64,000 nt of DNA from a virus: positions 1-64,000 of IMG/VR virus record IMGVR_UViG_3300036978_000319. One strand, written 5' to 3'. A program made the position numbers and the translations under genes. Positions within the stretch are counted from its first letter, which is position 1. The number at the start of each line of letters is the position of its first letter. The notes under the pieces are model-generated. The model was not told the DNA's origin and made no database searches. It saw only the letters and a list, made by a program, of their open reading frames with translations. Shown one piece after another: positions 1 to 64,000 of the stretch.

Positions 1-100
1 GGCTAGAGAAAAGGCCGGCACCGATAATTTTGATGAATCGCTACGAGGTAAACGTAGGTCATTTTCATATAAAACCCCCACTGTTCTAACCCCAAGTGTT

Positions 101-310
101 ATGACTGAGCGGGAGCAACTTTTTAGAATCATACTCTGTAACTTAAGGGAAAACACTTATGAGGCTCGTAAGGAAGCGTTGCAAAGGATGCTAGATTTAG
201 GATACATTATTATAAGTAGTAATGGTCTTTATGAAATCCAGGGAGATGTTAGATGGGACGATGTATGGCCACATCCACAATTAGGAATAGTAATAAGGGG
301 AACTATCTAA
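101..310 (+). CDS. hypothetical protein
   Basis: 69-aa ORF ending just before promoter element copy 1; no recognised motif. Confidence 0.5.
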   Translation: MTEREQLFRIILCNLRENTYEARKEALQRMLDLGYIIISSNGLYEIQGDVRWDDVWPHPQLGIVIRGTI

Positions 311-318
311 GCAGCATA

Positions 319-381
319 GATTTAACAATTCCTTAACATAGGGATGGTACCAGTCAGTAGAATTTAGTTATATTTAACTAT
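319..381 (+). promoter_or_regulatory. tripartite early promoter-like element, copy 1
   Basis: GATTTAACAATTCCTTAACA at 319, GGTAC at +27, TATATTTA at +50; upstream of ORF 397. Confidence 0.85.
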
Positions 382-396
382 AGACAAAAGGCAAAA

Positions 397-729
397 ATGG
401 CAACAAGATCAAGAGTAGGTATCATCAATCCAGACCAAACCATTAGCAGCATATACTGCCATTGGGACGGCTCACTAGACACTATGCACCACACCCTTAA
501 CACTCACTATAATAGCCAAGATGAGGCTCAATCCCTAGTGGATATGGGTGATGCTAGTTACATACATGAAACGATTGCAGAGTCTAAGTTTTATCATCGC
601 GACAAGGGTGAGGATCTATGCATAGATACAGCTCCTAGCCTAGATAGCTATCTAGAGCTAGCCGAAAGTACAGGTGGCCAGTGGGCATATCTATGGAACG
701 GCCAATGGTGGTCATACTATAAGATATAA
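397..729 (+). CDS. conserved phage hypothetical protein
   Basis: MATRSRVG...SIYCHWDG N-terminus recalls a widespread phage protein family; A-rich leader. Confidence 0.7.
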   Translation: MATRSRVGIINPDQTISSIYCHWDGSLDTMHHTLNTHYNSQDEAQSLVDMGDASYIHETIAESKFYHRDKGEDLCIDTAPSLDSYLELAESTGGQWAYLWNGQWWSYYKI

Positions 730-750
730 GGGAACCTGATAATATACTAA

Positions 751-921
751 ATGGAATCCATCGGAAAGATAACCACCGGCCAACAGCTTAAATGGCACCG
801 CCAGCACCGGCGTATGGATGACTTGGCTAGCAACCCTACCGGATGGCCAGCAGTTGATAAGGTTCACAAGTCAGCTAGGGGGTATACACGAAAGACCAAA
901 CATAAAGGGAGAGATCATTAA
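751..921 (+). CDS. small basic protein, ArfA/BrfA-like ribosome rescue factor candidate (not in ORF track)
   Basis: Hand translation, 56 aa: MESIGKITTGQQLKWHRQHRRMDDLASNPTGWPAVDKVHKSARGYTRKTKHKGRDH; C-terminal HKSxxxYxRKxKHK. Confidence 0.5.
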   Translation: MESIGKITTGQQLKWHRQHRRMDDLASNPTGWPAVDKVHKSARGYTRKTKHKGRDH

Positions 922-923
922 GT

Positions 924-1193
924 ATGACAAAGAGAGATAGGGATATCGGGCGAATAGTAGACCTAGCCACATTTGGCATCCTAACGGTCTGTGCCACGTT
1001 GGCCATTATATGGATTAGCGGTGGTATACTTACTCATACCAACGAGATAGCGATTGCCTGGGCGCTTAAGCCAGTATATAGGGTAGTAGCCTGCCTTGGG
1101 TTGGTATGGTTTGCCATATTTATAGCCGGCTGTCTCATCCAGTCCATTATGGCTAACCGGGACCGGGAGAACCTAACTAGAAGGGATCCATAA
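924..1193 (+). CDS. small two-TM membrane protein
   Basis: Two hydrophobic segments; ends ENLTRRDP, like the C-termini of the next two ORFs. Confidence 0.6.
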   Translation: MTKRDRDIGRIVDLATFGILTVCATLAIIWISGGILTHTNEIAIAWALKPVYRVVACLGLVWFAIFIAGCLIQSIMANRDRENLTRRDP

Positions 1194-1399
1194 TGAGGGA
1201 GATAGAGCAAGTCAGTGAGCAAGTCAATGAGCAAGTCAATAGGCAAGTCCATAGGCAAGTCAATTGGCAAGTCTATATGCAAGTCGATGGCCAAGTCTAT
1301 ATGCAAGTCCGTAGTCAAGTCCGTGGGCAAGTCAATGAGCAAGTCCATCGGCAAGTCTATAGTCAAGTCCAAAGTAACCTAACTAGAGGGAATCCATAA
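1193..1399 (+). CDS. QVxx tetrad-repeat mini-protein, array 1 copy A
   Basis: In-frame 12-bp CAAGTC-N6 repeats; TAATG stop/start overlaps at both ends. Confidence 0.65.
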   Translation: MREIEQVSEQVNEQVNRQVHRQVNWQVYMQVDGQVYMQVRSQVRGQVNEQVHRQVYSQVQSNLTRGNP

Positions 1400-1569
1400 T
1401 GAGGGAGATAGAGCAAGTCCGTGATCAAGTCTATAGGCAAGTCCATACCCAAGTCTATAGGCAAGTCCATACCCAAGTCAATGAGCAAGTCTATTGGCAA
1501 GTCCATGGGCAAGTCTATAGGCAGGTCTATTGGCAAGTCAAAGAAAACCTAACTAGAGGGAATCTATAA
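1399..1569 (+). CDS. QVxx tetrad-repeat mini-protein, array 1 copy B (not in ORF track)
   Basis: 56 aa: MREIEQVRDQVYRQVHTQVYRQVHTQVNEQVYWQVHGQVYRQVYWQVKENLTRGNL; paralog of 1193..1399. Confidence 0.6.
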   Translation: MREIEQVRDQVYRQVHTQVYRQVHTQVNEQVYWQVHGQVYRQVYWQVKENLTRGNL

Positions 1570-1756
1570 CCAGACTCATACAGACTATAGTCTGGATTAG
1601 AATTACTAGTATAAAGTGACACTTGTGCCATGAAGGTCCCATTATAAGAAAGGTAGTATAGTATGGCTAGCCGGTCTTTTTCCTGGCATGCCCCGCAAGG
1701 GTGCATTGGTAGACATAGAGACCCTTTCCCTAGGCCGGGTGGCATAGTGGTTACTG

Positions 1757-2683
1757 GGTCATATCTGGGTCACTATTTTAGGCCATATTTAGGCTATATC
1801 CGGGCCATTTGGTCACTATTTTAGGCTATTTAGTCACTATTTTAGGCCATATCTATGGCTAGCCGGGCTATATCTAGGCTATTTGGGCCATATTTAGGCC
1901 ATATCTATGGCTGGCAGGGCCAATTGGTCACTATTTTAGGCCATATCCGGGCTATTTAGGCCATATCCTGTCCATTTGGTCACTATTTTAGGCCATATCC
2001 GGGCTATTTGGTCCATATTTAGGCCATATCCGGGCTATATCTAGGCTATTTAGGCCATAACCTGTCCATTTGGTCACTATTTGGTCCATATCTAGGCTAT
2101 TTAGGCCATATTTAGGCCATAACCTGTCCATTTGGTCACTATTTGGTCCATATTTAGGCCATATCTATGGCTAGCCGGGCTATATCTAGGCTATTTAGGC
2201 CATATTTAGGCCATAGCCTGTCCATTTGGTCACTATTTAGGCCATATCCGGGCTATTTAGGCCATAGCCTGTCCATTTGGTCACTATTTGGCCCATAACC
2301 GGGCTATATCTAGGCTATTTAGGCCATATTTAGGCTATATCTAGGCTATTTAGGCCATATTTAGGCTATATCTAGGCTATTTAGGCCATATCTATGGCTA
2401 GCCGGGCTATTTAGGCCATATTTGGTCCATATCCGGGCTATTTAGGCCATAACCGGGCTATTTAGGCCATAACCGGGCTATATCCGGGCTATTTAGGCCA
2501 TAACCGGGCCATATCCGGGCTATATCTAGGCTATTTGGTCCATATCTATGGCTGGCAGGGCTATTAAGGCCATATTTAGGCCATAACCGGGCTATTTAGG
2601 CCATATCTATGGCTGGCAGGGCTATTAAGGCCATAACCGGGCTATTAAGGCCATAACCGGGCTATATCTATGGCTGGCAGGCC
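1757..2683. repeat. non-coding array of shuffled 9-11 bp units
   Basis: Units TATTTAGGC(CA), TATCCGGGC, TATCTAGGC, TAACCGGGC, TATCTATGGC, ATTTGGTCAC; no ORF of 60 aa or more in any frame. Confidence 0.95.
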
Positions 2684-2812
2684 TGTGGCAGGTGTGGCGT
2701 GATGGCCATATACCGCTGGATCCTAGTGGCAGATGCAGAATATATGTACGTTCATATTTTACTCACTAGGCTAATAGAGGCCGGGTGAATGTCAATGTGA
2801 CTGGGCGGCCAT

Positions 2813-3190
2813 AAATTTCCAGACAATCCGGACCTCATCTGGAACAAGAGCATGAGATCTCCCAGGTACTAAAAAATTCCAGACTGGAAGGGACCTCATC
2901 CAGAACAAGAGCTGGGTATCTTCATAGATCTCCCTGGTATCAAAAATTCCAGACAATCCGGACCTCATCCGGAACAAGAGCTAGAGATCTTTGGAGACCT
3001 CCCGGTAACTAAAAAATTCCAGACAATCCAGAGCTCACTCCAAAACTCACTGGTAACTAAAAAATTCCAGACAACTCGGGCCCTACTCTGGAACTCACTC
3101 GTAACTAAAAAATTCCAGACTGGAAGAGAGCCTAGTAGGGAGAGGGGGCCCAGATCCTCAAATGTCTAGGCGACCTAAAAAATTCCGGAC
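2813..3190. repeat. seven spaced AAAAATTCCAGAC-type direct repeats (iteron-like)
   Basis: Copies end at 2824, 2884, 2954, 3024, 3072, 3120, 3190; first three also share GGACCTCATCxxGAACAAGAGC. Confidence 0.9.
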
Positions 3191-3435
3191 ATATAGGGAG
3201 TGACCCTAATATCTCTCTAGTACTAAGAGGGGCGAGGAAGGGATGGGAGAGGGTCATAGAGCGCTCCGGTACTTATAGGGTTGGGAGTGGGCCTAGCGGC
3301 CTAGCATACCCTCTATGGGAGTAGGGAGTAGAGCGAGAGACTAAAATGTGTTTCATTCCTGTACACATAGTGTTACTATTAGTTTGGAGAGGGACATACT
3401 TGGGTATCCCTATAATCTATTAGAAACTTAAAGGG

Positions 3436-3648
3436 ATGAGAGACGAGGAAAGGGAGATAGGTACTAGGGTAAGCGAGGGTGTGAGGCATGTGAGGGCTAG
3501 CCTGGATAGGCTGGCGACACGTGGAGTGAGTGGGAGTGCCTTTGGGCATGTGTGGACTAGGGTGACACGTGGAGTATATGACCAGGTGGGTGCGAGGGTG
3601 TATGAGAGGGTGGATGACAGGATGTATAATCAGGTAATTAGAAAGTGA
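3436..3648 (+). CDS. RV/QV tetrad-repeat mini-protein, array 2 copy A
   Basis: Val at about every fourth residue; ends YNQVIRK. Confidence 0.6.
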   Translation: MRDEEREIGTRVSEGVRHVRASLDRLATRGVSGSAFGHVWTRVTRGVYDQVGARVYERVDDRMYNQVIRK

Positions 3649-3851
3649 TGAGGGATGTAGGAGGTATCATAAGTATTAGGGTAAGGGAGAGGGTGAAGAG
3701 GGGCATGATGTACCGGGTGAATGCTAGTGTGTATGACCGGGTGTGGAGAAGGGTGGATGATCAGGTAGAGAGCCGGGTGAGAGGACTGATAGTGTGGCAA
3801 GTGTGGAACCTAGTAGATGAGCAACTGTATAATCAGGTAATTAGAAAGTGA
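3645..3851 (+). CDS. RV/QV tetrad-repeat mini-protein, array 2 copy B
   Basis: Starts MRDVGGIIS, ends YNQVIRK; GTGATG overlap with previous stop. Confidence 0.6.
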   Translation: MMRDVGGIISIRVRERVKRGMMYRVNASVYDRVWRRVDDQVESRVRGLIVWQVWNLVDEQLYNQVIRK

Positions 3852-4054
3852 TGAGGGATGTAGGTGGTATCATAAGTGTTTATGCAAGAGAGCAAGTCTA
3901 TGATCAAGTAAGTAGGCAATTAGTTGTGAATGATCAGGTGAGTAGGCATGTGTGGGAGGTTGTGTCGCGTGGGATATATGTCCAGATAGGTGCGAGGGTG
4001 TATAACCAAGTGGATGGTAAGTCAGGTTGGAGACGTAGTGTGACTAGTCTATGA
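3848..4054 (+). CDS. RV/QV tetrad-repeat mini-protein, array 2 copy C
   Basis: Starts MRDVGGIIS; QVYDQVSRQ tetrads. Confidence 0.6.
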   Translation: MMRDVGGIISVYAREQVYDQVSRQLVVNDQVSRHVWEVVSRGIYVQIGARVYNQVDGKSGWRRSVTSL

Positions 4055-4093
4055 CAATGAGCATGCTTAGGTCTCTAGATTCTCCTATGATAA

Positions 4094-4156
4094 GATTTAA
4101 CAATTCCTTAACATTGGGGCGGTACCAGCTCGCGTTTTATTGTTATATTTAACTAT
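4094..4156 (+). promoter_or_regulatory. tripartite early promoter-like element, copy 2
   Basis: Same 20-nt core, GGTAC at 4121, TATATTTA at 4144; upstream of sigma gene. Confidence 0.85.
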
Positions 4157-4194
4157 CAACAAACAAACTAACCAAAACTAACCAAACCAACATC

Positions 4195-4758
4195 ATGAAT
4201 ACTCTAACTTTCAAAACCATCGGCAAACTTAAGACCTCTACTAACCGGGTTGAGGCTAATATGAGACTCGTTGTCTCAATCGCCAAAAAGTACCAGGGAA
4301 TGGGCCTATCACTAGACGATCTTATTCAAGAGGGTGCTATCGGTCTTATCCAGGCTGACAAAAAGCATGATGAAAAGAAGGGTAAGTTTAGCTCCTATGC
4401 CTACCTATGGATTAAGGCTGTCATTACACGTGCTCTAAGCGAAAAGGGCAGAACGGTTCGGATCCCTTGCAGTCAAATCAAGAATACCGATGTTCATATT
4501 AAGACAAGTCAACTTGACTCAACGTATCAAGGAGTAGAGTCTCCGTCGGTCTACTCTGTACACGAGGACCAGGAACAAAAGAGAAAGATCCAAATGCTGC
4601 TTTCACGCCTTAAGCCGGCCCAGGTCTCAATCATTAAGCGTAAGTTTGGTATTGACTGCGAAGAGCAAGAGACCCGGGAAATTGCCGAGGACTTAGGTAT
4701 CACGGTTCAGGCTGTTAATAAGACGATCCGGGTAGCTATCGAAAAGATGTCAGCCTAG
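4195..4758 (+). CDS. truncated RpoD-type sigma70 factor (regions 2 and 4)
   Basis: [28 protein letters not shown]...RTVRIP region 2; C-terminal [17 protein letters not shown]. Confidence 0.9.
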
Positions 4759-4818
4759 TAAGAAGTCCCTATAATAGGAATCAGATTTAATAGTAAAACT
4801 TTAACTAATCATAAAAAT

Positions 4819-5070
4819 ATGAAAACAGAAATGAACATCAACAGATCACAAAAAGCCCAATCTCTATTAAGCGCTATTATGCAACGCTTGTGTATTCACT
4901 CAATGATAGTGTTGGCATGTTACCATATATGCAATACACTATTACTAAATGATGGATGGTTAGACATCGTATTTGCTATAGCCTGGAGTGGAAATGCCTT
5001 TTGGTTGCCTGACTACTTGGATTGGTTTGATGCACCGTGGGAAGGGAGTGAAAAGTGGAATTCAAAATAA
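4819..5070 (+). CDS. small membrane protein
   Basis: 83 aa, hydrophobic and Trp-rich. Confidence 0.5.
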   Translation: MKTEMNINRSQKAQSLLSAIMQRLCIHSMIVLACYHICNTLLLNDGWLDIVFAIAWSGNAFWLPDYLDWFDAPWEGSEKWNSK

Positions 5071-5133
5071 GATTTAACAATTCCTTAACATTGAGTGAGT
5101 ACCATTTCGTGTTTTATTGTTATATTTAACTAT
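5071..5133 (+). promoter_or_regulatory. tripartite early promoter-like element, copy 3
   Basis: Core at 5071, AGTAC at 5098, TATATTTA at 5121. Confidence 0.85.
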
Positions 5134-5153
5134 CAACTAACCAACTAACCAAA

Positions 5154-5990
5154 ATGCAAAAACTAGTAAGAATCAACCAAGTATCGTATGACAAGGACCT
5201 ATTCAAAGCATGGCAGCTTGGGTCGGCTGTGGATCAAATGTTTTCTGTTGGTGGCGGTATACCAAGAGCTACAAACTGGATGGTGACAGGAGATCCCGGT
5301 GTAGGCAAGTCAACTGTTATGTGTGACATTCTTGCTGATGCTGCAAAGAACGGGTCTAAGGTACTTTTTATTAGTGGAGAGATGAACCAGGTTGACCTCT
5401 ATCTTTATGTAGAGCGCTATCCTAAATTTGGAGCTCTTGACATCTTCTTTCCACAAGATGTTGATGATTGCCCAATGGAAGCAATTAGAGAGGTACTCAA
5501 TCAGGGCTGGGATATCGTAATGCTTGACAGTTTTGTTGAAGTTCAAGAAATCATTAAGGAGGCAGGTGGTATGTCAACTAAGGCAAGCGAAAAGTGGATG
5601 CTTGACCTAATGGCTGACCATAACGCAGGCAAGAACACTGGTAAGCATTATACCAGCTTTCTAAACATACAACAAATGACCAAAGGAGGTACATTCGTTG
5701 GCAGCAATCGACTTAAGCACATGACGACTGGTATGATGGAGATCCGCTTTGTTGATGAAAATGAAGAGGACCGTTACATTGTCTTTTCAAAGAATCGTCG
5801 TGGGCATGTAGGCAAGAGACTCTACTTTGATCTCTCAAGCCCAGAAAATGTCATCTATGACCAAGAGAGGTTCAAAAAGACAGAGGAACTTCATATGCTC
5901 AAAAAGCGAGAACGTCTAGAGATTAAGAATGGCACTGCTATGTTTGACGAGCTATTTAAGCTTACAAGCGATGAGACCGATGAAAATTAA
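5154..5990 (+). CDS. RadA/Sms-like RecA-fold ATPase (no Zn finger or Lon domain)
   Basis: Walker A GDPGVGKST, FISGEM, Walker B VMLDS, GSNRLKHM, KNRRG (cf. RadA KNRFG). Confidence 0.8.
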   Translation: MQKLVRINQVSYDKDLFKAWQLGSAVDQMFSVGGGIPRATNWMVTGDPGVGKSTVMCDILADAAKNGSKVLFISGEMNQVDLYLYVERYPKFGALDIFFPQDVDDCPMEAIREVLNQGWDIVMLDSFVEVQEIIKEAGGMSTKASEKWMLDLMADHNAGKNTGKHYTSFLNIQQMTKGGTFVGSNRLKHMTTGMMEIRFVDENEEDRYIVFSKNRRGHVGKRLYFDLSSPENVIYDQERFKKTEELHMLKKRERLEIKNGTAMFDELFKLTSDETDEN

Positions 5991-6067
5991 TCCTTTCTAA
6001 CGGTTTCATTCCACACTACTCTTGCTATATTTAGATAGATATAACTAAACAACCAAAACTAAACAAC

Positions 6068-7210
6068 ATGCAATTTTTAAGTCAACAAGTTTTCAATGAA
6101 CGCGCACAAGTGGCCGCTACAACAACACCGATTCGTAAGAAGCTCACCTTCTCCGAACTATCAATCGTCGGTGCTGACCGAATCATGGTGGACGGTCAAT
6201 CAATTCAAATAACAGAGGCTGGGTTTAAGTCCCTTCTTGGACGTCTTAGAATCCCGCCGGCATTTGCCAAGAGATTTGGTGATGCCTGGGGTGAAGACGG
6301 ACTTAAGCAGCTACTTGAGATGGTGAAGGCCGGTCGTCTAGGTAAGACTGATCTTGAAGTGACCCTCTTGGCTGACCCAACTACCCGTAAAGTAGTTGAC
6401 TTCCTTCCCTCAACTGCAGCTCATATCTCAAATCAGAGCTTTGTTGAATTTGCTACTCGTATCATCGACCAATGGGGTCTTAACCCTACCCACTTTGGAA
6501 CAGACCCTCTCGGTGGAGTTCAGATCAATACTCTACATGATAGTCATGTGTTTAAGATCCCTGGTCTCACTGATGAAACCTTTAGAGCAGGCGTAAGTTT
6601 TTCTAACACGCCACAGCGTGGTCTTGAGGTGGTTCCCTTTACAGAACGTACTATCTGTGCAAATGGTATGATTATTCGTCTTGCTGATGATACGTTCCAA
6701 CTTAATCAGTTAACGCCTGATAAGATTAATGAGTTTAATGAAAGAATGTCTGATGCAGCCTATCTTGGCTTTCAGTCTCCCTCGCTGATTGAAAAGATCA
6801 GAAGAGCAAATGTCACCACTGCTAGTCTACTTGAGGTAAACCATGCAGCTATGACAATCCTTAATTCAAATAAGGGTATGAGCTGGGATCGCGTTAATCG
6901 TTACATCCCGGTTGACAGAATCAATCAGGCTTACTCAACGAGAGGAGTTGAGACTGAAGAGTTGTCAAAGGCACAAAAGCGAATTGCAAATAGTGGTATG
7001 ACAGTATGGGATGTTTGCAACGGTCTTACCAATTTTGCATCAAACGATCAGACTCAAATGACAGACTGGAGCCGCATGCAAGTTATGGGTGGTGCTGGCA
7101 ATCTTCTTAAGAAGGCTTTCTTTGATCGTGAAGCTGTTATTGGAGTAGATCCATTTGGAGGAGATCGTATACTTACAAATCGTCAAGCCGCAATTGCCCG
7201 CGGTGAATAA
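6068..7210 (+). CDS. DUF932-like phage protein
   Basis: GVSFSN...ERTICANGM and TVWDVCNGLTNFA patterns resemble DUF932; weaker promoter GTTTC-N18-TATATTTAG at 6003. Confidence 0.55.
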   Translation: MQFLSQQVFNERAQVAATTTPIRKKLTFSELSIVGADRIMVDGQSIQITEAGFKSLLGRLRIPPAFAKRFGDAWGEDGLKQLLEMVKAGRLGKTDLEVTLLADPTTRKVVDFLPSTAAHISNQSFVEFATRIIDQWGLNPTHFGTDPLGGVQINTLHDSHVFKIPGLTDETFRAGVSFSNTPQRGLEVVPFTERTICANGMIIRLADDTFQLNQLTPDKINEFNERMSDAAYLGFQSPSLIEKIRRANVTTASLLEVNHAAMTILNSNKGMSWDRVNRYIPVDRINQAYSTRGVETEELSKAQKRIANSGMTVWDVCNGLTNFASNDQTQMTDWSRMQVMGGAGNLLKKAFFDREAVIGVDPFGGDRILTNRQAAIARGE

Positions 7211-7250
7211 GTGAAGGCAGGTTTGGTTGGTTATAGCTGGTTCGCCAGTG

Positions 7251-7283
7251 AGGCAGAAGGGGTGGTTCCCTTCTGCCTTTTTT
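7251..7283 (+). terminator. rho-independent terminator
   Basis: AGGCAGAAGGG-GTGGTT-CCCTTCTGCCT followed by T run. Confidence 0.9.
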
Positions 7284-7296
7284 GTTTGTTGCTGAT

Positions 7297-7304
7297 GATA
7301 TATA
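7297..7304 (+). promoter_or_regulatory. GATATATA late-promoter-like motif (representative copy)
   Basis: Same octamer shortly upstream of starts at 22816, 32827, 39722, 40914, 43109, 51841, 55731 and on - strand at 16053-16060; GATAAATA at 28857, 31163, 56520. Confidence 0.75.
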
Positions 7305-7325
7305 AATCAAATTAAAAAATAAAGA

Positions 7326-8666
7326 ATGAAACAAGTACTATCATTTAGCGAATGGGTTATGACGGAAGGCATGACCGCTGGCGCAACCGGGATTGTTGAT
7401 CATAAGCTTTCACAAGCAGCCGATGTCATTGCCTCGTTTATGAATCGTAAGACTGGTCTTGGCTTTGCACAGTTTCCCTTCATGGTTTATGTTGACGGTG
7501 TTGCTGGAATTATGTATTATAGTAGTAAATCTGACGCCGCGTTTAGAGTAGGCTCAGGCACTGCTGGTACACTCGTAGGCAGCCTAGATTGGTTGGATCA
7601 ATTTTGGCAAGACAGTAGCACATTCACAATCACAAGCGATGAGTTTTCAATTGTGCAGTTAGTGGGAGAGTTTGCTAGACTTGCTCTTGATAAGAAGGCA
7701 GTTGATGCTGCTTTACAAGAGAGTATACTTGTCGAGAGTAAGGATGGGCTTCTTACACCTGAAGAGATAAAGATCATCTCTCGCAAACTAGATAGCGGAG
7801 AAAGCGCTATGGCAATCAGTAAAAGTCTTGGGGTAAGCTACGGTCAAATTCTTAAGGTTAAAAAGGGTGTAAAGGTTAAAGAAGATCGCTCACCAGTAGA
7901 GCAAGAAAATGAAATGACTCTTGCTGATAAGGTCCTATGGATGGAAGAGACAATGGAAGATGTCTATGAAATTACACGCCGTGTTGCCGCAGGTGCTTTC
8001 AATAGTCTATTCATTAGCGGCAGAGCAGGTACAGGTAAGACATTTAGTGTTGAGCGTGCAATGCATGACGAAGGCCTAGATGAAGGCGAAGACTGGATTA
8101 AGGTTAGTGGCTCGGTTAGTACTATTATGATGTATAAAGCTCTATATGACTACCGTAATAAGACTCTTGTCTTTGATGATGCCGATGCAGTCTTCTCTAA
8201 TGAGGATGGCAGAAACATTCTTAAGGCAGCTCTTGATACTAAAAAGATTCGTAAGATCTCATATATGAAAAAACTTGGTATGCTATATGACCCGGTTGAC
8301 TTTAGAGACAACCCGGAAGGAGAATTCAATGCACTTGAGAGTGGCTTAATACCTAACCAATTTGAGTTTGCAGGTCGGGTTATCTTTATTTCAAACCTTT
8401 CTAAAGATAAGGCTGACCCTGATGGCGCAATTCGCAGCCGAAGCATTCTTATAGATGTTAACCCTGATGATGCAACCTTAATGGAGCGTATGCGTCTTTT
8501 GCTTCCACACCTTGAACCAAAGGAACTCCCAATTGCTGATAAGGAAGAGATCTATGAGTTTATGAAGCAGGCACGTGACATCAGTATGAGGACTTTCGTT
8601 AAGGCGGCTGGGTTTAAGCTGGCGGGTCTTCCTAATTGGAAGAGAATGGCTAGCAGGTATCTTTAA
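7326..8666 (+). CDS. AAA-family ATPase with central HTH and CTS-like N-terminus
   Basis: Walker A GRAGTGKT, Walker B LVFDDAD, FISNL, AIRSRS; N-terminus MKQVLSFSEWVMTE. Confidence 0.8.
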   Translation: MKQVLSFSEWVMTEGMTAGATGIVDHKLSQAADVIASFMNRKTGLGFAQFPFMVYVDGVAGIMYYSSKSDAAFRVGSGTAGTLVGSLDWLDQFWQDSSTFTITSDEFSIVQLVGEFARLALDKKAVDAALQESILVESKDGLLTPEEIKIISRKLDSGESAMAISKSLGVSYGQILKVKKGVKVKEDRSPVEQENEMTLADKVLWMEETMEDVYEITRRVAAGAFNSLFISGRAGTGKTFSVERAMHDEGLDEGEDWIKVSGSVSTIMMYKALYDYRNKTLVFDDADAVFSNEDGRNILKAALDTKKIRKISYMKKLGMLYDPVDFRDNPEGEFNALESGLIPNQFEFAGRVIFISNLSKDKADPDGAIRSRSILIDVNPDDATLMERMRLLLPHLEPKELPIADKEEIYEFMKQARDISMRTFVKAAGFKLAGLPNWKRMASRYL

Positions 8667-8776
8667 GCCATGCATACCGTTAAGTCATATGTATTAGCTA
8701 TCATACTTTACCTGGCATTGCTATGGCTTAAGATTAGAAGAAGTGAGTCAGATTCACAATAAAATAAAATTAGATT

Positions 8777-9382
8777 ATGTACACAAGAGAACAAATTGAA
8801 GCTGCGGTAAAGGCTAAAGCATATGTTTGGTTTGATGACACCGCAAATAAAGGATACGACGTTAATATAGTTGGTGTCCGAAACAACTCACCGGAAGTAG
8901 GTGATAGAGTTACTAACTTATTTGACGACTATATGACAGTATCGTATAAGGTTGATGGAGTTTGGAAATTCGCTTCTTGGGCAATAACTACAGACCCAGG
9001 AACTAAAGCAGTTAAAGAGTATCACAATCCAAACGGAGTTGCTCGCGTTGTTCCTGGGCAATATAGAGGAATGTGGGCTGTTGGTTTACACCAAGGTAAA
9101 TACGAAGCAATGCGTCAGGTTAAACCAGTAAAAGTATATCGTGACAAGAACAAGGATATGACTTTTAATGAAACCGTTATAGAAGAAGGTATTTTTGGTA
9201 TTAATGGTCACCGATCAAATCCAACAACCGAATCTGCTTATGTAGAGAATTGGTCAGAAGGATGCCAGGTCTTTAAAAGAGTTAAAGACTTTAATGAATT
9301 TATGGCTATAATGAACAAATCAAAAGATATACATAGCAACTCTTTTACATATACCCTTTTAGAATCTACGGATATCAGATAA
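8777..9382 (+). CDS. YkuD/L,D-transpeptidase-fold cell-wall enzyme (endolysin candidate)
   Basis: GINGH-x14-SEGCQV fits the YkuD catalytic H-x14-17-[ST]xGC motif; no signal peptide. Confidence 0.65.
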   Translation: MYTREQIEAAVKAKAYVWFDDTANKGYDVNIVGVRNNSPEVGDRVTNLFDDYMTVSYKVDGVWKFASWAITTDPGTKAVKEYHNPNGVARVVPGQYRGMWAVGLHQGKYEAMRQVKPVKVYRDKNKDMTFNETVIEEGIFGINGHRSNPTTESAYVENWSEGCQVFKRVKDFNEFMAIMNKSKDIHSNSFTYTLLESTDIR

Positions 9383-9436
9383 GAATAAAGATACTGATAT
9401 GAAATCCCGGTTTGAACTCAAAATTAAGTACTTACT

Positions 9437-11365
9437 ATGAGTCAGTCATACTCAGAAATTTTGAGCGGGGTTTTAGTACATCAATCATCTAATGAACTTT
9501 TTTATCAAGGAAACACCACTGTAGGCGCTAAATCAGTAACCAAAGAAGTTGTTGATACGATAGGTGCTGATCGTGCATCTATTTGGTTGTTTAACGAAGA
9601 CCGAAGTTCTATTATATTACAGCAGCTATATGTCAAAGCAGAAGATACTTTCTATCAAGACATTTCACTTCATAAGTCTGATTTTGAACCATACTTTATT
9701 GCATTGGAAGATGACCCAATCATTATCGCTAATGACGCTCAAACACATCCAGCTACTTCGTGTTTTCTTGAAGGATATCTCAAACCACTTGGTGTAAAGT
9801 CAATGCTCGATGTACCTGTTTGGTATAGAGGATCACTTATTGGTGTTATCTGTATTGAAAGTTTAACACTGCGTTCTTGGAGGACTGAAGAAGTTCATTT
9901 TACTCAAATACTTTCGTCTCTATATTCATTTGCTTATTCTGTTAAAGAATCCAACAAGTTATCGAGTCAAATGATAGAACAAGAAAAATTTCTCGATACA
10001 TCAGCAATCATTTCAATGGCTGATTCTAAAGGAAAGATAACTTATGTCAATCAAAAATTTACCGATGTCTCTGGTTATTCTTTAGACGAAGTTATAGGTA
10101 AAGATCATAATATAGTAAATTCTGGAACTCATTCACGAGAGTTTTGGACTGATATGTATAAGACAGTCGTTAAAGACAAACGTATTTGGAATGCTATATG
10201 TACTAATCGAGCAAAGGATGGATCTCTATATTATGTAGATACTTTCATTAAATGTGATTTTAATGAAACCGGAGAACTTCAAAGGTTTATGTCAATACGT
10301 CAGGATGTTACTGACATAAAGAGAAAGGAGATAGAGATATCCAACAGGATGAATGCTATTAATCGATCAAACGCTGTTATAGAATTTGATTTAGATGGCA
10401 ATATAAAATTCGCAAACGATCTTTTCTTGAGTACGATGGGATATTCTTTACATGAGGAACTTGTCGGTAAACATCATAGCATATTTGTTGAGGAAGGAGT
10501 AAAGGAGACTGAAGAATATGCAAACTTTTGGAATACATTAAGAGAAGGGCAGTTCTATATGGGTGAAATTACCCGAAAGAAGAAAGACGGTTCTTTAATC
10601 TATTTACAGGCAACTTACAACCCTATCATAGGAGCTGATGGAAAACCTTATAGAGTAATGAAAATTGCTACTGACGTTACTCAAAGCTACAATCAACAGA
10701 GGGAGATTGAAAAGAAGAACACCTATCTTGAGCACGCCGCAAAGATTCTTCGTCATGATATGCATAGCGGAATTAACACGTATATGCCTAGAGGATTGAG
10801 TTCATTAGAACGAAGACTATCTGATGAACAGGCAAAGGAACTTAAGATTGATGCTCCTCTAAGAATGATTAAGGAAGGTCTAAGACATACACAAAAAGTT
10901 TACAAAGGAGTTTATGAATTTACAAATCTCGTAAAGAAGGATGTAGTTCTTAACAGAGAAGACCTAAATCTTAAGGACATACTCATAGACTATTTGTCCG
11001 CGACCGCTTATCGTCCACAGGTTGATATATCAGACATTGGTGAATATAGTGTTAATGAAGCACTCTTTTGCACTTCAATAGATAATCTTATTCGTAATGG
11101 TTTAAAGTATAATGATAGTTCAACAAAAAAGATAAAAATATATCGTATAGATGATATACTTTATGTTGAAGATAATGGTAGAGGATTAAGCCAAGAAGAG
11201 TTTGATTACTTATCTAAGCCATATACTCGTAAAGAAGGACAGCAAGAATCAGGAACTGGACTTGGGCTTAATATATGTATTGCAATTCTTGAAGAACATG
11301 GCTTCTTAATAACATGTAGCAAACTTTCCGAGGGTGGTACCCAAATGAAAATAAAACTAAAATAA
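9437..11365 (+). CDS. soluble GAF-PAS-PAS sensor histidine kinase
   Basis: GAF (ADRASIW, SMLDVPV), two PAS/PAC domains, H-box LRHDMHS, N-box DNLIRNGLKY, EDNGRG, GTGLGL; no TM segments. Confidence 0.92.
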   Translation: MSQSYSEILSGVLVHQSSNELFYQGNTTVGAKSVTKEVVDTIGADRASIWLFNEDRSSIILQQLYVKAEDTFYQDISLHKSDFEPYFIALEDDPIIIANDAQTHPATSCFLEGYLKPLGVKSMLDVPVWYRGSLIGVICIESLTLRSWRTEEVHFTQILSSLYSFAYSVKESNKLSSQMIEQEKFLDTSAIISMADSKGKITYVNQKFTDVSGYSLDEVIGKDHNIVNSGTHSREFWTDMYKTVVKDKRIWNAICTNRAKDGSLYYVDTFIKCDFNETGELQRFMSIRQDVTDIKRKEIEISNRMNAINRSNAVIEFDLDGNIKFANDLFLSTMGYSLHEELVGKHHSIFVEEGVKETEEYANFWNTLREGQFYMGEITRKKKDGSLIYLQATYNPIIGADGKPYRVMKIATDVTQSYNQQREIEKKNTYLEHAAKILRHDMHSGINTYMPRGLSSLERRLSDEQAKELKIDAPLRMIKEGLRHTQKVYKGVYEFTNLVKKDVVLNREDLNLKDILIDYLSATAYRPQVDISDIGEYSVNEALFCTSIDNLIRNGLKYNDSSTKKIKIYRIDDILYVEDNGRGLSQEEFDYLSKPYTRKEGQQESGTGLGLNICIAILEEHGFLITCSKLSEGGTQMKIKLK

Positions 11366-11376
11366 AGATAATTTGA

Positions 11377-11808
11377 ATGATTGATTCAATTTTACTCGTA
11401 GACGATGAGAGTTTATTTCACTTAGTATTTGAAGACGCATGCAGTCTTCTTGACATCTCGCTTTCTCTTGAAAGTATTGATAGCTCAGATGAAGCTGCTA
11501 AACTTTTTGAAGGTTGGCAACAGGATAATGACGGAAAGCCAGAATGTGTTTTTGTAGATCTTAACATAATTGGTTCTTCATATGACGGAATTGAATTAAT
11601 ACGTAAGATAAATTTTGAGTACGGTAACAATGTGGTTATTGGAATCATATCATCATCTAATGAATCAGAAGAACAGGCAAAAGCAGTTAAAGCAGGAGCT
11701 CAGTTTTGGATAATCAAATCGGATGATATTGAACCAAGATTAGAAGACTTCAAAAAAGACTTTGCAGGTTACAAAAACAGAACTGCTTCGTTTAAGATTT
11801 ATAGATAA
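11377..11808 (+). CDS. single-domain response regulator (receiver only)
   Basis: ILLVDD, VFVDLN phosphoacceptor, DGIEL, ISSS, WIIK; no output domain. Confidence 0.9.
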   Translation: MIDSILLVDDESLFHLVFEDACSLLDISLSLESIDSSDEAAKLFEGWQQDNDGKPECVFVDLNIIGSSYDGIELIRKINFEYGNNVVIGIISSSNESEEQAKAVKAGAQFWIIKSDDIEPRLEDFKKDFAGYKNRTASFKIYR

Positions 11809-12386
11809 TGAAAGTAACTAAAGAGGTTAGAGATTTTTTACTCAAGGTTCAAAAAACTAAAAGAGTTGCTATTGAAGGTAATCTTTTAAAAGTTATAGAA
11901 CCAGAAGAAGGTGATACTGAATTTGCCACCTACATTTCGACTGCTTTAGAAAAAGATAAAGATGGCAGAAAAAAGCGTCTAGAAGTTACTAAACAGGTGC
12001 AAGAAAGAAATCGAGAATTATTAGAATCTGAAGATAAAAATCTTCGCGTAAACGAAGATCTTAAAATTGCTCTTCAAGAAGCAGAAAAATCTAAAACAGA
12101 AGCATTAGCTGCAAAGGATATGGCTCTGAATGATTTGGATATCATTCAAAAAAAATCACAAACCGAGCTTATAAGTACAATAGTGAAAGTTGCTTTGCTT
12201 GTGATTCTTAGTGTTGGGGCTATAACTACTTTAATGTATGCAATCGCAATGATTACTAATAAAGATACCCAGATAATTGGATCTACTTGGTCTAATATGT
12301 TTGGCATCCTTTTAACCAATGCATTTTCTATTGTAGGAACTATTATGGGTGTAAAATACGCATCTGAAAATAAAAATAACGATTAG
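11808..12386 (+). CDS. coiled-coil protein with two C-terminal TM helices (holin-like candidate)
   Basis: Charged helical N-terminus, two hydrophobic segments, short charged tail; TAATG-coupled to the regulator. Confidence 0.6.
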   Translation: MKVTKEVRDFLLKVQKTKRVAIEGNLLKVIEPEEGDTEFATYISTALEKDKDGRKKRLEVTKQVQERNRELLESEDKNLRVNEDLKIALQEAEKSKTEALAAKDMALNDLDIIQKKSQTELISTIVKVALLVILSVGAITTLMYAIAMITNKDTQIIGSTWSNMFGILLTNAFSIVGTIMGVKYASENKNND

Positions 12387-12463
12387 ACAAATCGAGTCAG
12401 ATGCACGATAATTAGAGTGCTTGTCTATGTTTCATTTTAACATAGTGTTGTTACCTTTTCTGT

Positions 12464-12637
12464 ATGGATCCTATTTACACGGCAGCATATATCTTGACTG
12501 GCATCCTAGTTAGTCTGTTTATTGATGCGATCTTGTGGGCAGGTAAACTAACGCCGCTCACTAATTGGCAAAAGTCTTTTGCTATTCTGCTTTGGCCAAT
12601 AATACTCTTAAATTTGTATCTCAATGACAACGATTGA
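12464..12637 (+). CDS. small two-TM membrane protein (not in ORF track)
   Basis: 57 aa MDPIYTAAYILTGILVSLFID...AILLWPIILLNL; promoter-like GTTTC-N18-TACCTTTT at 12429. Confidence 0.5.
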   Translation: MDPIYTAAYILTGILVSLFIDAILWAGKLTPLTNWQKSFAILLWPIILLNLYLNDND

Positions 12638-13031
12638 AGTTGGCAGATGCGGTGAGTATAGTAAAGATGAGTGCTACACAATAGAACTATCAGACTTCAC
12701 TCAACCTAAGTTTGGTCATATCCGCACTCTTATCACAATAGCCGCATACCATCTAGGTGATAGTGTACTTAGAGGATCTATAGGACATCCTCATGCAGAC
12801 TGCACCGATGAAGACTACTTAAGCATGCCATGTGATAGTGAGACACCCTTTACAATCTCTAATGTGCATATGGGGCCTGGGAGCAAGTGCTGGGGGACTG
12901 TTAGGTTTACCGATACACCAGTTGGTAAAAGAGCAAGACTGATTTACATGCAGGGTGGCAGGTTTAGTGTTAGGTCGGTTGATAGAGGCAGCGCGGTTGA
13001 AATAGTAACATGGGACCTAGTTGAGAGGTGA
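12624..13031 (+). CDS. minimal T4 gp21-like prohead protease paralog (tentative)
   Basis: GSIGHP, DTPVGK, FSVRS, TWDLV in the order of the gp21-family motifs GELxHP, TPxG, SSRG, TxDxV. Confidence 0.45.
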   Translation: MTTIEVGRCGEYSKDECYTIELSDFTQPKFGHIRTLITIAAYHLGDSVLRGSIGHPHADCTDEDYLSMPCDSETPFTISNVHMGPGSKCWGTVRFTDTPVGKRARLIYMQGGRFSVRSVDRGSAVEIVTWDLVER

Positions 13032-13062
13032 TGATTATATTTAACTATCAATAAACAAAAGA

Positions 13063-13533
13063 ATGCAAAAAGATACTGTCATCTTTGACCTAGACGGAAC
13101 ACTTGCTCTGATTGATGTACGTAGAGCACTTTCAACTAAGCCTAATGGTAAGATCAATTGGGGTATATTCTTTGACCCATCTAACATCACGCTAGATAGG
13201 CCAAACGATCCTGTCATTACTACGGCTAACATCCTTAAGACGGCCGGGTATAAAATCGTCATTTTTTCCGGTCGTAGCCAAGCCACTCAAGATGCCACTC
13301 AGGACTGGCTTGCCCTACACGGAGTGGTGTATGATCAACTTGTTATGAGACCTACCACCGCCGGCCTGGCTCATATGCCTGACAACGATCTTAAGCAGAT
13401 GTGGCTTGACGAGTACTTTCCTGGAGATCAAAGGAACCGCATCATGTGTATCTATGATGATCGTGATCAAGTTGTAAAGATGTGGAGAGACAATGGTCTT
13501 ACATGTATGCAAGTTGCACCGGGGAATTTTTAG
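13063..13533 (+). CDS. HAD phosphatase, T4 PseT 3'-phosphatase-like
   Basis: IFDLDGTLA, FSGR, MRP, YDDRDQVVKMWR, QVAPGNF. Confidence 0.88.
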   Translation: MQKDTVIFDLDGTLALIDVRRALSTKPNGKINWGIFFDPSNITLDRPNDPVITTANILKTAGYKIVIFSGRSQATQDATQDWLALHGVVYDQLVMRPTTAGLAHMPDNDLKQMWLDEYFPGDQRNRIMCIYDDRDQVVKMWRDNGLTCMQVAPGNF

Positions 13534-13557
13534 GAATAAATAGAATAGATAATAATT

Positions 13558-13701
13558 ATGGCTAAGAATACAGTTAAGAGAATCCGCGCTCATCAGTTGG
13601 ACAGGATAGATGATGCCGAGACTATTCGGTTTAAGAAACCTAAAAAAACTCGTCCTAAGATTGAGAGACCTCATAAAGAGTGGGATGACGACGAGGAATG
13701 A
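13558..13701 (+). CDS. small basic/acidic protein (not in ORF track)
   Basis: 47 aa MAKNTVKRIRAHQLDRIDDAETIRFKKPKKTRPKIERPHKEWDDDEE. Confidence 0.45.
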   Translation: MAKNTVKRIRAHQLDRIDDAETIRFKKPKKTRPKIERPHKEWDDDEE

Positions 13702-13762
13702 TTTAACAATTCCTTAACACTGGGGTGGTACCAGCTGAGAAACATTGTTTATATTTAACTAT
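13700..13762 (+). promoter_or_regulatory. tripartite early promoter-like element, copy 4
   Basis: Core at 13700, GGTAC at 13727, TATATTTA at 13750. Confidence 0.85.
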
Positions 13763-13779
13763 AGATAGACCAGTCGTAA

Positions 13780-14427
13780 ATGAGTATCAATAACATTGAA
13801 CAGGTAAAGACACTCCTTAGGTTTGACAGTCCTGATGACTTTTATCACCTGCAGATTCTTAAGCGTAAGAAAGAGAATCCTGAACTAGGCTCAAACTCAC
13901 GTGTCATTAAGACCTACTATGTCTCATCACCCGAGTATCTTGAGGCACGCATGCCGGAGATTATTAGCTTGTGTGACTTTTCAAATGCGCGGGCATGTAT
14001 TAATCTTAACCGCCGCTCATTTGAAAAGATGGCCTATCATACCCTAAAGAAGATCACTGATCAAATTATGAACCGTGACTTTGCCTCCGTGCGTAAGGCT
14101 TATGAAAGTGCATGCGGATCCCAGATGAATGAGTCTGACAAAAGGTGGGTCCTTGATGTTGACTGGGTTGACTGGGGTCTTAGTGATGGCTGGGATGTTG
14201 GTCAAAACACATTGAAGATAAAAAGAGATCAATTAATCAATAAGATCATCAAAGATGTTCAGACATGCGTTGCTGATACAGGTCGTGATGACACGGTTTG
14301 GACTCTGCCTACTAAGAACGGTATGCATATCATTACCCGGCCTTTTAATCCAACAGCCTTTTTTGGTAATGTTTGGCACAAGGTGGTCATTCAAAAGAAC
14401 AACCCAACAATACTCTACATACCATAA
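13780..14427 (+). CDS. phage protein with AEP/prim-pol-like motifs
   Basis: RWVLDVD and TKNGMHII resemble AEP motifs I and II. Confidence 0.5.
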   Translation: MSINNIEQVKTLLRFDSPDDFYHLQILKRKKENPELGSNSRVIKTYYVSSPEYLEARMPEIISLCDFSNARACINLNRRSFEKMAYHTLKKITDQIMNRDFASVRKAYESACGSQMNESDKRWVLDVDWVDWGLSDGWDVGQNTLKIKRDQLINKIIKDVQTCVADTGRDDTVWTLPTKNGMHIITRPFNPTAFFGNVWHKVVIQKNNPTILYIP

Positions 14428-14473
14428 GTACATACATTTAATCTTATCGAGTATTCACTTAATATATAAGTAT

Positions 14474-14986
14474 ATGATAAAGAAAATTATTGTTGCCGTT
14501 GCAGTGTTTCTTGCCGTGCTATTAATCACAAACACGGTATCGGAATCTTCGGTTAGAGAATACCCAGATCTATGTATTGATGACTCTGATGTTGTACTAA
14601 GGGTAAGGAAGAACGGCAGAATTGATAGTCTTGATGAACTTATTGCTGCACTAATTCAGGTTGAGAGCTCCGGGCGAAATGATGTGATTGGAGACAGTCA
14701 TATGGGTGCGCCTTCAGTAGGATGCCTGCAGATTAGACCAATTATGCTAAGGGAGGTTAATAACATCCTGGCTAAAAAGAGTGGTGGAGTAGGGTATGCA
14801 ATGAAAGACCGCACTAACCGTAATAAGTCAATCTCAATGTTTCGGACATGGGCTGCTAAACATCATAAGTCAGACTCGTTTGAAAAGATTGCTCGTAACT
14901 GGAATGGAGGGCCTTTAGGCTATACAAAAACTAGTACTGAACCATATTGGGAGCGTGTCCAAACCTATGCAAAGAAAAGGTTATAG
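14474..14986 (+). CDS. lysozyme-fold lytic transglycosylase with N-terminal signal/anchor
   Basis: ALIQVESSG, GCLQI, WNGGP; start moved from 14255 to MIKKIIVAV, after AATATATA. Confidence 0.8.
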   Translation: MIKKIIVAVAVFLAVLLITNTVSESSVREYPDLCIDDSDVVLRVRKNGRIDSLDELIAALIQVESSGRNDVIGDSHMGAPSVGCLQIRPIMLREVNNILAKKSGGVGYAMKDRTNRNKSISMFRTWAAKHHKSDSFEKIARNWNGGPLGYTKTSTEPYWERVQTYAKKRL

Positions 14987-14990
14987 GATC

Positions 14991-15455
14991 TTATCTAAAG
15001 TCACTAAACTTTGGTAAGCCAGCGTTCTGCTTCTCCAACTCATTTCTAAGATAGTGTTTAGCAGTTACCATGTACTCTTTAGCAAGAACTATCTTTGACT
15101 GCCACCAGTGTGGGAAGTCAATCTCTTGACCAGACTGTTCCAATTGTGATAACATTTGCTCAAGATCAGCTGCATATCTTGAGATGGTCATAAGATCACT
15201 TGCCATCATACCAGCTTCATCATCAGTATGACCAAGATCTAGGTCTTGCCCTTCGGCCACACTTGGCTTAAGTTTATCCCAATGAGGACTACCAACTGAT
15301 TTACGAGTTGGATAAACGTCATAGCCTTGTCTTTCAGGCGAATCGTATGCATTAGAATTCCCGCCTGCCTGGCTGTCCCAGAAACTTTTGAAGTCACTGA
15401 TGGTACCCATATAGTAGCGAATTCGCTCCAGCTCTTCTCCCTGTTGTGTTGTCAT
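14991..15455 (-). CDS. phage hypothetical protein (possible head-associated)
   Basis: EAGMMASDL...PHWWQSKIVLAKEY helical domain familiar from large myoviruses. Confidence 0.65.
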   Translation of the reverse strand: MTTQQGEELERIRYYMGTISDFKSFWDSQAGGNSNAYDSPERQGYDVYPTRKSVGSPHWDKLKPSVAEGQDLDLGHTDDEAGMMASDLMTISRYAADLEQMLSQLEQSGQEIDFPHWWQSKIVLAKEYMVTAKHYLRNELEKQNAGLPKFSDFR

Positions 15456-15727
15456 TTCTTAAACTTTTCTCTTAACCTATGCAGTTCAACCCTAATCTTA
15501 AGACGCTCTTCATCAAGCTTGTCCAGCCTCATTAGGAATTCATATCTCTTAATTGCATAATTGTCACCTCTTGTCTGGGCATCTTTATATCGCCTTAAGT
15601 TGGTTTGAATCCTGTCACTAAGTCTCTTGCTAGTTTCGCCTGGACTAAACTCATACTTGCCGGCTTCATACAAATGAAACTCATTAAAATTAAGTATCTC
15701 CATTTGCATTGCCTTTATGCCTTTCAT
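15452..15727 (-). CDS. hypothetical protein with CTS-like motif
   Basis: MEILNFNEFHLYE; start may be the internal Met. Confidence 0.6.
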   Translation of the reverse strand: MKGIKAMQMEILNFNEFHLYEAGKYEFSPGETSKRLSDRIQTNLRRYKDAQTRGDNYAIKRYEFLMRLDKLDEERLKIRVELHRLREKFKK

Positions 15728-16022
15728 CTATCTTACTACAAACAGCCTTTTTGGCCTCTTCTATGTAGTCATCACCCTTATGAGTAGGGTCGTCATCACC
15801 CTCATACAGTTTGGCTTCTCTAGCCGCAATTGTACTAATCTGGTCCATGTGATATGCCATTGGCTTCATGCTATACCCGGTAGTTGGGATTGATCCGGCT
15901 GCCATGTTAGGTATTTGCACGGCAGGACCAAACCCAGCAAGCATAAGCTCCTCGGTAAGAAAGTCATTAAATGAAGGTATATTGGCAGTTGCACCAGTCT
16001 TTTTATTTAGGCTATGTTTCAT
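15690..16022 (-). CDS. hypothetical protein with CTS-like motif
   Basis: IPSFNDFLTEE; GATATATA on - strand at 16053-16060. Confidence 0.6.
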   Translation of the reverse strand: MKHSLNKKTGATANIPSFNDFLTEELMLAGFGPAVQIPNMAAGSIPTTGYSMKPMAYHMDQISTIAAREAKLYEGDDDPTHKGDDYIEEAKKAVCSKIDERHKGNANGDT

Positions 16023-16077
16023 ATGAGTCTTACTTATGTTATATTTCTAAAATATATATCATAGATCATCATACATC

Positions 16078-16293
16078 ATGTCAGACTATTATCGCTCGGC
16101 CTCATTTAAGAAGTTTATTGAGGGCGATATGCCTAAAATTGCAGAGGCTCTTGTTCGTATTTCAAAGCAGTTAGAACTTCTTAATGAACGGGAAGAACGC
16201 CGGTTTAAGTTAGATGAAAGGCTAACCATTACTAAAATTAAGTCACAAGTAAAAGAACTAAATGAAAGCAAAAGAACTGCACAAGATAGCTAA
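16078..16293 (+). CDS. hypothetical coiled-coil protein
   Basis: 71 aa, first of an overlapping operon. Confidence 0.6.
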   Translation: MSDYYRSASFKKFIEGDMPKIAEALVRISKQLELLNEREERRFKLDERLTITKIKSQVKELNESKRTAQDS

Positions 16294-16531
16294 GTCAGAG
16301 TTTATTGAACTCCTTTGCTCAGGTGCTATGGTTTATGCTAAGAAGGATAGGTCCTGGCAAAAGCAGCATCTTACGGTAGATAATGCTAAGGATCCGTGGT
16401 TCTTTACGTGGACAGCCGACGGCAACAAAGCCACGGCCAAGTCTACTATTGGGATCATTATTAAAACCCAGCTTGAGAGTTGGTGTATAGCAAGAGAAAA
16501 CGAAGGTTGTTCATTTTATAAGACGGCATGA
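16262..16531 (+). CDS. hypothetical protein
   Basis: 89 aa, overlaps neighbours. Confidence 0.55.
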   Translation: MKAKELHKIAKSEFIELLCSGAMVYAKKDRSWQKQHLTVDNAKDPWFFTWTADGNKATAKSTIGIIIKTQLESWCIARENEGCSFYKTA

Positions 16532-16872
16532 ACTCTTTTGGCTATACATGGCTATTCCTGCTGCTTGCACAGGTTTTAGTCTGGTTACAACTCAATGGTC
16601 AGTTTGTGTGGCCTTGGTTTAAGAACAACACAACTCTAACTGCAGTTCTGTTTGCCATTCCAATCTCACTTTTGTTTACTCACTATCAAAAGCATGCATA
16701 TGTAATTTTTGGCCAGTCTCTTTGGTCGATTCGGCTCTTTGGGTTTGGTATTGGTATGATCATCTTTTTTATAATGACTCTTATCTTTAGAGAGGAAAGT
16801 CTTAACCTAAAGAATGCACTCTGCATTGGCCTATCAGCCGGAATTGTTCTTATTCAAGTATTTGTAAAATGA
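16528..16872 (+). CDS. four-TM small membrane protein (SMR/DMT-like topology)
   Basis: Four hydrophobic segments in 114 aa; ATGA overlaps. Confidence 0.65.
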   Translation: MNSFGYTWLFLLLAQVLVWLQLNGQFVWPWFKNNTTLTAVLFAIPISLLFTHYQKHAYVIFGQSLWSIRLFGFGIGMIIFFIMTLIFREESLNLKNALCIGLSAGIVLIQVFVK

Positions 16873-17690
16873 AAAATCCCTATAGTGTTTTAGGTGTTGA
16901 GCGCAATGCTACTGATGAAGAGCTTAAGAAGGCGTACCGCAAGCTTGCTATTCAACATCATCCTGATAAGCCGGGCGGAGACGAGGCTAAGTTTAAGGAG
17001 ATTGCCGATGCATATGATCAACTAACTAACCCAAAGAGAAAGCAGACCAGTGATCCGTTCGGTGGAGGCTTTGACTTTGGTTCATACTCTAGTGTCTTTG
17101 AACAAATGATGCAGGATCGAGGTTGGTCAAATCAGTTCAATCAGCAGTTCGGTAATACAAAGGGGCGTGACGTACAGGCAGCGATTAACATACCTATTAG
17201 TGATGCCTATCATGGCATAAAGAAACAGATTAACATTGGTCTTAAGTCAGTAGAGATCTCAATCCCGGCTGGGGTTAAGACAGGACAGAGACTAAGAATT
17301 AAGGGTCATGGACAGCGAGGCTATGGTTCAGAAGACACTAACGGTGATCTTATCGTTGAGGTGACCGTTACTGACAGCACAAACTTCTTCCTTGACAATG
17401 CAGGTCTTCATACCATAGCCCAGCTTGATGCTCTTGACATGATGCTGGGCACTGAGACGCAGGTCAAGGTCTTTGACAAGTCATACCGCTTTACCGTGCC
17501 GCCGGGAACACAAAACGGACAACACCTTAGAATGAAGGGAAAGGGTTGGCCGGTGATGGGTAATACGGAAGAAAGAAGTGATCTCTACGTGACAACTTTA
17601 GTTAAGATTCCTAGTGACTTAACAGACGAAGAGATACGCGCGCTAGGAAAGGTAAGAGATCATATAAATGAAAGACGAGGGCAGCGATAA
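16869..17690 (+). CDS. dnaJ: DnaJ-class co-chaperone without Zn finger (CbpA-like)
   Basis: J domain with HPD, G/F linker, C-terminal LRIKGHG/LRMKGKG and GDL motifs. Confidence 0.92.
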   Translation: MKNPYSVLGVERNATDEELKKAYRKLAIQHHPDKPGGDEAKFKEIADAYDQLTNPKRKQTSDPFGGGFDFGSYSSVFEQMMQDRGWSNQFNQQFGNTKGRDVQAAINIPISDAYHGIKKQINIGLKSVEISIPAGVKTGQRLRIKGHGQRGYGSEDTNGDLIVEVTVTDSTNFFLDNAGLHTIAQLDALDMMLGTETQVKVFDKSYRFTVPPGTQNGQHLRMKGKGWPVMGNTEERSDLYVTTLVKIPSDLTDEEIRALGKVRDHINERRGQR

Positions 17691-17910
17691 GATACATAGG
17701 ATGTTGGATGAAATCCAGCGGAGAAACTTTTCATACTACATGGATATGTGTTATGAGTCAATGATCTCTTATCCTGAACAGGTAATTGGACTTAACCTAC
17801 CGCTTGAGTCTAAATTAGCAACTATGGACCGGATCATTCAGCACTTTGCTGACCGTGATGAATTTGAAAAGTGTAATGAACTAAACAAGATAAAAGTAGA
17901 GATCAAATGA
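17668..17910 (+). CDS. hypothetical protein with UVR-like C-terminal hairpin
   Basis: HFADRDEFEKCNELNKIK. Confidence 0.55.
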   Translation: MKDEGSDKIHRMLDEIQRRNFSYYMDMCYESMISYPEQVIGLNLPLESKLATMDRIIQHFADRDEFEKCNELNKIKVEIK

Positions 17911-18086
17911 AAGAAGTACTTGAATTTATATTTAGCAGCTGGGTACACTATCTAGGCACTCTCGTTATGCTGCTTGTGATAAGCAAATGGCGCCTAGTGA
18001 AGATTGTTAACCAGGGAGATGATGGAATCATTGATAAGCTGGCCGCAATCGGAAGGGCTAAGCAGAGTGACTCTCCGTCTGAATGA
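17907..18086 (+). CDS. small membrane protein (not in ORF track)
   Basis: 59 aa MKEVLEFIFSSWVHYLGTLVMLLVISKW...; ATGA overlaps at both ends. Confidence 0.6.
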   Translation: MKEVLEFIFSSWVHYLGTLVMLLVISKWRLVKIVNQGDDGIIDKLAAIGRAKQSDSPSE

Positions 18087-19326
18087 TACTACAAGACATC
18101 CTACCACATCTCAAAGAAGCCCTACATACCAATCAGTTCCTGGAGGGTGGCGCCATTCTTGGTGCCTTGGCTGCTATTGCTCATGGGATAAAGAGTCTGA
18201 TCGTCTTCCTGGTCAATCGTGTTATGCGGGTCATCACCTATCATTCGGTCTTCCAGGAGCACTCATTTACCTTCAATGCAGTCTCTCACATGATTGCAAC
18301 TAAATATAGCGATAAGCCAAGGAGTGTTGAGGTGCAAAGCAGGAAGAGCGATAAGGGCCGCTACAATACGATGATGCCGGTTGATGATTCATTTGTCATT
18401 TGGCATGGCATAGTGCCAATCATAGTGCAGTCGAGCACTCGCCAGATGGAGAATGCTGGCTCTGATGGCAAGCCACTCCACCGGACAATCTCACTTACCA
18501 CATGGTTTTTTAGAGCTCGTCTACATGCCTTAGTTGAGGATGCAGCCAATGCATGGCAACTCTCATGTGATGCAGAGGATTTGGGTTGGATTTGGATCTC
18601 AAACGATCGAGGCTGGACGAGAGCGAGCACAGTGCCTAATCGGCCTATCTCAACCGTCATTGGGCCTGCGGCTACTAAAGCATATTCGGACCTATACGAG
18701 TTTATTCAACAGCGTGAGTGGTATGGGAAGAAGGGATTGGCCTATAAGCGTGGCTATCTCCTTTGGGGACCACCTGGCACTGGTAAGACCAGTCTCTGTA
18801 AGGCCTTGGCTAGTGAGTTTGGTCTTGACATTTGTGTACTCAACCTGGCCTCTCTAACTGATGAAAGCGCAGTGAGTGTTATGAGTGAACTGGGTCAGAT
18901 TGGTAGCCAAAGGCCTAAGATCCTTTTAATCGAAGATATTGACTCCTATGTTGATGGTCGGACTGTCAAGAAGAAGGACTTGCGCTTCTCAACACTGCTT
19001 AATATCTTTGATGGGATCAGTTCTCAAGATGGCACCATTCTCATCATCACCACCAATCACTACCAAAACTTGGACCCTGCTCTGATTAGGCCGGGTCGTG
19101 TAGACCTGCAATTGGAGGTTGGTCTGCCGGAATCAGCCGAGATCAAAGCCTATTTAGAACTATTTTATGGCCATCCAATTGAGGGGGTTGATTTTAGTGG
19201 AGTCTCAATGTCAATGGTACAAGAGACGTGTGTCAGCAATAAACATAACGCAACCGAATGCATACAATCACTTAAAGAGCACTGCAATCAAAAGAGCTAA
19301 GCAGAGTGACTCTCCATTTGAATGAT
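18045..19326 (+). repeat. 43-bp imperfect direct repeats flanking the BCS1-like ATPase gene
   Basis: 18045-18087 vs 19284-19326, sharing an identical 20-nt core GCTAAGCAGAGTGACTCTCC. Confidence 0.85.
18083..19300 (+). CDS. BCS1-like AAA ATPase with N-terminal TM
   Basis: YKRGYLLWGPPGTGKTS, LLIEDID, LLNIFDG, TTNH, LDPALIRPGRVD. Confidence 0.88.
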   Translation: MILQDILPHLKEALHTNQFLEGGAILGALAAIAHGIKSLIVFLVNRVMRVITYHSVFQEHSFTFNAVSHMIATKYSDKPRSVEVQSRKSDKGRYNTMMPVDDSFVIWHGIVPIIVQSSTRQMENAGSDGKPLHRTISLTTWFFRARLHALVEDAANAWQLSCDAEDLGWIWISNDRGWTRASTVPNRPISTVIGPAATKAYSDLYEFIQQREWYGKKGLAYKRGYLLWGPPGTGKTSLCKALASEFGLDICVLNLASLTDESAVSVMSELGQIGSQRPKILLIEDIDSYVDGRTVKKKDLRFSTLLNIFDGISSQDGTILIITTNHYQNLDPALIRPGRVDLQLEVGLPESAEIKAYLELFYGHPIEGVDFSGVSMSMVQETCVSNKHNATECIQSLKEHCNQKS

Positions 19327-19386
19327 TTAACAATTCCTTAACATTGAGGCGGTACTGGTTAGAAAATTTTAGTTATATTTAACTAT
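19324..19386 (+). promoter_or_regulatory. tripartite early promoter-like element, copy 5
   Basis: Core at 19324, GGTAC at 19351, TATATTTA at 19374. Confidence 0.85.
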
Positions 19387-19408
19387 CAACAAACTAAACC
19401 ATACCACC

Positions 19409-19912
19409 ATGAATGTAACACTTCTTAAAATCAAGGAAATTATACGCGAGAACAAAGGCTCATCTTATGCGAGTCAATTTGAAATGATCTCCTATCTTAT
19501 TGAGCTTGATAAAGATAGTCCTACCAACCGATTTACGCTTGCCGATGACATTCATCCATACCACAGTTTCTCAACCAATACTCGCATTGCAGCTTATGTA
19601 GGCGGGTTTCTGACTAATGCAGAGATCTGTGGACAAGGTGATCCCTATAATCCGCTGTACCGCATCTATGAACTTGCCACTCGTGTTCGGCTATTCTCTG
19701 CCCTCCATTCAGGTGGGGTTATCCTGGAGCAGCTAGTTAACCTGGATCATAGGGATGCTCCTGACTATGTGGATGCCTATTTTATGAAGGGAAAGTTTGT
19801 ATTGGAGCCTGGGTTAACTCGCACACTATTAGAGGAAGAGTTGGAGTTTATTCATCGTGAGGCACCAGAACTCATCAATATGTGGGTTAACGAATCTGTC
19901 GTTGCAGCATGA
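19409..19912 (+). CDS. hypothetical protein
   Basis: 167 aa after promoter and AC-rich leader. Confidence 0.7.
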   Translation: MNVTLLKIKEIIRENKGSSYASQFEMISYLIELDKDSPTNRFTLADDIHPYHSFSTNTRIAAYVGGFLTNAEICGQGDPYNPLYRIYELATRVRLFSALHSGGVILEQLVNLDHRDAPDYVDAYFMKGKFVLEPGLTRTLLEEELEFIHREAPELINMWVNESVVAA

Positions 19913-20259
19913 TCACACGAGAAACCCTAGGAGAAATTCCACTGCATAAGAGTCTTCTTCACCCAAGTATCCTAGCCCTGCCAACTGGGAGATGGGCCGT
20001 TTATCCAGGAGGAGGTTGGTATCTTATTTCATGTGATGTGACAGTTGGTGACATAGAGTCAAGATGGAATAGGTGGCAGCCTAGCGAGAGTGCTGGGCCA
20101 AAGGTAAAGGACGGTAAGACCTGGCAGGTGCTTGGTAGTAAGGGATCTTCTTATCAGGTGAGTGTAAGCTCCAATAGGTGGAGTTGCACGTGTGCTGGCT
20201 TTGGCTTTAGACGAAAGTGTACTCATATAGATAGGATTAAATTAGAGATCTCTAAATGA
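19909..20259 (+). CDS. SWIM zinc-finger protein
   Basis: GSKGSSYQV...WSCTCAGF...CTH (CxC-xn-CxH). Confidence 0.8.
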   Translation: MITRETLGEIPLHKSLLHPSILALPTGRWAVYPGGGWYLISCDVTVGDIESRWNRWQPSESAGPKVKDGKTWQVLGSKGSSYQVSVSSNRWSCTCAGFGFRRKCTHIDRIKLEISK

Positions 20260-20435
20260 ACCTTTACATAGAGTATCTTACTTGGCTTTGTGAGAGTGGA
20301 GAAATGTGGGACGCTGTTTGTGATAGTATAGCTTTAGTCATGGACGCAATTAAGGCGGGTGGGATTATCTCCTACAATAGCATAATGTTAAACAATGAGT
20401 TTGGTGACACTGAGTGATGTTGTGCCTACCTGAAT

Positions 20436-20498
20436 GATTTAACAATTCCTTAACATTGATGCGGTACTGGTTAAGAAATTTTGGTTATATTTACTGGT
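20436..20498 (+). promoter_or_regulatory. tripartite early promoter-like element, copy 6
   Basis: Core at 20436, GGTAC at 20463, TATATTTA at 20486. Confidence 0.85.
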
Positions 20499-20517
20499 AA
20501 CCATCAAACAAACCATT

Positions 20518-20856
20518 ATGACAAACAAAGAGATTAAACAGGCACTTCTCATACCAGGTACACAATTCACAGTTGACCGTACTGCAACTAGCCACGGAGG
20601 AAAAAGCATTTTTGAAATGAGCAGGTACACTGAAGACCGAATGCGGCCGGGTGATGGCATGAGTGTTGATGATAAGAGCAGGTACTGCTCAAATGCCAAT
20701 GTTGACAAGATCACTGCATCGTCAATTAGCTTTTATATGTACTCGCCATTTGGTACTTGCCTGATAGACAAGATTAAGTTTTCAGAGATTGAGATTATTA
20801 GAGTAGGCAAAGTAAATCCTATACCAACAGACATTCAACTATCAACAAACCAATAA
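20518..20856 (+). CDS. hypothetical protein
   Basis: 112 aa after promoter and AC-rich leader. Confidence 0.7.
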   Translation: MTNKEIKQALLIPGTQFTVDRTATSHGGKSIFEMSRYTEDRMRPGDGMSVDDKSRYCSNANVDKITASSISFYMYSPFGTCLIDKIKFSEIEIIRVGKVNPIPTDIQLSTNQ

Positions 20857-20858
20857 AC

Positions 20859-22169
20859 ATGATTGCACAAGAACACTCTGAAGGCCTAAGCCGCCTGGCT
20901 GCATTCACTTCCATAATGGCAGGATCAAGTTCCAGCCTTAAGAAAAAGCAGATCCTTTTAGATCACTCTAGGGATGCCTTTATTATTAAGGCAATGGAAT
21001 ATACATACAATCCATATAAGAAGTTTGGAGTTCATAAAAAGACGGCCGATAAGAATCCTAGCCTATCAATTGATCTCTATTCAGATCTGTGGGGTATGTT
21101 GGACGATCTAAATGAACGCCGCATTACTGGTCACGATGCCATTGCAGCCGTCAATGGTTTCACCGCTCAACTGGGTTCAGCCGAAAGAGATATGGTCTTT
21201 GCTATCCTGGATGGTGATCTAAAGATGAGAGCATCAGGAACCCTAATCAATGATGTTATTCCAGGTACAATCCCTTCGTTTTCGGTTGCACTAGCTCAAA
21301 AGTATGAGCCTAAATATGCTGATTTTGAACGTGAGGTATTTTACGGTTCGCGAAAGCTAGACGGCGTAAGGTGCATTTGCCGAAAGGAAGGCAATAGTGT
21401 TACCTTCTATTCTCGTGCTGGGCATGAGTTCATGACACTTAGCAGAGCTGCTGATGAAGTGCGCAAGATCCCTGGCAACTTTGTTTTGGACGGCGAGGTT
21501 TGCCTAGTTGATAAGAACGGCACTGAGGATTTTCAGGGTGTTATGAAGCAGATTAAAAAGAAGGACTTCACAATGCCTAATCCAATGTATCTTCTCTTTG
21601 ATATGCTAACTCTTGACGAGTTTGACTCTGAAGGCATTCTTTGTGAAACACCTCTCTCTGATAGACTTAATCGTATCACAGAGGCTCTAAACTCGCCTGG
21701 GGTAAACGGTGGCATTCTTAAGAAGGTTAACCAGGTTCAAATGAACGATGAAACCTTTGGTGAACTAACTGCACAAGCCGCAAGTTTAGGATGGGAAGGC
21801 ATTATGATTCGTCGTGATGTAGCCTATGTAGGTAAGAGAAGCTCTGATCTATTAAAAGTTAAAAAGTTCTATGACGATGAATATATTGTCCTAGAGGCTC
21901 ATATGGGCCCTATTCGCTGGGTTGAGGGTGGTGTTGAAGTTGAACGAGACTGCTTAAGTTATGTTGTAATAGAGCATAAGGGTCACCGGGTTAGAGTAGG
22001 TTCAGGTTTTTCCAAAGAGCAGCGTGACAACTACTATAAGAACCCTGCCAACATCATAGGTAAGACTGTGTGTGTAAAGTACTTTGAAGAGACCCACAAT
22101 CAGTTAGGCGGTATTAGTCTTAGGTTCCCAACCATTAAGCATATCTATGAGGGATCGCGGGATGTTTAG
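20859..22169 (+). CDS. ATP-dependent DNA ligase
   Basis: KLDGVR, VLDGEV, LFD, EGIMIR, KVK, VGSGFS, SLRFP motifs. Confidence 0.95.
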   Translation: MIAQEHSEGLSRLAAFTSIMAGSSSSLKKKQILLDHSRDAFIIKAMEYTYNPYKKFGVHKKTADKNPSLSIDLYSDLWGMLDDLNERRITGHDAIAAVNGFTAQLGSAERDMVFAILDGDLKMRASGTLINDVIPGTIPSFSVALAQKYEPKYADFEREVFYGSRKLDGVRCICRKEGNSVTFYSRAGHEFMTLSRAADEVRKIPGNFVLDGEVCLVDKNGTEDFQGVMKQIKKKDFTMPNPMYLLFDMLTLDEFDSEGILCETPLSDRLNRITEALNSPGVNGGILKKVNQVQMNDETFGELTAQAASLGWEGIMIRRDVAYVGKRSSDLLKVKKFYDDEYIVLEAHMGPIRWVEGGVEVERDCLSYVVIEHKGHRVRVGSGFSKEQRDNYYKNPANIIGKTVCVKYFEETHNQLGGISLRFPTIKHIYEGSRDV

Positions 22170-22356
22170 AAGCGCCAGTGCACGCATTGAACATGGTGCG
22201 CTAGGGCTAAAACAGAATCTCTTCCTGGAGTGTCATATCCTACTCTCATATCATGAAAGAGTTCAAGAACGCGGAAGATTCTCAAGATACTTTGGTCAGC
22301 GGATCACGTCTATCGTAATTAGAGTCAGTGACGCAATATATAGTGAGATGGCATGA
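22162..22356 (+). CDS. hypothetical protein
   Basis: Fills the gap between ligase and deaminase with overlaps; start uncertain. Confidence 0.4.
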   Translation: MFRSASARIEHGALGLKQNLFLECHILLSYHERVQERGRFSRYFGQRITSIVIRVSDAIYSEMA

Positions 22357-22790
22357 ATGAAGGTTTTTTTATAAGAGTCCTGGCCGAGCTTAAACGCGAG
22401 TCTAAGTGTGTCTCTCGGCAGGTGTCTGCTCTGATTGTCAAGGACGGTCGCATTATTTCAACTGGCTACAACGGTACTCTTAAGGGAGCTCCTAACTGCT
22501 GTGATGTTCATAACCCAGATTCATTTGACCGCGAGGAGCATCATGCATGGTCTCTTATGAATGAGATCCATGCCGAGCAGAATGCAATTGCAGTTGCCGC
22601 TAAGACAGGAATAGGCCTAGGAGGGTGCGTATGTTATTGCAGCCTACAACCGTGTAACACGTGTCTCTTGCTTCTTATCCAGGCTGGAATTAGGGAGATT
22701 GTCTATGTTGATGCATATGATAAGTGCAATTGGTCACCTGGTCTTATGCGCACAGTTAGAGATCTTGGCATAGTCATTAGACAAGTTTAA
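22353..22790 (+). CDS. dCMP deaminase
   Basis: STGYNG, HAEQNAI, PCxxC. Confidence 0.93.
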   Translation: MNEGFFIRVLAELKRESKCVSRQVSALIVKDGRIISTGYNGTLKGAPNCCDVHNPDSFDREEHHAWSLMNEIHAEQNAIAVAAKTGIGLGGCVCYCSLQPCNTCLLLLIQAGIREIVYVDAYDKCNWSPGLMRTVRDLGIVIRQV

Positions 22791-22839
22791 CACAGTGTTA
22801 GTTATTAGACCTGGCGATATATAGCAAAAAGCAGGTCCA

Positions 22840-23418
22840 ATGATCATAGAGGCTCTTACATTTAAGTTAGCTCTCGACTTTACAAAATACTTACGTAAGA
22901 ATCGTATCTACCTGGCCGATGTCAAGCTAGACTTTTTTGACCGGTCAAGACATGAATATAGTGACTTCCTAGATTTGGCTGCCATGCAGGCATACTATGA
23001 TCAAAACTATGTTCCTCTTGACAACTGCCTGTTAGGCTCTCTTGTTGGCATTCAGTTCTTTAGGTCAACAAGTGATACCTATGATTTCCCAACTTCATAT
23101 AAGGCTGTTGACGTTTTAGGCAATGTGACAGTAAGCCCAGGCGCAGGCTTTGACCTACAGCGGAACGATCAGCGGACAGTCCTAAAGGATAGACAGCTTA
23201 CACTCCTACGTAACACAATTGGAGAGTACCTTAAGTTCTATAATGAGCTTAAATTCATCTATGTGACTGGTATATATTCACCCTGCTATGCAGAACCAGG
23301 TTGGTCAGAGAATACATGGTGGCTTAGGTCATTGAGAGAAACCCTAGTTAGCAGTAATAATCAGTCAAGCTTCCCGTATACAAACACCGTTGTACAGACA
23401 AAACCACCAGTCTCCTAA
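22840..23418 (+). CDS. hypothetical late protein
   Basis: 192 aa preceded by GATATATA. Confidence 0.7.
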   Translation: MIIEALTFKLALDFTKYLRKNRIYLADVKLDFFDRSRHEYSDFLDLAAMQAYYDQNYVPLDNCLLGSLVGIQFFRSTSDTYDFPTSYKAVDVLGNVTVSPGAGFDLQRNDQRTVLKDRQLTLLRNTIGEYLKFYNELKFIYVTGIYSPCYAEPGWSENTWWLRSLRETLVSSNNQSSFPYTNTVVQTKPPVS

Positions 23419-23461
23419 TATATAAACCAAGGTCACGAACCAAAAAGATAAGATATGTGTA

Positions 23462-26400
23462 ATGTTTAACCTTAGAGAATACATCCTATTTAGATTAGAG
23501 GAAAAGAGAGAGCTCTTTAACGGTGAAGTTGACACTAATTTTAGGATGGTGTCAAACCCATGGGTTGCACGCCGAGTCTATGAAGAGGGTAACATTGTCT
23601 ATCACCCGGTTGAGGTTGAGCCAATAACAGGTACCAATACAGGACCGCCTGAACAGCATCTTGCCTGGTGGAGAGCGAATAAGAGAACTACACAAGGTGT
23701 ATTCCTATTAGGTGAATGGGATCTCATTGGAGGCATTGGGACAGGCGACATTACTGTTCAAGGCGCCGATTCATTTGGCAAGTTCCTAGTCAATAGCACG
23801 GTCCCGGCTGTTTTTAATAGCGGATCGGATGCCCTAATAGAGGCACAAAACCCAAACGACACTCTTAAACTTGTGGCAGGCACTGGTGTTGCACTGCTAC
23901 ATGACGTCTCAACAAATAGCATTAGGATTGACAATCTAGGCGCACAAGGCGAGGTTAATCATGGCATTAACATTGGTCTGGGTCCACACGAAGATGTGTA
24001 TGCCGGACTAAGTGGCACTAATCTAAGATTTAAGGGATTCACTGCAGCAAACAGCGGTGGTACTATTCTAACAGTAAGTACGACTGGGCTAGACAACATT
24101 GAGTATGCTCTAAATGAGGGAGCCATTGACCTGGCTGCTCTTAATGGAGGCAGTCCTACTATGGATCTCCTAAGTGATGTTAGCTACACCGGACTAGCAA
24201 ACGGAGACCTACTTCAATGGTCAACAGGTCTGGGTACATGGGTGCCTATTGCAAGTGGTTCGGTTGGCAGCAGTCTGTTTGACCAGGACAGTGGAGTAGG
24301 TTCAACTCATAGGATAGGAACCAATCCTCCGGCAGTAGGCAACTATTCAACAATCAGCGGTGGGCAGAATAATCAAACTATTGGTAATTGGTCAACGGTG
24401 AGTGGTGGACAATATAATACCGCATCAGGCGATCGTTCAACTGTAGGTGGAGGTGTAAATAATACTGCGTCAAGCTGTTGTTCAACCGTAGGCGGGGGCA
24501 GATGTAATGTTGCGTTAGGTGATCGTTCAACCATAGGGGGTGGCAGTGGTAATACCGTATCAGATTGTTATTCGGTCATAGGTGGAGGTGTAAATAATAC
24601 TGCATCGTGTGGTGGTTCAACGGTAAGCGGAGGTAGCACTAACGATGCATTAGGTTGTCTTTCGGTTATAGGTGGTGGTGCATGTAATACTGCACTATGT
24701 GATTTTTCGGTCATAGGCGGGGGCTTCTGTAATACTTCGGTAGGCAATTGTTCAACCGTAAGTGGAGGAGCAATTAATATAGCATCATGCCTTTTGTCGA
24801 CAGTAGGTGGGGGCTTCAGTAATACTTCAGCAGGAGATTTTTCAACTGTAGGCGGGGGCAGATCTAATATAGCATCAGGCAGTTGCTCAACAGTAGGCGG
24901 TGGTTTGTGTAACACTGCATTAGGCTGTCAATCAACCGTAGGTGGTGGCAGACTTAATACTACATTGGGCTTAAGCGCAACGGTAGGTGGCGGGACTGCC
25001 AATGTGGCATCATGCACTTACTCAACGGTAGGGGGTGGTTTTTGTAGTATATCGACAGAGTGTTTTTCAACTGTGGGGGGTGGTGTGTTTAATACATCAT
25101 CAGGCTGTACTTCAACTGTTGGGGGTGGTGTGTGCAACACAGCATCATGTGCTGGTTCAACTGTGAGTGGTGGTAAAAATAGTTTAGCATCAGGTAATTG
25201 TTCAACTGTAGGTGGTGGTCTGTTTAACACTGCATCAGGTGATCGTTCAGCTGTAGGTGGTGGCACTTTAAATACTGCATCATGTGTTTTTTCAACCGTA
25301 GGTGGTGGCAACAGTAATGCTGCAGTAGATTATTCAACCGTAAGTGGCGGCAGTAGCAATACTGCATCATGTAGTTTTTCAACTGTTGGTGGTGGCGGAT
25401 GTAATACATCATTATGTTGTTTTTCAACAATAGGTGGTGGTTTACGCAATACATCGTCAGGCATTCTGTCATCGGTAGGTGGAGGGTTTTGTAATACAGT
25501 GTTAGGTTGTGTTTCAACGGTAGGTGGTGGTGTGTGTAATACTTCAGTAGGGTGTGCTTCGACAATAGGTGGTGGTTTTCTTAATATAGCATCAGGCTGT
25601 TTTTCAACTGTAGGTGGAGGCTTCTGTAATACCGCATCAGGCTGTCAGTCAACTGTAGGTGGGGGCTTCTGTAATACTTCGGTAGCCAATTATTCAACTG
25701 TAGGTGGGGGCGTACTTAATATAGCATTATGTAATTATTCAACAGTGGGTGGGGGCGAATGTAATAGCGCATTAGGCAATTGTTCAACTGTAGGCGGTGG
25801 CACTGTTAATACTGCATTAGGCTGTCAGTCAACAGTAGGTGGTGGTGCATGTAATACTTCAATAGGCTGTCAGTCAACAGTAGGCGGTGGCTTATGTAAT
25901 ACTTCAGTATGCTTACGCTCAACGGTAAGTGGCGGTTTTTGCAACACCGCATGCGGGGATTTTTCAACAGTAGGTAGTGGCGCATGTAATGACGCATTAG
26001 GTTGTTTGTCAACGGTAGGCGGTGGTTTATGTAATATAGCATCAGGCATTGGTTCAACCGTAGGCGGTGGTGCATGTAATACTGCATTGAGTGATCGCTC
26101 AACCATAAGCGGTGGTGCATGTAATACTGCATCAGAGTGTGGTTCCTTTATTGGTGGAGGGACGGTTAACCTGGCATCTGGGCTATGCGCAGTTATCGGT
26201 GGAGGTTCCACTAACACTGCATGCGGAGGATGTTCAACGGTAAGCGGCGGTTGCGCAAATGATGCAATAGGGGTGCTAGCCACTATAAGCGGTGGTTGTG
26301 CAAATACCGCATTAGGTAGTCGTTCAATTGTAGGTGGTGGTGAACTAAATATAGCATGCTGCAATTATTCAACTGTAAGCGGGGGCCGATGTAACACTGC

Positions 26401-28858
26401 ATCGGGCAATTGTTCAACAGTAGGCGGTGGCATTTGTAATACAGTGTCAGACAATTGTTCAGTCATAGGCGGTGGCGTACTTAATATAGCATCATGTGTT
26501 TTTTCAACTATAAGCGGCGGTAATAGTAATACCACATCGGGTTGTTTTTCGGTCATAGGTGGGGGCGCGCTTAATATAGCATCATGTGTTTATTCAACTA
26601 TTAGTGGTGGTGTGTGTAATACTGCATCGAATTGTCATTCAACTGTAAGTGGCGGCTGCCGTAATATCGCATCAGACGAATTTTCAACTGTAGGCGGTGG
26701 CACACTTAATACCGCATCAGGTTGTCACTCAACTGTAGGTGGGGGCGTACTTAATACTTCAGTATGCTTACGCTCAACGGTAAGTGGCGGTTTTTGCAAT
26801 ATCGCATGCGGGGATTTGTCAGCCGTAGGTGGTGGCGCATGTCATGACGCATTAGGTTGTTTGTCAACGATAGGGGGCGGTTTATCCAATACTGCATCAG
26901 GTGATAGTTCAATAATAGGCGGAGGCAGAAGTAATACTGCGTTATGCTGTGGTTCAACAGTAGGCGGTGGCATATTTAATACTACATCAGGTTGTCAATC
27001 AACCGTAGGCGGAGGTTTATGTAATATAGCATCATGTGATCGTTCAACTGTAAGTGGTGGAATTCGTAATACTGCATCATGCACTGCTTCCACGGTAAGT
27101 GGTGGTTATTGTAACATATCATCAGAAATTGCTTCCTTTATTGGTGGAGGGACGCTTAACCTGGCATCTGGGCTATGTGCAGTTGTTGGGGGAGGTTCTA
27201 ATAACACTGCGTGCGGAGGATGTTCAACGGTAAGTGGGGGTTGCGCGAATGATGCCTTAGGGTTTGTAGCCACTATAAGCGGTGGTTGTGCAAATACCGC
27301 ATTAGGTACTTTGTCAGCAGTAGGTGGTGGTCAGCTGAATACCACATCAGGCTGTCAGTCAACAGTAGGCGGTGGCAGATGTAATACTGTATTCGGCTGT
27401 TGTTCAACTATAGGCGGTGGTCGCACTAACATTATAGATAGCAGCGATGCAACAATTGCAGGTGGTGCATGTAACTTGATAGAAGAAATCACTGGGCTGC
27501 TTGCAACAGGTTCCTTTATTGGAGGTGGTGTGAGTAATACGGTATCATGCTATTATTCAACTATAAGTGGGGGTAATTTTAATACAGCATCAGGCGCAGG
27601 TTCAACTATAGGTGGTGGCGTGTTCAATGCCGCATCAGACGCAGTTTCAACTATAAGTGGTGGTGCGTGCAATGCGGCATCAGGACCTGTGTCAACGGTA
27701 GGTGGCGGTTTTTGTAATATCGCATCTGGTAATGCTTCATTTATTGGAGGTGGCGATTGTAATAGAGCATTAGGTTGTAGGTCAACTGTGGGGGGTGGCG
27801 ATTGTAATAGAGCATTAGGTGATTGTTCAGCTGTGGGGGGTGGGTGCCGTAATACTGCATCATGTTCATATTCAACTATAGGCGGGGGTATGTGTAATAT
27901 CGCAAAAGGTGATTGTTCAACCGTAGGTGGCGGTGTTTCTAATACTGCATTATGTTTATATTCAACTGTAGGCGGTGGCCAACGTAATACCGCATGCTGT
28001 ATCTCTTCAACTATAAGTGGTGGCCAATGTAATACCATATTAAGAGAATGCGGAACTATTGGGGGTGGGTGCTGTAATACGATAATAAATGTATGTTACT
28101 CAACGATTGGAGGTGGCATATGTAATACTATAAGTTGTGGTAAAGCTGGATCTGTGATAGGTGGTGGTGGCAAGAATACCGTATCAGAGGGTTTTGCAAC
28201 AATAAGCGGAGGCGCGCTTAATATAGCATCAGGTAGTGTATCAACCATAAGTGGTGGCCAACGTAATACCGCATGCGGGACTTCTTCCACCGTGGGTGGT
28301 GGGGAAATTAACCTTGCATGTGGTGGGTTTTCAACAGTAGGTGGTGGTGTGTGTAATACCGCATCGGGTGCTAGTTCGGTAATAGGTGGTGGCCAGTGTA
28401 ATACTGCATGCGCGTGTAATCTTCCAACTATAGGTGGTGGTTTTCGTAATATCGTATCAAGTGATTGGGGAACAATAGGCGGTGGTTGTAGTAACATTGT
28501 AGATAGCGATTACGCAGTCATTGCAGGTGGCCAATTAAATATGATAGAAGACATTACTGGATGTCCTGCAACAGGTTCCTTTATTGGCGGAGGGTCATGT
28601 AATACCGCATGTGCATGCTATTCAAGTATTTTGGGTGGCCGAAATAATACAGCATGCCATAATAGCTCTCACATCGTTGGGGAGTGCATCACAACTAGGT
28701 ATAGCTGCACAACTCATATTAACTGTCTAAACTTTAAGTGTATTGTGTCACATTGCGGTAATGCATGTGCAGTGGCTGCAGGACTACCAGTCGGTCAAGT
28801 TTACCTAAGTACAGAATGCGCAGGATTCCCTGCATTTTTAACCATTGTTGTACCTTGA
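23462..28858 (+). CDS. giant Cys-rich 15-residue-repeat fibre/adhesin-like protein
   Basis: N-terminal EVDTNF fibre-like anchor; roughly 95 repeats of xxSTVGGGxxNTAxx with a 45-bp period (about 24340-28680). Confidence 0.8.
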   Translation: MFNLREYILFRLEEKRELFNGEVDTNFRMVSNPWVARRVYEEGNIVYHPVEVEPITGTNTGPPEQHLAWWRANKRTTQGVFLLGEWDLIGGIGTGDITVQGADSFGKFLVNSTVPAVFNSGSDALIEAQNPNDTLKLVAGTGVALLHDVSTNSIRIDNLGAQGEVNHGINIGLGPHEDVYAGLSGTNLRFKGFTAANSGGTILTVSTTGLDNIEYALNEGAIDLAALNGGSPTMDLLSDVSYTGLANGDLLQWSTGLGTWVPIASGSVGSSLFDQDSGVGSTHRIGTNPPAVGNYSTISGGQNNQTIGNWSTVSGGQYNTASGDRSTVGGGVNNTASSCCSTVGGGRCNVALGDRSTIGGGSGNTVSDCYSVIGGGVNNTASCGGSTVSGGSTNDALGCLSVIGGGACNTALCDFSVIGGGFCNTSVGNCSTVSGGAINIASCLLSTVGGGFSNTSAGDFSTVGGGRSNIASGSCSTVGGGLCNTALGCQSTVGGGRLNTTLGLSATVGGGTANVASCTYSTVGGGFCSISTECFSTVGGGVFNTSSGCTSTVGGGVCNTASCAGSTVSGGKNSLASGNCSTVGGGLFNTASGDRSAVGGGTLNTASCVFSTVGGGNSNAAVDYSTVSGGSSNTASCSFSTVGGGGCNTSLCCFSTIGGGLRNTSSGILSSVGGGFCNTVLGCVSTVGGGVCNTSVGCASTIGGGFLNIASGCFSTVGGGFCNTASGCQSTVGGGFCNTSVANYSTVGGGVLNIALCNYSTVGGGECNSALGNCSTVGGGTVNTALGCQSTVGGGACNTSIGCQSTVGGGLCNTSVCLRSTVSGGFCNTACGDFSTVGSGACNDALGCLSTVGGGLCNIASGIGSTVGGGACNTALSDRSTISGGACNTASECGSFIGGGTVNLASGLCAVIGGGSTNTACGGCSTVSGGCANDAIGVLATISGGCANTALGSRSIVGGGELNIACCNYSTVSGGRCNTASGNCSTVGGGICNTVSDNCSVIGGGVLNIASCVFSTISGGNSNTTSGCFSVIGGGALNIASCVYSTISGGVCNTASNCHSTVSGGCRNIASDEFSTVGGGTLNTASGCHSTVGGGVLNTSVCLRSTVSGGFCNIACGDLSAVGGGACHDALGCLSTIGGGLSNTASGDSSIIGGGRSNTALCCGSTVGGGIFNTTSGCQSTVGGGLCNIASCDRSTVSGGIRNTASCTASTVSGGYCNISSEIASFIGGGTLNLASGLCAVVGGGSNNTACGGCSTVSGGCANDALGFVATISGGCANTALGTLSAVGGGQLNTTSGCQSTVGGGRCNTVFGCCSTIGGGRTNIIDSSDATIAGGACNLIEEITGLLATGSFIGGGVSNTVSCYYSTISGGNFNTASGAGSTIGGGVFNAASDAVSTISGGACNAASGPVSTVGGGFCNIASGNASFIGGGDCNRALGCRSTVGGGDCNRALGDCSAVGGGCRNTASCSYSTIGGGMCNIAKGDCSTVGGGVSNTALCLYSTVGGGQRNTACCISSTISGGQCNTILRECGTIGGGCCNTIINVCYSTIGGGICNTISCGKAGSVIGGGGKNTVSEGFATISGGALNIASGSVSTISGGQRNTACGTSSTVGGGEINLACGGFSTVGGGVCNTASGASSVIGGGQCNTACACNLPTIGGGFRNIVSSDWGTIGGGCSNIVDSDYAVIAGGQLNMIEDITGCPATGSFIGGGSCNTACACYSSILGGRNNTACHNSSHIVGECITTRYSCTTHINCLNFKCIVSHCGNACAVAAGLPVGQVYLSTECAGFPAFLTIVVP

Positions 28859-28929
28859 TAAATATACTACAATGCGGTTAAACTAAACTAGTTGGCCTAA
28901 CTTGGGTATAATTTCTAAACAGTTCAATT

Positions 28930-29817
28930 ATGGATTCTTATGCTATCTTCCACATTGAGGGAGGACTCGGTAAACACGTTGCAGCAACTGCAGTTGCAAA
29001 GGCAATTAAGTCAAACAATCCTCACCGCAAACTTATAGTAGTCTGTGCATGGCCTGAAGTCTTTCTTAACCTACCTTATGTTGACCGAGTGTACCGCATT
29101 GGTAGCACTCCCTATTTTTATAGGGACTTTATCAATGGACAAGACAGCATCATCTTTAAGCATGAACCCTATTTTACAACCTCACATATTCATAAGCAAA
29201 AGAGCCTAATCCAAAACTGGATAGAGCTCTATGGCATGCCTTACAACGGAGAGTTGCCTGACCTTAAGTTCAACTATCGCCAAGATCAGTTTGGCTTTAA
29301 TAAGTGGAACCGGAATATGCCAGTCCTAGTTCTTCATACCAACGGTGGACCGCTTCAGGGGCAAGCATATCCCTATACATGGACTCGTGATATGCCACCA
29401 CATATCTCTCGTGGATTGGTTGAAATGTTTAGGGACAGGTTTCATATTATTCAGATCTGCCGCGAAGAAGGCCAAGTCATTCCGGGTGTAGGCGAGGCTC
29501 ATTGGCAGTCTATGTCAAACATGGAACTCTTTTATCTAATGAAGATGAGCAATGCTCGCATTCTTATTGACTCTAGTCTTCAGCATGCTGCGGCTGCATT
29601 AGGAATGCCCTCAACTGTTCTCTGGGTTGGTACAAGCCCGGTTGTGTTTGGCTATGACATGCACACAAACATTGCGGCTGATTTAGGAGATGAGGTTCTC
29701 CTACCTGATAGCTATCTCTTTGACTATAGTTTTAATGGAGTACTCCATGAATGTCCAATGATAGACACTTTACGAATGTTTAACCTGCCGCAAATCGCTG
29801 CATCAATACCCTCATAA
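28930..29817 (+). CDS. GT9-like (heptosyltransferase-fold) glycosyltransferase
   Basis: GGLGK, IDSSLQHAAAALGMPSTVLWVGTSP. Confidence 0.8.
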   Translation: MDSYAIFHIEGGLGKHVAATAVAKAIKSNNPHRKLIVVCAWPEVFLNLPYVDRVYRIGSTPYFYRDFINGQDSIIFKHEPYFTTSHIHKQKSLIQNWIELYGMPYNGELPDLKFNYRQDQFGFNKWNRNMPVLVLHTNGGPLQGQAYPYTWTRDMPPHISRGLVEMFRDRFHIIQICREEGQVIPGVGEAHWQSMSNMELFYLMKMSNARILIDSSLQHAAAALGMPSTVLWVGTSPVVFGYDMHTNIAADLGDEVLLPDSYLFDYSFNGVLHECPMIDTLRMFNLPQIAASIPS

Positions 29818-30635
29818 TGCCAGATCAAATCTTCTTTCAAAGTTCACTGCCTCGTAGCGGTTCAACTCTGCTGCAAAACATACTTGCACAAAATCCCAGT
29901 ATGTATGCAACTCCTACATCAGGTGTTCTTGAGCTTCTGTATGCAGCCCGGGCAAACTACAGTTCATCACCAGAGTTTAGAGCACAAGATAGCGATCTTA
30001 TGAAGCAGGGTTGGCTATCGTTCTGTAAGCAGGGCATGGAGGGATTTTATGAGGGAGTGACCGATAAGCGGTATGTAATTGATAAGAGCCGTGGCTGGGG
30101 AGTTCACTACGGCTTTCTTAATTCATTCTACCCTAACCCAAAGATTGTCTGTATGGTCAGAGACCTTAGGTCGGTCTTTTCTTCAATGGAGAAAAACTTC
30201 CGCAAGAACCCAGAACTAGACAGTGGAATTGTGAATCATCAAGCCATGACAGGTACTACCACCGAAAAGAGAATTGATGTGTGGGCCAGTGGACAACCTG
30301 TTGGTTTGGCTGTTGAGAGGCTACGACAAGTCTACACCGAAGGCAATAACAAGAATATGCACTTTGTTAGGTTTGAGGATCTTACGCAGAACCCACAACA
30401 CGAAATGAATAAGATCTATGACTTCTTTGGAATAGACAGGTACTCGCATGACTTTAATAATGTAGAGCAGGTAACTCAGGAAGATGACCAAGTATATGGC
30501 ATTTACGGAGATCATCAGATTAGAACACAAGTTAAACCAGTTGAAAATGACTTTCATAAGATTCTTGGACCGCATGCAAGTAATTGGATCAAAGATAACT
30601 ATGCCTGGTTTTTTAAGGAATTCAACTACTATTAA
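29817..30635 (+). CDS. PAPS-dependent sulfotransferase
   Basis: 5'-PSB LPRSGSTLL, 3'-PB VRDLRSVFSS, VRFEDL; TAATG-coupled to the GT. Confidence 0.9.
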   Translation: MPDQIFFQSSLPRSGSTLLQNILAQNPSMYATPTSGVLELLYAARANYSSSPEFRAQDSDLMKQGWLSFCKQGMEGFYEGVTDKRYVIDKSRGWGVHYGFLNSFYPNPKIVCMVRDLRSVFSSMEKNFRKNPELDSGIVNHQAMTGTTTEKRIDVWASGQPVGLAVERLRQVYTEGNNKNMHFVRFEDLTQNPQHEMNKIYDFFGIDRYSHDFNNVEQVTQEDDQVYGIYGDHQIRTQVKPVENDFHKILGPHASNWIKDNYAWFFKEFNYY

Positions 30636-30657
30636 GACAGAACTAAAGCCGGAAAGT

Positions 30658-31167
30658 ATGACACAGGAACATGATGCACCCGCCGTTAAAAAGAGATCTC
30701 TGCAATGGGTTAAGGGAGATAAGATAGGTATGGTTGAGACCATAAAGAGTGATGATGGGCAATGGCTTACCTTTGATAGTGGAGGCCGCATTTCAAAATC
30801 CATTGCCGGAGAGTTTATGCTGGATGTTGCCGAGGGAACACTATCGTCCGATGAACTAAAACTAAACTCAAGTGCTCATGTGGCAGCCGTGCCAGTAAAG
30901 TCTGCCGTATCAGTTGAGAGTGTACATAAGCAAAGGTCACCCGTTGCAGTTCTCCTAGAGCGATCACAACAGCATGATGACATTGAGCTTACGGTTAAGA
31001 TTAGGGTTAAGACACCAACTGCTCTGCTTATGACAGTCCTACGAGACTCATTTGGAGAAGAGGCTGATTCCGAGGTTGAGGAGTTTGTCATGGCACAAGT
31101 TAATGCGGATAACCTAATTGCATCCGCACGTGAAGAACTAAAGCAGTGCATGAATTCACTAGGATAA
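30658..31167 (+). CDS. hypothetical protein
   Basis: Start moved to MTQEHD so that it does not overlap the sulfotransferase. Confidence 0.7.
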   Translation: MTQEHDAPAVKKRSLQWVKGDKIGMVETIKSDDGQWLTFDSGGRISKSIAGEFMLDVAEGTLSSDELKLNSSAHVAAVPVKSAVSVESVHKQRSPVAVLLERSQQHDDIELTVKIRVKTPTALLMTVLRDSFGEEADSEVEEFVMAQVNADNLIASAREELKQCMNSLG

Positions 31168-31188
31168 ATACTACATAAAACTACTAAA

Positions 31189-31557
31189 ATGAACAGAATC
31201 GCAAACAGAAAGCAGAGAAGAGAAGCCATGAAAGGTCAAGGCATTCTTGGAATGATTGGCCAATTATCTTACACAAAACGCGCCGAGATTAGGCAAGCCA
31301 ATTTGGCCAGAGGCCGTGAAGCACACACAGCCATGACTGACCATGTTGACAAAGACAGGTGGGCACGTCTTGAGTCTAAGGAAATTGAGATGATGAAAAC
31401 TTGGAAGGAGATTGGCTATAACGATGAAGAGATTTCACTACTACGTGAAGCATGGTCAATTAATGTAGTAGGTGGCGCAAGTCGCGAGGACATTAAAAAG
31501 AGTGCAGATTTGGTTAAGAGTGCAGATGAGTCTCTTCATAACAGACTAGGATCATAA
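31189..31557 (+). CDS. hypothetical protein
   Basis: NRKQRR basic N-terminus; GATAAATA upstream. Confidence 0.7.
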   Translation: MNRIANRKQRREAMKGQGILGMIGQLSYTKRAEIRQANLARGREAHTAMTDHVDKDRWARLESKEIEMMKTWKEIGYNDEEISLLREAWSINVVGGASREDIKKSADLVKSADESLHNRLGS

Positions 31558-31560
31558 CCT

Positions 31561-31896
31561 ATGGTTGAGATTACTCTAGAGCCAGCGCGGAATGGTGTCA
31601 TCAAAAAGATCCGTGACACAAATCATGGCGGAAGCAGTTCCCAAATGACAGTCACTGATGTATATGAAATCGACACCGACCAAGAGGATTCGCATGAAAC
31701 CTTAGTGAGATTCATTTATGAAATTTGTGAAGACTTAGGTTTGGATGTTGGCAATAAGTTTTCGTCGCAAGTAATGAAGATCCAGTTTTCATGGGGTTCT
31801 CACTATGAACCTCACACAGAGGAAATCTCAAGCAGGATAGCTGAATTGGAGGCTGAACTTGAGATACTTAAAGTGTATCAGAATGATCATATTTAA
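31561..31896 (+). CDS. hypothetical protein
   Basis: 111 aa in operon. Confidence 0.7.
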   Translation: MVEITLEPARNGVIKKIRDTNHGGSSSQMTVTDVYEIDTDQEDSHETLVRFIYEICEDLGLDVGNKFSSQVMKIQFSWGSHYEPHTEEISSRIAELEAELEILKVYQNDHI

Positions 31897-32272
31897 CTTT
31901 GTGTGCTTGCGTGATGCAGTACTAACCAAAAGGTTTCTTGATAAGCTGCCTAAGGGAGTTGAATGTATTGACTATATTGCCGTCTCAAATAAGTTGGCTA
32001 AGAATGATTATGCTGGCCAAGAACCCTCTGACGATGTGATTGCATCTCATCTAATTAAACTGTTGCATGCAGCTGTCAATAGCCGAAATAGGGGAGAAAT
32101 TTATTATGTTATTAGCAGTACTGACAGCAATATCATGGAGAGTATTAAAGCCTTTCTAACGGATGCTACACAAGCCGAAATAAGTTATACACTGGTCTGT
32201 ACACCTGCTATTGCAAACAAGACAGTGTCGAGTGTACCTACTCAAATTCACATTGTACATGAAACGGCATAG
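31883..32272 (+). CDS. hypothetical protein
   Basis: Likely start MIIFNF. Confidence 0.6.
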   Translation: MIIFNFVCLRDAVLTKRFLDKLPKGVECIDYIAVSNKLAKNDYAGQEPSDDVIASHLIKLLHAAVNSRNRGEIYYVISSTDSNIMESIKAFLTDATQAEISYTLVCTPAIANKTVSSVPTQIHIVHETA

Positions 32273-32822
32273 GATCTTTAACAAGGGCGAAACTATCTAC
32301 TGCCTACTCTCTTCACAAAGTCACCCTGACATACTTCTTCCAGTAAAGGGCTTTATAGTTGACACTAAATGGGACAGGGTCAATCCAAAATATAAGATAA
32401 AGATACTTAAGTTCTACGATAGTATTCAGATGCTGAAGAAGTACTATTTTGAGATGAGGTTTTCATGCGAGTTTGATGTTAAGTCACTGCCTATTATGTT
32501 AAAGGCGGATGACTATAACAGTGTCCCTAATCTTGAACAGAGAATACACGGTGACGGTGAAGCCAGGTACTACGTGATAGTGGATTCTATCATGTGCGTT
32601 AAAACTCTACAGCAAGCTAGAGAGCTCTTCAGTCGGATTCAGTTTTATATCATATCGAAAAAATATAAGGAAATTAGAGAAGCATCAGCCAGAAAATTTG
32701 GCAAGGGAGCATTCACAGTTGACAGTCTTGCCGAGTGGGATGCTAGGTTTATTACTGCGTGGGGTGATAAATTATTGGAGGGTGGAATTAAGCCGGAAAA
32801 GTATATTGTAAGTCTTAACTAG
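32259..32822 (+). CDS. hypothetical protein
   Basis: Likely start MKRHRIF. Confidence 0.65.
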   Translation: MKRHRIFNKGETIYCLLSSQSHPDILLPVKGFIVDTKWDRVNPKYKIKILKFYDSIQMLKKYYFEMRFSCEFDVKSLPIMLKADDYNSVPNLEQRIHGDGEARYYVIVDSIMCVKTLQQARELFSRIQFYIISKKYKEIREASARKFGKGAFTVDSLAEWDARFITAWGDKLLEGGIKPEKYIVSLN

Positions 32823-32866
32823 GAGAGATATATACTCTATCGTTATGCAAATAATACTCTACCTCT

Positions 32867-34699
32867 ATGGCTATATTTGATCCCGGCGGCATAAATAACA
32901 TTAGTGACTATCTCTACCCAGACACGTCGGCTGGAGCCGGGAGGCTGCCTGTCTTTGGCGGAGAATCATTTGGGTTTGCAAGAGGTGTAACTGAGGAGTA
33001 CGCTAAAAACTTTTATGGTAATGGGGCAAAGCCTGCGCCTTTATCCGTACCAAGAGGATCTACCGGAGAATTGCCTAGATCAACATTTAACAAGTTTGCA
33101 CTCTTTAACTATAGCGGTTTTTATGGAAACGCAGCAATCGATAACTCAGCTGGCTATCGCGACGATAACCCGGCATCTAGATCGTTTTCAGGTAAGAGCG
33201 TAGGTTCACAAACCCCAACAATACCTAAAATTATTGAGTTCTATAACACGAACTACCCTGATATTGGCTATAAGGCTCAGGACTTTCTATATAGTAAGTG
33301 GTATCGTAAAATACCTCTTAACCATATTGTCACTCTTAGAAGGTTTCCAATGCCATGTGAGGACAACATCTTTAACTACAAGATTGCTGTGTCTGAGGTT
33401 ACGGGTGGAAAGACACCTCTTAATGTTAATGGCAGTGGTGATGTAGCTGATGCAACACAAGTGGCAGGAGTCACGGCGGTCACTTATATGGGAGAAACTG
33501 CTGGCAATAAACTTAGTGAGCTCATGAGCATGACCTATGGGCTTAAGTGGAAAGAACTTGAGTCAAAGATGAATGAGGTTGAGTCCGGTGGTGGCTATAC
33601 GAGTCAGCCAACTTCAAAGACGTTTGGTGGACTTGCTGCAGCTACAGCTGATGTGGCAAAGGGTGTTTCACCGGGTAGAAAGTATGCTCTTGAGAATGCA
33701 TCAACGGCTGATAAGCTTGCCACAACATATGCTGATTTTGTCATAGGACCTGTTAATGTGATTGACCGGACCATGATCCGGGATAGAGGTTTAACATTTG
33801 AGCAGGATATGAAGCTTATCTTCGAATATGAACTTAAGTCACTAAGCTATGTTAACCCTAAGGTGGCCATGATTGACATCATATCAAACATGCTTACCAT
33901 GACCACTAATAATGCAACCTTTTGGGGTGGAGGGCAGCGCTACTACGGTGCGGCTGGTTTTGTGGCGAGTCAGTTTGGTGATGTTAATCTCTTAAAGCAA
34001 GGCAACTTTGCCGGCTATACAAAGTCTCTAACTAATGATGTTACGGCTGGCTTAAAGAACATATTTGGCAATAGTAGCGGTGGTGTTGACTTCGGGTCTA
34101 TAGTCAAAGGCGGGGTAAACATAGGCAAGCAGTTTTTAGGTAATAAGCTAGGAGAGCTGCTAGGTTCTATTGCAGGCGATGTAGGGTCAACGGCCGCACA
34201 AAGAACCTTCATTAGTGCAGAGCCTACAGGTAACTGGCATGTGACAATCGGTAACCCTCTCAATCCAATTGCAACTATGGGAAATATGTATTGTGATAGC
34301 ACAATTATGACTCTAGGAGATGGTTTAGGATATGATGACTTTCCGTTAGAGGTTAAGTTTGAAATTAGTCTTAAACACGGTAAGCCACGAGACAAGGGAG
34401 ATATTGAAAACATGTTTAATGCTGGGCGTGGCAGGATATATGTATCTGCTGCTAATGAAAAAGACATACTTAATCTTGCTGGTGGAGATGAGCAGACTTT
34501 TGGTAGCAAAAAAGACGGTAACAATAACTTTCAGTCTACGCAGTCTTCACAGACCGGTACAACCGGAATCTCCGCAGCTGCCTCATCAGCCAGTGATAAT
34601 GAAATCAATAACATAGACAAGATTAGGCAAAGTAAAGGCGGTATTACAAAGTCAGGTGAATACATCTCTAACCTAGTTAGCCTAATGATAGATTCTTAA
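32867..34699 (+). CDS. tail tube initiator/baseplate protein (gp48/gp54-like, tentative)
   Basis: First gene of tail cluster; GNWHVTIGNP...DDFPLEVKFEISL C-terminal pattern. Confidence 0.55.
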   Translation: MAIFDPGGINNISDYLYPDTSAGAGRLPVFGGESFGFARGVTEEYAKNFYGNGAKPAPLSVPRGSTGELPRSTFNKFALFNYSGFYGNAAIDNSAGYRDDNPASRSFSGKSVGSQTPTIPKIIEFYNTNYPDIGYKAQDFLYSKWYRKIPLNHIVTLRRFPMPCEDNIFNYKIAVSEVTGGKTPLNVNGSGDVADATQVAGVTAVTYMGETAGNKLSELMSMTYGLKWKELESKMNEVESGGGYTSQPTSKTFGGLAAATADVAKGVSPGRKYALENASTADKLATTYADFVIGPVNVIDRTMIRDRGLTFEQDMKLIFEYELKSLSYVNPKVAMIDIISNMLTMTTNNATFWGGGQRYYGAAGFVASQFGDVNLLKQGNFAGYTKSLTNDVTAGLKNIFGNSSGGVDFGSIVKGGVNIGKQFLGNKLGELLGSIAGDVGSTAAQRTFISAEPTGNWHVTIGNPLNPIATMGNMYCDSTIMTLGDGLGYDDFPLEVKFEISLKHGKPRDKGDIENMFNAGRGRIYVSAANEKDILNLAGGDEQTFGSKKDGNNNFQSTQSSQTGTTGISAAASSASDNEINNIDKIRQSKGGITKSGEYISNLVSLMIDS

Positions 34700-34706
34700 A
34701 CTTACA

Positions 34707-35240
34707 ATGGATATAAGATCACTTGCTCTTAAGAACAGGCTCATTGACCAAAACACTGGTGAAGAGTACTTTGACCTAACTGCCCCCTCGTTTGAATACC
34801 AATCGGAGTTTGGCATTAAGGCTCTTCACTATGTGACTAGTGACCAGGCAGGTCGAATAGACCTAGTCTCAGAGACCTACTTTGGTAACGGCCGATACAT
34901 TGATGCAATCTGCATACTTAACGGTATCACTAATCCGTTTAGTGTTAGTGAAGGCGACATTTTATTCATACCTAACCTTCTTAGAAATGAAGACCAGGCC
35001 TATTTTAGACCTCAGACCGCGTCCAGGCCAACTCAAGTTCAGTCACAGTACATTGACACTGATAGACTTAGCAAGAAGGATAAGTCTAGGATTGATAGAC
35101 TTGCTGAAAAGGGTAAAGGCAGACCTAGTGGAGTAGATACACCGCTACCGCCCAATGTCCTACAGCAGGGAGCAGCTGGCAAGACTATTGGTGGCGGCGT
35201 AGTTAGACTTGGTACTAATCTACCAGCAAGAAGATCATAA
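34707..35240 (+). CDS. baseplate wedge LysM-like protein (gp53-like)
   Basis: GRIDLVSETYFG...ICILNGITNPFSVSEGDILFIP. Confidence 0.75.
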   Translation: MDIRSLALKNRLIDQNTGEEYFDLTAPSFEYQSEFGIKALHYVTSDQAGRIDLVSETYFGNGRYIDAICILNGITNPFSVSEGDILFIPNLLRNEDQAYFRPQTASRPTQVQSQYIDTDRLSKKDKSRIDRLAEKGKGRPSGVDTPLPPNVLQQGAAGKTIGGGVVRLGTNLPARRS

Positions 35241-36700
35241 TGGCAAGTAACCTAGAGAGAAGCATACTCACAATCATAGAACCTACGATTGTTCTTGACG
35301 AGTTAGTGATTGCCGATACAGAGAGTGCTACACCAGACTCAATGACTCCTAATACACAGATTAAAAACTCTAAGATCTATAACGTAACCCCATTAGTTAG
35401 GATCAATCAATATGAAGTCAACCCTGACAACTTAATAAGCTTTAGACTTAGCAACACCGGATTCTATCCTACTCTCAAGGTTATCTTTAATGATATTGAT
35501 ACCAGTTTTACGGCTAGGTTTTTCCCAAAAGACGGTGATGTTGCGCAACTTTACATTAGATCGCAGGGTGATGAGGAAACATTTAAGCCCATCCGAATTG
35601 ACTTTACAATCATAGATGTCTATCCTATTGCAGGCAGTGGTGACAAGGTGACTAGGATTGCAGTGGAAGGTAGAATGTTTGTACCTGACCTGTTCACGGA
35701 GCGAGTTGAATACCACGAAGGAACAAGTTGGAATGCTCTTCTTGACATTGCAGAAAGCCTAACTCTAGGCTATGCAAGCAATGTTGAAGACACTAGCGAT
35801 ACCATGACCTGGATCAATCCTAACGATACGGTTGATAAGTATATCCAAGACATCGTAGCAAACAGTTACTTTGATGATGATCACTTTTTCACGGCTTACA
35901 TTGATCCCTACTATTACCTCACATTCATTGATGTTAACCGTCTCTTCTCACAAGAGGGTGCGCCTGATGTCACGCAGGGCTTTACACTTAACTCAATGGA
36001 TAGTTATGGCAATGGTGAGGGTAAGGTTGACAATTTTCCCTATTTCCTAACAAATGATGTTAAGTTTCAGGGATCAGCCAACTATATGCGAAAGCATCAG
36101 ATGGTGAATGAAACTGGATTCATTACTAAGAACAACGGCTATAAGCGATACGCACAGTTCTGGGAGCAGGGTGAGAGAGAATTTATAAGTGAATTTGTTG
36201 ATCCTATTGTGGATGAAGTTGAGGGACAAGTGTCGGCTACTAAGGGAAGACTTGTTGAGGGAGAGGTTGAAGGTCCACGAGACAACCAGGTTAGGTTTAA
36301 GTATCTTGGACAGCAGAGTCAAAATGTACATGATCAGTTTATGTATAGTGTTGTTCTCAACTATCAGAACCTATCGGAAATCACTAAGATGGGAATGGTC
36401 GCTGAACTTGACACGGTTAACCCTGCTCTTCTTAGATACACCAGGATCTTTTGTCAGGTGTTTGAATATGCAACTCCAGTTAAGCAGCAGCTAACCGCAT
36501 CGACTGAGGATGATGCAGAACCACCTGCTAATGCAGTAAAAAGAGACCCTGCTTCTAATGAAGAAGCAGATGGAGGTATCATTAATGAGTTCCTCTCTGG
36601 ATTTTATGTCATTAATGGAATTGACTGGGTTCAAATAATGCCTGGTCCAATGAAGATGAAGGTCTATCTGCAGAGAAGAGTATTTAAGCCGACTTCATAG
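35240..36700 (+). CDS. baseplate hub protein (gp27/gpD-like)
   Basis: Position between LysM protein and spike; C-terminal LSGFYVINGI. Confidence 0.6.
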   Translation: MASNLERSILTIIEPTIVLDELVIADTESATPDSMTPNTQIKNSKIYNVTPLVRINQYEVNPDNLISFRLSNTGFYPTLKVIFNDIDTSFTARFFPKDGDVAQLYIRSQGDEETFKPIRIDFTIIDVYPIAGSGDKVTRIAVEGRMFVPDLFTERVEYHEGTSWNALLDIAESLTLGYASNVEDTSDTMTWINPNDTVDKYIQDIVANSYFDDDHFFTAYIDPYYYLTFIDVNRLFSQEGAPDVTQGFTLNSMDSYGNGEGKVDNFPYFLTNDVKFQGSANYMRKHQMVNETGFITKNNGYKRYAQFWEQGEREFISEFVDPIVDEVEGQVSATKGRLVEGEVEGPRDNQVRFKYLGQQSQNVHDQFMYSVVLNYQNLSEITKMGMVAELDTVNPALLRYTRIFCQVFEYATPVKQQLTASTEDDAEPPANAVKRDPASNEEADGGIINEFLSGFYVINGIDWVQIMPGPMKMKVYLQRRVFKPTS

Positions 36701-36726
36701 AATAGATAGAAAAAGAGAGTAGAGAA

Positions 36727-38115
36727 ATGCCACTAACGGATTTAGCAGGTAGCTTTGGTGATAATCTGGGACAAATACCTGGAGTTAATGCAGTGGGACC
36801 TAAACCTAATGTACCTTCTGATTGGCAAACGATCCGAAAGAGGTTCATTAATGTCAATAAAAAAGCGTCCACATCAGGAAACGGTCTCACTGACATTGAT
36901 GATCCAACATATCTGGGTTTCACTCTTGTCTTTGACATTACAAGTCCCTTATTTAATGGAGCTACCCAGAATACGTCTGACCTATCCGTTTCTGGCAATT
37001 CAGTAGCGCAGCAGTCAGCCATAGGTTACCTAATAAAGGTAGGTGAAAATGCTCGTGCCGACTACTTAAGGGCATTTATCCAAGGCATCCAAGATATCAA
37101 TACAAGACGTCCCTATTATTGGCAAACTGTAGCTGGCGTAGACGAGGCATGGAAGTCACTGACGGCTATGGGGCCAGACCCCTATGTTGGATCTAAGGAG
37201 GGAGAGGGCATCACGATTGCATGTCTTGAGGCAATTGATCTCAAGATCACAGCCCTTTTTACTCTTTATAAGATGGCGGTGTATGACTCGGCATATAAAA
37301 GATTTGTTGTGCCACAAAACCTAAGGTATTTTGATGTTGACTTAAAGGTAGGAGAGATTAGACAGTTTAAGAGGACACTAAACCTACTAGGGTTAATTGA
37401 TCGAGGTAATCTTCTTCAAAACAATGATAATACAGCAGACGTTGTTGGTAGTAATGCATCGTTTGTCACATTTAGGTTCACTGATTGTTTATGGATACCT
37501 GAAGAGTGTGGTAAGGCGTTTGACTCGGTCTCAAACGTTGGAGGCGAAGTGGTAAGTACCTCGGTCAAATGGACATACTCAAATGTCATTATTGATGCCC
37601 AATTTGCAGGGTATGACAAAACTCTATTGGACAGCAGACAGCAGATCCCAAGCTCACTTAACTTTGCTGCACAGGCACTGCAGTTTGCAAAAGAACAGGC
37701 TGCGCAAGTTGCTCAACAGGCATTATTGGCTGCAAAAAATGCAGCTCAAAGAGCTGTCTTATCACTGGCACAAGGTCTACTCTTTGGTAATGTTCATGGA
37801 GGTTTTCAAAACTCTATTGCAAATATACTACAAAATCCTGGGGGATCTCTTGTCAATGCAACCGCTGGTGCGATTGGTGCAGCTATTCAGCAGAATGGTT
37901 CACGTGCCGATAGTGCTCCAATTGCACTGTCTGATAACATAATGCCCGAACCGCCGCCACTAGCTCGTTCTCTGCCAACCGACCGCATACAGCCAGCAGG
38001 TCGACAGCCAACCAATCGCGACGGCAGTGAGGTTAAGCAATTGTCTCCAACTAGAGCATTTGATGCGTCACCATCTGGACCACCTCCCCTACAACCTACT
38101 AAAGTACACGGATGA
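36727..38115 (+). CDS. tail tube-like/baseplate structural protein
   Basis: Context; Q/A-rich and Pro-rich C-terminus. Confidence 0.5.
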   Translation: MPLTDLAGSFGDNLGQIPGVNAVGPKPNVPSDWQTIRKRFINVNKKASTSGNGLTDIDDPTYLGFTLVFDITSPLFNGATQNTSDLSVSGNSVAQQSAIGYLIKVGENARADYLRAFIQGIQDINTRRPYYWQTVAGVDEAWKSLTAMGPDPYVGSKEGEGITIACLEAIDLKITALFTLYKMAVYDSAYKRFVVPQNLRYFDVDLKVGEIRQFKRTLNLLGLIDRGNLLQNNDNTADVVGSNASFVTFRFTDCLWIPEECGKAFDSVSNVGGEVVSTSVKWTYSNVIIDAQFAGYDKTLLDSRQQIPSSLNFAAQALQFAKEQAAQVAQQALLAAKNAAQRAVLSLAQGLLFGNVHGGFQNSIANILQNPGGSLVNATAGAIGAAIQQNGSRADSAPIALSDNIMPEPPPLARSLPTDRIQPAGRQPTNRDGSEVKQLSPTRAFDASPSGPPPLQPTKVHG

Positions 38116-39122
38116 AGATAACCGCAAAGGAGTTTCAGCAGGACAATTTGACTGGCACACAGTGGGTTGGCAGTGTTGAAGACAATCAGGACCCTCTCTT
38201 TGAGGGAAGATGTCGTATCCGTGTATACGGCAAAATGGACCAGCGGGTTAACATAGAGGACCCTAGCAGTGCCTTTGTACTACCTACTGATAAACTGCCG
38301 TGGGCAACCCAAGCCACGGCTATGACTGGCGGTAGTGATAGCGGTGGAGGATCATTTAGCCCTCCTAAGCTAGGTGCAGTTGTTGAGGTGACCTTTGACA
38401 ACGGTAACCTATACTCTCCAGTCTATCATCACTCCCTTTACATATCCGATGATGTTAAGAGCGAGGTCCAAGACTCATATGAGAATGCACATGTTCTTGT
38501 CTATGACACTTCATTTGGCCAGTCGATTGACAGTAATGGACAAGTAAGCAATGATAGAGAGGGCGAAGGCATCAAGGTTTTCTTTACAGAGAGTAAGGGA
38601 TTTGTGATTGACTATGCAACTGGTGACGGGTCAACTGTCTTTATCCTTAAGCCGGACAATGCAGTTGAGATCACTAACCCTAATGGCGACAGTGTGGTCA
38701 TGTCTAATGATGGTACCATTAAGTTTACTCACTCAGGCACAGTGACCATTGATGCAGGAGCTGATGTTGAGATTAATTGTGTAAATGCAAAGATCACGGC
38801 TAGTGCTGATGTTGAAGTTAGTTGTGTCAATGCAAAGATCGCGGCTGATGCTGATGTTGATGTTAGCTGTGCTAATGCAAAGATCACTGCCGATGCCAAC
38901 GTTGATGTCAACTGCGCCAATGCAAAGATCACTGCCAATGCCGAGGCTCAAATAGACTCTCCTAAGATTAAATTAGGTAAGACTGCGGCTGAGGCCGTCA
39001 TTAAGGGTGATACATTTAAAGAGCTCTACAACAATCATATTCACCCAACACCGGTTGGTCCAACTGAAAAGCCAGCAGTTCCAATGGATGCTGCTCTTAG
39101 CCAGGTAAGCTCAACTGACTAA
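38112..39122 (+). CDS. baseplate central spike (gp5/gpV-like)
   Basis: OB fold VEDNQDPLFEGRCRIRV...LPWA...PKLGAVVEV; beta-helix repeats; apex HIH. Confidence 0.88.
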   Translation: MKITAKEFQQDNLTGTQWVGSVEDNQDPLFEGRCRIRVYGKMDQRVNIEDPSSAFVLPTDKLPWATQATAMTGGSDSGGGSFSPPKLGAVVEVTFDNGNLYSPVYHHSLYISDDVKSEVQDSYENAHVLVYDTSFGQSIDSNGQVSNDREGEGIKVFFTESKGFVIDYATGDGSTVFILKPDNAVEITNPNGDSVVMSNDGTIKFTHSGTVTIDAGADVEINCVNAKITASADVEVSCVNAKIAADADVDVSCANAKITADANVDVNCANAKITANAEAQIDSPKIKLGKTAAEAVIKGDTFKELYNNHIHPTPVGPTEKPAVPMDAALSQVSSTD

Positions 39123-39691
39123 TGGCCTGGGGACCGCTATTTCAGCCAGCTGTCATTGCCTTTTTAGAGGTAGGTGCATCAGAAAGCCTGACCGTTACCT
39201 CACAAGCCATTGCGGCTGCATATCACCTAAATGCACAGCTTGTTATGCCTACACTGATTCCAGGCAGTCTGCCTCTAACCCTACCTGGTCCAGTAGGCAT
39301 TGGTGTTGGTCTTGAGGCATCATTTAAGTTGGCACAAGCAATAAGTTCAGGGCCACCGCCATCATCAGTATGGCTTCCGGCTGCGAGTGCAGTCATTGCA
39401 TACTGGACCGGAGCACAATTCTCGCCGCTGCCTCCACCGCCAGGTGGCTTGTTAGGCATTAATAATACAGTCCTCTTTCCTGGCATACCTAATACCCTGG
39501 CAGAAGACATAGGAGCTGCATTTAAGGCTGGTCAGCCTGCACAGTCTGCACAGGAGGGAGCTGTCCTTGTGGCATCGGCTCTTAGCTCTGCATTTCAAAA
39601 GCATCTATTGACCGTCAGTGGATTATGGACAGGGACTGCACCTGGACTTCCACCAATACCTTTTGCCTTTCCCTGGATTGGTCTTACATAA
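39122..39691 (+). CDS. Pro/Ala-rich protein after spike (possible spike tip)
   Basis: TAATG-coupled to spike; hydrophobic and Pro-rich. Confidence 0.5.
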   Translation: MAWGPLFQPAVIAFLEVGASESLTVTSQAIAAAYHLNAQLVMPTLIPGSLPLTLPGPVGIGVGLEASFKLAQAISSGPPPSSVWLPAASAVIAYWTGAQFSPLPPPPGGLLGINNTVLFPGIPNTLAEDIGAAFKAGQPAQSAQEGAVLVASALSSAFQKHLLTVSGLWTGTAPGLPPIPFAFPWIGLT

Positions 39692-39754
39692 GATCATGTA
39701 AATAAACTCCAATCAACTTTGGATATATAATACATAATCTGTAAAACTAAAAAA

Positions 39755-40891
39755 ATGATTGAACAAGAGATCCGGGTTCGCCTAAACGAAGAAGACCCAT
39801 TTGAAACCACCCAAATTAAGGTTAGTGTACCTAAGGGCACTAAGATTATGTCGACCGAACCCTATGCAGTTCAAATGTTAAAACTGTATGGCTTAATGAA
39901 TTCTGAACTTGTCGTTACGAAGGCTCAGGAAAATCGTAAAGGCAACATTGGGAGTGGTGTTATTGTAAACATTACTGGAGATACTGCTCTAATTGACATT
40001 GGTGGTAAGTACACTACATACTGCCAGCTTAATAGTGAGCGTAAAGAGATCAGAGACCAGATTGTTCCTGGTATGCAGGTTGACGTTAAGTATAAAAGAC
40101 AAGGTGAAGGCCAGATCATTGCGTCAATCTCCGATGCAGTTAATGATATGAAAGAGCAGGAGCTGATTAGTGCAATTGGTAGTAAGTCAGTCGCATTCAC
40201 AGGCCGGGTAAAGGAGCTCATTCATGGAGGTTATTGGATTGACATTAGTGGAGTAACCTGCTTTATGCCAGGCTCTCTTGCTGGTATGAATAAGCTTTGG
40301 GACTTTGAGTCACTTGTAGGTCGTGAACTTATCTTTATGCCTATCAATTATGCACAGGACAAACAGACGGTAGTCGTATCACATCGCGAATACTTGCAGA
40401 CAATACTTCCAACTAAGGTAGCCGAAAGACGGGCTAATCTTAAAGAGAGGATCACAGGTCATGTGACAGGAACTACTAAGTTTGGTGTCTTTGCTGAATT
40501 TGACTCTTGCCTAACTGGTATGATTCCTAAAGAAGAACTTGCCGAGTCGCTGTCACAATATGAAGGCCGTGAGATTAAACCAGGCGATGAAATTTCGTTT
40601 TGGGTAAAGGAGATCATTAATGACAATAAGATCACACTTACGCAGACCGGTTCAGTAGAGACTCCATGGGAAGGGGCGGAAGAGCGATACTCTCCAATGA
40701 GTTCACACGCAGGCATTGTGACTAAGATGACAAAATATGGTGCATTTGTTGAACTTGAGCCAGGCATAGTTGGTCTAATTCATAGCAGCAGTCTAAAAGA
40801 CATCATCTTTGCTAAAGGCGACAGTGTCAATGTTAGGATCCGTAGCATACTGCCTCTTGAGCAGAGGGTAAGTCTAGCCCTAGTTTCATAG
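39755..40891 (+). CDS. rpsA: ribosomal protein S1 homolog
   Basis: About four S1 domains: CFMPGS, VVVSHRE, TKFGVFAEF, TKYGAFVELEPGIVGLIH, RVSL. Confidence 0.85.
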   Translation: MIEQEIRVRLNEEDPFETTQIKVSVPKGTKIMSTEPYAVQMLKLYGLMNSELVVTKAQENRKGNIGSGVIVNITGDTALIDIGGKYTTYCQLNSERKEIRDQIVPGMQVDVKYKRQGEGQIIASISDAVNDMKEQELISAIGSKSVAFTGRVKELIHGGYWIDISGVTCFMPGSLAGMNKLWDFESLVGRELIFMPINYAQDKQTVVVSHREYLQTILPTKVAERRANLKERITGHVTGTTKFGVFAEFDSCLTGMIPKEELAESLSQYEGREIKPGDEISFWVKEIINDNKITLTQTGSVETPWEGAEERYSPMSSHAGIVTKMTKYGAFVELEPGIVGLIHSSSLKDIIFAKGDSVNVRIRSILPLEQRVSLALVS

Positions 40892-40938
40892 CATTAGTTT
40901 GTGTGCTTGCCTAGATATATAAGAAAAACGGTAGGCAC

Positions 40939-42237
40939 ATGCACTCTGACGAGCTTCTTAATGCAATTCATATGTCAAAGGTTGGATTTGAGTTTGAGTT
41001 CTATTCAAAGTCAGATCTAACCAAGACAAAGGATAGCTTAACAAGAGCCTTAGGTAAAAAGATCCGCATCGAGGATAAGGCTCATAGTGACTTTTCTCCG
41101 TCGGCAGATGTCTTTAAGATGGAACCCGACAATTCAGGCGGGACAGGTATGATTGAGCTTGTCACAGGGCCAATGCAGTACCCTGAGGCTAAAGTGATCC
41201 TAGTTAAAGTCCTAAATTGGATTAAAGAGAACGGCAGTACTAATGACCGTTCATCAATACATGTTAATCTTGCGTTTGATCTTGAAAAGATGGGAGCCAA
41301 GTTTGACATGACAAAGCTTGATGTTGGTAAGTTTGTCCTAAGCTTTGATGAAGACCTAGTGTATAAGACATTTCCTAACCGAGAGGGATCTGTCTATGCA
41401 AAGTCAATTAAGTTTGCAATGCCAATCAACGGCATGACACAGCGCTCACCTGGCAAACTGGACTGGAAGAACTATCAGTTTGTGAATGAAAAGTATTATG
41501 GAGTAAACTTCACAAAGATACCTAAAGGCTATATTGAGTTTAGGTACCTAGGTGGTGCAGGCTATGAGAGCAAGTATACACAGATCCTAAAAATGATGGA
41601 TCACTTCATAGTCTCTCTCTATCAGACCCTTGACAATCCTACATATACAGAGCAGGAAGAGCGTGAATTAGACAGTCTACTTGCAAGACATAGGGATGTT
41701 ATTAAGGCATACCGCTCATACGATGACTTTGCCCAGCTCTACCCCAACATTAGGTTGATGGTTGATCTCAAAACGGCAACCCAACTAATTAAGATGTACT
41801 ATCCGCAAATGAGAGAGCGGCTATTTGGTCTTCTCACTAAGGCTGATATGAAAGAGGGTTTTATCAACTATGACTCTGATCAAGGTAAGATGCAGGTAAA
41901 AGGCGCAAAGTTACACCGATGTTTTTTGGTGGAAGACCTTGATTTTGTTGAGTGTGAGTTAAAGGGAAACATTCTATCATGTGACATATTTGACTGCGAA
42001 GTAGAGAGTTCATCACTTATCACATGTAACATATTTGGACGTAGCGTGATTAAGGGCAGCAAGGTTGAAAACTGCTATACTAGCAGAAATGTTGAGGTTG
42101 ATGACTGCTATGTGTTTGGTCAGAATACTGTCTTTAGTGGACAGATGAAGGACGGCATATTTAGACAAGGTCGTGCAACTAAACACGCCAAGTTTGATGG
42201 CACCGAAGTGATAGAGATTGAAAAAATTAAGCAATAA
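40939..42237 (+). CDS. putative amidoligase (COOH-NH2 ligase) with C-terminal beta-helix
   Basis: GFEFEF, EPDNS, IELVT, SIHVN, KYYGVNF, IEFRYLGG. Confidence 0.75.
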   Translation: MHSDELLNAIHMSKVGFEFEFYSKSDLTKTKDSLTRALGKKIRIEDKAHSDFSPSADVFKMEPDNSGGTGMIELVTGPMQYPEAKVILVKVLNWIKENGSTNDRSSIHVNLAFDLEKMGAKFDMTKLDVGKFVLSFDEDLVYKTFPNREGSVYAKSIKFAMPINGMTQRSPGKLDWKNYQFVNEKYYGVNFTKIPKGYIEFRYLGGAGYESKYTQILKMMDHFIVSLYQTLDNPTYTEQEERELDSLLARHRDVIKAYRSYDDFAQLYPNIRLMVDLKTATQLIKMYYPQMRERLFGLLTKADMKEGFINYDSDQGKMQVKGAKLHRCFLVEDLDFVECELKGNILSCDIFDCEVESSSLITCNIFGRSVIKGSKVENCYTSRNVEVDDCYVFGQNTVFSGQMKDGIFRQGRATKHAKFDGTEVIEIEKIKQ

Positions 42238-42240
42238 AAG

Positions 42241-43083
42241 ATGTCATTAGTCGATTGCACAGATCCTGCTTCACAGGCATGTCTTGATTCTCTAGTTAAA
42301 GAAATCAATGATGAGTTAAGTATTGCTTGCCAAATTCCATTCACAGTTCCTAAGAAGGCTCTTGTACGTATGATTAATCGTGCTAAGGAGTACTTTTACA
42401 AGATCTATGAAGATAGTGTTGAGGAAATGTTTATTGCTCTGCCAGCGGGTAGCTTTGCTAAGGATAGCTTTAGAAAGGGAATTGGCACGCCAGGCGAAGT
42501 GTTAAGCCAGGTTAATATAGAGAACAGCAGAGGCATCATAGCAATGCCGCCTCGCGTCTGGGCTGTCAATAATGTGTTTGAGATAGGCGGGTTCCAAGGA
42601 GAAGACGGTGGCTTTGGAAGTCGCAGTTTCTCGGCAGGAGATCCTGACTTTGCAATTGATAAGTTCATCTACTCCAATACATTTGGAGCAGGCATTGGTT
42701 CGGAGAACCTAATGTATTATGTCATCAATGAAATGTTTATTGACAATGCTAGGCAGATCTTGCAGCAGCAAATTTCATATTCATACAATCGCCTAACTAA
42801 TAAGTTTCGCTTTCAGGGAGAACTTCCTAAAAGAGCAGTGATCTTTCAAATTTATGCAACGGTACCTGACTGTGCTCTCTACAGTGATGAAGCCTTTATT
42901 AGGTACTGTATTGCTCAGGCTAAGATTCAGTTAGCCAGGATCCTAGGTACATTTAACTATACTCTACCAGGCAACATTACTATCAACTATGATATGATTA
43001 AGAGCGAAGGTAAAGAGGAGTTGGACGCAATCGTACAAGAAATTAAAGATGACGAGGGAGTAGACTTCCTGTACACAGGGTAA
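42241..43083 (+). CDS. neck protein (gp13-like)
   Basis: YCIAQAKIQLARILG...LPGNITINYD...EGKEEL pattern. Confidence 0.7.
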   Translation: MSLVDCTDPASQACLDSLVKEINDELSIACQIPFTVPKKALVRMINRAKEYFYKIYEDSVEEMFIALPAGSFAKDSFRKGIGTPGEVLSQVNIENSRGIIAMPPRVWAVNNVFEIGGFQGEDGGFGSRSFSAGDPDFAIDKFIYSNTFGAGIGSENLMYYVINEMFIDNARQILQQQISYSYNRLTNKFRFQGELPKRAVIFQIYATVPDCALYSDEAFIRYCIAQAKIQLARILGTFNYTLPGNITINYDMIKSEGKEELDAIVQEIKDDEGVDFLYTG

Positions 43084-43134
43084 CCTAAATATCATAGTAA
43101 TTGAATGGGATATATAGACTAAACTACACTTCCC

Positions 43135-43497
43135 ATGTTGATGGACATCTATAATAGAGACCCGGGCTCAACTAATTACGATCCTACTAGGTTGGAGGTT
43201 AATGATGATCTATCAGAACTCATTCTTAAGATTGAAAACACGCTATTCACGCGCAGAACAGAGGTATTAGGAGCTCCTAATTTTGGCGCTAATCTTGATG
43301 ACCTAATCTTTTCTTTGGTCCTAAATGAGTCTCTTCTTGCAAATGAGATCAATGATCAAATCAACTCATACTGTGTGCCTGGTTATAGTAAGTACCGGGT
43401 AGAGACCAGGGTAAGTTTTTACAGTACGATTGAACGCGACGGCGCACTAATTGACATTTTTATTAATGATCAAAGAGTTATAGGTGCACTATTCTAA
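43135..43497 (+). CDS. baseplate wedge gp25-like protein
   Basis: LFTRRTEVLGAPNFGANLDDLIF. Confidence 0.75.
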   Translation: MLMDIYNRDPGSTNYDPTRLEVNDDLSELILKIENTLFTRRTEVLGAPNFGANLDDLIFSLVLNESLLANEINDQINSYCVPGYSKYRVETRVSFYSTIERDGALIDIFINDQRVIGALF

Positions 43498-43511
43498 AAA
43501 CATCAAGGTAA

Positions 43512-45344
43512 ATGTCATTTTTTAGCAAAACGAGAATAAGAGCAACTGAACTCTATCAAGATGCCTTCGTCTTCCTCCAGGAAAAGTATGAGCAGGGAAC
43601 TGAGGTCTTTACACCTGCATCTCCATTTGGACAGCTCTTAACCGTGACAGCTAACCTAGGAGAACTTATCTTCTATTATATTGAGGCTACTATAACAGAG
43701 CTTAACATTTTTAGGGCTCGTAACATTGAGTCGATTTATGGCCTATCCAGACTGACTGGCCATGATCCAACTAGAGGCATTTCCGCTAGAGGTATTATTG
43801 GACTTAGGCCTAACACAAGTGCATCTACTCAAGTTACAGGCAACTTTATTCAGATTAATCGCCTATCTAAGGTTAAGATCATTGATAACGGGCTAGACTA
43901 CTTCATTAACTTTAATAGTGACTATATTCGTCTACAGAAAAACACACGTGAGTTTGTTAATGTTGAACTTATCCAGGGTGAAATTGAAACCCAGCAGTTC
44001 TCAGGCACCGGCGGAGCGCTACAAAGCTTTAACGTTGTGACACGTGAGTCTACTGATAATGATCTTGTTAAAGTGACAGTTGATGGTGAACTGTACGAAA
44101 CTATTGATTCACTATACGATATGGCAAAAGGTCAGCGAGCTGTCTTAACTAAGAGCAGTGTTAGTGGTGGTCTTAGCATCTTCTTTGGTAATCTGCAATT
44201 TGGCTATCCGCCGCCATTAGGATCAACTATAATTGTTGAGTATGTTAAGACTAGAGGTGCGGCTGGTAACATCGGCGGCAAGGCAATAAGCTTTAAGTTT
44301 ATTGACCCAGGCACAAATCAGAGTGGAGAAGAGATTGATCTTAATGAAATGCTCTCAGTCAATGTGGTTCGTAACCCAAACTTTGGAAGTGACACCGAGG
44401 ATCCTGCATTCACTCGCCTAATTGCGCCGCGTGCTAGTCGTTCATTTGTTCTTGCTAACCCAAACAATTACATATACTATCTTAGCAAGTATGACTTCTT
44501 TTCCTTTATTGATGCCTACAATACAAAGGATGACCAATACCTGGACGATGACAATATCATCTATCTCTTTCTCATACCTGACATTAAAAAGAAGCTAACA
44601 ACTAACACAGACTATTTTAATGTTCCGGTTGGTGAGTTTGTACTGACCGAGGGAGAGAAAGAGCAGGTGATTGACATTCTAAACCAAAGCGGTCGCCAAG
44701 TTGTGACAGCTGAGGTTAGGATTAAGGATGTCATCCTTGAAAAGTATGTTCTTAATATAGTTCTTAGGTACTATGACAATGTTGATAAGGGAGAGATCTC
44801 AAATCAGATAAGAAAGAGACTTAATGACTATTTCCTAAATGTTAATAGACGTGACAGGATACCTAGGTCAGACCTTGTGGCAATCATTGAGGGAATCACT
44901 GGGGTGGACAGTGTTAGTGTCTTTTACATATCAGAAGAAAACGAGGCGGCTATTCGCAATGGGTATTATTTTGTCCCTGTATATGGCACCGACCCGGCCA
45001 CAGATCAGCAGGTCCTAATTGAGAATAAGAAGATTATGCTGACCGAAGGCCAAGATCCGCAATTAGGTCTTGATGAATTTGGAGATGTTGTGATTGGCAT
45101 TGATGAACTTGCCATAATTAGAGGTGGCTGGGAAGACAGGAATGGTAACTTCTATGAAGAGGTTCCAGCTGACAATATGCTATGTTCATTAAACATATTC
45201 TTCAAGGAGGCTATTCAGGACAACCTGTACAACAGGACACAGCAAACCAAGTTTGATAATCTAAAGAGAACTCCAGGCACTACAATTGCAACTGGAAGAC
45301 TAGCCGCTGGTTCTGCGACTACACCAAAAACACTAGCAGGATAG
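43512..45344 (+). CDS. baseplate wedge gp6/J-like protein
   Basis: IFFGNLQFGYPP, YVKTRGAAGN; follows gp25-like gene. Confidence 0.8.
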   Translation: MSFFSKTRIRATELYQDAFVFLQEKYEQGTEVFTPASPFGQLLTVTANLGELIFYYIEATITELNIFRARNIESIYGLSRLTGHDPTRGISARGIIGLRPNTSASTQVTGNFIQINRLSKVKIIDNGLDYFINFNSDYIRLQKNTREFVNVELIQGEIETQQFSGTGGALQSFNVVTRESTDNDLVKVTVDGELYETIDSLYDMAKGQRAVLTKSSVSGGLSIFFGNLQFGYPPPLGSTIIVEYVKTRGAAGNIGGKAISFKFIDPGTNQSGEEIDLNEMLSVNVVRNPNFGSDTEDPAFTRLIAPRASRSFVLANPNNYIYYLSKYDFFSFIDAYNTKDDQYLDDDNIIYLFLIPDIKKKLTTNTDYFNVPVGEFVLTEGEKEQVIDILNQSGRQVVTAEVRIKDVILEKYVLNIVLRYYDNVDKGEISNQIRKRLNDYFLNVNRRDRIPRSDLVAIIEGITGVDSVSVFYISEENEAAIRNGYYFVPVYGTDPATDQQVLIENKKIMLTEGQDPQLGLDEFGDVVIGIDELAIIRGGWEDRNGNFYEEVPADNMLCSLNIFFKEAIQDNLYNRTQQTKFDNLKRTPGTTIATGRLAAGSATTPKTLAG

Positions 45345-45345
45345 C

Positions 45346-45615
45346 ATGCCAAGCATACAGGATAGAAGAGTTGGGTTTCCAAGCCCATACCGTAAGACAT
45401 ATGAACAAGGCTGGGAACTTAAGAACCTAGGCTATGACTACGGAGAAACCTTAATGAAGAGAACACTCTCTAGTTATATGTTTAGGAATCCAAATGTGGC
45501 TGAGTTTTTAACCAATCATCTACAGCCTATCATGGTTGCATATATCAATGCGGTTAAATATATCAGAGTGTACTATAACTTTGCCGTGCCAAAATGGTAC
45601 CAAAAAATTAACTAG
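45346..45615 (+). CDS. hypothetical baseplate-cluster protein
   Basis: 89 aa tightly packed between wedge genes. Confidence 0.65.
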   Translation: MPSIQDRRVGFPSPYRKTYEQGWELKNLGYDYGETLMKRTLSSYMFRNPNVAEFLTNHLQPIMVAYINAVKYIRVYYNFAVPKWYQKIN

Positions 45616-45618
45616 GAA

Positions 45619-48600
45619 ATGTCAAGATGGAGATACCTACATTTCTTTGATAAGAACGGTAAGAACTATAACTTTGATTATGATGCCGGGCAAGACATGT
45701 GGACTGGTACGGTCTACCTACCGGAGGTCTCTACCCTGCTGTTTGAAGTAGGTCAGCTTTTCATTCTTCAAGAGTTCATTAATGCCGCGACTGGTACAAG
45801 AGTATTTGGCTATCCGCATTCACCAGAAGGTAGCAATACAACACCTGGCACAGGAGGCTGTGGTTGGTTAGCACAATGGCAGACAACTGATCCAACCGAG
45901 ATCTTTCTCTTTACCTTTAACCGTAACTACGTAAGTGGCATTCAGTCTGCTCTCGTTAGAGAACCTGATGGTCCGCCTCTTGAGGTCTTTGATGAAATTG
46001 AGTATGTTCTTGATAGCGATGCAGGTGACATACTAAGTACCGATGGGTTAGTGACAACTTCACTAGTGACAAGCGCTGCACTGCAGGTTGACTTTGCAAT
46101 CAGCTCTAAGGACGAGAACACGTATAAGAGAACACTCATCATCCGTGACACTTGCACTAATACAATTGTGGCCGAGTTTGTTATTGTTGGGGAGACGATT
46201 GGAGAGGATGAACGTCTCCGTGTTATGACAGAGAACTTGGGCTACAGTGTATTGTCTAATGACAGCCTTGTCTTCCGTGATACCGACGTTAATGAACTCC
46301 TACCTGACTGGCTTGAGGTTAATACCAAGAGAAAGGAAATGATGTTGGAGGGTCATAACATCTACACTTTCATTGGTTCATATAAGGGTCTTGTTAATGC
46401 GATTAAGTTCTTTGGTTATGATAACCTACAGATAAAAGAGTTTTGGAAGAACGTAGATGCAACTAGTCCAAACTATGGTAAGTATATTCAGAGCAATCCA
46501 ATAAGTGCGTTTGACCCTGCTCTAGTGAATTGGAACGGTGATAAAATTACACTTCCTAATAAGAAGTACCGCAAGACCAGTATGTTTAGTCTTATCTATA
46601 AGATTAACCAAATCCGGGAAGGCGAGTATGATATTGATGACCTACCTCTAACCGAAGAGACAAGCGACTTTACTCTGGAAGAAGTCTTAATTAAACTCTT
46701 TGGGCTAAAGAGAAAGCTAGAGAAAGAGTTCCTGCCTCTCAATGCTCATATCAAGGACATTGTTGGTGAAGCCGACTTCTTTGGCTTAAATGAATTGACT
46801 AACACCATAAGCAGAAATGACACTGCAACGATTGTGGCAGGCATGGATGTTGACTTTAGATCAATTCCAGGTGAGTGCATACAGATACAAGACCTGCGAA
46901 ACATTCAGCAGCTGATTGAGAAATCAACTGGGTTTCCTGGCCAAAACATGGCAATCGGACCGTATACAACCAGTAGTGTTCCGCCACTCCCTCCTATTGG
47001 ACCAGATCCCTTTGGTGTGCTAGGCGATATCATAGATGGTGGTGACTTTACAGTTGGACAGCTTGCCGACTTTTATCTTGCCTACTTTAGCCAGTTTGCT
47101 CCTAACATTAACACTCTTGAATACATTCCAGGTCGTTCATCAAACCGGCTACCGGACCAACCTGGCATTCCTGTTGGAGCTCCAGTTGTCTTGGAGAACA
47201 CTTCGTTTGGTCAGGTTACATGGGACGACATTGACTCAACATGGGCAGCATTAAGTGGCGGAGGTGTCTACTATAACATTGACTTTGAGCCAGTTGCACC
47301 ACAGGCAGGAGATGTATTTACTCTTACCGACCCTGCCACTGGAACTGGTGCAATTTATACAGCTGTCCTTGGTGATACGGCCATCACGGTACGAAATGCA
47401 ATCTTTTCACAAGTGCAGTCACTTAGGACAAGCTTTGTTAGCCCGTGGTTTACATGGAACATTTCAACCGAGTCAACCCTCTCAGGCCCGGTCATTAGAA
47501 TCAATGGAGAGACGCCAAACCGTCTTATTGCAAATGTTAGTAAGGCAAACAATACAAGTACAGCACAATTTAGGGAAGAGGTGTTACCAGGCTCAATTCT
47601 TTACACTTGGGATAGCATCTTTAGAGGCAACTTCCAGGAGATTGAGTGGACCGTCTATAAGGAAGCAACCACAGAATCACCAGAGTTCTATTACACAATA
47701 AGAGGACCTCTTACTGACTTGGATGTCCTACCTATTGTCCTACCCTATATTGGGAACTATTCGGTTGAGATCAAACTGTTTGACCTGTACAATAACATTT
47801 CATCTAAGGTTAAGAGAGACTACATTTGCGTAGAGCCAAGAGAGGTTGAGTACTCAGGCTGGTACCAGGCTCGTAAACTTAACTACACATGGAGCAGTGA
47901 GGGTGTGTATAAGTGGAATGACTACGGTTCATTTTGGGATCTGCCAATTGAGCCAAGTGTTACGTGGGAAGAAGAGACACCTAGCCTATACGAGTCTCTT
48001 GACATGGTAAATGCTATCCTAAACAATTTTGGAGTAGGCGCAACGCCTGACTTTACTCTTATGAACTTTCAGAGCAGTGGGGCAATTAGCTTTAGTGGCC
48101 CCTATTTTTGGAATAACCTGGATAAGGGAGATTGGAATGACACCTATCACTTTTGGTGGGACATGACATGCCTAAGCGGAGACACTCCTGCCTTCTTTCA
48201 GTTTGCAGAGGTCATACCTAACACATACCTACAGATCATTGATGTGAACGGTACGGTTGGACGTCACTTCTTTGGCCTAAGCCCTCTTACACTTCGGCAG
48301 GCCGTGAATGAGCTTAACCTAAGTCGCGAGCCTATCATTAGTAAGTACATTTATAACCTAGTGCTTAATGCAGTTGACCAACAAATCTACATTCAAGCCG
48401 TTGCACGCTATACGGGACGCTATGGTGACTTCCAGGATGTTGACATAGTTGATGTTAATGGTAACCGTATCTGTGCAGGGCAGTTCACTGGAAACACGAC
48501 TGGAGGCTATGTGGCGCCTGGTTATATAACACCCGGCTACTTTGTCAATGATGGAGGTTCAACCAGCGACTCAACTGGAACTGGGTGTGACTCGATCATC

Positions 48601-48909
48601 TTTAGACAGGGACAGCATATAAGTTGTAATCCTACATGGAACACGGCAAAGTTTATTAATGATGGCAAGGTACTGCCTAGAATGACATGGGCAATGTTCG
48701 TATACGACAAATGTCAAATTGCAGGAAAGGGAAAGGCCAAGTGGAGAATTAGAAATACATCTGACCCTAATGCGGGTGATATATACTTTGAAAGCAAATA
48801 CTTGACTTATCTGTTCAGAGATCTGGGAAATTATGAAATTGCACTTGAGTTGGTAGACTCAAACGGCAATCGCTATTTTAAGGAGAGGAACATATTAGTC
48901 ATCGTCTAA
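45619..48909 (+). CDS. large baseplate wedge protein (gp7/tail I-like) with PKD-like segments
   Basis: IGSYKGLVNAIKFFGY; GNYSVEI and GNYEIALELVD. Confidence 0.65.
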   Translation: MSRWRYLHFFDKNGKNYNFDYDAGQDMWTGTVYLPEVSTLLFEVGQLFILQEFINAATGTRVFGYPHSPEGSNTTPGTGGCGWLAQWQTTDPTEIFLFTFNRNYVSGIQSALVREPDGPPLEVFDEIEYVLDSDAGDILSTDGLVTTSLVTSAALQVDFAISSKDENTYKRTLIIRDTCTNTIVAEFVIVGETIGEDERLRVMTENLGYSVLSNDSLVFRDTDVNELLPDWLEVNTKRKEMMLEGHNIYTFIGSYKGLVNAIKFFGYDNLQIKEFWKNVDATSPNYGKYIQSNPISAFDPALVNWNGDKITLPNKKYRKTSMFSLIYKINQIREGEYDIDDLPLTEETSDFTLEEVLIKLFGLKRKLEKEFLPLNAHIKDIVGEADFFGLNELTNTISRNDTATIVAGMDVDFRSIPGECIQIQDLRNIQQLIEKSTGFPGQNMAIGPYTTSSVPPLPPIGPDPFGVLGDIIDGGDFTVGQLADFYLAYFSQFAPNINTLEYIPGRSSNRLPDQPGIPVGAPVVLENTSFGQVTWDDIDSTWAALSGGGVYYNIDFEPVAPQAGDVFTLTDPATGTGAIYTAVLGDTAITVRNAIFSQVQSLRTSFVSPWFTWNISTESTLSGPVIRINGETPNRLIANVSKANNTSTAQFREEVLPGSILYTWDSIFRGNFQEIEWTVYKEATTESPEFYYTIRGPLTDLDVLPIVLPYIGNYSVEIKLFDLYNNISSKVKRDYICVEPREVEYSGWYQARKLNYTWSSEGVYKWNDYGSFWDLPIEPSVTWEEETPSLYESLDMVNAILNNFGVGATPDFTLMNFQSSGAISFSGPYFWNNLDKGDWNDTYHFWWDMTCLSGDTPAFFQFAEVIPNTYLQIIDVNGTVGRHFFGLSPLTLRQAVNELNLSREPIISKYIYNLVLNAVDQQIYIQAVARYTGRYGDFQDVDIVDVNGNRICAGQFTGNTTGGYVAPGYITPGYFVNDGGSTSDSTGTGCDSIIFRQGQHISCNPTWNTAKFINDGKVLPRMTWAMFVYDKCQIAGKGKAKWRIRNTSDPNAGDIYFESKYLTYLFRDLGNYEIALELVDSNGNRYFKERNILVIV

Positions 48910-48929
48910 TGATAAAAACAAACTAAACA

Positions 48930-49571
48930 ATGCCAATTTCAGTTACACAAATTCTTGGTACCGATTCACTGTCTGGATCTAGACTCGTGATCAATGACAA
49001 CTTTAACATCCTGGCGAGTGAAATCAATGCAATTGAGAACTACTTTAACCCGGTCGCAGGTACAATCACTAACCTAAATGATGTTAGGACTGAAAGCCTT
49101 CGTGTTGGACTTAGTACTGTTTTGCTTGACATTAATGGTGCAACATTTGACATCCTAGCTCCAGTTAACATCAGTAACAGCAATCTTCGTATAAACAATG
49201 GAGGTCTTATTAGAAATGATATTGACCCAGTTGTTCTAAATGATGTTAACATTGTATCTCCCTTTGGTGTAGGTAACACAGGAGCACCGCCACCCTATAC
49301 AATTGAAAGAGTTGGTAATGCTAGTCTTGTTACAATTACGCTGGAGCTGTTTGAAGGGCTGATTGGTCAAGAGATCTTCTTTATGTATTCACAGGCTACA
49401 ACTGGTGATGTTAACATCATTGGCGAAAGCGGTAACCCGCTCATTCTATCAGGAGGAAGCACGCTTACTCTTAACGGGCAGGGACAGACTGCTCACCTAC
49501 TCTGCATAGATGATGGTACGGGCAATGGCGATTGGTACCTAATTGGAGGAGTAGGTTACACCATATCATAA
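48930..49571 (+). CDS. short fibre/baseplate structural protein
   Basis: N-terminal DSLSGSRLVINDNF motif resembling ORF 61164. Confidence 0.6.
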   Translation: MPISVTQILGTDSLSGSRLVINDNFNILASEINAIENYFNPVAGTITNLNDVRTESLRVGLSTVLLDINGATFDILAPVNISNSNLRINNGGLIRNDIDPVVLNDVNIVSPFGVGNTGAPPPYTIERVGNASLVTITLELFEGLIGQEIFFMYSQATTGDVNIIGESGNPLILSGGSTLTLNGQGQTAHLLCIDDGTGNGDWYLIGGVGYTIS

Positions 49572-49576
49572 AGTGC

Positions 49577-49671
49577 ATCAAGTACAGAATCGCGGACAAT
49601 TTGTTCTTGACAAAACATTTTTAGTGGATAAATCGTATCGCGGACAGAATCGCGGACAATTTGTACTTGAT
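49577..49671. repeat. 95-bp intergenic element with terminal inverted and internal direct repeats
   Basis: ATCAAGTACA...TGTACTTGAT; 27-bp ACAGAATCGCGGACAATTTGTWCTTGA at 49584 and 49644. Confidence 0.8.
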
Positions 49672-49719
49672 ATATGAGATTAAAGAATATGTGTAAACTA
49701 GCATGATAAACATAAATAG

Positions 49720-51834
49720 ATGGCAACCACACCACTCATAAGAACACCTCAAGCTGACGGAGGAACCTTTTACACATTCTCGTCCGCTGCTAGAGATCTG
49801 TCCAGGACTCTTAGCAACGAGAACCTACGACTAGTCTTCTCTAAGTTTGTGCTGCTTGATCTGCCTGACTTTGACCGCCTAGACTTTAATACGTTTAGTA
49901 GCCGGCAAAACTTTATGCAGCTTGATACAATCGATGGCGCTATCGTTGAGGGAGGCTTACCGGCTGACCGCAATGTTATTTTTACCGAGAGTTTGCAAAA
50001 CTATGCTCTCAACATTGAAGAGCTGCTTATTAGCGATGCTGCTTATGACAACACAACCAATCGTTCAGTTGCCGAGCGGGTGTTCTTTAAGTGGCTAAAG
50101 GAGACTGGCGCAATCAGATTCCGCCCAGCTACTAATCTTGAACGAGCGGGTACCGTTACTCGCCCTCTCTTTACCGAGGAGAATAATGCGCCTATTGGTA
50201 ATGTTCAGTATCGTCGTGTTGTCAAGTACATCGGTGACATTGACATTGTGAACAACGTTGACCTAGCCGGAGAGGCTTATACCGAGGTGTACATTAATGT
50301 ACCTACTGAAGTTGGCGGCACTCCTACTGTTCTATTTGATACCATTGCTGACACAAACTATCAGCCTGGTCTAAAGATTAAGGGTGACAACGAATACATA
50401 CTGGGCAGGAACAGTTCATCAATTCATCCACAAGGTCTAAATATGAAGGCCTTTTATGATTATGATAATGAACTACAAGGGTCAGGTCCGGCAGGTTACA
50501 CTGACCCGGATGCAAACTGGATGAATGAGTCAACTCCACCGTCCACAACTAATGCATACTTTACCGAGCCGGTAACATTTACTGATGCCACTAGTGTTAA
50601 CATTCAGAAGTACCCGGCCGACTATGATAACCCTCCAGGATTTTCTCCGGTTGCATACATAAGAAACCGCCTGGATGGTATCTCGCTTGACTTTAACGCA
50701 AGTGACTATCAACAGATTGTACAAGATCCAAGTATTAGCACAATTGCGCAGTACAATGGCACTGACCTAGCTAGCAATTTTGAGTTCAATGCAGTCCTGG
50801 TGTACTATGACATGGTTGATATGAGTAACCAGTCTAATACTGTCACTAATCTATATGGCATTCTACTCCTGGATAACATCACGCCGACTAATGATGGTGG
50901 GTACATTCAGCGATATCCTAAGTTTAAGCCTAATAAGATCACAGGACAGAACGGTAACTCTTTTGGGTTTAAGCTCAACCTAAGATTTGATGCTTCTCCT
51001 GGCACAGCCGGGATTGACACTATTGTGAATGACTATAACACATTCTCAATGGGTCTCTTTTCTGATGCAACTGCGCAGCTGCAAGAATCAGCTAGGATCT
51101 TTCAGAGACAGCAGCTTGAGCTATCAGAGCTTACACAAAGAGTACAAGGCCTGGAAAATGCAATTAGCGCAGTTAGTCAGACAGTATTCCTACAAGAGCA
51201 GATCAATAGTCTACAGACACAGCTTAATCAGGCAAACCTTGCCTTTGCAGATGGTGCTACCCTGCTTGACCTGATTGCACGAAATGCTGATGAGATACAG
51301 GCTCTTGCAAATGGCCAGGTTTCAACAACCTTACAGTACAACACTGATGTGGTAAGACAGGGAACAGGCATTGTTGTTGATAAGACGGTTCCTAACCAGA
51401 TCACACTCTCACTGGGCGTGCAAGAGTACTCCTTTATGAGTGCATTTGACCTAAACGGTATTGAGATCACTGTTAATAATCCTCTTAACCTAAGTGTGGC
51501 TACACCACAAGCATACACCGAACTCTTATCTTACACTAATATGTTAAGGCTTGACACGGTTAACCAGGCTGGTGGAGATCTTAGAATCTATATTGATGAC
51601 ACTGACATCCAATGGAAGAAGGGCCAAACTATTAGGCTTGCATTCACAGGCGGTATTAATATGGGTAGTCGTAACATTAGAGTGTTTACCGATGCGCCTG
51701 GGCGACTAAACTCAGGTTCATACGGAGTACAAGCTGCGCTTATCAGCAATGCAGAGATAAGCACAAACCCAATTATTGAAATCATCTGTACCGAACAAGG
51801 TATATTGAGCTTTGTATATGATGTGATAAAATAG
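49720..51834 (+). CDS. structural protein with coiled coil
   Basis: 704 aa, late cluster, central heptad region. Confidence 0.65.
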   Translation: MATTPLIRTPQADGGTFYTFSSAARDLSRTLSNENLRLVFSKFVLLDLPDFDRLDFNTFSSRQNFMQLDTIDGAIVEGGLPADRNVIFTESLQNYALNIEELLISDAAYDNTTNRSVAERVFFKWLKETGAIRFRPATNLERAGTVTRPLFTEENNAPIGNVQYRRVVKYIGDIDIVNNVDLAGEAYTEVYINVPTEVGGTPTVLFDTIADTNYQPGLKIKGDNEYILGRNSSSIHPQGLNMKAFYDYDNELQGSGPAGYTDPDANWMNESTPPSTTNAYFTEPVTFTDATSVNIQKYPADYDNPPGFSPVAYIRNRLDGISLDFNASDYQQIVQDPSISTIAQYNGTDLASNFEFNAVLVYYDMVDMSNQSNTVTNLYGILLLDNITPTNDGGYIQRYPKFKPNKITGQNGNSFGFKLNLRFDASPGTAGIDTIVNDYNTFSMGLFSDATAQLQESARIFQRQQLELSELTQRVQGLENAISAVSQTVFLQEQINSLQTQLNQANLAFADGATLLDLIARNADEIQALANGQVSTTLQYNTDVVRQGTGIVVDKTVPNQITLSLGVQEYSFMSAFDLNGIEITVNNPLNLSVATPQAYTELLSYTNMLRLDTVNQAGGDLRIYIDDTDIQWKKGQTIRLAFTGGINMGSRNIRVFTDAPGRLNSGSYGVQAALISNAEISTNPIIEIICTEQGILSFVYDVIK

Positions 51835-51888
51835 GCGGGTGATATATAAACCACAGTATTACACTGTGGTGCTGACTAAACATATCAA

Positions 51889-54800
51889 ATGGCCCAACAA
51901 AACTCAATTTCTACACTACTTCCTGAGCTATTAAGGCTATTTAACAATTCGTTAGAGAGCTTTGAAAAGGTTAACCAGGCAATCACATCTAACCGTGACT
52001 CGGTTACGGTTGACATTCAAAATAGTGATGGGACTATCTCCAAGGTCACTGTGCCAAGCTTTGGCTTTCTTAAGAACCAAATTGACACGCTACAGAGTAA
52101 TGTCAACACAATCACAAATGTAACAGGTGCCGGCAGTTCTATCCGCCTTAGCGATGGAACATTTCGTAAGCTGGTACTGGCAAAGTTGCCGGCCGAGGCA
52201 CAGGATCTAACGAGCCTAAACTCGGTTAATCAGTTTGGCTTTAAGAGTAACTGGTTCTTTGAGAGCCTAATTAATCCTCTCCTATATGTAACATTTGACG
52301 TTACTGGACAAGTTCCAATTGACACCGAACGAGCTATCATTAAGAGGTACATACTTGACCTAAACACGCAGAGTAAAGTTAACTTCTTTAGCTCAAGTTA
52401 TAAAGGCCGAAGCGATGTTAACTATGACAAGTTCCTACAAGACATTGTTGAGCGCAATATCTCATATGTACTTGATGAAGCCGTCACAGATCTGCCACCG
52501 CGCGAAAAGCGATTTAGCGGACGTTTTAGCGTCACTCGTATCTCGACTGTTGATTTTACACAGACGGTTAATGGAGTGACTCAGACCACACAGAAAAAGC
52601 TCTATAAGCTAAATAAACTCTTTTACTCAGATACCGAAGCTGGATTCCCAGATACACTGCAACTTAAGGTAGGCGATAGTCTTGAGGTCGTATCAAATCC
52701 AGTTGACACTCGCTATCAAGTGCTCCAAGTTGACAGCAGCACTAACTCGGTTATTCTTGACCTTGTTGAGGGAGTGAAGGCAATTGGTATTGGAGCCGAT
52801 GTCATAAAGATTGGCAGTTCATTAAATGATCAGGTTAGCATTGAGGCAACAGTTGGCTTTAGTGAGTACTGCATGATCTTCATTAAGCCGATTGACCCAG
52901 ACTCTAAGATGCCGGCCGTCAATTGGTCTCCGGGTGTTGCGTTCTATACAAATGAGCTAACAACAATTGATCAGTTTGGTACTGAGCAAACCTTAGCTGA
53001 CTTTTATCAGAACCAGGCAATTGACTTTGGTCGCTTCCTCTTGTCGTTTGCGCAAGATAAACTGCCAACATCAAAGGAGGGTGTGACACCTAATCCGCCT
53101 TCTCTATCGGCAGCTGACTTTGCCGTTAAGCTTATCAATCAGCAGGTTACAAGCAGCGATGCAATTGTTCAACTACAGGACTTAAATAATCAAAAGAACA
53201 GTCTCGAGGCACGTCTTAAGGAACTTGATACGGCTATCTCTCAAAAGAGGACTCGTATTCAGACAACAAATTATGCAACACAAGTTGAGCGTGATGCAGA
53301 TAAGAATGAACTACAGGGACTAATCACAGACAGGTCTTCACAGGCTGAACTGTATGCATCAGTTGTAAAGGAGATTGCTGCAAAGGGAGCCGATAATGCG
53401 GTCTCTTCAATATCTCCTAAGCATCGTGTCAGAGGATTCTTTCCGATGCCAGAAGAGAAGTCAACTCCGTCCACCGGAGTACAGGACATTGTTAAGTTTA
53501 TGATCCGCTATCGCTATCTGTCACAGGACGGAGCAGCAAACCCAGTGGATCAGTTTTCATTCACCGATGGCACTGGAGAGTCGCAGGGAGCATTTGCAAA
53601 CTGGGAGATTGTAGAGAGCATAATCAGACCTCGAGTAAAGAACACTCTAACTGGACAGTTTGAATGGGCAACAATTAATAATGATAATGCTGATGAGGTC
53701 AACATTAATCAGGTTGACATTGCAATTAGAAAGGGAGAGATTGTAGAGATCCAGGCTAAGTCAGTGTCAGAGGCAGGTTGGCCTGGTAACCCACTTATGA
53801 GCGACTGGTCAAATGCAGTCCGGGTTGCATTTCCAGCTGACTTAAGCAGCGACAGTGCAGTAGATGCAATTCTTGAACAAAATCGCGAGGACCTGGCTAG
53901 AGTAACTCTTGAGCAGGACCTTAACGCAAAGGGCATTAATGAGCACCTAGCAAGTTCATTTATTGCAAATGAAAACTATTTTGCTCATACTGCGGCTGTT
54001 ATTGCGTCAGGCTTCCTATCTGACAATCAGACTCCAATTGACCTATTCACTAAGCTCAATCAGATACAAAATCAGTTGGACCTATTTAATGAGATCCTAC
54101 GTAGAGCACAAGGTAATCTTAAAGTATCCCTAGTCGATGGGCAAGGTAACGTGATCAACCTTGTTAAAGATACTCTTAACACTGTCTTTGCTGGCTACTA
54201 TCGCCAAGAAGTGTCTACTCTTGATGATCCGCGCGGTGCAATTGTGACAAAGACATTCTTCATTAATTTGGAGGACACTGAGCAGACCACACTTCAGCTC
54301 ATATCAAGAGTGTCTGGTAGTCGTGCTCGTATGGTTAAGCAGTCGGAGGATCCTGGGTTTGTCCAAGCCACTGCAATAAACGGCACTACTATATTACCGG
54401 CGGTGTATCCGTGGCTTGATAATAGTGAAGCTAATCAATCCGACGGAAGGCCTACATATTCAGCTAATGATAGTGACTATAACGTACAGCGCCGATACGA
54501 CATTGCTCCAATCGTCTTGACAAATCCAGCCGTTGTATTAACTAACAAATATGGGCAGATTAAGTCTCTTCCTCCATATCAGTCATCACAGAATAAGAAT
54601 CAGTTCATTTATAGCCGCTATAAGGATGTTTCATCAGAGGAGGTCTTCTACAATTATGTCAGTCCAAATGATAGGTTTGTTATTAACCTAGATGAGGCTG
54701 AAAATTCATATAACGTTTCTTATAATGCAGCATCAATGCTAAACCAATTTATTTGGGGTGGTGGCTTTATAGGACAGACTACTCCTACAACAACGTTGTC

Positions 54801-55713
54801 ATTTACAGGTAACGATATAGGTGTACATATTGAGCACCCAGTCTTAGGTAGCCTGGCTGCATATGAAGCTGAATACCGGGCAAAGACAGGCGATCTTATT
54901 ACACCAATTTCACTTGGTACTGACTTAACTGATACTGCGAAGATCATATTCAGACAGTCTAAGTTTGCACCTCTTGCATCAGATGCTACTAAAGGTAAGC
55001 AGCAAAACATATACCTAAATGAAAACATTGTTGAGTTATTAAACTTACCTCCTGTCCCTTCTCCTGCTTGGCCTATTCCACTAAATACTCCACTGAGCCC
55101 TCCGCCTACAGCTAACCCACCGACGCAGAATTTTGAAATTAGCCCAACACTATTAGCAATATCCGACCTTACTACGGCAGTGTATAGCCGTAATGCCAAG
55201 ACAAGCTTTGAAGCAAACGATCAGTACCTATTAGGCAAACCGTCCTGTGGTTCATATCTCTTCATAGCATCAGATGATCACGTTAACATCCAAGTGGACG
55301 GCGATGCAACTACATCGTTTAAGCCAATCCAGTTTGGTAGCACAAATGCTCTAACAGTGCCTCTTGTCTTTCAATACCGAATGACGGACTATTGGGGTTC
55401 AGGTAGCGGTACACAAGGTGGCTTAGGTAACATTGGTGGTGATACGACTGGTGCTATTACCAATCTAACATATGCTAAGAGAATAGGATTTGACATCTAT
55501 CCAAATAGTGTAAGTGTGTACCAATATGACATTGAGGTGTTTGCTAAGTATAGACCTGATGGATTAAGTACTGACATATTCCCAACAGCCACCATTGCGA
55601 GAGGGTTAAATGACCTGGAGCGTGTGATAAGCAGTCTATCGCCATCAATCACAGAAACCAGTGTTAATCAGCAGGTTAGAGGAGAGCAGGGCTTCACGCA
55701 GCTAAGTACATAA
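51889..55713 (+). CDS. large structural protein with coiled coil and FN3-like segment
   Basis: 1274 aa; GATATATA and hairpin CCACAGT-N5-ACTGTGG upstream. Confidence 0.65.
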   Translation: MAQQNSISTLLPELLRLFNNSLESFEKVNQAITSNRDSVTVDIQNSDGTISKVTVPSFGFLKNQIDTLQSNVNTITNVTGAGSSIRLSDGTFRKLVLAKLPAEAQDLTSLNSVNQFGFKSNWFFESLINPLLYVTFDVTGQVPIDTERAIIKRYILDLNTQSKVNFFSSSYKGRSDVNYDKFLQDIVERNISYVLDEAVTDLPPREKRFSGRFSVTRISTVDFTQTVNGVTQTTQKKLYKLNKLFYSDTEAGFPDTLQLKVGDSLEVVSNPVDTRYQVLQVDSSTNSVILDLVEGVKAIGIGADVIKIGSSLNDQVSIEATVGFSEYCMIFIKPIDPDSKMPAVNWSPGVAFYTNELTTIDQFGTEQTLADFYQNQAIDFGRFLLSFAQDKLPTSKEGVTPNPPSLSAADFAVKLINQQVTSSDAIVQLQDLNNQKNSLEARLKELDTAISQKRTRIQTTNYATQVERDADKNELQGLITDRSSQAELYASVVKEIAAKGADNAVSSISPKHRVRGFFPMPEEKSTPSTGVQDIVKFMIRYRYLSQDGAANPVDQFSFTDGTGESQGAFANWEIVESIIRPRVKNTLTGQFEWATINNDNADEVNINQVDIAIRKGEIVEIQAKSVSEAGWPGNPLMSDWSNAVRVAFPADLSSDSAVDAILEQNREDLARVTLEQDLNAKGINEHLASSFIANENYFAHTAAVIASGFLSDNQTPIDLFTKLNQIQNQLDLFNEILRRAQGNLKVSLVDGQGNVINLVKDTLNTVFAGYYRQEVSTLDDPRGAIVTKTFFINLEDTEQTTLQLISRVSGSRARMVKQSEDPGFVQATAINGTTILPAVYPWLDNSEANQSDGRPTYSANDSDYNVQRRYDIAPIVLTNPAVVLTNKYGQIKSLPPYQSSQNKNQFIYSRYKDVSSEEVFYNYVSPNDRFVINLDEAENSYNVSYNAASMLNQFIWGGGFIGQTTPTTTLSFTGNDIGVHIEHPVLGSLAAYEAEYRAKTGDLITPISLGTDLTDTAKIIFRQSKFAPLASDATKGKQQNIYLNENIVELLNLPPVPSPAWPIPLNTPLSPPPTANPPTQNFEISPTLLAISDLTTAVYSRNAKTSFEANDQYLLGKPSCGSYLFIASDDHVNIQVDGDATTSFKPIQFGSTNALTVPLVFQYRMTDYWGSGSGTQGGLGNIGGDTTGAITNLTYAKRIGFDIYPNSVSVYQYDIEVFAKYRPDGLSTDIFPTATIARGLNDLERVISSLSPSITETSVNQQVRGEQGFTQLST

Positions 55714-55775
55714 CATGCTTCATTGACATTGATATATAATTAAGAAGACATTAGGTCTCAAAAAAAAAACATATA

Positions 55776-56456
55776 ATGAAACATATTAAACTCTTTGAAG
55801 AATTCATTTCAGAACAAGATGTCATTTGTGAAGCCACTGTTATGATGGACGCGCTAGACCCTAATTCACGAGATCTGAAAAAGCTGCTTAAAAAGCATAA
55901 TGTAGAGATGGAAATAGGTGCGGGCACTGATGCGGGCACTGAAGTCACACTCACTGGTAAAAGAAGTGATCTCGAAAAGGTGCTTGCTGACCCTATGGGC
56001 TGGGACGATCCAGACTTGGCCGAATATATCGAAGAGTCTAAGTCTCTCAATGAAAGTTTTTTGGTCACTGCAGCTGCAGCCGCAGCCGGTGTAGCTGGTC
56101 TTATGGTTCTTGTTAAAACCGCCCCTTTCTTTCGTGCAGTAGCTGGTGAAGCTAGCCAAATGTTAGGATCTGCTGTTTTGAGGAAACTAGAAAAAGACAG
56201 ACTTGATAAGTACACTGCTATAATCGATGGCATTGTGGCTAAGTTTGAGGGTGATGAAGTTCTCAAAACCATGTACACAGAGCTGCCAGCTTATTCAGAT
56301 CGTGCAAGAGATAAAGCCAGTAATGTTGCTAGAACTAAGCAGCTTAAGGTTATCGGTGAATATATTAAAACCAAACTGTCTGAAGACGAACTTAAATACT
56401 TTGTTGACATTTCAAAATCTTTAAGAGGACTGGCTGAAATTTCTGAGTCTTACTGA
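55776..56456 (+). CDS. putative head-packaged internal protein
   Basis: MKHIKLFEEFISE N-terminus, internal SLNE, own GATATATA motif. Confidence 0.6.
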   Translation: MKHIKLFEEFISEQDVICEATVMMDALDPNSRDLKKLLKKHNVEMEIGAGTDAGTEVTLTGKRSDLEKVLADPMGWDDPDLAEYIEESKSLNESFLVTAAAAAAGVAGLMVLVKTAPFFRAVAGEASQMLGSAVLRKLEKDRLDKYTAIIDGIVAKFEGDEVLKTMYTELPAYSDRARDKASNVARTKQLKVIGEYIKTKLSEDELKYFVDISKSLRGLAEISESY

Positions 56457-56543
56457 ACATAAGGCCTCTTTAATAGCTGCCACATTGGTTTAAGGCAAGA
56501 GTCTCCATTAGCCAATGGTGATAAATAAAGAAAAGAAGAACCA

Positions 56544-59500
56544 ATGGCAGAGAGACTGCTGGACAAAGCATCATACGGTCTGGTCAGGACAAACCCTAAG
56601 CTTACAACTAACATAAAGGTTGTTACTAATGGGAATGACATCTACCTGGAGTCGTTCAGTGCTAACACAGAGCTGTCTTCATCTCGCTTTAAGGCATTTA
56701 AGGTTGATGCCGGTTCTACTTATGATCAGGATCTCTATCGCTTCTATCAGAACGGCAGCTTCCCAACTGACATTGCATACCAGGTCTATCAGCAATTCCA
56801 AGACACTGCGGTGCTGTCTTCATACGACAGCCAATATGAAATGTTTTATAGTGCAGGAGCACAATCAATTAATTCAGAATCATACATAGAAGATCTAGGC
56901 ATACTAGCACCACTTTGGCTAAATGAGCAGATTCCTAACTATTTTGTTGTCTTTAGGCTTGACAATCCAGCCGCGGTCAATAATCTAAATGCATTAAGTG
57001 CAAGTAGTGGAGAGACTGATGCTCAAACTGCAGCTAAGTTTAGCGAGTTTGTGCTAGAGAACTGCACGGCAATAAAAACATTTGACCTAACCAGTAACAC
57101 TGGGCTAGGTCGTTACATTAGGAACTATCGCTCACAAAAAGACTTTCCTATTGCGCCTATTACGGCCACGTGGAGAAGAGATGAACCCTTTCAGTGGAAT
57201 GGCATTTCTCTAACAAAGGGAGGTTTCTCCAGCGGAGGAAGCTTTTCTTATGAGGACCTCGTATCCCGGGATGCCACTATTATGCAGAATGAGTACTTCT
57301 TTACACAAGGCTTTCAGCGTAATGGTATTGTTTTGGCTAATTTGCTTAATATGCAGTTTCTATTCAGTGATGAATATGCGCCAGAGTACTCTCTTAATAG
57401 GTACTTTGGTCTATATGTCAATGATGTAGCTGAGGGTAACTTTGATCTATCGGGAGAAGCTTTCTATAAAGGTATTGAGTCCATGCAGACTCCGCGTATC
57501 ACAACAGTGACACAAGTATCGGATGAGCTAAATAGTGAACTCTTCTTAAGTAACCCTCGCGGTGTTCTTATCTATGTTGACCCAGCTACTGTTGAAACAC
57601 AGACTGGTTTGCCGACACCAGCTCGTGTTAACGAAGTTGAGTCCATCTTTTATGTAAAGGATAAGAAGGGTGTATTTCATACCGTGAAAAGAGGAAGTCG
57701 CTGGGGGGTAAACCAGATAAGGCTCTTTGATAAGAAGATTGACATTTCCCTACTTACCGGCTATAAGCAGCCTGACTCTTTCGCAAGTGCACAAGTTGTA
57801 CCAGGGCTATCTCGCGCTGCATCCAGTCTTACCATACTTGATGAAGTGACTCCGGGCGTGACTATAACATTCTTTGACAGTGGAATACAAGTAGGACAGG
57901 TTGCAGCCGAAGTGACCCTAACGGCTGGACCTGGGACAAATAATGGTGCCTTTTTTAATCCTACGGGAACTCTGCCGGAGATTGCAAAGGCTCTTGCCAC
58001 TGCTATCAATCAAGGCATACCTAAAGACAACAGATACTTTGAGGCTACATATAGTGATGACACTGTTTATGTAAGAAGCCTTTTTGGTGGTAGCCGTTTC
58101 AATCGAATAAGTTTTGCGATTGACTGGGTGTCATATCCCAGTGCACAATTATCATCATACCCAGAAACCAGCCTAGCTAATCCAAGTGCAAACTTTGTAG
58201 GTGGTGGTGACTTTATGGGAGGGCAGCTTAAAGTGGCTATTGGTGACCAGGCTAGGTTTAAGCCGGGCAACTTTGTTAAGACTAAGGGAGGATTTGCTAA
58301 GATAGGTCCCTATATACCCTATCTTGAGCTACCTATTAGAGATGCATTAGGCAGGATCATTGGCTATCGTGAGGTTGATGAATTTGTGATTGTGACAGTT
58401 GAGACCGACCAGGTTCTCCTAACAGGATCCAGCCAGGCCGCTCTTTACAGCAACTTTAAGCCAGAGTTTGGTCGATTCTCATTCTTTCCAGTAAGAGACT
58501 TTGATTATGACTTTTATAGTGACCTGTATAGCCAGGATGGAGAGCTCCTATATGAAATTGCATACTATAATGCGGTAAGTGCGCCTGGTCAATACATTGG
58601 TGTTGCAGCTAATCCTGACATACGAGACTTTTATGATGAGGGTGGATTTGCCACTCTAATTGGACTACTACGAGAGTCAAATCCTGACTTTGATTTTGAC
58701 ACTATTATTGCGAGTGAGTATTCTCGTCTTGAGGAAAACTATCTAAAGGAGCAGGCTGTTGCATCAAGAGTGATACCTTACATTAATAAGTGGGGCTATT
58801 TCAAAGATGGTCGTGATACACGGAATCATCCATATCGCCTTGACCTAAGTGAAGCATTTACACTTAACAACTTTGCACCATCCCGATATGATGCCAAGCA
58901 AAGTCCCTTTGGCTTTTCGCATGAATGGTCTTACCTATGTGAGTTCCCACCCTATTTTGGACAAGATGCCATTGAGGATAGTTGGAGCTATTTTGATACT
59001 GCACCTACTGATTCAGTTGAACCTAATCCCTTTACTGGATCTCCCTACATACCAGGTACATTTCAATCGGTAGTCAACAACTATTTTGATGAGTACTTTA
59101 TTGCTGATAAGTTCACTACAGGCAATCAGATCACTCTAATTGATAGGCAGCTTAGATACGGCCGATTTAGAGGTGGTGACCGTGATAACTTTGCCGAGGC
59201 ATTCTTACGCGGGGTCAGAGTCATTGCCAAGCCTAAAGCCTTGAATAGTCAAAGACAAAACTTTAATGCAGCCAGGCTAAGTTATGTTAGGAACAGCAGT
59301 TTTAATGACTATAAGTTTTCGTGTATGTTGGTTCCAAATGCGCCAGATAAGCCAAAGTCGCAGATAAAATTTGTTAAAAATGATAAATGGAAGACGGTTA
59401 CAATGCTTATCTTTGCCAGTCTTGATGAAGAGTGCATTAATGATGGACGCCAATACATTGACCGCACTAGCCTATATGCTCTATCAAACAGCTATGTATA

Positions 59501-61157
59501 TGACCCGCTAACATGCCAGCCCGTTATCACAACAGATGGCTCATACGAGTATAAGAATGGTATTATGCAAGGTGCAATCAGTCTGCAGAGTTCCAGCTCC
59601 AGCGGCGGATCATATCAAATCATAGGGCAGACTGACATTAATGGAGTTTCTACTAAGTTTACAAGAGATGTCACTATTGGACTAGATGGGCAGTACACGC
59701 CAATCCAATTCCAAATTGCCGGTGATACATATGTGATTTCACAGATCTCTCAGGTCATTAATGACTTTACTTTGATTGCTGGTGATGTTACACGAAATGG
59801 CAGTACTATAGCACTGCCTGATCCTGGAGCATCTACGATTGCACTCAAGCAGGCAACGTATGTTACTATAGGTGGAGGTGCTGGCACGTTTACAAGGGTA
59901 TTAGATAGTGTTTCTTTTGCCGAGATTGCGAACCAGGTGAATGTAGGCAGCCCTGACATCATATATGAAACAATCCAAGAGAATGGAGAACCTGTAAGAA
60001 ATCAGGACGGTACACTATCACAAACATTCTCAATTGAGCTACGAGCACAGGATGACATTATTAAGTCAGTTTACTTAGGTGTTCTGCCTGACCCAAATAA
60101 GCCGACTATCTTTAACCTAGTCAATGTGATTGGGTATGATCTTAGCCTACAGACTTCGCCACGTATCACTCCAATTGCTCGTCACTCCAACTATTATGAG
60201 CCTTATGCAAAAGACCTGTTCTTCTTTAGAGATCCCTATTTAGGGATTGACTTTAATAGTCCTACTGGCAGCACTGCGACAGACAGCACTGGTGGAGGCA
60301 TACCTGATGAAGACTATAAGTTAAGGGTACTTGCACTTATGCGCTATAAAAACACACAGTTCTATAGTGCTCACATTGGCTTTGGCCAGATAGAGAGAAT
60401 GTTCTATCATAAGGTAAATGTTGAAGATGCATCAAGTGTATTGGAACTCTCACAAGACAGTGCATTTCTTAGCCTATACCCTCTTATTAATGAGGTTGGT
60501 ATCGCATATCGTGACTTTTATGCCTTCTCTTCCAACTGGGAGCCTGGCTATTTTAGAAAGAGTATTGATAAGACACAGGTACAAAGTGTGATTGGGACAA
60601 GGTCAATGCTTGAAAAGAAGTCATTCTTTGGCAGTAAGTACTTAAAGGTACCTAGTGAAATCATATTAGAAACATTCATACCTAGCCCTTTTAGCGAAGA
60701 TGCAATTACCGACCCATCTCTCGTACCAGGAAACTTTATGTATGTTGAGAACCAGTCAACAGTGCAGTTCTATCTGTTCATTCAAAAGAGACTAATACAG
60801 GAGCTTGCACCCAACATAAAGGCAACACTGCAGCAGTATGTTAATCCGCTATATGGGTTTGGCAGTGAAGAAACTATTGATGATGATGTTTCACAGTACA
60901 TTATTCAAAACCTATTACAGCTCTATAAGGTTGACCGGATTGAGCTGTTTGTTAAGCAGTCTAGACTGGAACAACCTAATGACTATACAACCGCCGCACT
61001 CTCCAATGAAGAAAAGGCAATAGCAGGTCTTAGACTTACTGATGCATTCTCATCTAGACTCTTAAACACAAATCAGTTTGATACAAGGCTAATATATAAC
61101 AGGAGGCTAGGTTTCTCAGAATCCTTTGGGTTTAATATAGTCATAGTTAAAAAGTAA
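56544..61157 (+). CDS. very large structural protein
   Basis: 1537 aa, late cluster, GATAAATA upstream. Confidence 0.65.
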   Translation: MAERLLDKASYGLVRTNPKLTTNIKVVTNGNDIYLESFSANTELSSSRFKAFKVDAGSTYDQDLYRFYQNGSFPTDIAYQVYQQFQDTAVLSSYDSQYEMFYSAGAQSINSESYIEDLGILAPLWLNEQIPNYFVVFRLDNPAAVNNLNALSASSGETDAQTAAKFSEFVLENCTAIKTFDLTSNTGLGRYIRNYRSQKDFPIAPITATWRRDEPFQWNGISLTKGGFSSGGSFSYEDLVSRDATIMQNEYFFTQGFQRNGIVLANLLNMQFLFSDEYAPEYSLNRYFGLYVNDVAEGNFDLSGEAFYKGIESMQTPRITTVTQVSDELNSELFLSNPRGVLIYVDPATVETQTGLPTPARVNEVESIFYVKDKKGVFHTVKRGSRWGVNQIRLFDKKIDISLLTGYKQPDSFASAQVVPGLSRAASSLTILDEVTPGVTITFFDSGIQVGQVAAEVTLTAGPGTNNGAFFNPTGTLPEIAKALATAINQGIPKDNRYFEATYSDDTVYVRSLFGGSRFNRISFAIDWVSYPSAQLSSYPETSLANPSANFVGGGDFMGGQLKVAIGDQARFKPGNFVKTKGGFAKIGPYIPYLELPIRDALGRIIGYREVDEFVIVTVETDQVLLTGSSQAALYSNFKPEFGRFSFFPVRDFDYDFYSDLYSQDGELLYEIAYYNAVSAPGQYIGVAANPDIRDFYDEGGFATLIGLLRESNPDFDFDTIIASEYSRLEENYLKEQAVASRVIPYINKWGYFKDGRDTRNHPYRLDLSEAFTLNNFAPSRYDAKQSPFGFSHEWSYLCEFPPYFGQDAIEDSWSYFDTAPTDSVEPNPFTGSPYIPGTFQSVVNNYFDEYFIADKFTTGNQITLIDRQLRYGRFRGGDRDNFAEAFLRGVRVIAKPKALNSQRQNFNAARLSYVRNSSFNDYKFSCMLVPNAPDKPKSQIKFVKNDKWKTVTMLIFASLDEECINDGRQYIDRTSLYALSNSYVYDPLTCQPVITTDGSYEYKNGIMQGAISLQSSSSSGGSYQIIGQTDINGVSTKFTRDVTIGLDGQYTPIQFQIAGDTYVISQISQVINDFTLIAGDVTRNGSTIALPDPGASTIALKQATYVTIGGGAGTFTRVLDSVSFAEIANQVNVGSPDIIYETIQENGEPVRNQDGTLSQTFSIELRAQDDIIKSVYLGVLPDPNKPTIFNLVNVIGYDLSLQTSPRITPIARHSNYYEPYAKDLFFFRDPYLGIDFNSPTGSTATDSTGGGIPDEDYKLRVLALMRYKNTQFYSAHIGFGQIERMFYHKVNVEDASSVLELSQDSAFLSLYPLINEVGIAYRDFYAFSSNWEPGYFRKSIDKTQVQSVIGTRSMLEKKSFFGSKYLKVPSEIILETFIPSPFSEDAITDPSLVPGNFMYVENQSTVQFYLFIQKRLIQELAPNIKATLQQYVNPLYGFGSEETIDDDVSQYIIQNLLQLYKVDRIELFVKQSRLEQPNDYTTAALSNEEKAIAGLRLTDAFSSRLLNTNQFDTRLIYNRRLGFSESFGFNIVIVKK

Positions 61158-61163
61158 GTAGAG

Positions 61164-64000
61164 ATGCCAATTACAATTAGAGAAATACTTGCATCTGATA
61201 CCATATCAGGTGCAGCCGATAAGATCAATTTTAATTTTGATCAGCTCCTTCTCAATGGAGGAGGGCCCCCAGGACCTCCAGGACCTCCAGGACCGATAGG
61301 TCCTATTGGAGGCAGAGGCATTCGTGGAAGTGTATGGTACGAAGGGTTAGGTGATCCTAATTTAGTGCCACCTACTTTGACCCCAGAGGATGAAGATAAC
61401 TATCTACGAGGAGACGGTGATGTGTGGACATATAATGGTAGTACCTGGGTCAACACTGGTATTAGCCTGATTGGCCCTGTTGGCCCTGCTGGTGCTAGCG
61501 GTAAGTTTGCCGAATACCAGGGGCAGCCGGGAACATATTCAACGGCAGGTGATACTACCCTCTACCCGAATCTGATGACCCCTCCTCCGAGTGGAACATC
61601 CGGTAATGCAATCAATAAATTTATTAAGGCGGTGGTAATTGGGGGTCTGCCTGGCAATCTTCCAGGAGTTATTAACCCTAATCCTGTACCTGGACCGGAG
61701 GTGATAGATTCATCTCTTGCCGTACAAATAGTACAGCCTGACATTTCTCTCTTTGTACACCAATTTAACTCCTCAGGCGGAGGCATTAAGTTTCATGGTG
61801 GTGATGCCATTGTTGACAATTTTACCAACATTTTAGGTGAGTTGGCTGAAATTCGCCTGCTACGGGATGATAAACTCTCCATCAATGTCCCTAAGGCCGC
61901 GACTGCCCCAAGTAGTGTAACTGATGTGGATGGCCTAAGTGTGACTACTCCGCTTAGAGGTCAGCTTTATCAGTCTGGCAAGAGAATTCAGTTTCAAACA
62001 GGAGTTAGTACATCTGGCTATTCTTCAGGTGACACTAATGATTTTATTGTTGATGCGGCAAGATACGGCAGTGGTAGTAATCCTACCATTCAGCTAAATG
62101 TTCTTAGCAATACAAGTGCACCTACAGCCGCATTTCGCCTAGGCAACACTGGTACGTCTCCCTTACCACCGCAAACTGGAGATGCTCGCCTTGATGCTGG
62201 CCTAATCACACTAAGTGGAGCACAACAGACCAACATTTATGCAGGTACTACCTTACCTGCAGGTGCAACTGGACAGGTTACCATAGGTGCAAGTTCACAG
62301 ATTGTGATGAGAACTATTAACAGTGCTAGCACTGGGGCTATTAGTATAAGCACAGGCAATTCGACTACAGGTAGTATTTCTCTCTCAACTGGGACTACTT
62401 CAACAGGTAACATTGGGATTAGCACAAGTCCTGGTGCAGGCCGGGTTGACATCACCAGTGGTGCGACCAATACCGGTGGCTTCGGGGCAATTAACATGTT
62501 TACTGATGCAGCTAGCTTAGGTGATATCCAACTTAGAACAGGGAACATTTCATCAGGTAACATTACAATTAGTACATCATCAGGCTTCGGGCTGGTTAAC
62601 ATCAGAAGTAGAGCTGCAAATAGCGGTTCATTAGGAGCAATTAACATAGCCACAGATCCAACTAGTGCTGGTGACATTCTAGTTAGCACAAGTCTTGGTA
62701 CAGGCAGGGTTAACATTAACAGTGGTGCAATTAACTCAGGTGGTCTCGGCGCAATTAACCTAGTCACAGATTCGTCCAGTACAGGTAACATTGAGATTAG
62801 CACATCAGCAGGCACAGGTGATATCAATCTGACTTCCGGTGATGACGTCAATGTCGTGGCAACTGATGCCATTTTAATTGCAACTGACACTGGATCTGCT
62901 GGTAACATCACACTTACTACTGCAGCAGGCACAGGTGATATCATTGTTGTGGCAAATGATGCCATTGCAATTGCAACTGACACTGGATCTGCTGGTAACA
63001 TCACACTTACTACTGCAGCAGGCACAGGTGATATCAATCTGACATCCGGCGATGACGTCAATATCGTGGCAACTGATGCCATTGCAATTGCAACTGACAC
63101 TGGATCTGCTGGTAACATCACACTTACTACTCTTGGGACTGGAGATATCAATCTGACTTCCGGTGATGACGTCAGTGTCTTGGCATATAATGCCATTACG
63201 CTTAGTAATATAGGAGGTGTAGGAGGTGATATTGAATTATTAGCATTTGATGCTCTTAAGTTAAGGGCAGCCGATGATGTTGTAATCAATCATGGGAGTG
63301 GTGACCAAGTTACAATTCAACCTATCAGTGGAAATAGTGATGCCATTATAGAAATAAAGCCAGCTGGCACCAATACACGGTCTGATATTAACCTATTTGG
63401 CGATGCACTCGGTACAAAAAATCTACAGCTAAGATCAGATGGTGTTGCTGATGAGGGTCAAATTGGAGTATCGAATGGCATGAGCCTACGCTTATTCGGT
63501 GGAAATACTTTAGGCGATCAGGCCATAATTACAGCATATCGTAGTGGCAGTGATCTTACATCTGCACAGGATCCCTCTTTTAGGGTAAATGCTAATATCC
63601 ATTACAGCGGTGCCGGTGGCGGTGGTACAAAAGCCTTTGCTCGTGATGAATACCTATTTGCCAGTGGACGGTACACTCAATCTGGTGTTGGATTTTCAAT
63701 GGAAGTGCTCTGGCAAAAGGTAGGGAATGTGGTTAATATGAACGGTACCATAGTCAGGCCGTTGGCAAGTGCAACTGCGCGCACTGGATTTTTGTTACCG
63801 GTATTGGCAGATGGTCCATATAATGGTTATAGATTAAAGGGAAGTGCCCAGAGCAATGATATTAGTGCCTTAACTATTGATGACCGCATAACAAACATAC
63901 AATTGACAAGTTCAGGTGGATCACCTCAGTTTGAGTTTTCTGGGTCACCAGTGTCAGGACCATTCGGTGATACCTGGTCATTTACTGGAAGCTATTTATT
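61164..64000 (+). CDS. tail fibre protein with collagen-like and beta-repeat shaft (runs off window end; not in ORF track)
   Basis: MPITIREILASDTISGAADKINFNF, GPPGPPGPPGP, GxIxI repeats, ends ...WQKVGNVV...WSFTGSYL; frame read at start and end, not every codon checked. Confidence 0.8.
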   Translation, partial: MPITIREILASDTISGAADKINFNFDQLLLNGGGPPGPPGPPGPIGPIGGRGIRGSVWYEGLGDPNLVPPTLTPEDEDNYLRGDGDVWTYNGSTWVNTGISLIGPVGPAGASGKFAEYQGQPGTYSTAGDTTLYPNLMTPPPSGTSGNAINKFIKAVVIGGLPGNLPGVINPNPVPGPEVIDSSLAVQIVQPDISLFVHQFNSSGGGIKFHGGDAIVDNFTNILGELAEIRLLRDDKLSINVPKAATAPSSVTDVDGLSVTTPLRGQLYQSGKRIQFQTGVSTSGYSSGDTNDFIVDAARYGSGSNPTIQLNVLSNTSAPTAAFRLGNTGTSPLPPQTGDARLDAGLITLSGAQQTNIYAGTTLPAGATGQVTIGASSQIVMRTINSASTGAISISTGNSTTGSISLSTGTTSTGNIGISTSPGAGRVDITSGATNTGGFGAINMFTDAASLGDIQLRTGNISSGNITISTSSGFGLVNIRSRAANSGSLGAINIATDPTSAGDILVSTSLGTGRVNINSGAINSGGLGAINLVTDSSSTGNIEISTSAGTGDINLTSGDDVNVVATDAILIATDTGSAGNITLTTAAGTGDIIVVANDAIAIATDTGSAGNITLTTAAGTGDINLTSGDDVNIVATDAIAIATDTGSAGNITLTTLGTGDINLTSGDDVSVLAYNAITLSNIGGVGGDIELLAFDALKLRAADDVVINHGSGDQVTIQPISGNSDAIIEIKPAGTNTRSDINLFGDALGTKNLQLRSDGVADEGQIGVSNGMSLRLFGGNTLGDQAIITAYRSGSDLTSAQDPSFRVNANIHYSGAGGGGTKAFARDEYLFASGRYTQSGVGFSMEVLWQKVGNVVNMNGTIVRPLASATARTGFLLPVLADGPYNGYRLKGSAQSNDISALTIDDRITNIQLTSSGGSPQFEFSGSPVSGPFGDTWSFTGSYL
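62808..63180 (+). repeat. near-identical in-frame repeats within the tail fibre
   Basis: Three copies of ATTGCAACTGACACTGGATCTGCTGGTAACATCACACTTACTACT. Confidence 0.85.

Follow-up and report, generated by a model that had tools for sequence, protein, structure and literature searches.

The question raised by this locus is why a virus would carry a sensor kinase, its receiver and a membrane protein behind a gene resembling that of a cell-wall enzyme, all on one compositionally distinct block of DNA. The source is a large uncultured freshwater phage of a jumbo-phage lineage, whose record (IMGVR_UViG_3300036978_000319) is 29% complete, and the window is the 64,000-nucleotide stretch at positions 1 to 64,000 of that record. 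The answer favored here, on balance and with modest confidence, is a mobile cassette in which a YkuD-fold peptidase accompanies a phage phosphorelay, and in which a membrane hairpin tunes holin triggering to host physiology.

The island consists of four intact ORFs, all on the + strand, which together span 8777-12386: ORF1 at 8777-9382 (201 aa), a kinase gene at 9437-11365 (642 aa), a receiver gene at 11377-11808 (143 aa) and ORF4 at 11808-12386 (192 aa). GC content is 0.33-0.37 over 9001-12500 compared to 0.40-0.45 in the flanks, and GC3 is 0.20-0.28 compared to 0.36-0.50, which bears out the description of co-oriented, AT-richer genes in an earlier, sequence-only reading. At 0.342, the GC of the island is the minimum among 3.6-kb segments of the 78.5-kb record (mean 0.428, sd 0.021), while the closest cassettes are carried by phages with a flank GC of 0.29-0.34. 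The neighbors of the cassette in the window are replication and nucleotide-metabolism genes (AAA ATPase, PNKP phosphatase, ligase). A scan of 8400-12800 for promoters and terminators gave no excess over shuffled sequence, and no recombinase is encoded in the island, whose four ORFs are its sole genes.

The island is bounded by an imperfect 31-nt direct repeat, with a left copy at 8732..8762 (+ strand; core GAGTCAGAT) and a right copy at 12381..12411 (+ strand) that are identical at 25 of 31 positions. In 5.2 kb, chance alone would give about 0.011 pairs of this kind. The left copy forms the last 31 nt, including the stop, of a native 30-aa single-TM ORF (8670..8762, + strand), which has a hydropathy segment at residues 2-22 and no Pfam or PHROG match. 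The right copy gives ORF4 its last codon and TAG stop. Between the copies lies the inserted block (8763..12380, + strand), which contains 3,618 bp of unique sequence; the indel, including one repeat copy, is 3,649 bp long.

An empty form of this site exists in a metagenome contig, L217, which is 93% identical and contains a single copy of the 31-mer at its positions 2053-2083. Positions 1-2083 of L217 align with window positions 6681-8762, and positions 2053-6479 align with 12381-16816, both at ~93% identity. This means that the repeat, which had been proposed as the boundary of the island, marks the exact ends of the indel. The empty site retains an 80%-identical homologue of the 30-aa ORF, and a native 57-aa membrane ORF in the right flank (12464..12637, + strand) is 89% identical in L217. 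In relatives, homologues of the 57-aa ORF directly follow the small ORF or the AAA gene, and they lie ~100-260 bp after the homologue of the 7326-8666 gene in L220, L225, L231, L232 and L279. Moreover, none of the four island genes is carried by any of 87 more distant relatives of the flanking gene, in several of which the flanking genes are directly adjacent. The empty site in L217 and this absence from the 87 relatives show that the block is a discrete insertion.

Filled junctions at both ends are bridged by contigs from two other studies, and no contig that skips the island was seen in the four sequencing runs examined. A search for the 31-mer, with up to 7 mismatches, in 3.6 Mb of related loci matched only L217, and no attachment site common to the cassette carriers was found. 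The 3.6-kb accessory cassette was inserted recently, at a 31-bp site that ends a small membrane ORF, and it probably came from an AT-rich phage gene pool.

The second gene of the island (9437..11365, + strand) encodes a predicted soluble sensor histidine kinase, with a GAF domain at residues 33-164, PAS1 at ~189-290, PAS2 at ~313-416, a DHp region with H440, and a CA domain. Pfam recognizes the GAF, both PAS and the HATPase_c domain (48 bits), and the match to the Pfam HisKA model falls short of E 0.01. All 61 unique homologues share the H-box RHDMHSG with H440, N550/N554, DxGxG at 579-583 and GxG at 608-610, and PDB 8f71 aligns over residues 423-627 of the kinase. The kinase has no hydrophobic or TM segment. 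The H, N, G1 and G2 boxes are therefore as intact, and the protein as free of TM segments, as was first read from the sequence.

The first PAS domain resembles those of flavin-type sensors. Its best PDB match is PAS-A of MmoS (3ewk, E 7e-27), followed by Aer and NifL, and it matches the NifL model TIGR02938 at E 1e-36, under that model's cut-off. MmoS, NifL and Aer are flavin PAS redox sensors (PDB 3ewk, 2gj3, 8dik; PMC9668731). PAS1 retains equivalents of Aer H53, M69, N85 and R115, and 54-55 of 61 homologues keep its flavin-pocket equivalents (H224, M240, Y241, N257 and R288); the Trp of Aer that packs against the adenine of FAD is replaced by Tyr241. Downstream signaling differs between PAS1 and these three sensors. 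The NifL/Aer flavin-type resemblance noted previously thus stands for PAS1, whereas for PAS2, which had been likened to the BdlA type, the sole PDB matches are MmoS PAS-B inside a tandem-PAS alignment and weak LOV matches. Redox sensing is plausible on these similarities for PAS1 only.

The third gene (11377..11808, + strand) encodes a stand-alone, single-domain response regulator of 143 aa that matches Response_reg at 37.8 bits (cut-off 30.2) and has no additional domain. No change is seen among 46 unique homologues at D9, D10, D61, S92/S93 and K114, which provide the acidic pocket, phospho-Asp, Ser/Thr and Lys that define a CheY-like receiver. A phmmer search of the receiver against PDB returned de novo designed proteins only. 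Receivers are 75-94% identical among viral loci with unrelated flanks. Judged by these residues, the kinase and receiver form an intact two-component pair.

The fourth gene (11808..12386, + strand) encodes a membrane hairpin of 192 aa, predicted by an AlphaFold2 model (pLDDT 91) to contain a small N-terminal helical module, a long helix (residues 37-150) leading into TM1, a tight turn, and TM2 at 154-189. It has two hydrophobic segments and a cytoplasmic part of ~120 aa, and in the alignment TM2 is polar and the best-conserved part of the protein. Models from Pfam, PHROG, NCBIfam and PADLOC do not match the hairpin, Foldseek with the AlphaFold2 model finds no fold match, and in the ESM Atlas the closest clusters are unnamed and 100% viral. 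ORF4 had been called holin-like. However, holins are taken here as small membrane proteins of about 60-150 aa with a holin-family match, and ORF4, with its length, its large cytoplasmic part and no Pfam or PHROG holin match, is not a typical one. When the hairpin was used to query 185,579 species genomes, only 8 matches were returned, all in phage-like MAG contigs, from 8 phyla. By this distribution of its sequence, the hairpin is phage-only.

The receiver and hairpin genes are closely tied. As had been observed, the receiver stop and the ORF4 start overlap as TAATG; across 76 loci the gap between the two genes is 0-8 nt and they are never separated, while the gap between kinase and receiver contains inserts in 10 of the 76. 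In other phages, the C-terminal module of the hairpin is fused to GAF, PAS-PAS or PAS domains. The N-terminal module is kept in all 77 hairpins found beside a receiver gene; in contrast, the PAS-PAS fusion loci (80 loci, 34 lineages) have neither a receiver gene (0/80) nor the N-terminal module. In a further fusion, P0241, the N-terminal module is joined to a kinase core. Two other apparent fusions, P0205 (FecCD) and P0176 (RNA polymerase domain), look like chimeric gene calls.

These patterns support the proposed coupling of the receiver to the membrane protein, and they relocate the contact: the receiver had been suggested to bind the coiled coil, while the domain swaps suggest that it docks instead on the small N-terminal module of the hairpin. 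Moreover, the conserved unit is the trio of kinase, receiver and hairpin, rather than the four genes first grouped together, as in the synteny search ORF1 lies no further than three genes from the trio in just 4 of 31 lineages. ORF1 is thus only loosely linked to the trio, and its family is found mostly with GH19 or GH24 endolysins, in the absence of any kinase.

ORF1 (phrog_3000; 8777..9382, + strand) encodes a predicted cytoplasmic YkuD-fold Cys/His peptidase-like protein, a candidate accessory cell-wall enzyme, and it lacks both a TM segment and a signal peptide. When its AlphaFold2 model (pLDDT 86) was compared by VIA-align with 48,161 chains, the best 20 were all of the YkuD fold (Z 9.1-5.5; next Z 3.4), led by Pgp2 (9.1), Csd6 (8.8) and Bd1075 (8.6). 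Foldseek gives the YkuD fold a probability of 0.9-0.98 but an E of about 1e-2. Among 32 homologues, H145, S160, E161, G162 and C163 never vary, and the Cys belongs to an (S/T)xGC motif. The YkuD His/Cys motif reported for this ORF is therefore real, but it comes without a Pfam YkuD match: no Pfam family is found at E <=0.01, and no NCBIfam match. According to the model, ORF1 is a YkuD relative at the fold level only. It shares the predicted fold and the conserved His...Cys pair with the L,D-carboxypeptidases Pgp2, Csd6 and Bd1075 (PDB 6xj7, 4xzz, 7o21), from which it differs in its low identity (13-16%), its lack of a signal peptide, its phage origin and the location of its family beside endolysins. 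That family adjoins GH19 or GH24 in 35 of 80 loci, and the ORF1 domain also occurs as the C-terminal part of the endolysin phrog_33083. Homologues of ORF1 at 91-99% identity exist.

The trio itself is often found near lysis genes. Of 31 lineages, 17 have a GH19 or GH24 endolysin at most three genes from the trio, 11 of them directly adjacent to it, while 12-14 (about 40%) have neither within 8 kb. For the fused form, 20 of 29 lineages have an endolysin no more than 2 kb away, 7 of them at 40 nt or less, and MAG contigs show a fused hairpin, then a small TM gene, then GH19. The association with lysis genes that was suggested at the outset is thus statistically supported in relatives (17/31 trio and 20/29 fused lineages). 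Because the sensor fusions lack a receiver gene and mostly lie near endolysins, the hairpin is read as the output of the system and as linked to lysis. In the record itself, searches for GH24, GH19, Amidase_2 and Peptidase_M15_4, and tblastn with neighbor endolysins, found no endolysin, an absence that is uninformative for the phage because the record is only 29% complete; no canonical holin was found in this same partial record. The small TM ORFs that flank the island, and the small TM neighbors in relatives, match no holin family. Separate small TM proteins in the same cassettes may be the real holins, and the adjacency to endolysins might mean only that both lie in one late or accessory region, not that they have a function in common.

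On these sequences, the virus probably uses the relay to adjust lysis of its host to the condition of the infected cell. Four parts of this picture are inferences: the phosphotransfer, the docking of the receiver, the nature of the signal and the consequence for lysis. The soluble kinase would read the cytoplasm through its GAF and flavin-type PAS domains, with redox, energy state or a small metabolite as the candidate signal. It would then autophosphorylate on H440 and pass the phosphate to D61 of the receiver, which in its phosphorylated form would bind the N-terminal module of the membrane hairpin. The signal would travel down the long helix to the two-TM hairpin, where the conserved polar TM2 would act in the membrane. 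The most likely output would be holin triggering that is advanced or delayed, with the hairpin as a pro-holin or antiholin-like regulator, and the timing of bursting would thereby follow host physiology. A broader form of this proposal, to be held more tentatively, is that thousands of uncultured large phages use a redox or energy phosphorelay with a new class of membrane-hairpin lysis regulator, moved as a cassette via short-homology sites.

The relay may also be real, with the hairpin as its output, and yet serve something other than lysis, such as superinfection exclusion, modulation of membrane potential or transport while the host is taken over, or membrane-associated assembly. The lack of a holin family for the hairpin, the roughly 40% of trio lineages without a recognizable endolysin within 8 kb, and the position of this cassette among replication and nucleotide-metabolism genes all fit such a role. 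It is nevertheless considered unlikely, as the adjacency to endolysins is far above random placement in genomes of 200-300 genes and appears with both the trio and the fusion, which are independent architectures, and as ORF1, on the same inserted block, is an endolysin companion. Single-domain receivers often have multiple partners (CheY, DivK, CpdR), and this general habit, together with the P0241 kinase-core fusion, which suggests that the N-terminal module can be an input for other outputs, leads to a different proposal. In it, the hairpin is only an anchor or scaffold that holds kinase and receiver at the membrane, and the phosphorylated receiver targets a host protein, for instance one of a host two-component pathway, the motor or a protease adaptor. 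This is still less probable, given that the sensor-hairpin fusions keep the hairpin without kinase or receiver and that TM2, unlike a passive anchor, is polar and the best-conserved part.

It is very improbable that the block is a selfish or decaying passenger with no phage role, perhaps a host locus copied recently and left unexpressed, even though its insertion is recent, its composition foreign and a near-identical phage lacks it. The four ORFs are all intact and their catalytic residues do not vary, the hairpin is essentially absent from bacterial genomes, the same filled junctions occur in samples from other studies, and kinase contigs are present in RNA libraries. These RNA-library contigs are the only evidence of transcription and are weak, since DNA carry-over is possible. 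An origin from a host locus is rejected, as all 8 hairpin matches in the species genomes are in phage-like contigs. An anti-phage defense system (e.g. Detocs) was also considered and rejected, as PADLOC models match none of the four proteins.

Phage lysis timing sets burst size and fitness, and phages are generally thought to be driven by a holin clock rather than by active sensing, with the exception of T4-type lysis inhibition. If the preferred reading of a lysis-tuning relay is true, phages time bursting by reading host physiology with a two-component system of their own. Such a virus-encoded relay from kinase to receiver to membrane effector, widespread in freshwater phages, would be a new regulatory layer, and it would form a compact, portable module that turns a cytoplasmic signal into a membrane event. 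The filled and empty sites in 93%-identical phages are the clearest evidence so far for mobility of the cassette, and they offer a natural with/without pair for fitness comparison.

Searches of a literature of incomplete coverage yielded no paper describing such a histidine kinase or two-component system in a phage, and no homologues were found in GenBank phages. Several known systems share parts of the design. In Firmicutes, LytSR, with LrgAB/CidAB, connects two-component signaling with holin-like and antiholin-like membrane proteins and with cell lysis; its sensor LytS is a polytopic membrane protein, and its regulator LytR, a LytTR transcription factor, acts on expression. The kinase described here is instead soluble, without TM segments, and its receiver lacks a DNA-binding domain, such that control would be post-translational. 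T4 lysis inhibition involves the holin T and the antiholins RI and RIII, and superinfection is sensed through the periplasmic antiholin. It too is phage-encoded, with a sensed condition that adjusts lysis timing via membrane lysis proteins, a role that is inferred for the cassette; however, it uses no kinase, receiver or PAS/GAF sensor and has no sequence relationship to the cassette. The PeSL modules of T4-type phages are repeat-flanked mobile cassettes with a promoter and stem-loop element, and likewise hold accessory genes of large lytic phages between short direct repeats and vary between close relatives. Here, in contrast, the repeat consists of coding sequence at the 3′ end of the gene before it, and no site common to other carriers was found. 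Further parallels in logic are CheA-CheY-FliM and DivJ/PleC-DivK-DivL, in which a histidine kinase phosphorylates a receiver-only protein that acts by binding a partner protein, not DNA. In the phage cassette the proposed partner has no homology to FliM or DivL, but is a phage-only coiled-coil two-TM hairpin, and the pathway is wholly encoded by the virus.

Four co-oriented ORFs occupy the island at 8763–12380 (+): ORF1, which encodes a YkuD-fold protein (8777–9382, +), a kinase (9437–11365, +), a receiver (11377–11808, +), and ORF4, which encodes a membrane hairpin (11808–12386, +) and shares a TAATG overlap with the receiver. The conserved unit is the trio formed by the last three. Searching IMG/VR with the kinase as query gave more than 590 matches. 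In nearly all of the 80 best loci, homologues of kinase, receiver, and ORF4 sit side by side in one orientation; their identities to the window are 61–81%, 75–94%, and 42–85%, respectively, and their flanks are unrelated to it. In 76 loci the receiver is 0–8 nt from ORF4; in 10 of 76, kinase and receiver are separated by inserts longer than 300 nt, frequently a second kinase. Kinase H440 (RHDMHSG) and the N, G1, and G2 boxes are invariant among 61 unique sequences, as are D9, D10, D61, S92/S93, and K114 of the receiver among 46. ORF1 lies within 3 genes of the trio in just 4 of 31 lineages dereplicated at 90% kinase identity, with varying position and orientation, so the four-gene unit proposed by the sequence-only reading gives way to the trio.

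A second kinase paralogue or another ORF lies between kinase and receiver at loci L073–L076, L091, L108, L129, L126, L131, and L067; the receiver-hairpin pair is never split, even in lineages with inserts after the kinase. The trio is also found in a Gemmatimonadota MAG contig (L303, GC 0.66). This means that the cassette spans phages of GC 0.28 to 0.66, presumably with very different hosts. Freshwater Bacteroidota are a first guess for a host of phages with the trio.

Searches of Pfam, PHROGs, NCBIfam, and PADLOC placed ORF4 in no family, and a fold search was likewise without match; it is not a typical holin. Its model (pLDDT 91) contains an N-terminal helical module (residues 5–29), a continuous helix (37–150) whose C-terminal part is TM1, a tight turn, and TM2 (154–189). 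Conservation peaks in TM2, whose consensus is WSNLFGILLTNSFSIIGTIMGVKYA and which has small and polar residues at roughly each fourth position. An exhaustive HMMER search with ORF4 yielded 210 representative clusters, in some of which its parts occur in other combinations. The C-terminal coiled coil and hairpin are joined to GAF (P0134), PAS-PAS (P0161), or PAS (P0159, P0149) sensors, and the N-terminal module by itself is joined to a HisKA-HATPase core (P0241, 337 aa), which suggests that it may be a general receiver-responsive input domain. Cluster P0223 resembles P0241, with the membrane hairpin replaced by a HisKA-HATPase core after the N-terminal module. P0234 combines an N-terminal fragment of the hairpin family with a downstream DNA-binding domain of the I-TevI type, a hint of homing-endonuclease activity near these cassettes.

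Searching with the PAS-PAS fusion returned 80 full-length loci from 34 lineages, and neither a receiver gene nor a kinase catalytic domain was found nearby in any of the 80. The N-terminal module is present in all 77 hairpins that adjoin a receiver. The sensor therefore replaces the module exactly when the receiver is missing, and no other finding speaks as strongly as this swap for the hairpin as the output and for its N-terminal module as the part that would take the signal from the receiver. Together with the 0–8 nt gene spacing, it bears out the proposal that receiver and membrane protein are wired together.

Trios are often found among lysis genes. Their commonest neighbour is a PG_binding_1 + GH19 endolysin, and GH24 lysozymes and Pam3-type holins also recur beside them. 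GH19 or GH24 genes lie within 3 genes of the trio in 17 of the 31 lineages and adjoin it in 11. For the fused form, an endolysin is found within 2 kb in 20 of 29 lineages and within 40 nt in 7, mostly co-oriented and downstream. In one trio lineage (L134–136) the order is small TM gene, GH24, ORF1, small ORF, kinase, receiver, and hairpin, and the island resembles the far end of such an arrangement. This association speaks for the suggested lysis role. No GH19 or GH24 gene was found across the 78.5-kb record, window included, which is 29% complete and lacks most of the genome.

Homologues of ORF1 number more than 7,900, and Pfam domains are absent from all of them. ORF1 matches phrog_3000 and the C-terminal part of an endolysin PHROG that has an N-terminal GH24 lysozyme. 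In an all-against-all structural search, the top matches of its AlphaFold2 model (pLDDT 86) are exclusively YkuD-fold enzymes, led by the L,D-carboxypeptidases Pgp2, Csd6, and Bd1075 (Z 9.1–8.6), followed by L,D-transpeptidases, DpaA, and Tlde1a, before a fall to Z 3.4; Foldseek agrees weakly with this fold. H145 and the SEGC163 motif are invariant among homologues, as expected of the YkuD His/Cys motif first read from the sequence. A GH19/GH24 endolysin adjoins the ORF1 homologue in 35 of 80 loci retrieved with ORF1 and a small TM gene in 14, while only about 8 contain the trio. Predicted fold, motif, endolysin neighbours, and the rarity of the trio together indicate that ORF1 is a putative accessory cell-wall peptidase of lysis cassettes and is outside the signalling unit. 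No signal peptide or TM segment was found in ORF1, which probably needs a holin to reach the wall. Homologues of 40–46% identity occur in cultured phages of Bacteroides (DAC16 group, crAss002, SJC03) and Pseudoalteromonas.

The window covers the first 64 kb of a single 78.5-kb IMG/VR virus record that is classed as linear. The record's CheckV completeness of 29% implies that it is a piece of a phage genome of about 270 kb. Genes near the island encode a DnaB/KaiC-like ATPase, an AAA ATPase (phrog_1250), a PNKP-type phosphatase, a DNA ligase, and a baseplate wedge protein, and the stretch occurs in sequencing data from 17 freshwater, sediment, estuary, and wastewater studies. GC is 0.33–0.37 over 9001–12500 compared to 0.40–0.45 in the surroundings, and GC3 is 0.20–0.28 in the four island genes compared to 0.36–0.50 in neighbouring genes; no other 3.6-kb stretch of the entire record is as GC-poor as the island, which lies about 4 standard deviations under the mean. 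The bounding 31-nt direct repeat (8732–8762 and 12381–12411) matches at 25 of 31 positions, and the chance expectation for such pairs within 5.2 kb is about 0.011. The ORFs, TAATG overlap, AT-rich usage, and repeat described by the sequence-only reading were thus all re-found. The left copy forms the coding 3′ end and stop codon of a 30-aa single-TM ORF (8670–8762), and the right copy starts at the final sense codon of ORF4 and provides its TAG stop. ORF4 ends in ...ENKNS-stop in the nearest relatives and in ...ENKNND followed by repeat sequence in the window.

On either side of the island, a 6.5-kb metagenome contig, L217, shares about 93% identity with the window. Its positions 1–2083 align with 6681–8762 and 2053–6479 with 12381–16816, which means that it has a single 31-mer copy and no sequence in between. 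At positions 9, 12, and 13 this copy reads like the left one, and at 8 and 27 like the right one; the 9-nt core GAGTCAGAT is the same in all three. The mosaic fits recombination inside the core, which could reflect integration of a circular or linear donor via short homology or the reverse deletion; the repeat pattern favours neither. Parsimony does favour insertion, since island genes are missing from all 87 loci in which a homologue of the flanking AAA gene has 4 kb or more of sequence downstream of it; in several (63–73% identity) the AAA gene is followed within 100–260 bp by a homologue of the 12464–12637 ORF. On this comparative evidence, the island is a true insertion. The closest cassettes elsewhere have phage flanks of GC 0.29–0.34, like the island and unlike the window's genome. 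The 31-mer is absent from other cassette carriers, and there is no recombinase among the island genes. An assembly artefact is ruled out as the source of the island structure because both junctions are spanned by contigs from two further studies (sediment, lake water).

Other repeats and replacements occur in the window. An 84%-identical 50-nt direct repeat (18045–18094 and 19284–19333) brackets a 405-aa AAA-like gene (18083–19300) that starts within the first copy and stops within the second, sharing the island's pattern of an inserted gene ending in a copy of the preceding sequence. At 4757–5117, 360 bp including an 83-aa ORF (4819–5070) correspond to 227 bp (597–824) in the 93%-identical contig L218, another small replacement among close relatives. 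An element of about 88 nt that resembles a promoter and includes TTAACA-N5-TTAACA and TATATTTAAC is repeated upstream of several genes (315–402, 4090–4177, 5067–5154, 19320–19407, and 20432–20519), with partial copies near 13019 and 13733 and a matching copy in L217 (3365–3439). At 1146–2700 lie dense non-coding repeat arrays with periods of 11–12 nt and 20–31 nt (words of the CAAGTC and GGCCATA/GGCTAT types).

A search of 185,579 species genomes found the hairpin in only 8 contigs, all of them MAG contigs, assigned to eight different phyla. All have the trio or fusion plus lysis genes, and they are therefore most likely mis-binned phage DNA. One freshwater-sediment RNA library contains a kinase contig of 489 nt that departs from the window in two places, and another contains a 92%-identical kinase contig; the native island flanks are uncovered in both libraries and evenly covered by DNA runs, a weak hint of island transcription.

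A functional phage-specific relay with the hairpin as output is very probable. In the most likely mechanism, the kinase would read a cytoplasmic signal, possibly redox, and relay it through the receiver to the hairpin's N-terminal module; the hairpin would then cause a membrane event that shifts lysis timing; this full chain is given slightly better than even chances. Of the original interpretation, the receiver-membrane protein wiring and the lysis-gene association are retained, and the four-gene unit and typical holin are not.

Full-text literature searches gave no description of such a kinase-receiver-hairpin system, and no homologue of either hairpin or receiver was found in 50,697 GenBank phage records. 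A jumbo-phage survey mentions just a divergent receiver outside kinase systems (PMC7824862). The kinase is soluble, without a TM segment, and about half of its homologues lack the GAF domain. NifL is its top-ranked NCBIfam match, under the NifL cut-off. PAS2 has no LOV cysteine motif and no informative match. PAS1 best matches the FAD-binding PAS-A of MmoS (E 7e-27), then Aer, then NifL PAS1. The flavin pocket of Aer contains H53, R57, M69, W70, N85, and R115, with W70 stacking on adenine (PMC9668731). H53, M69, N85, and R115 correspond to H224, M240, N257, and R288 in PAS1, each kept in 55 of 61 relatives, whereas R57 is Asn, as in MmoS, and W70 is Tyr241 (Tyr in 54 of 61 relatives). With these pocket residues kept but the adenine-stacking Trp replaced, a flavin cofactor in PAS1 is plausible.
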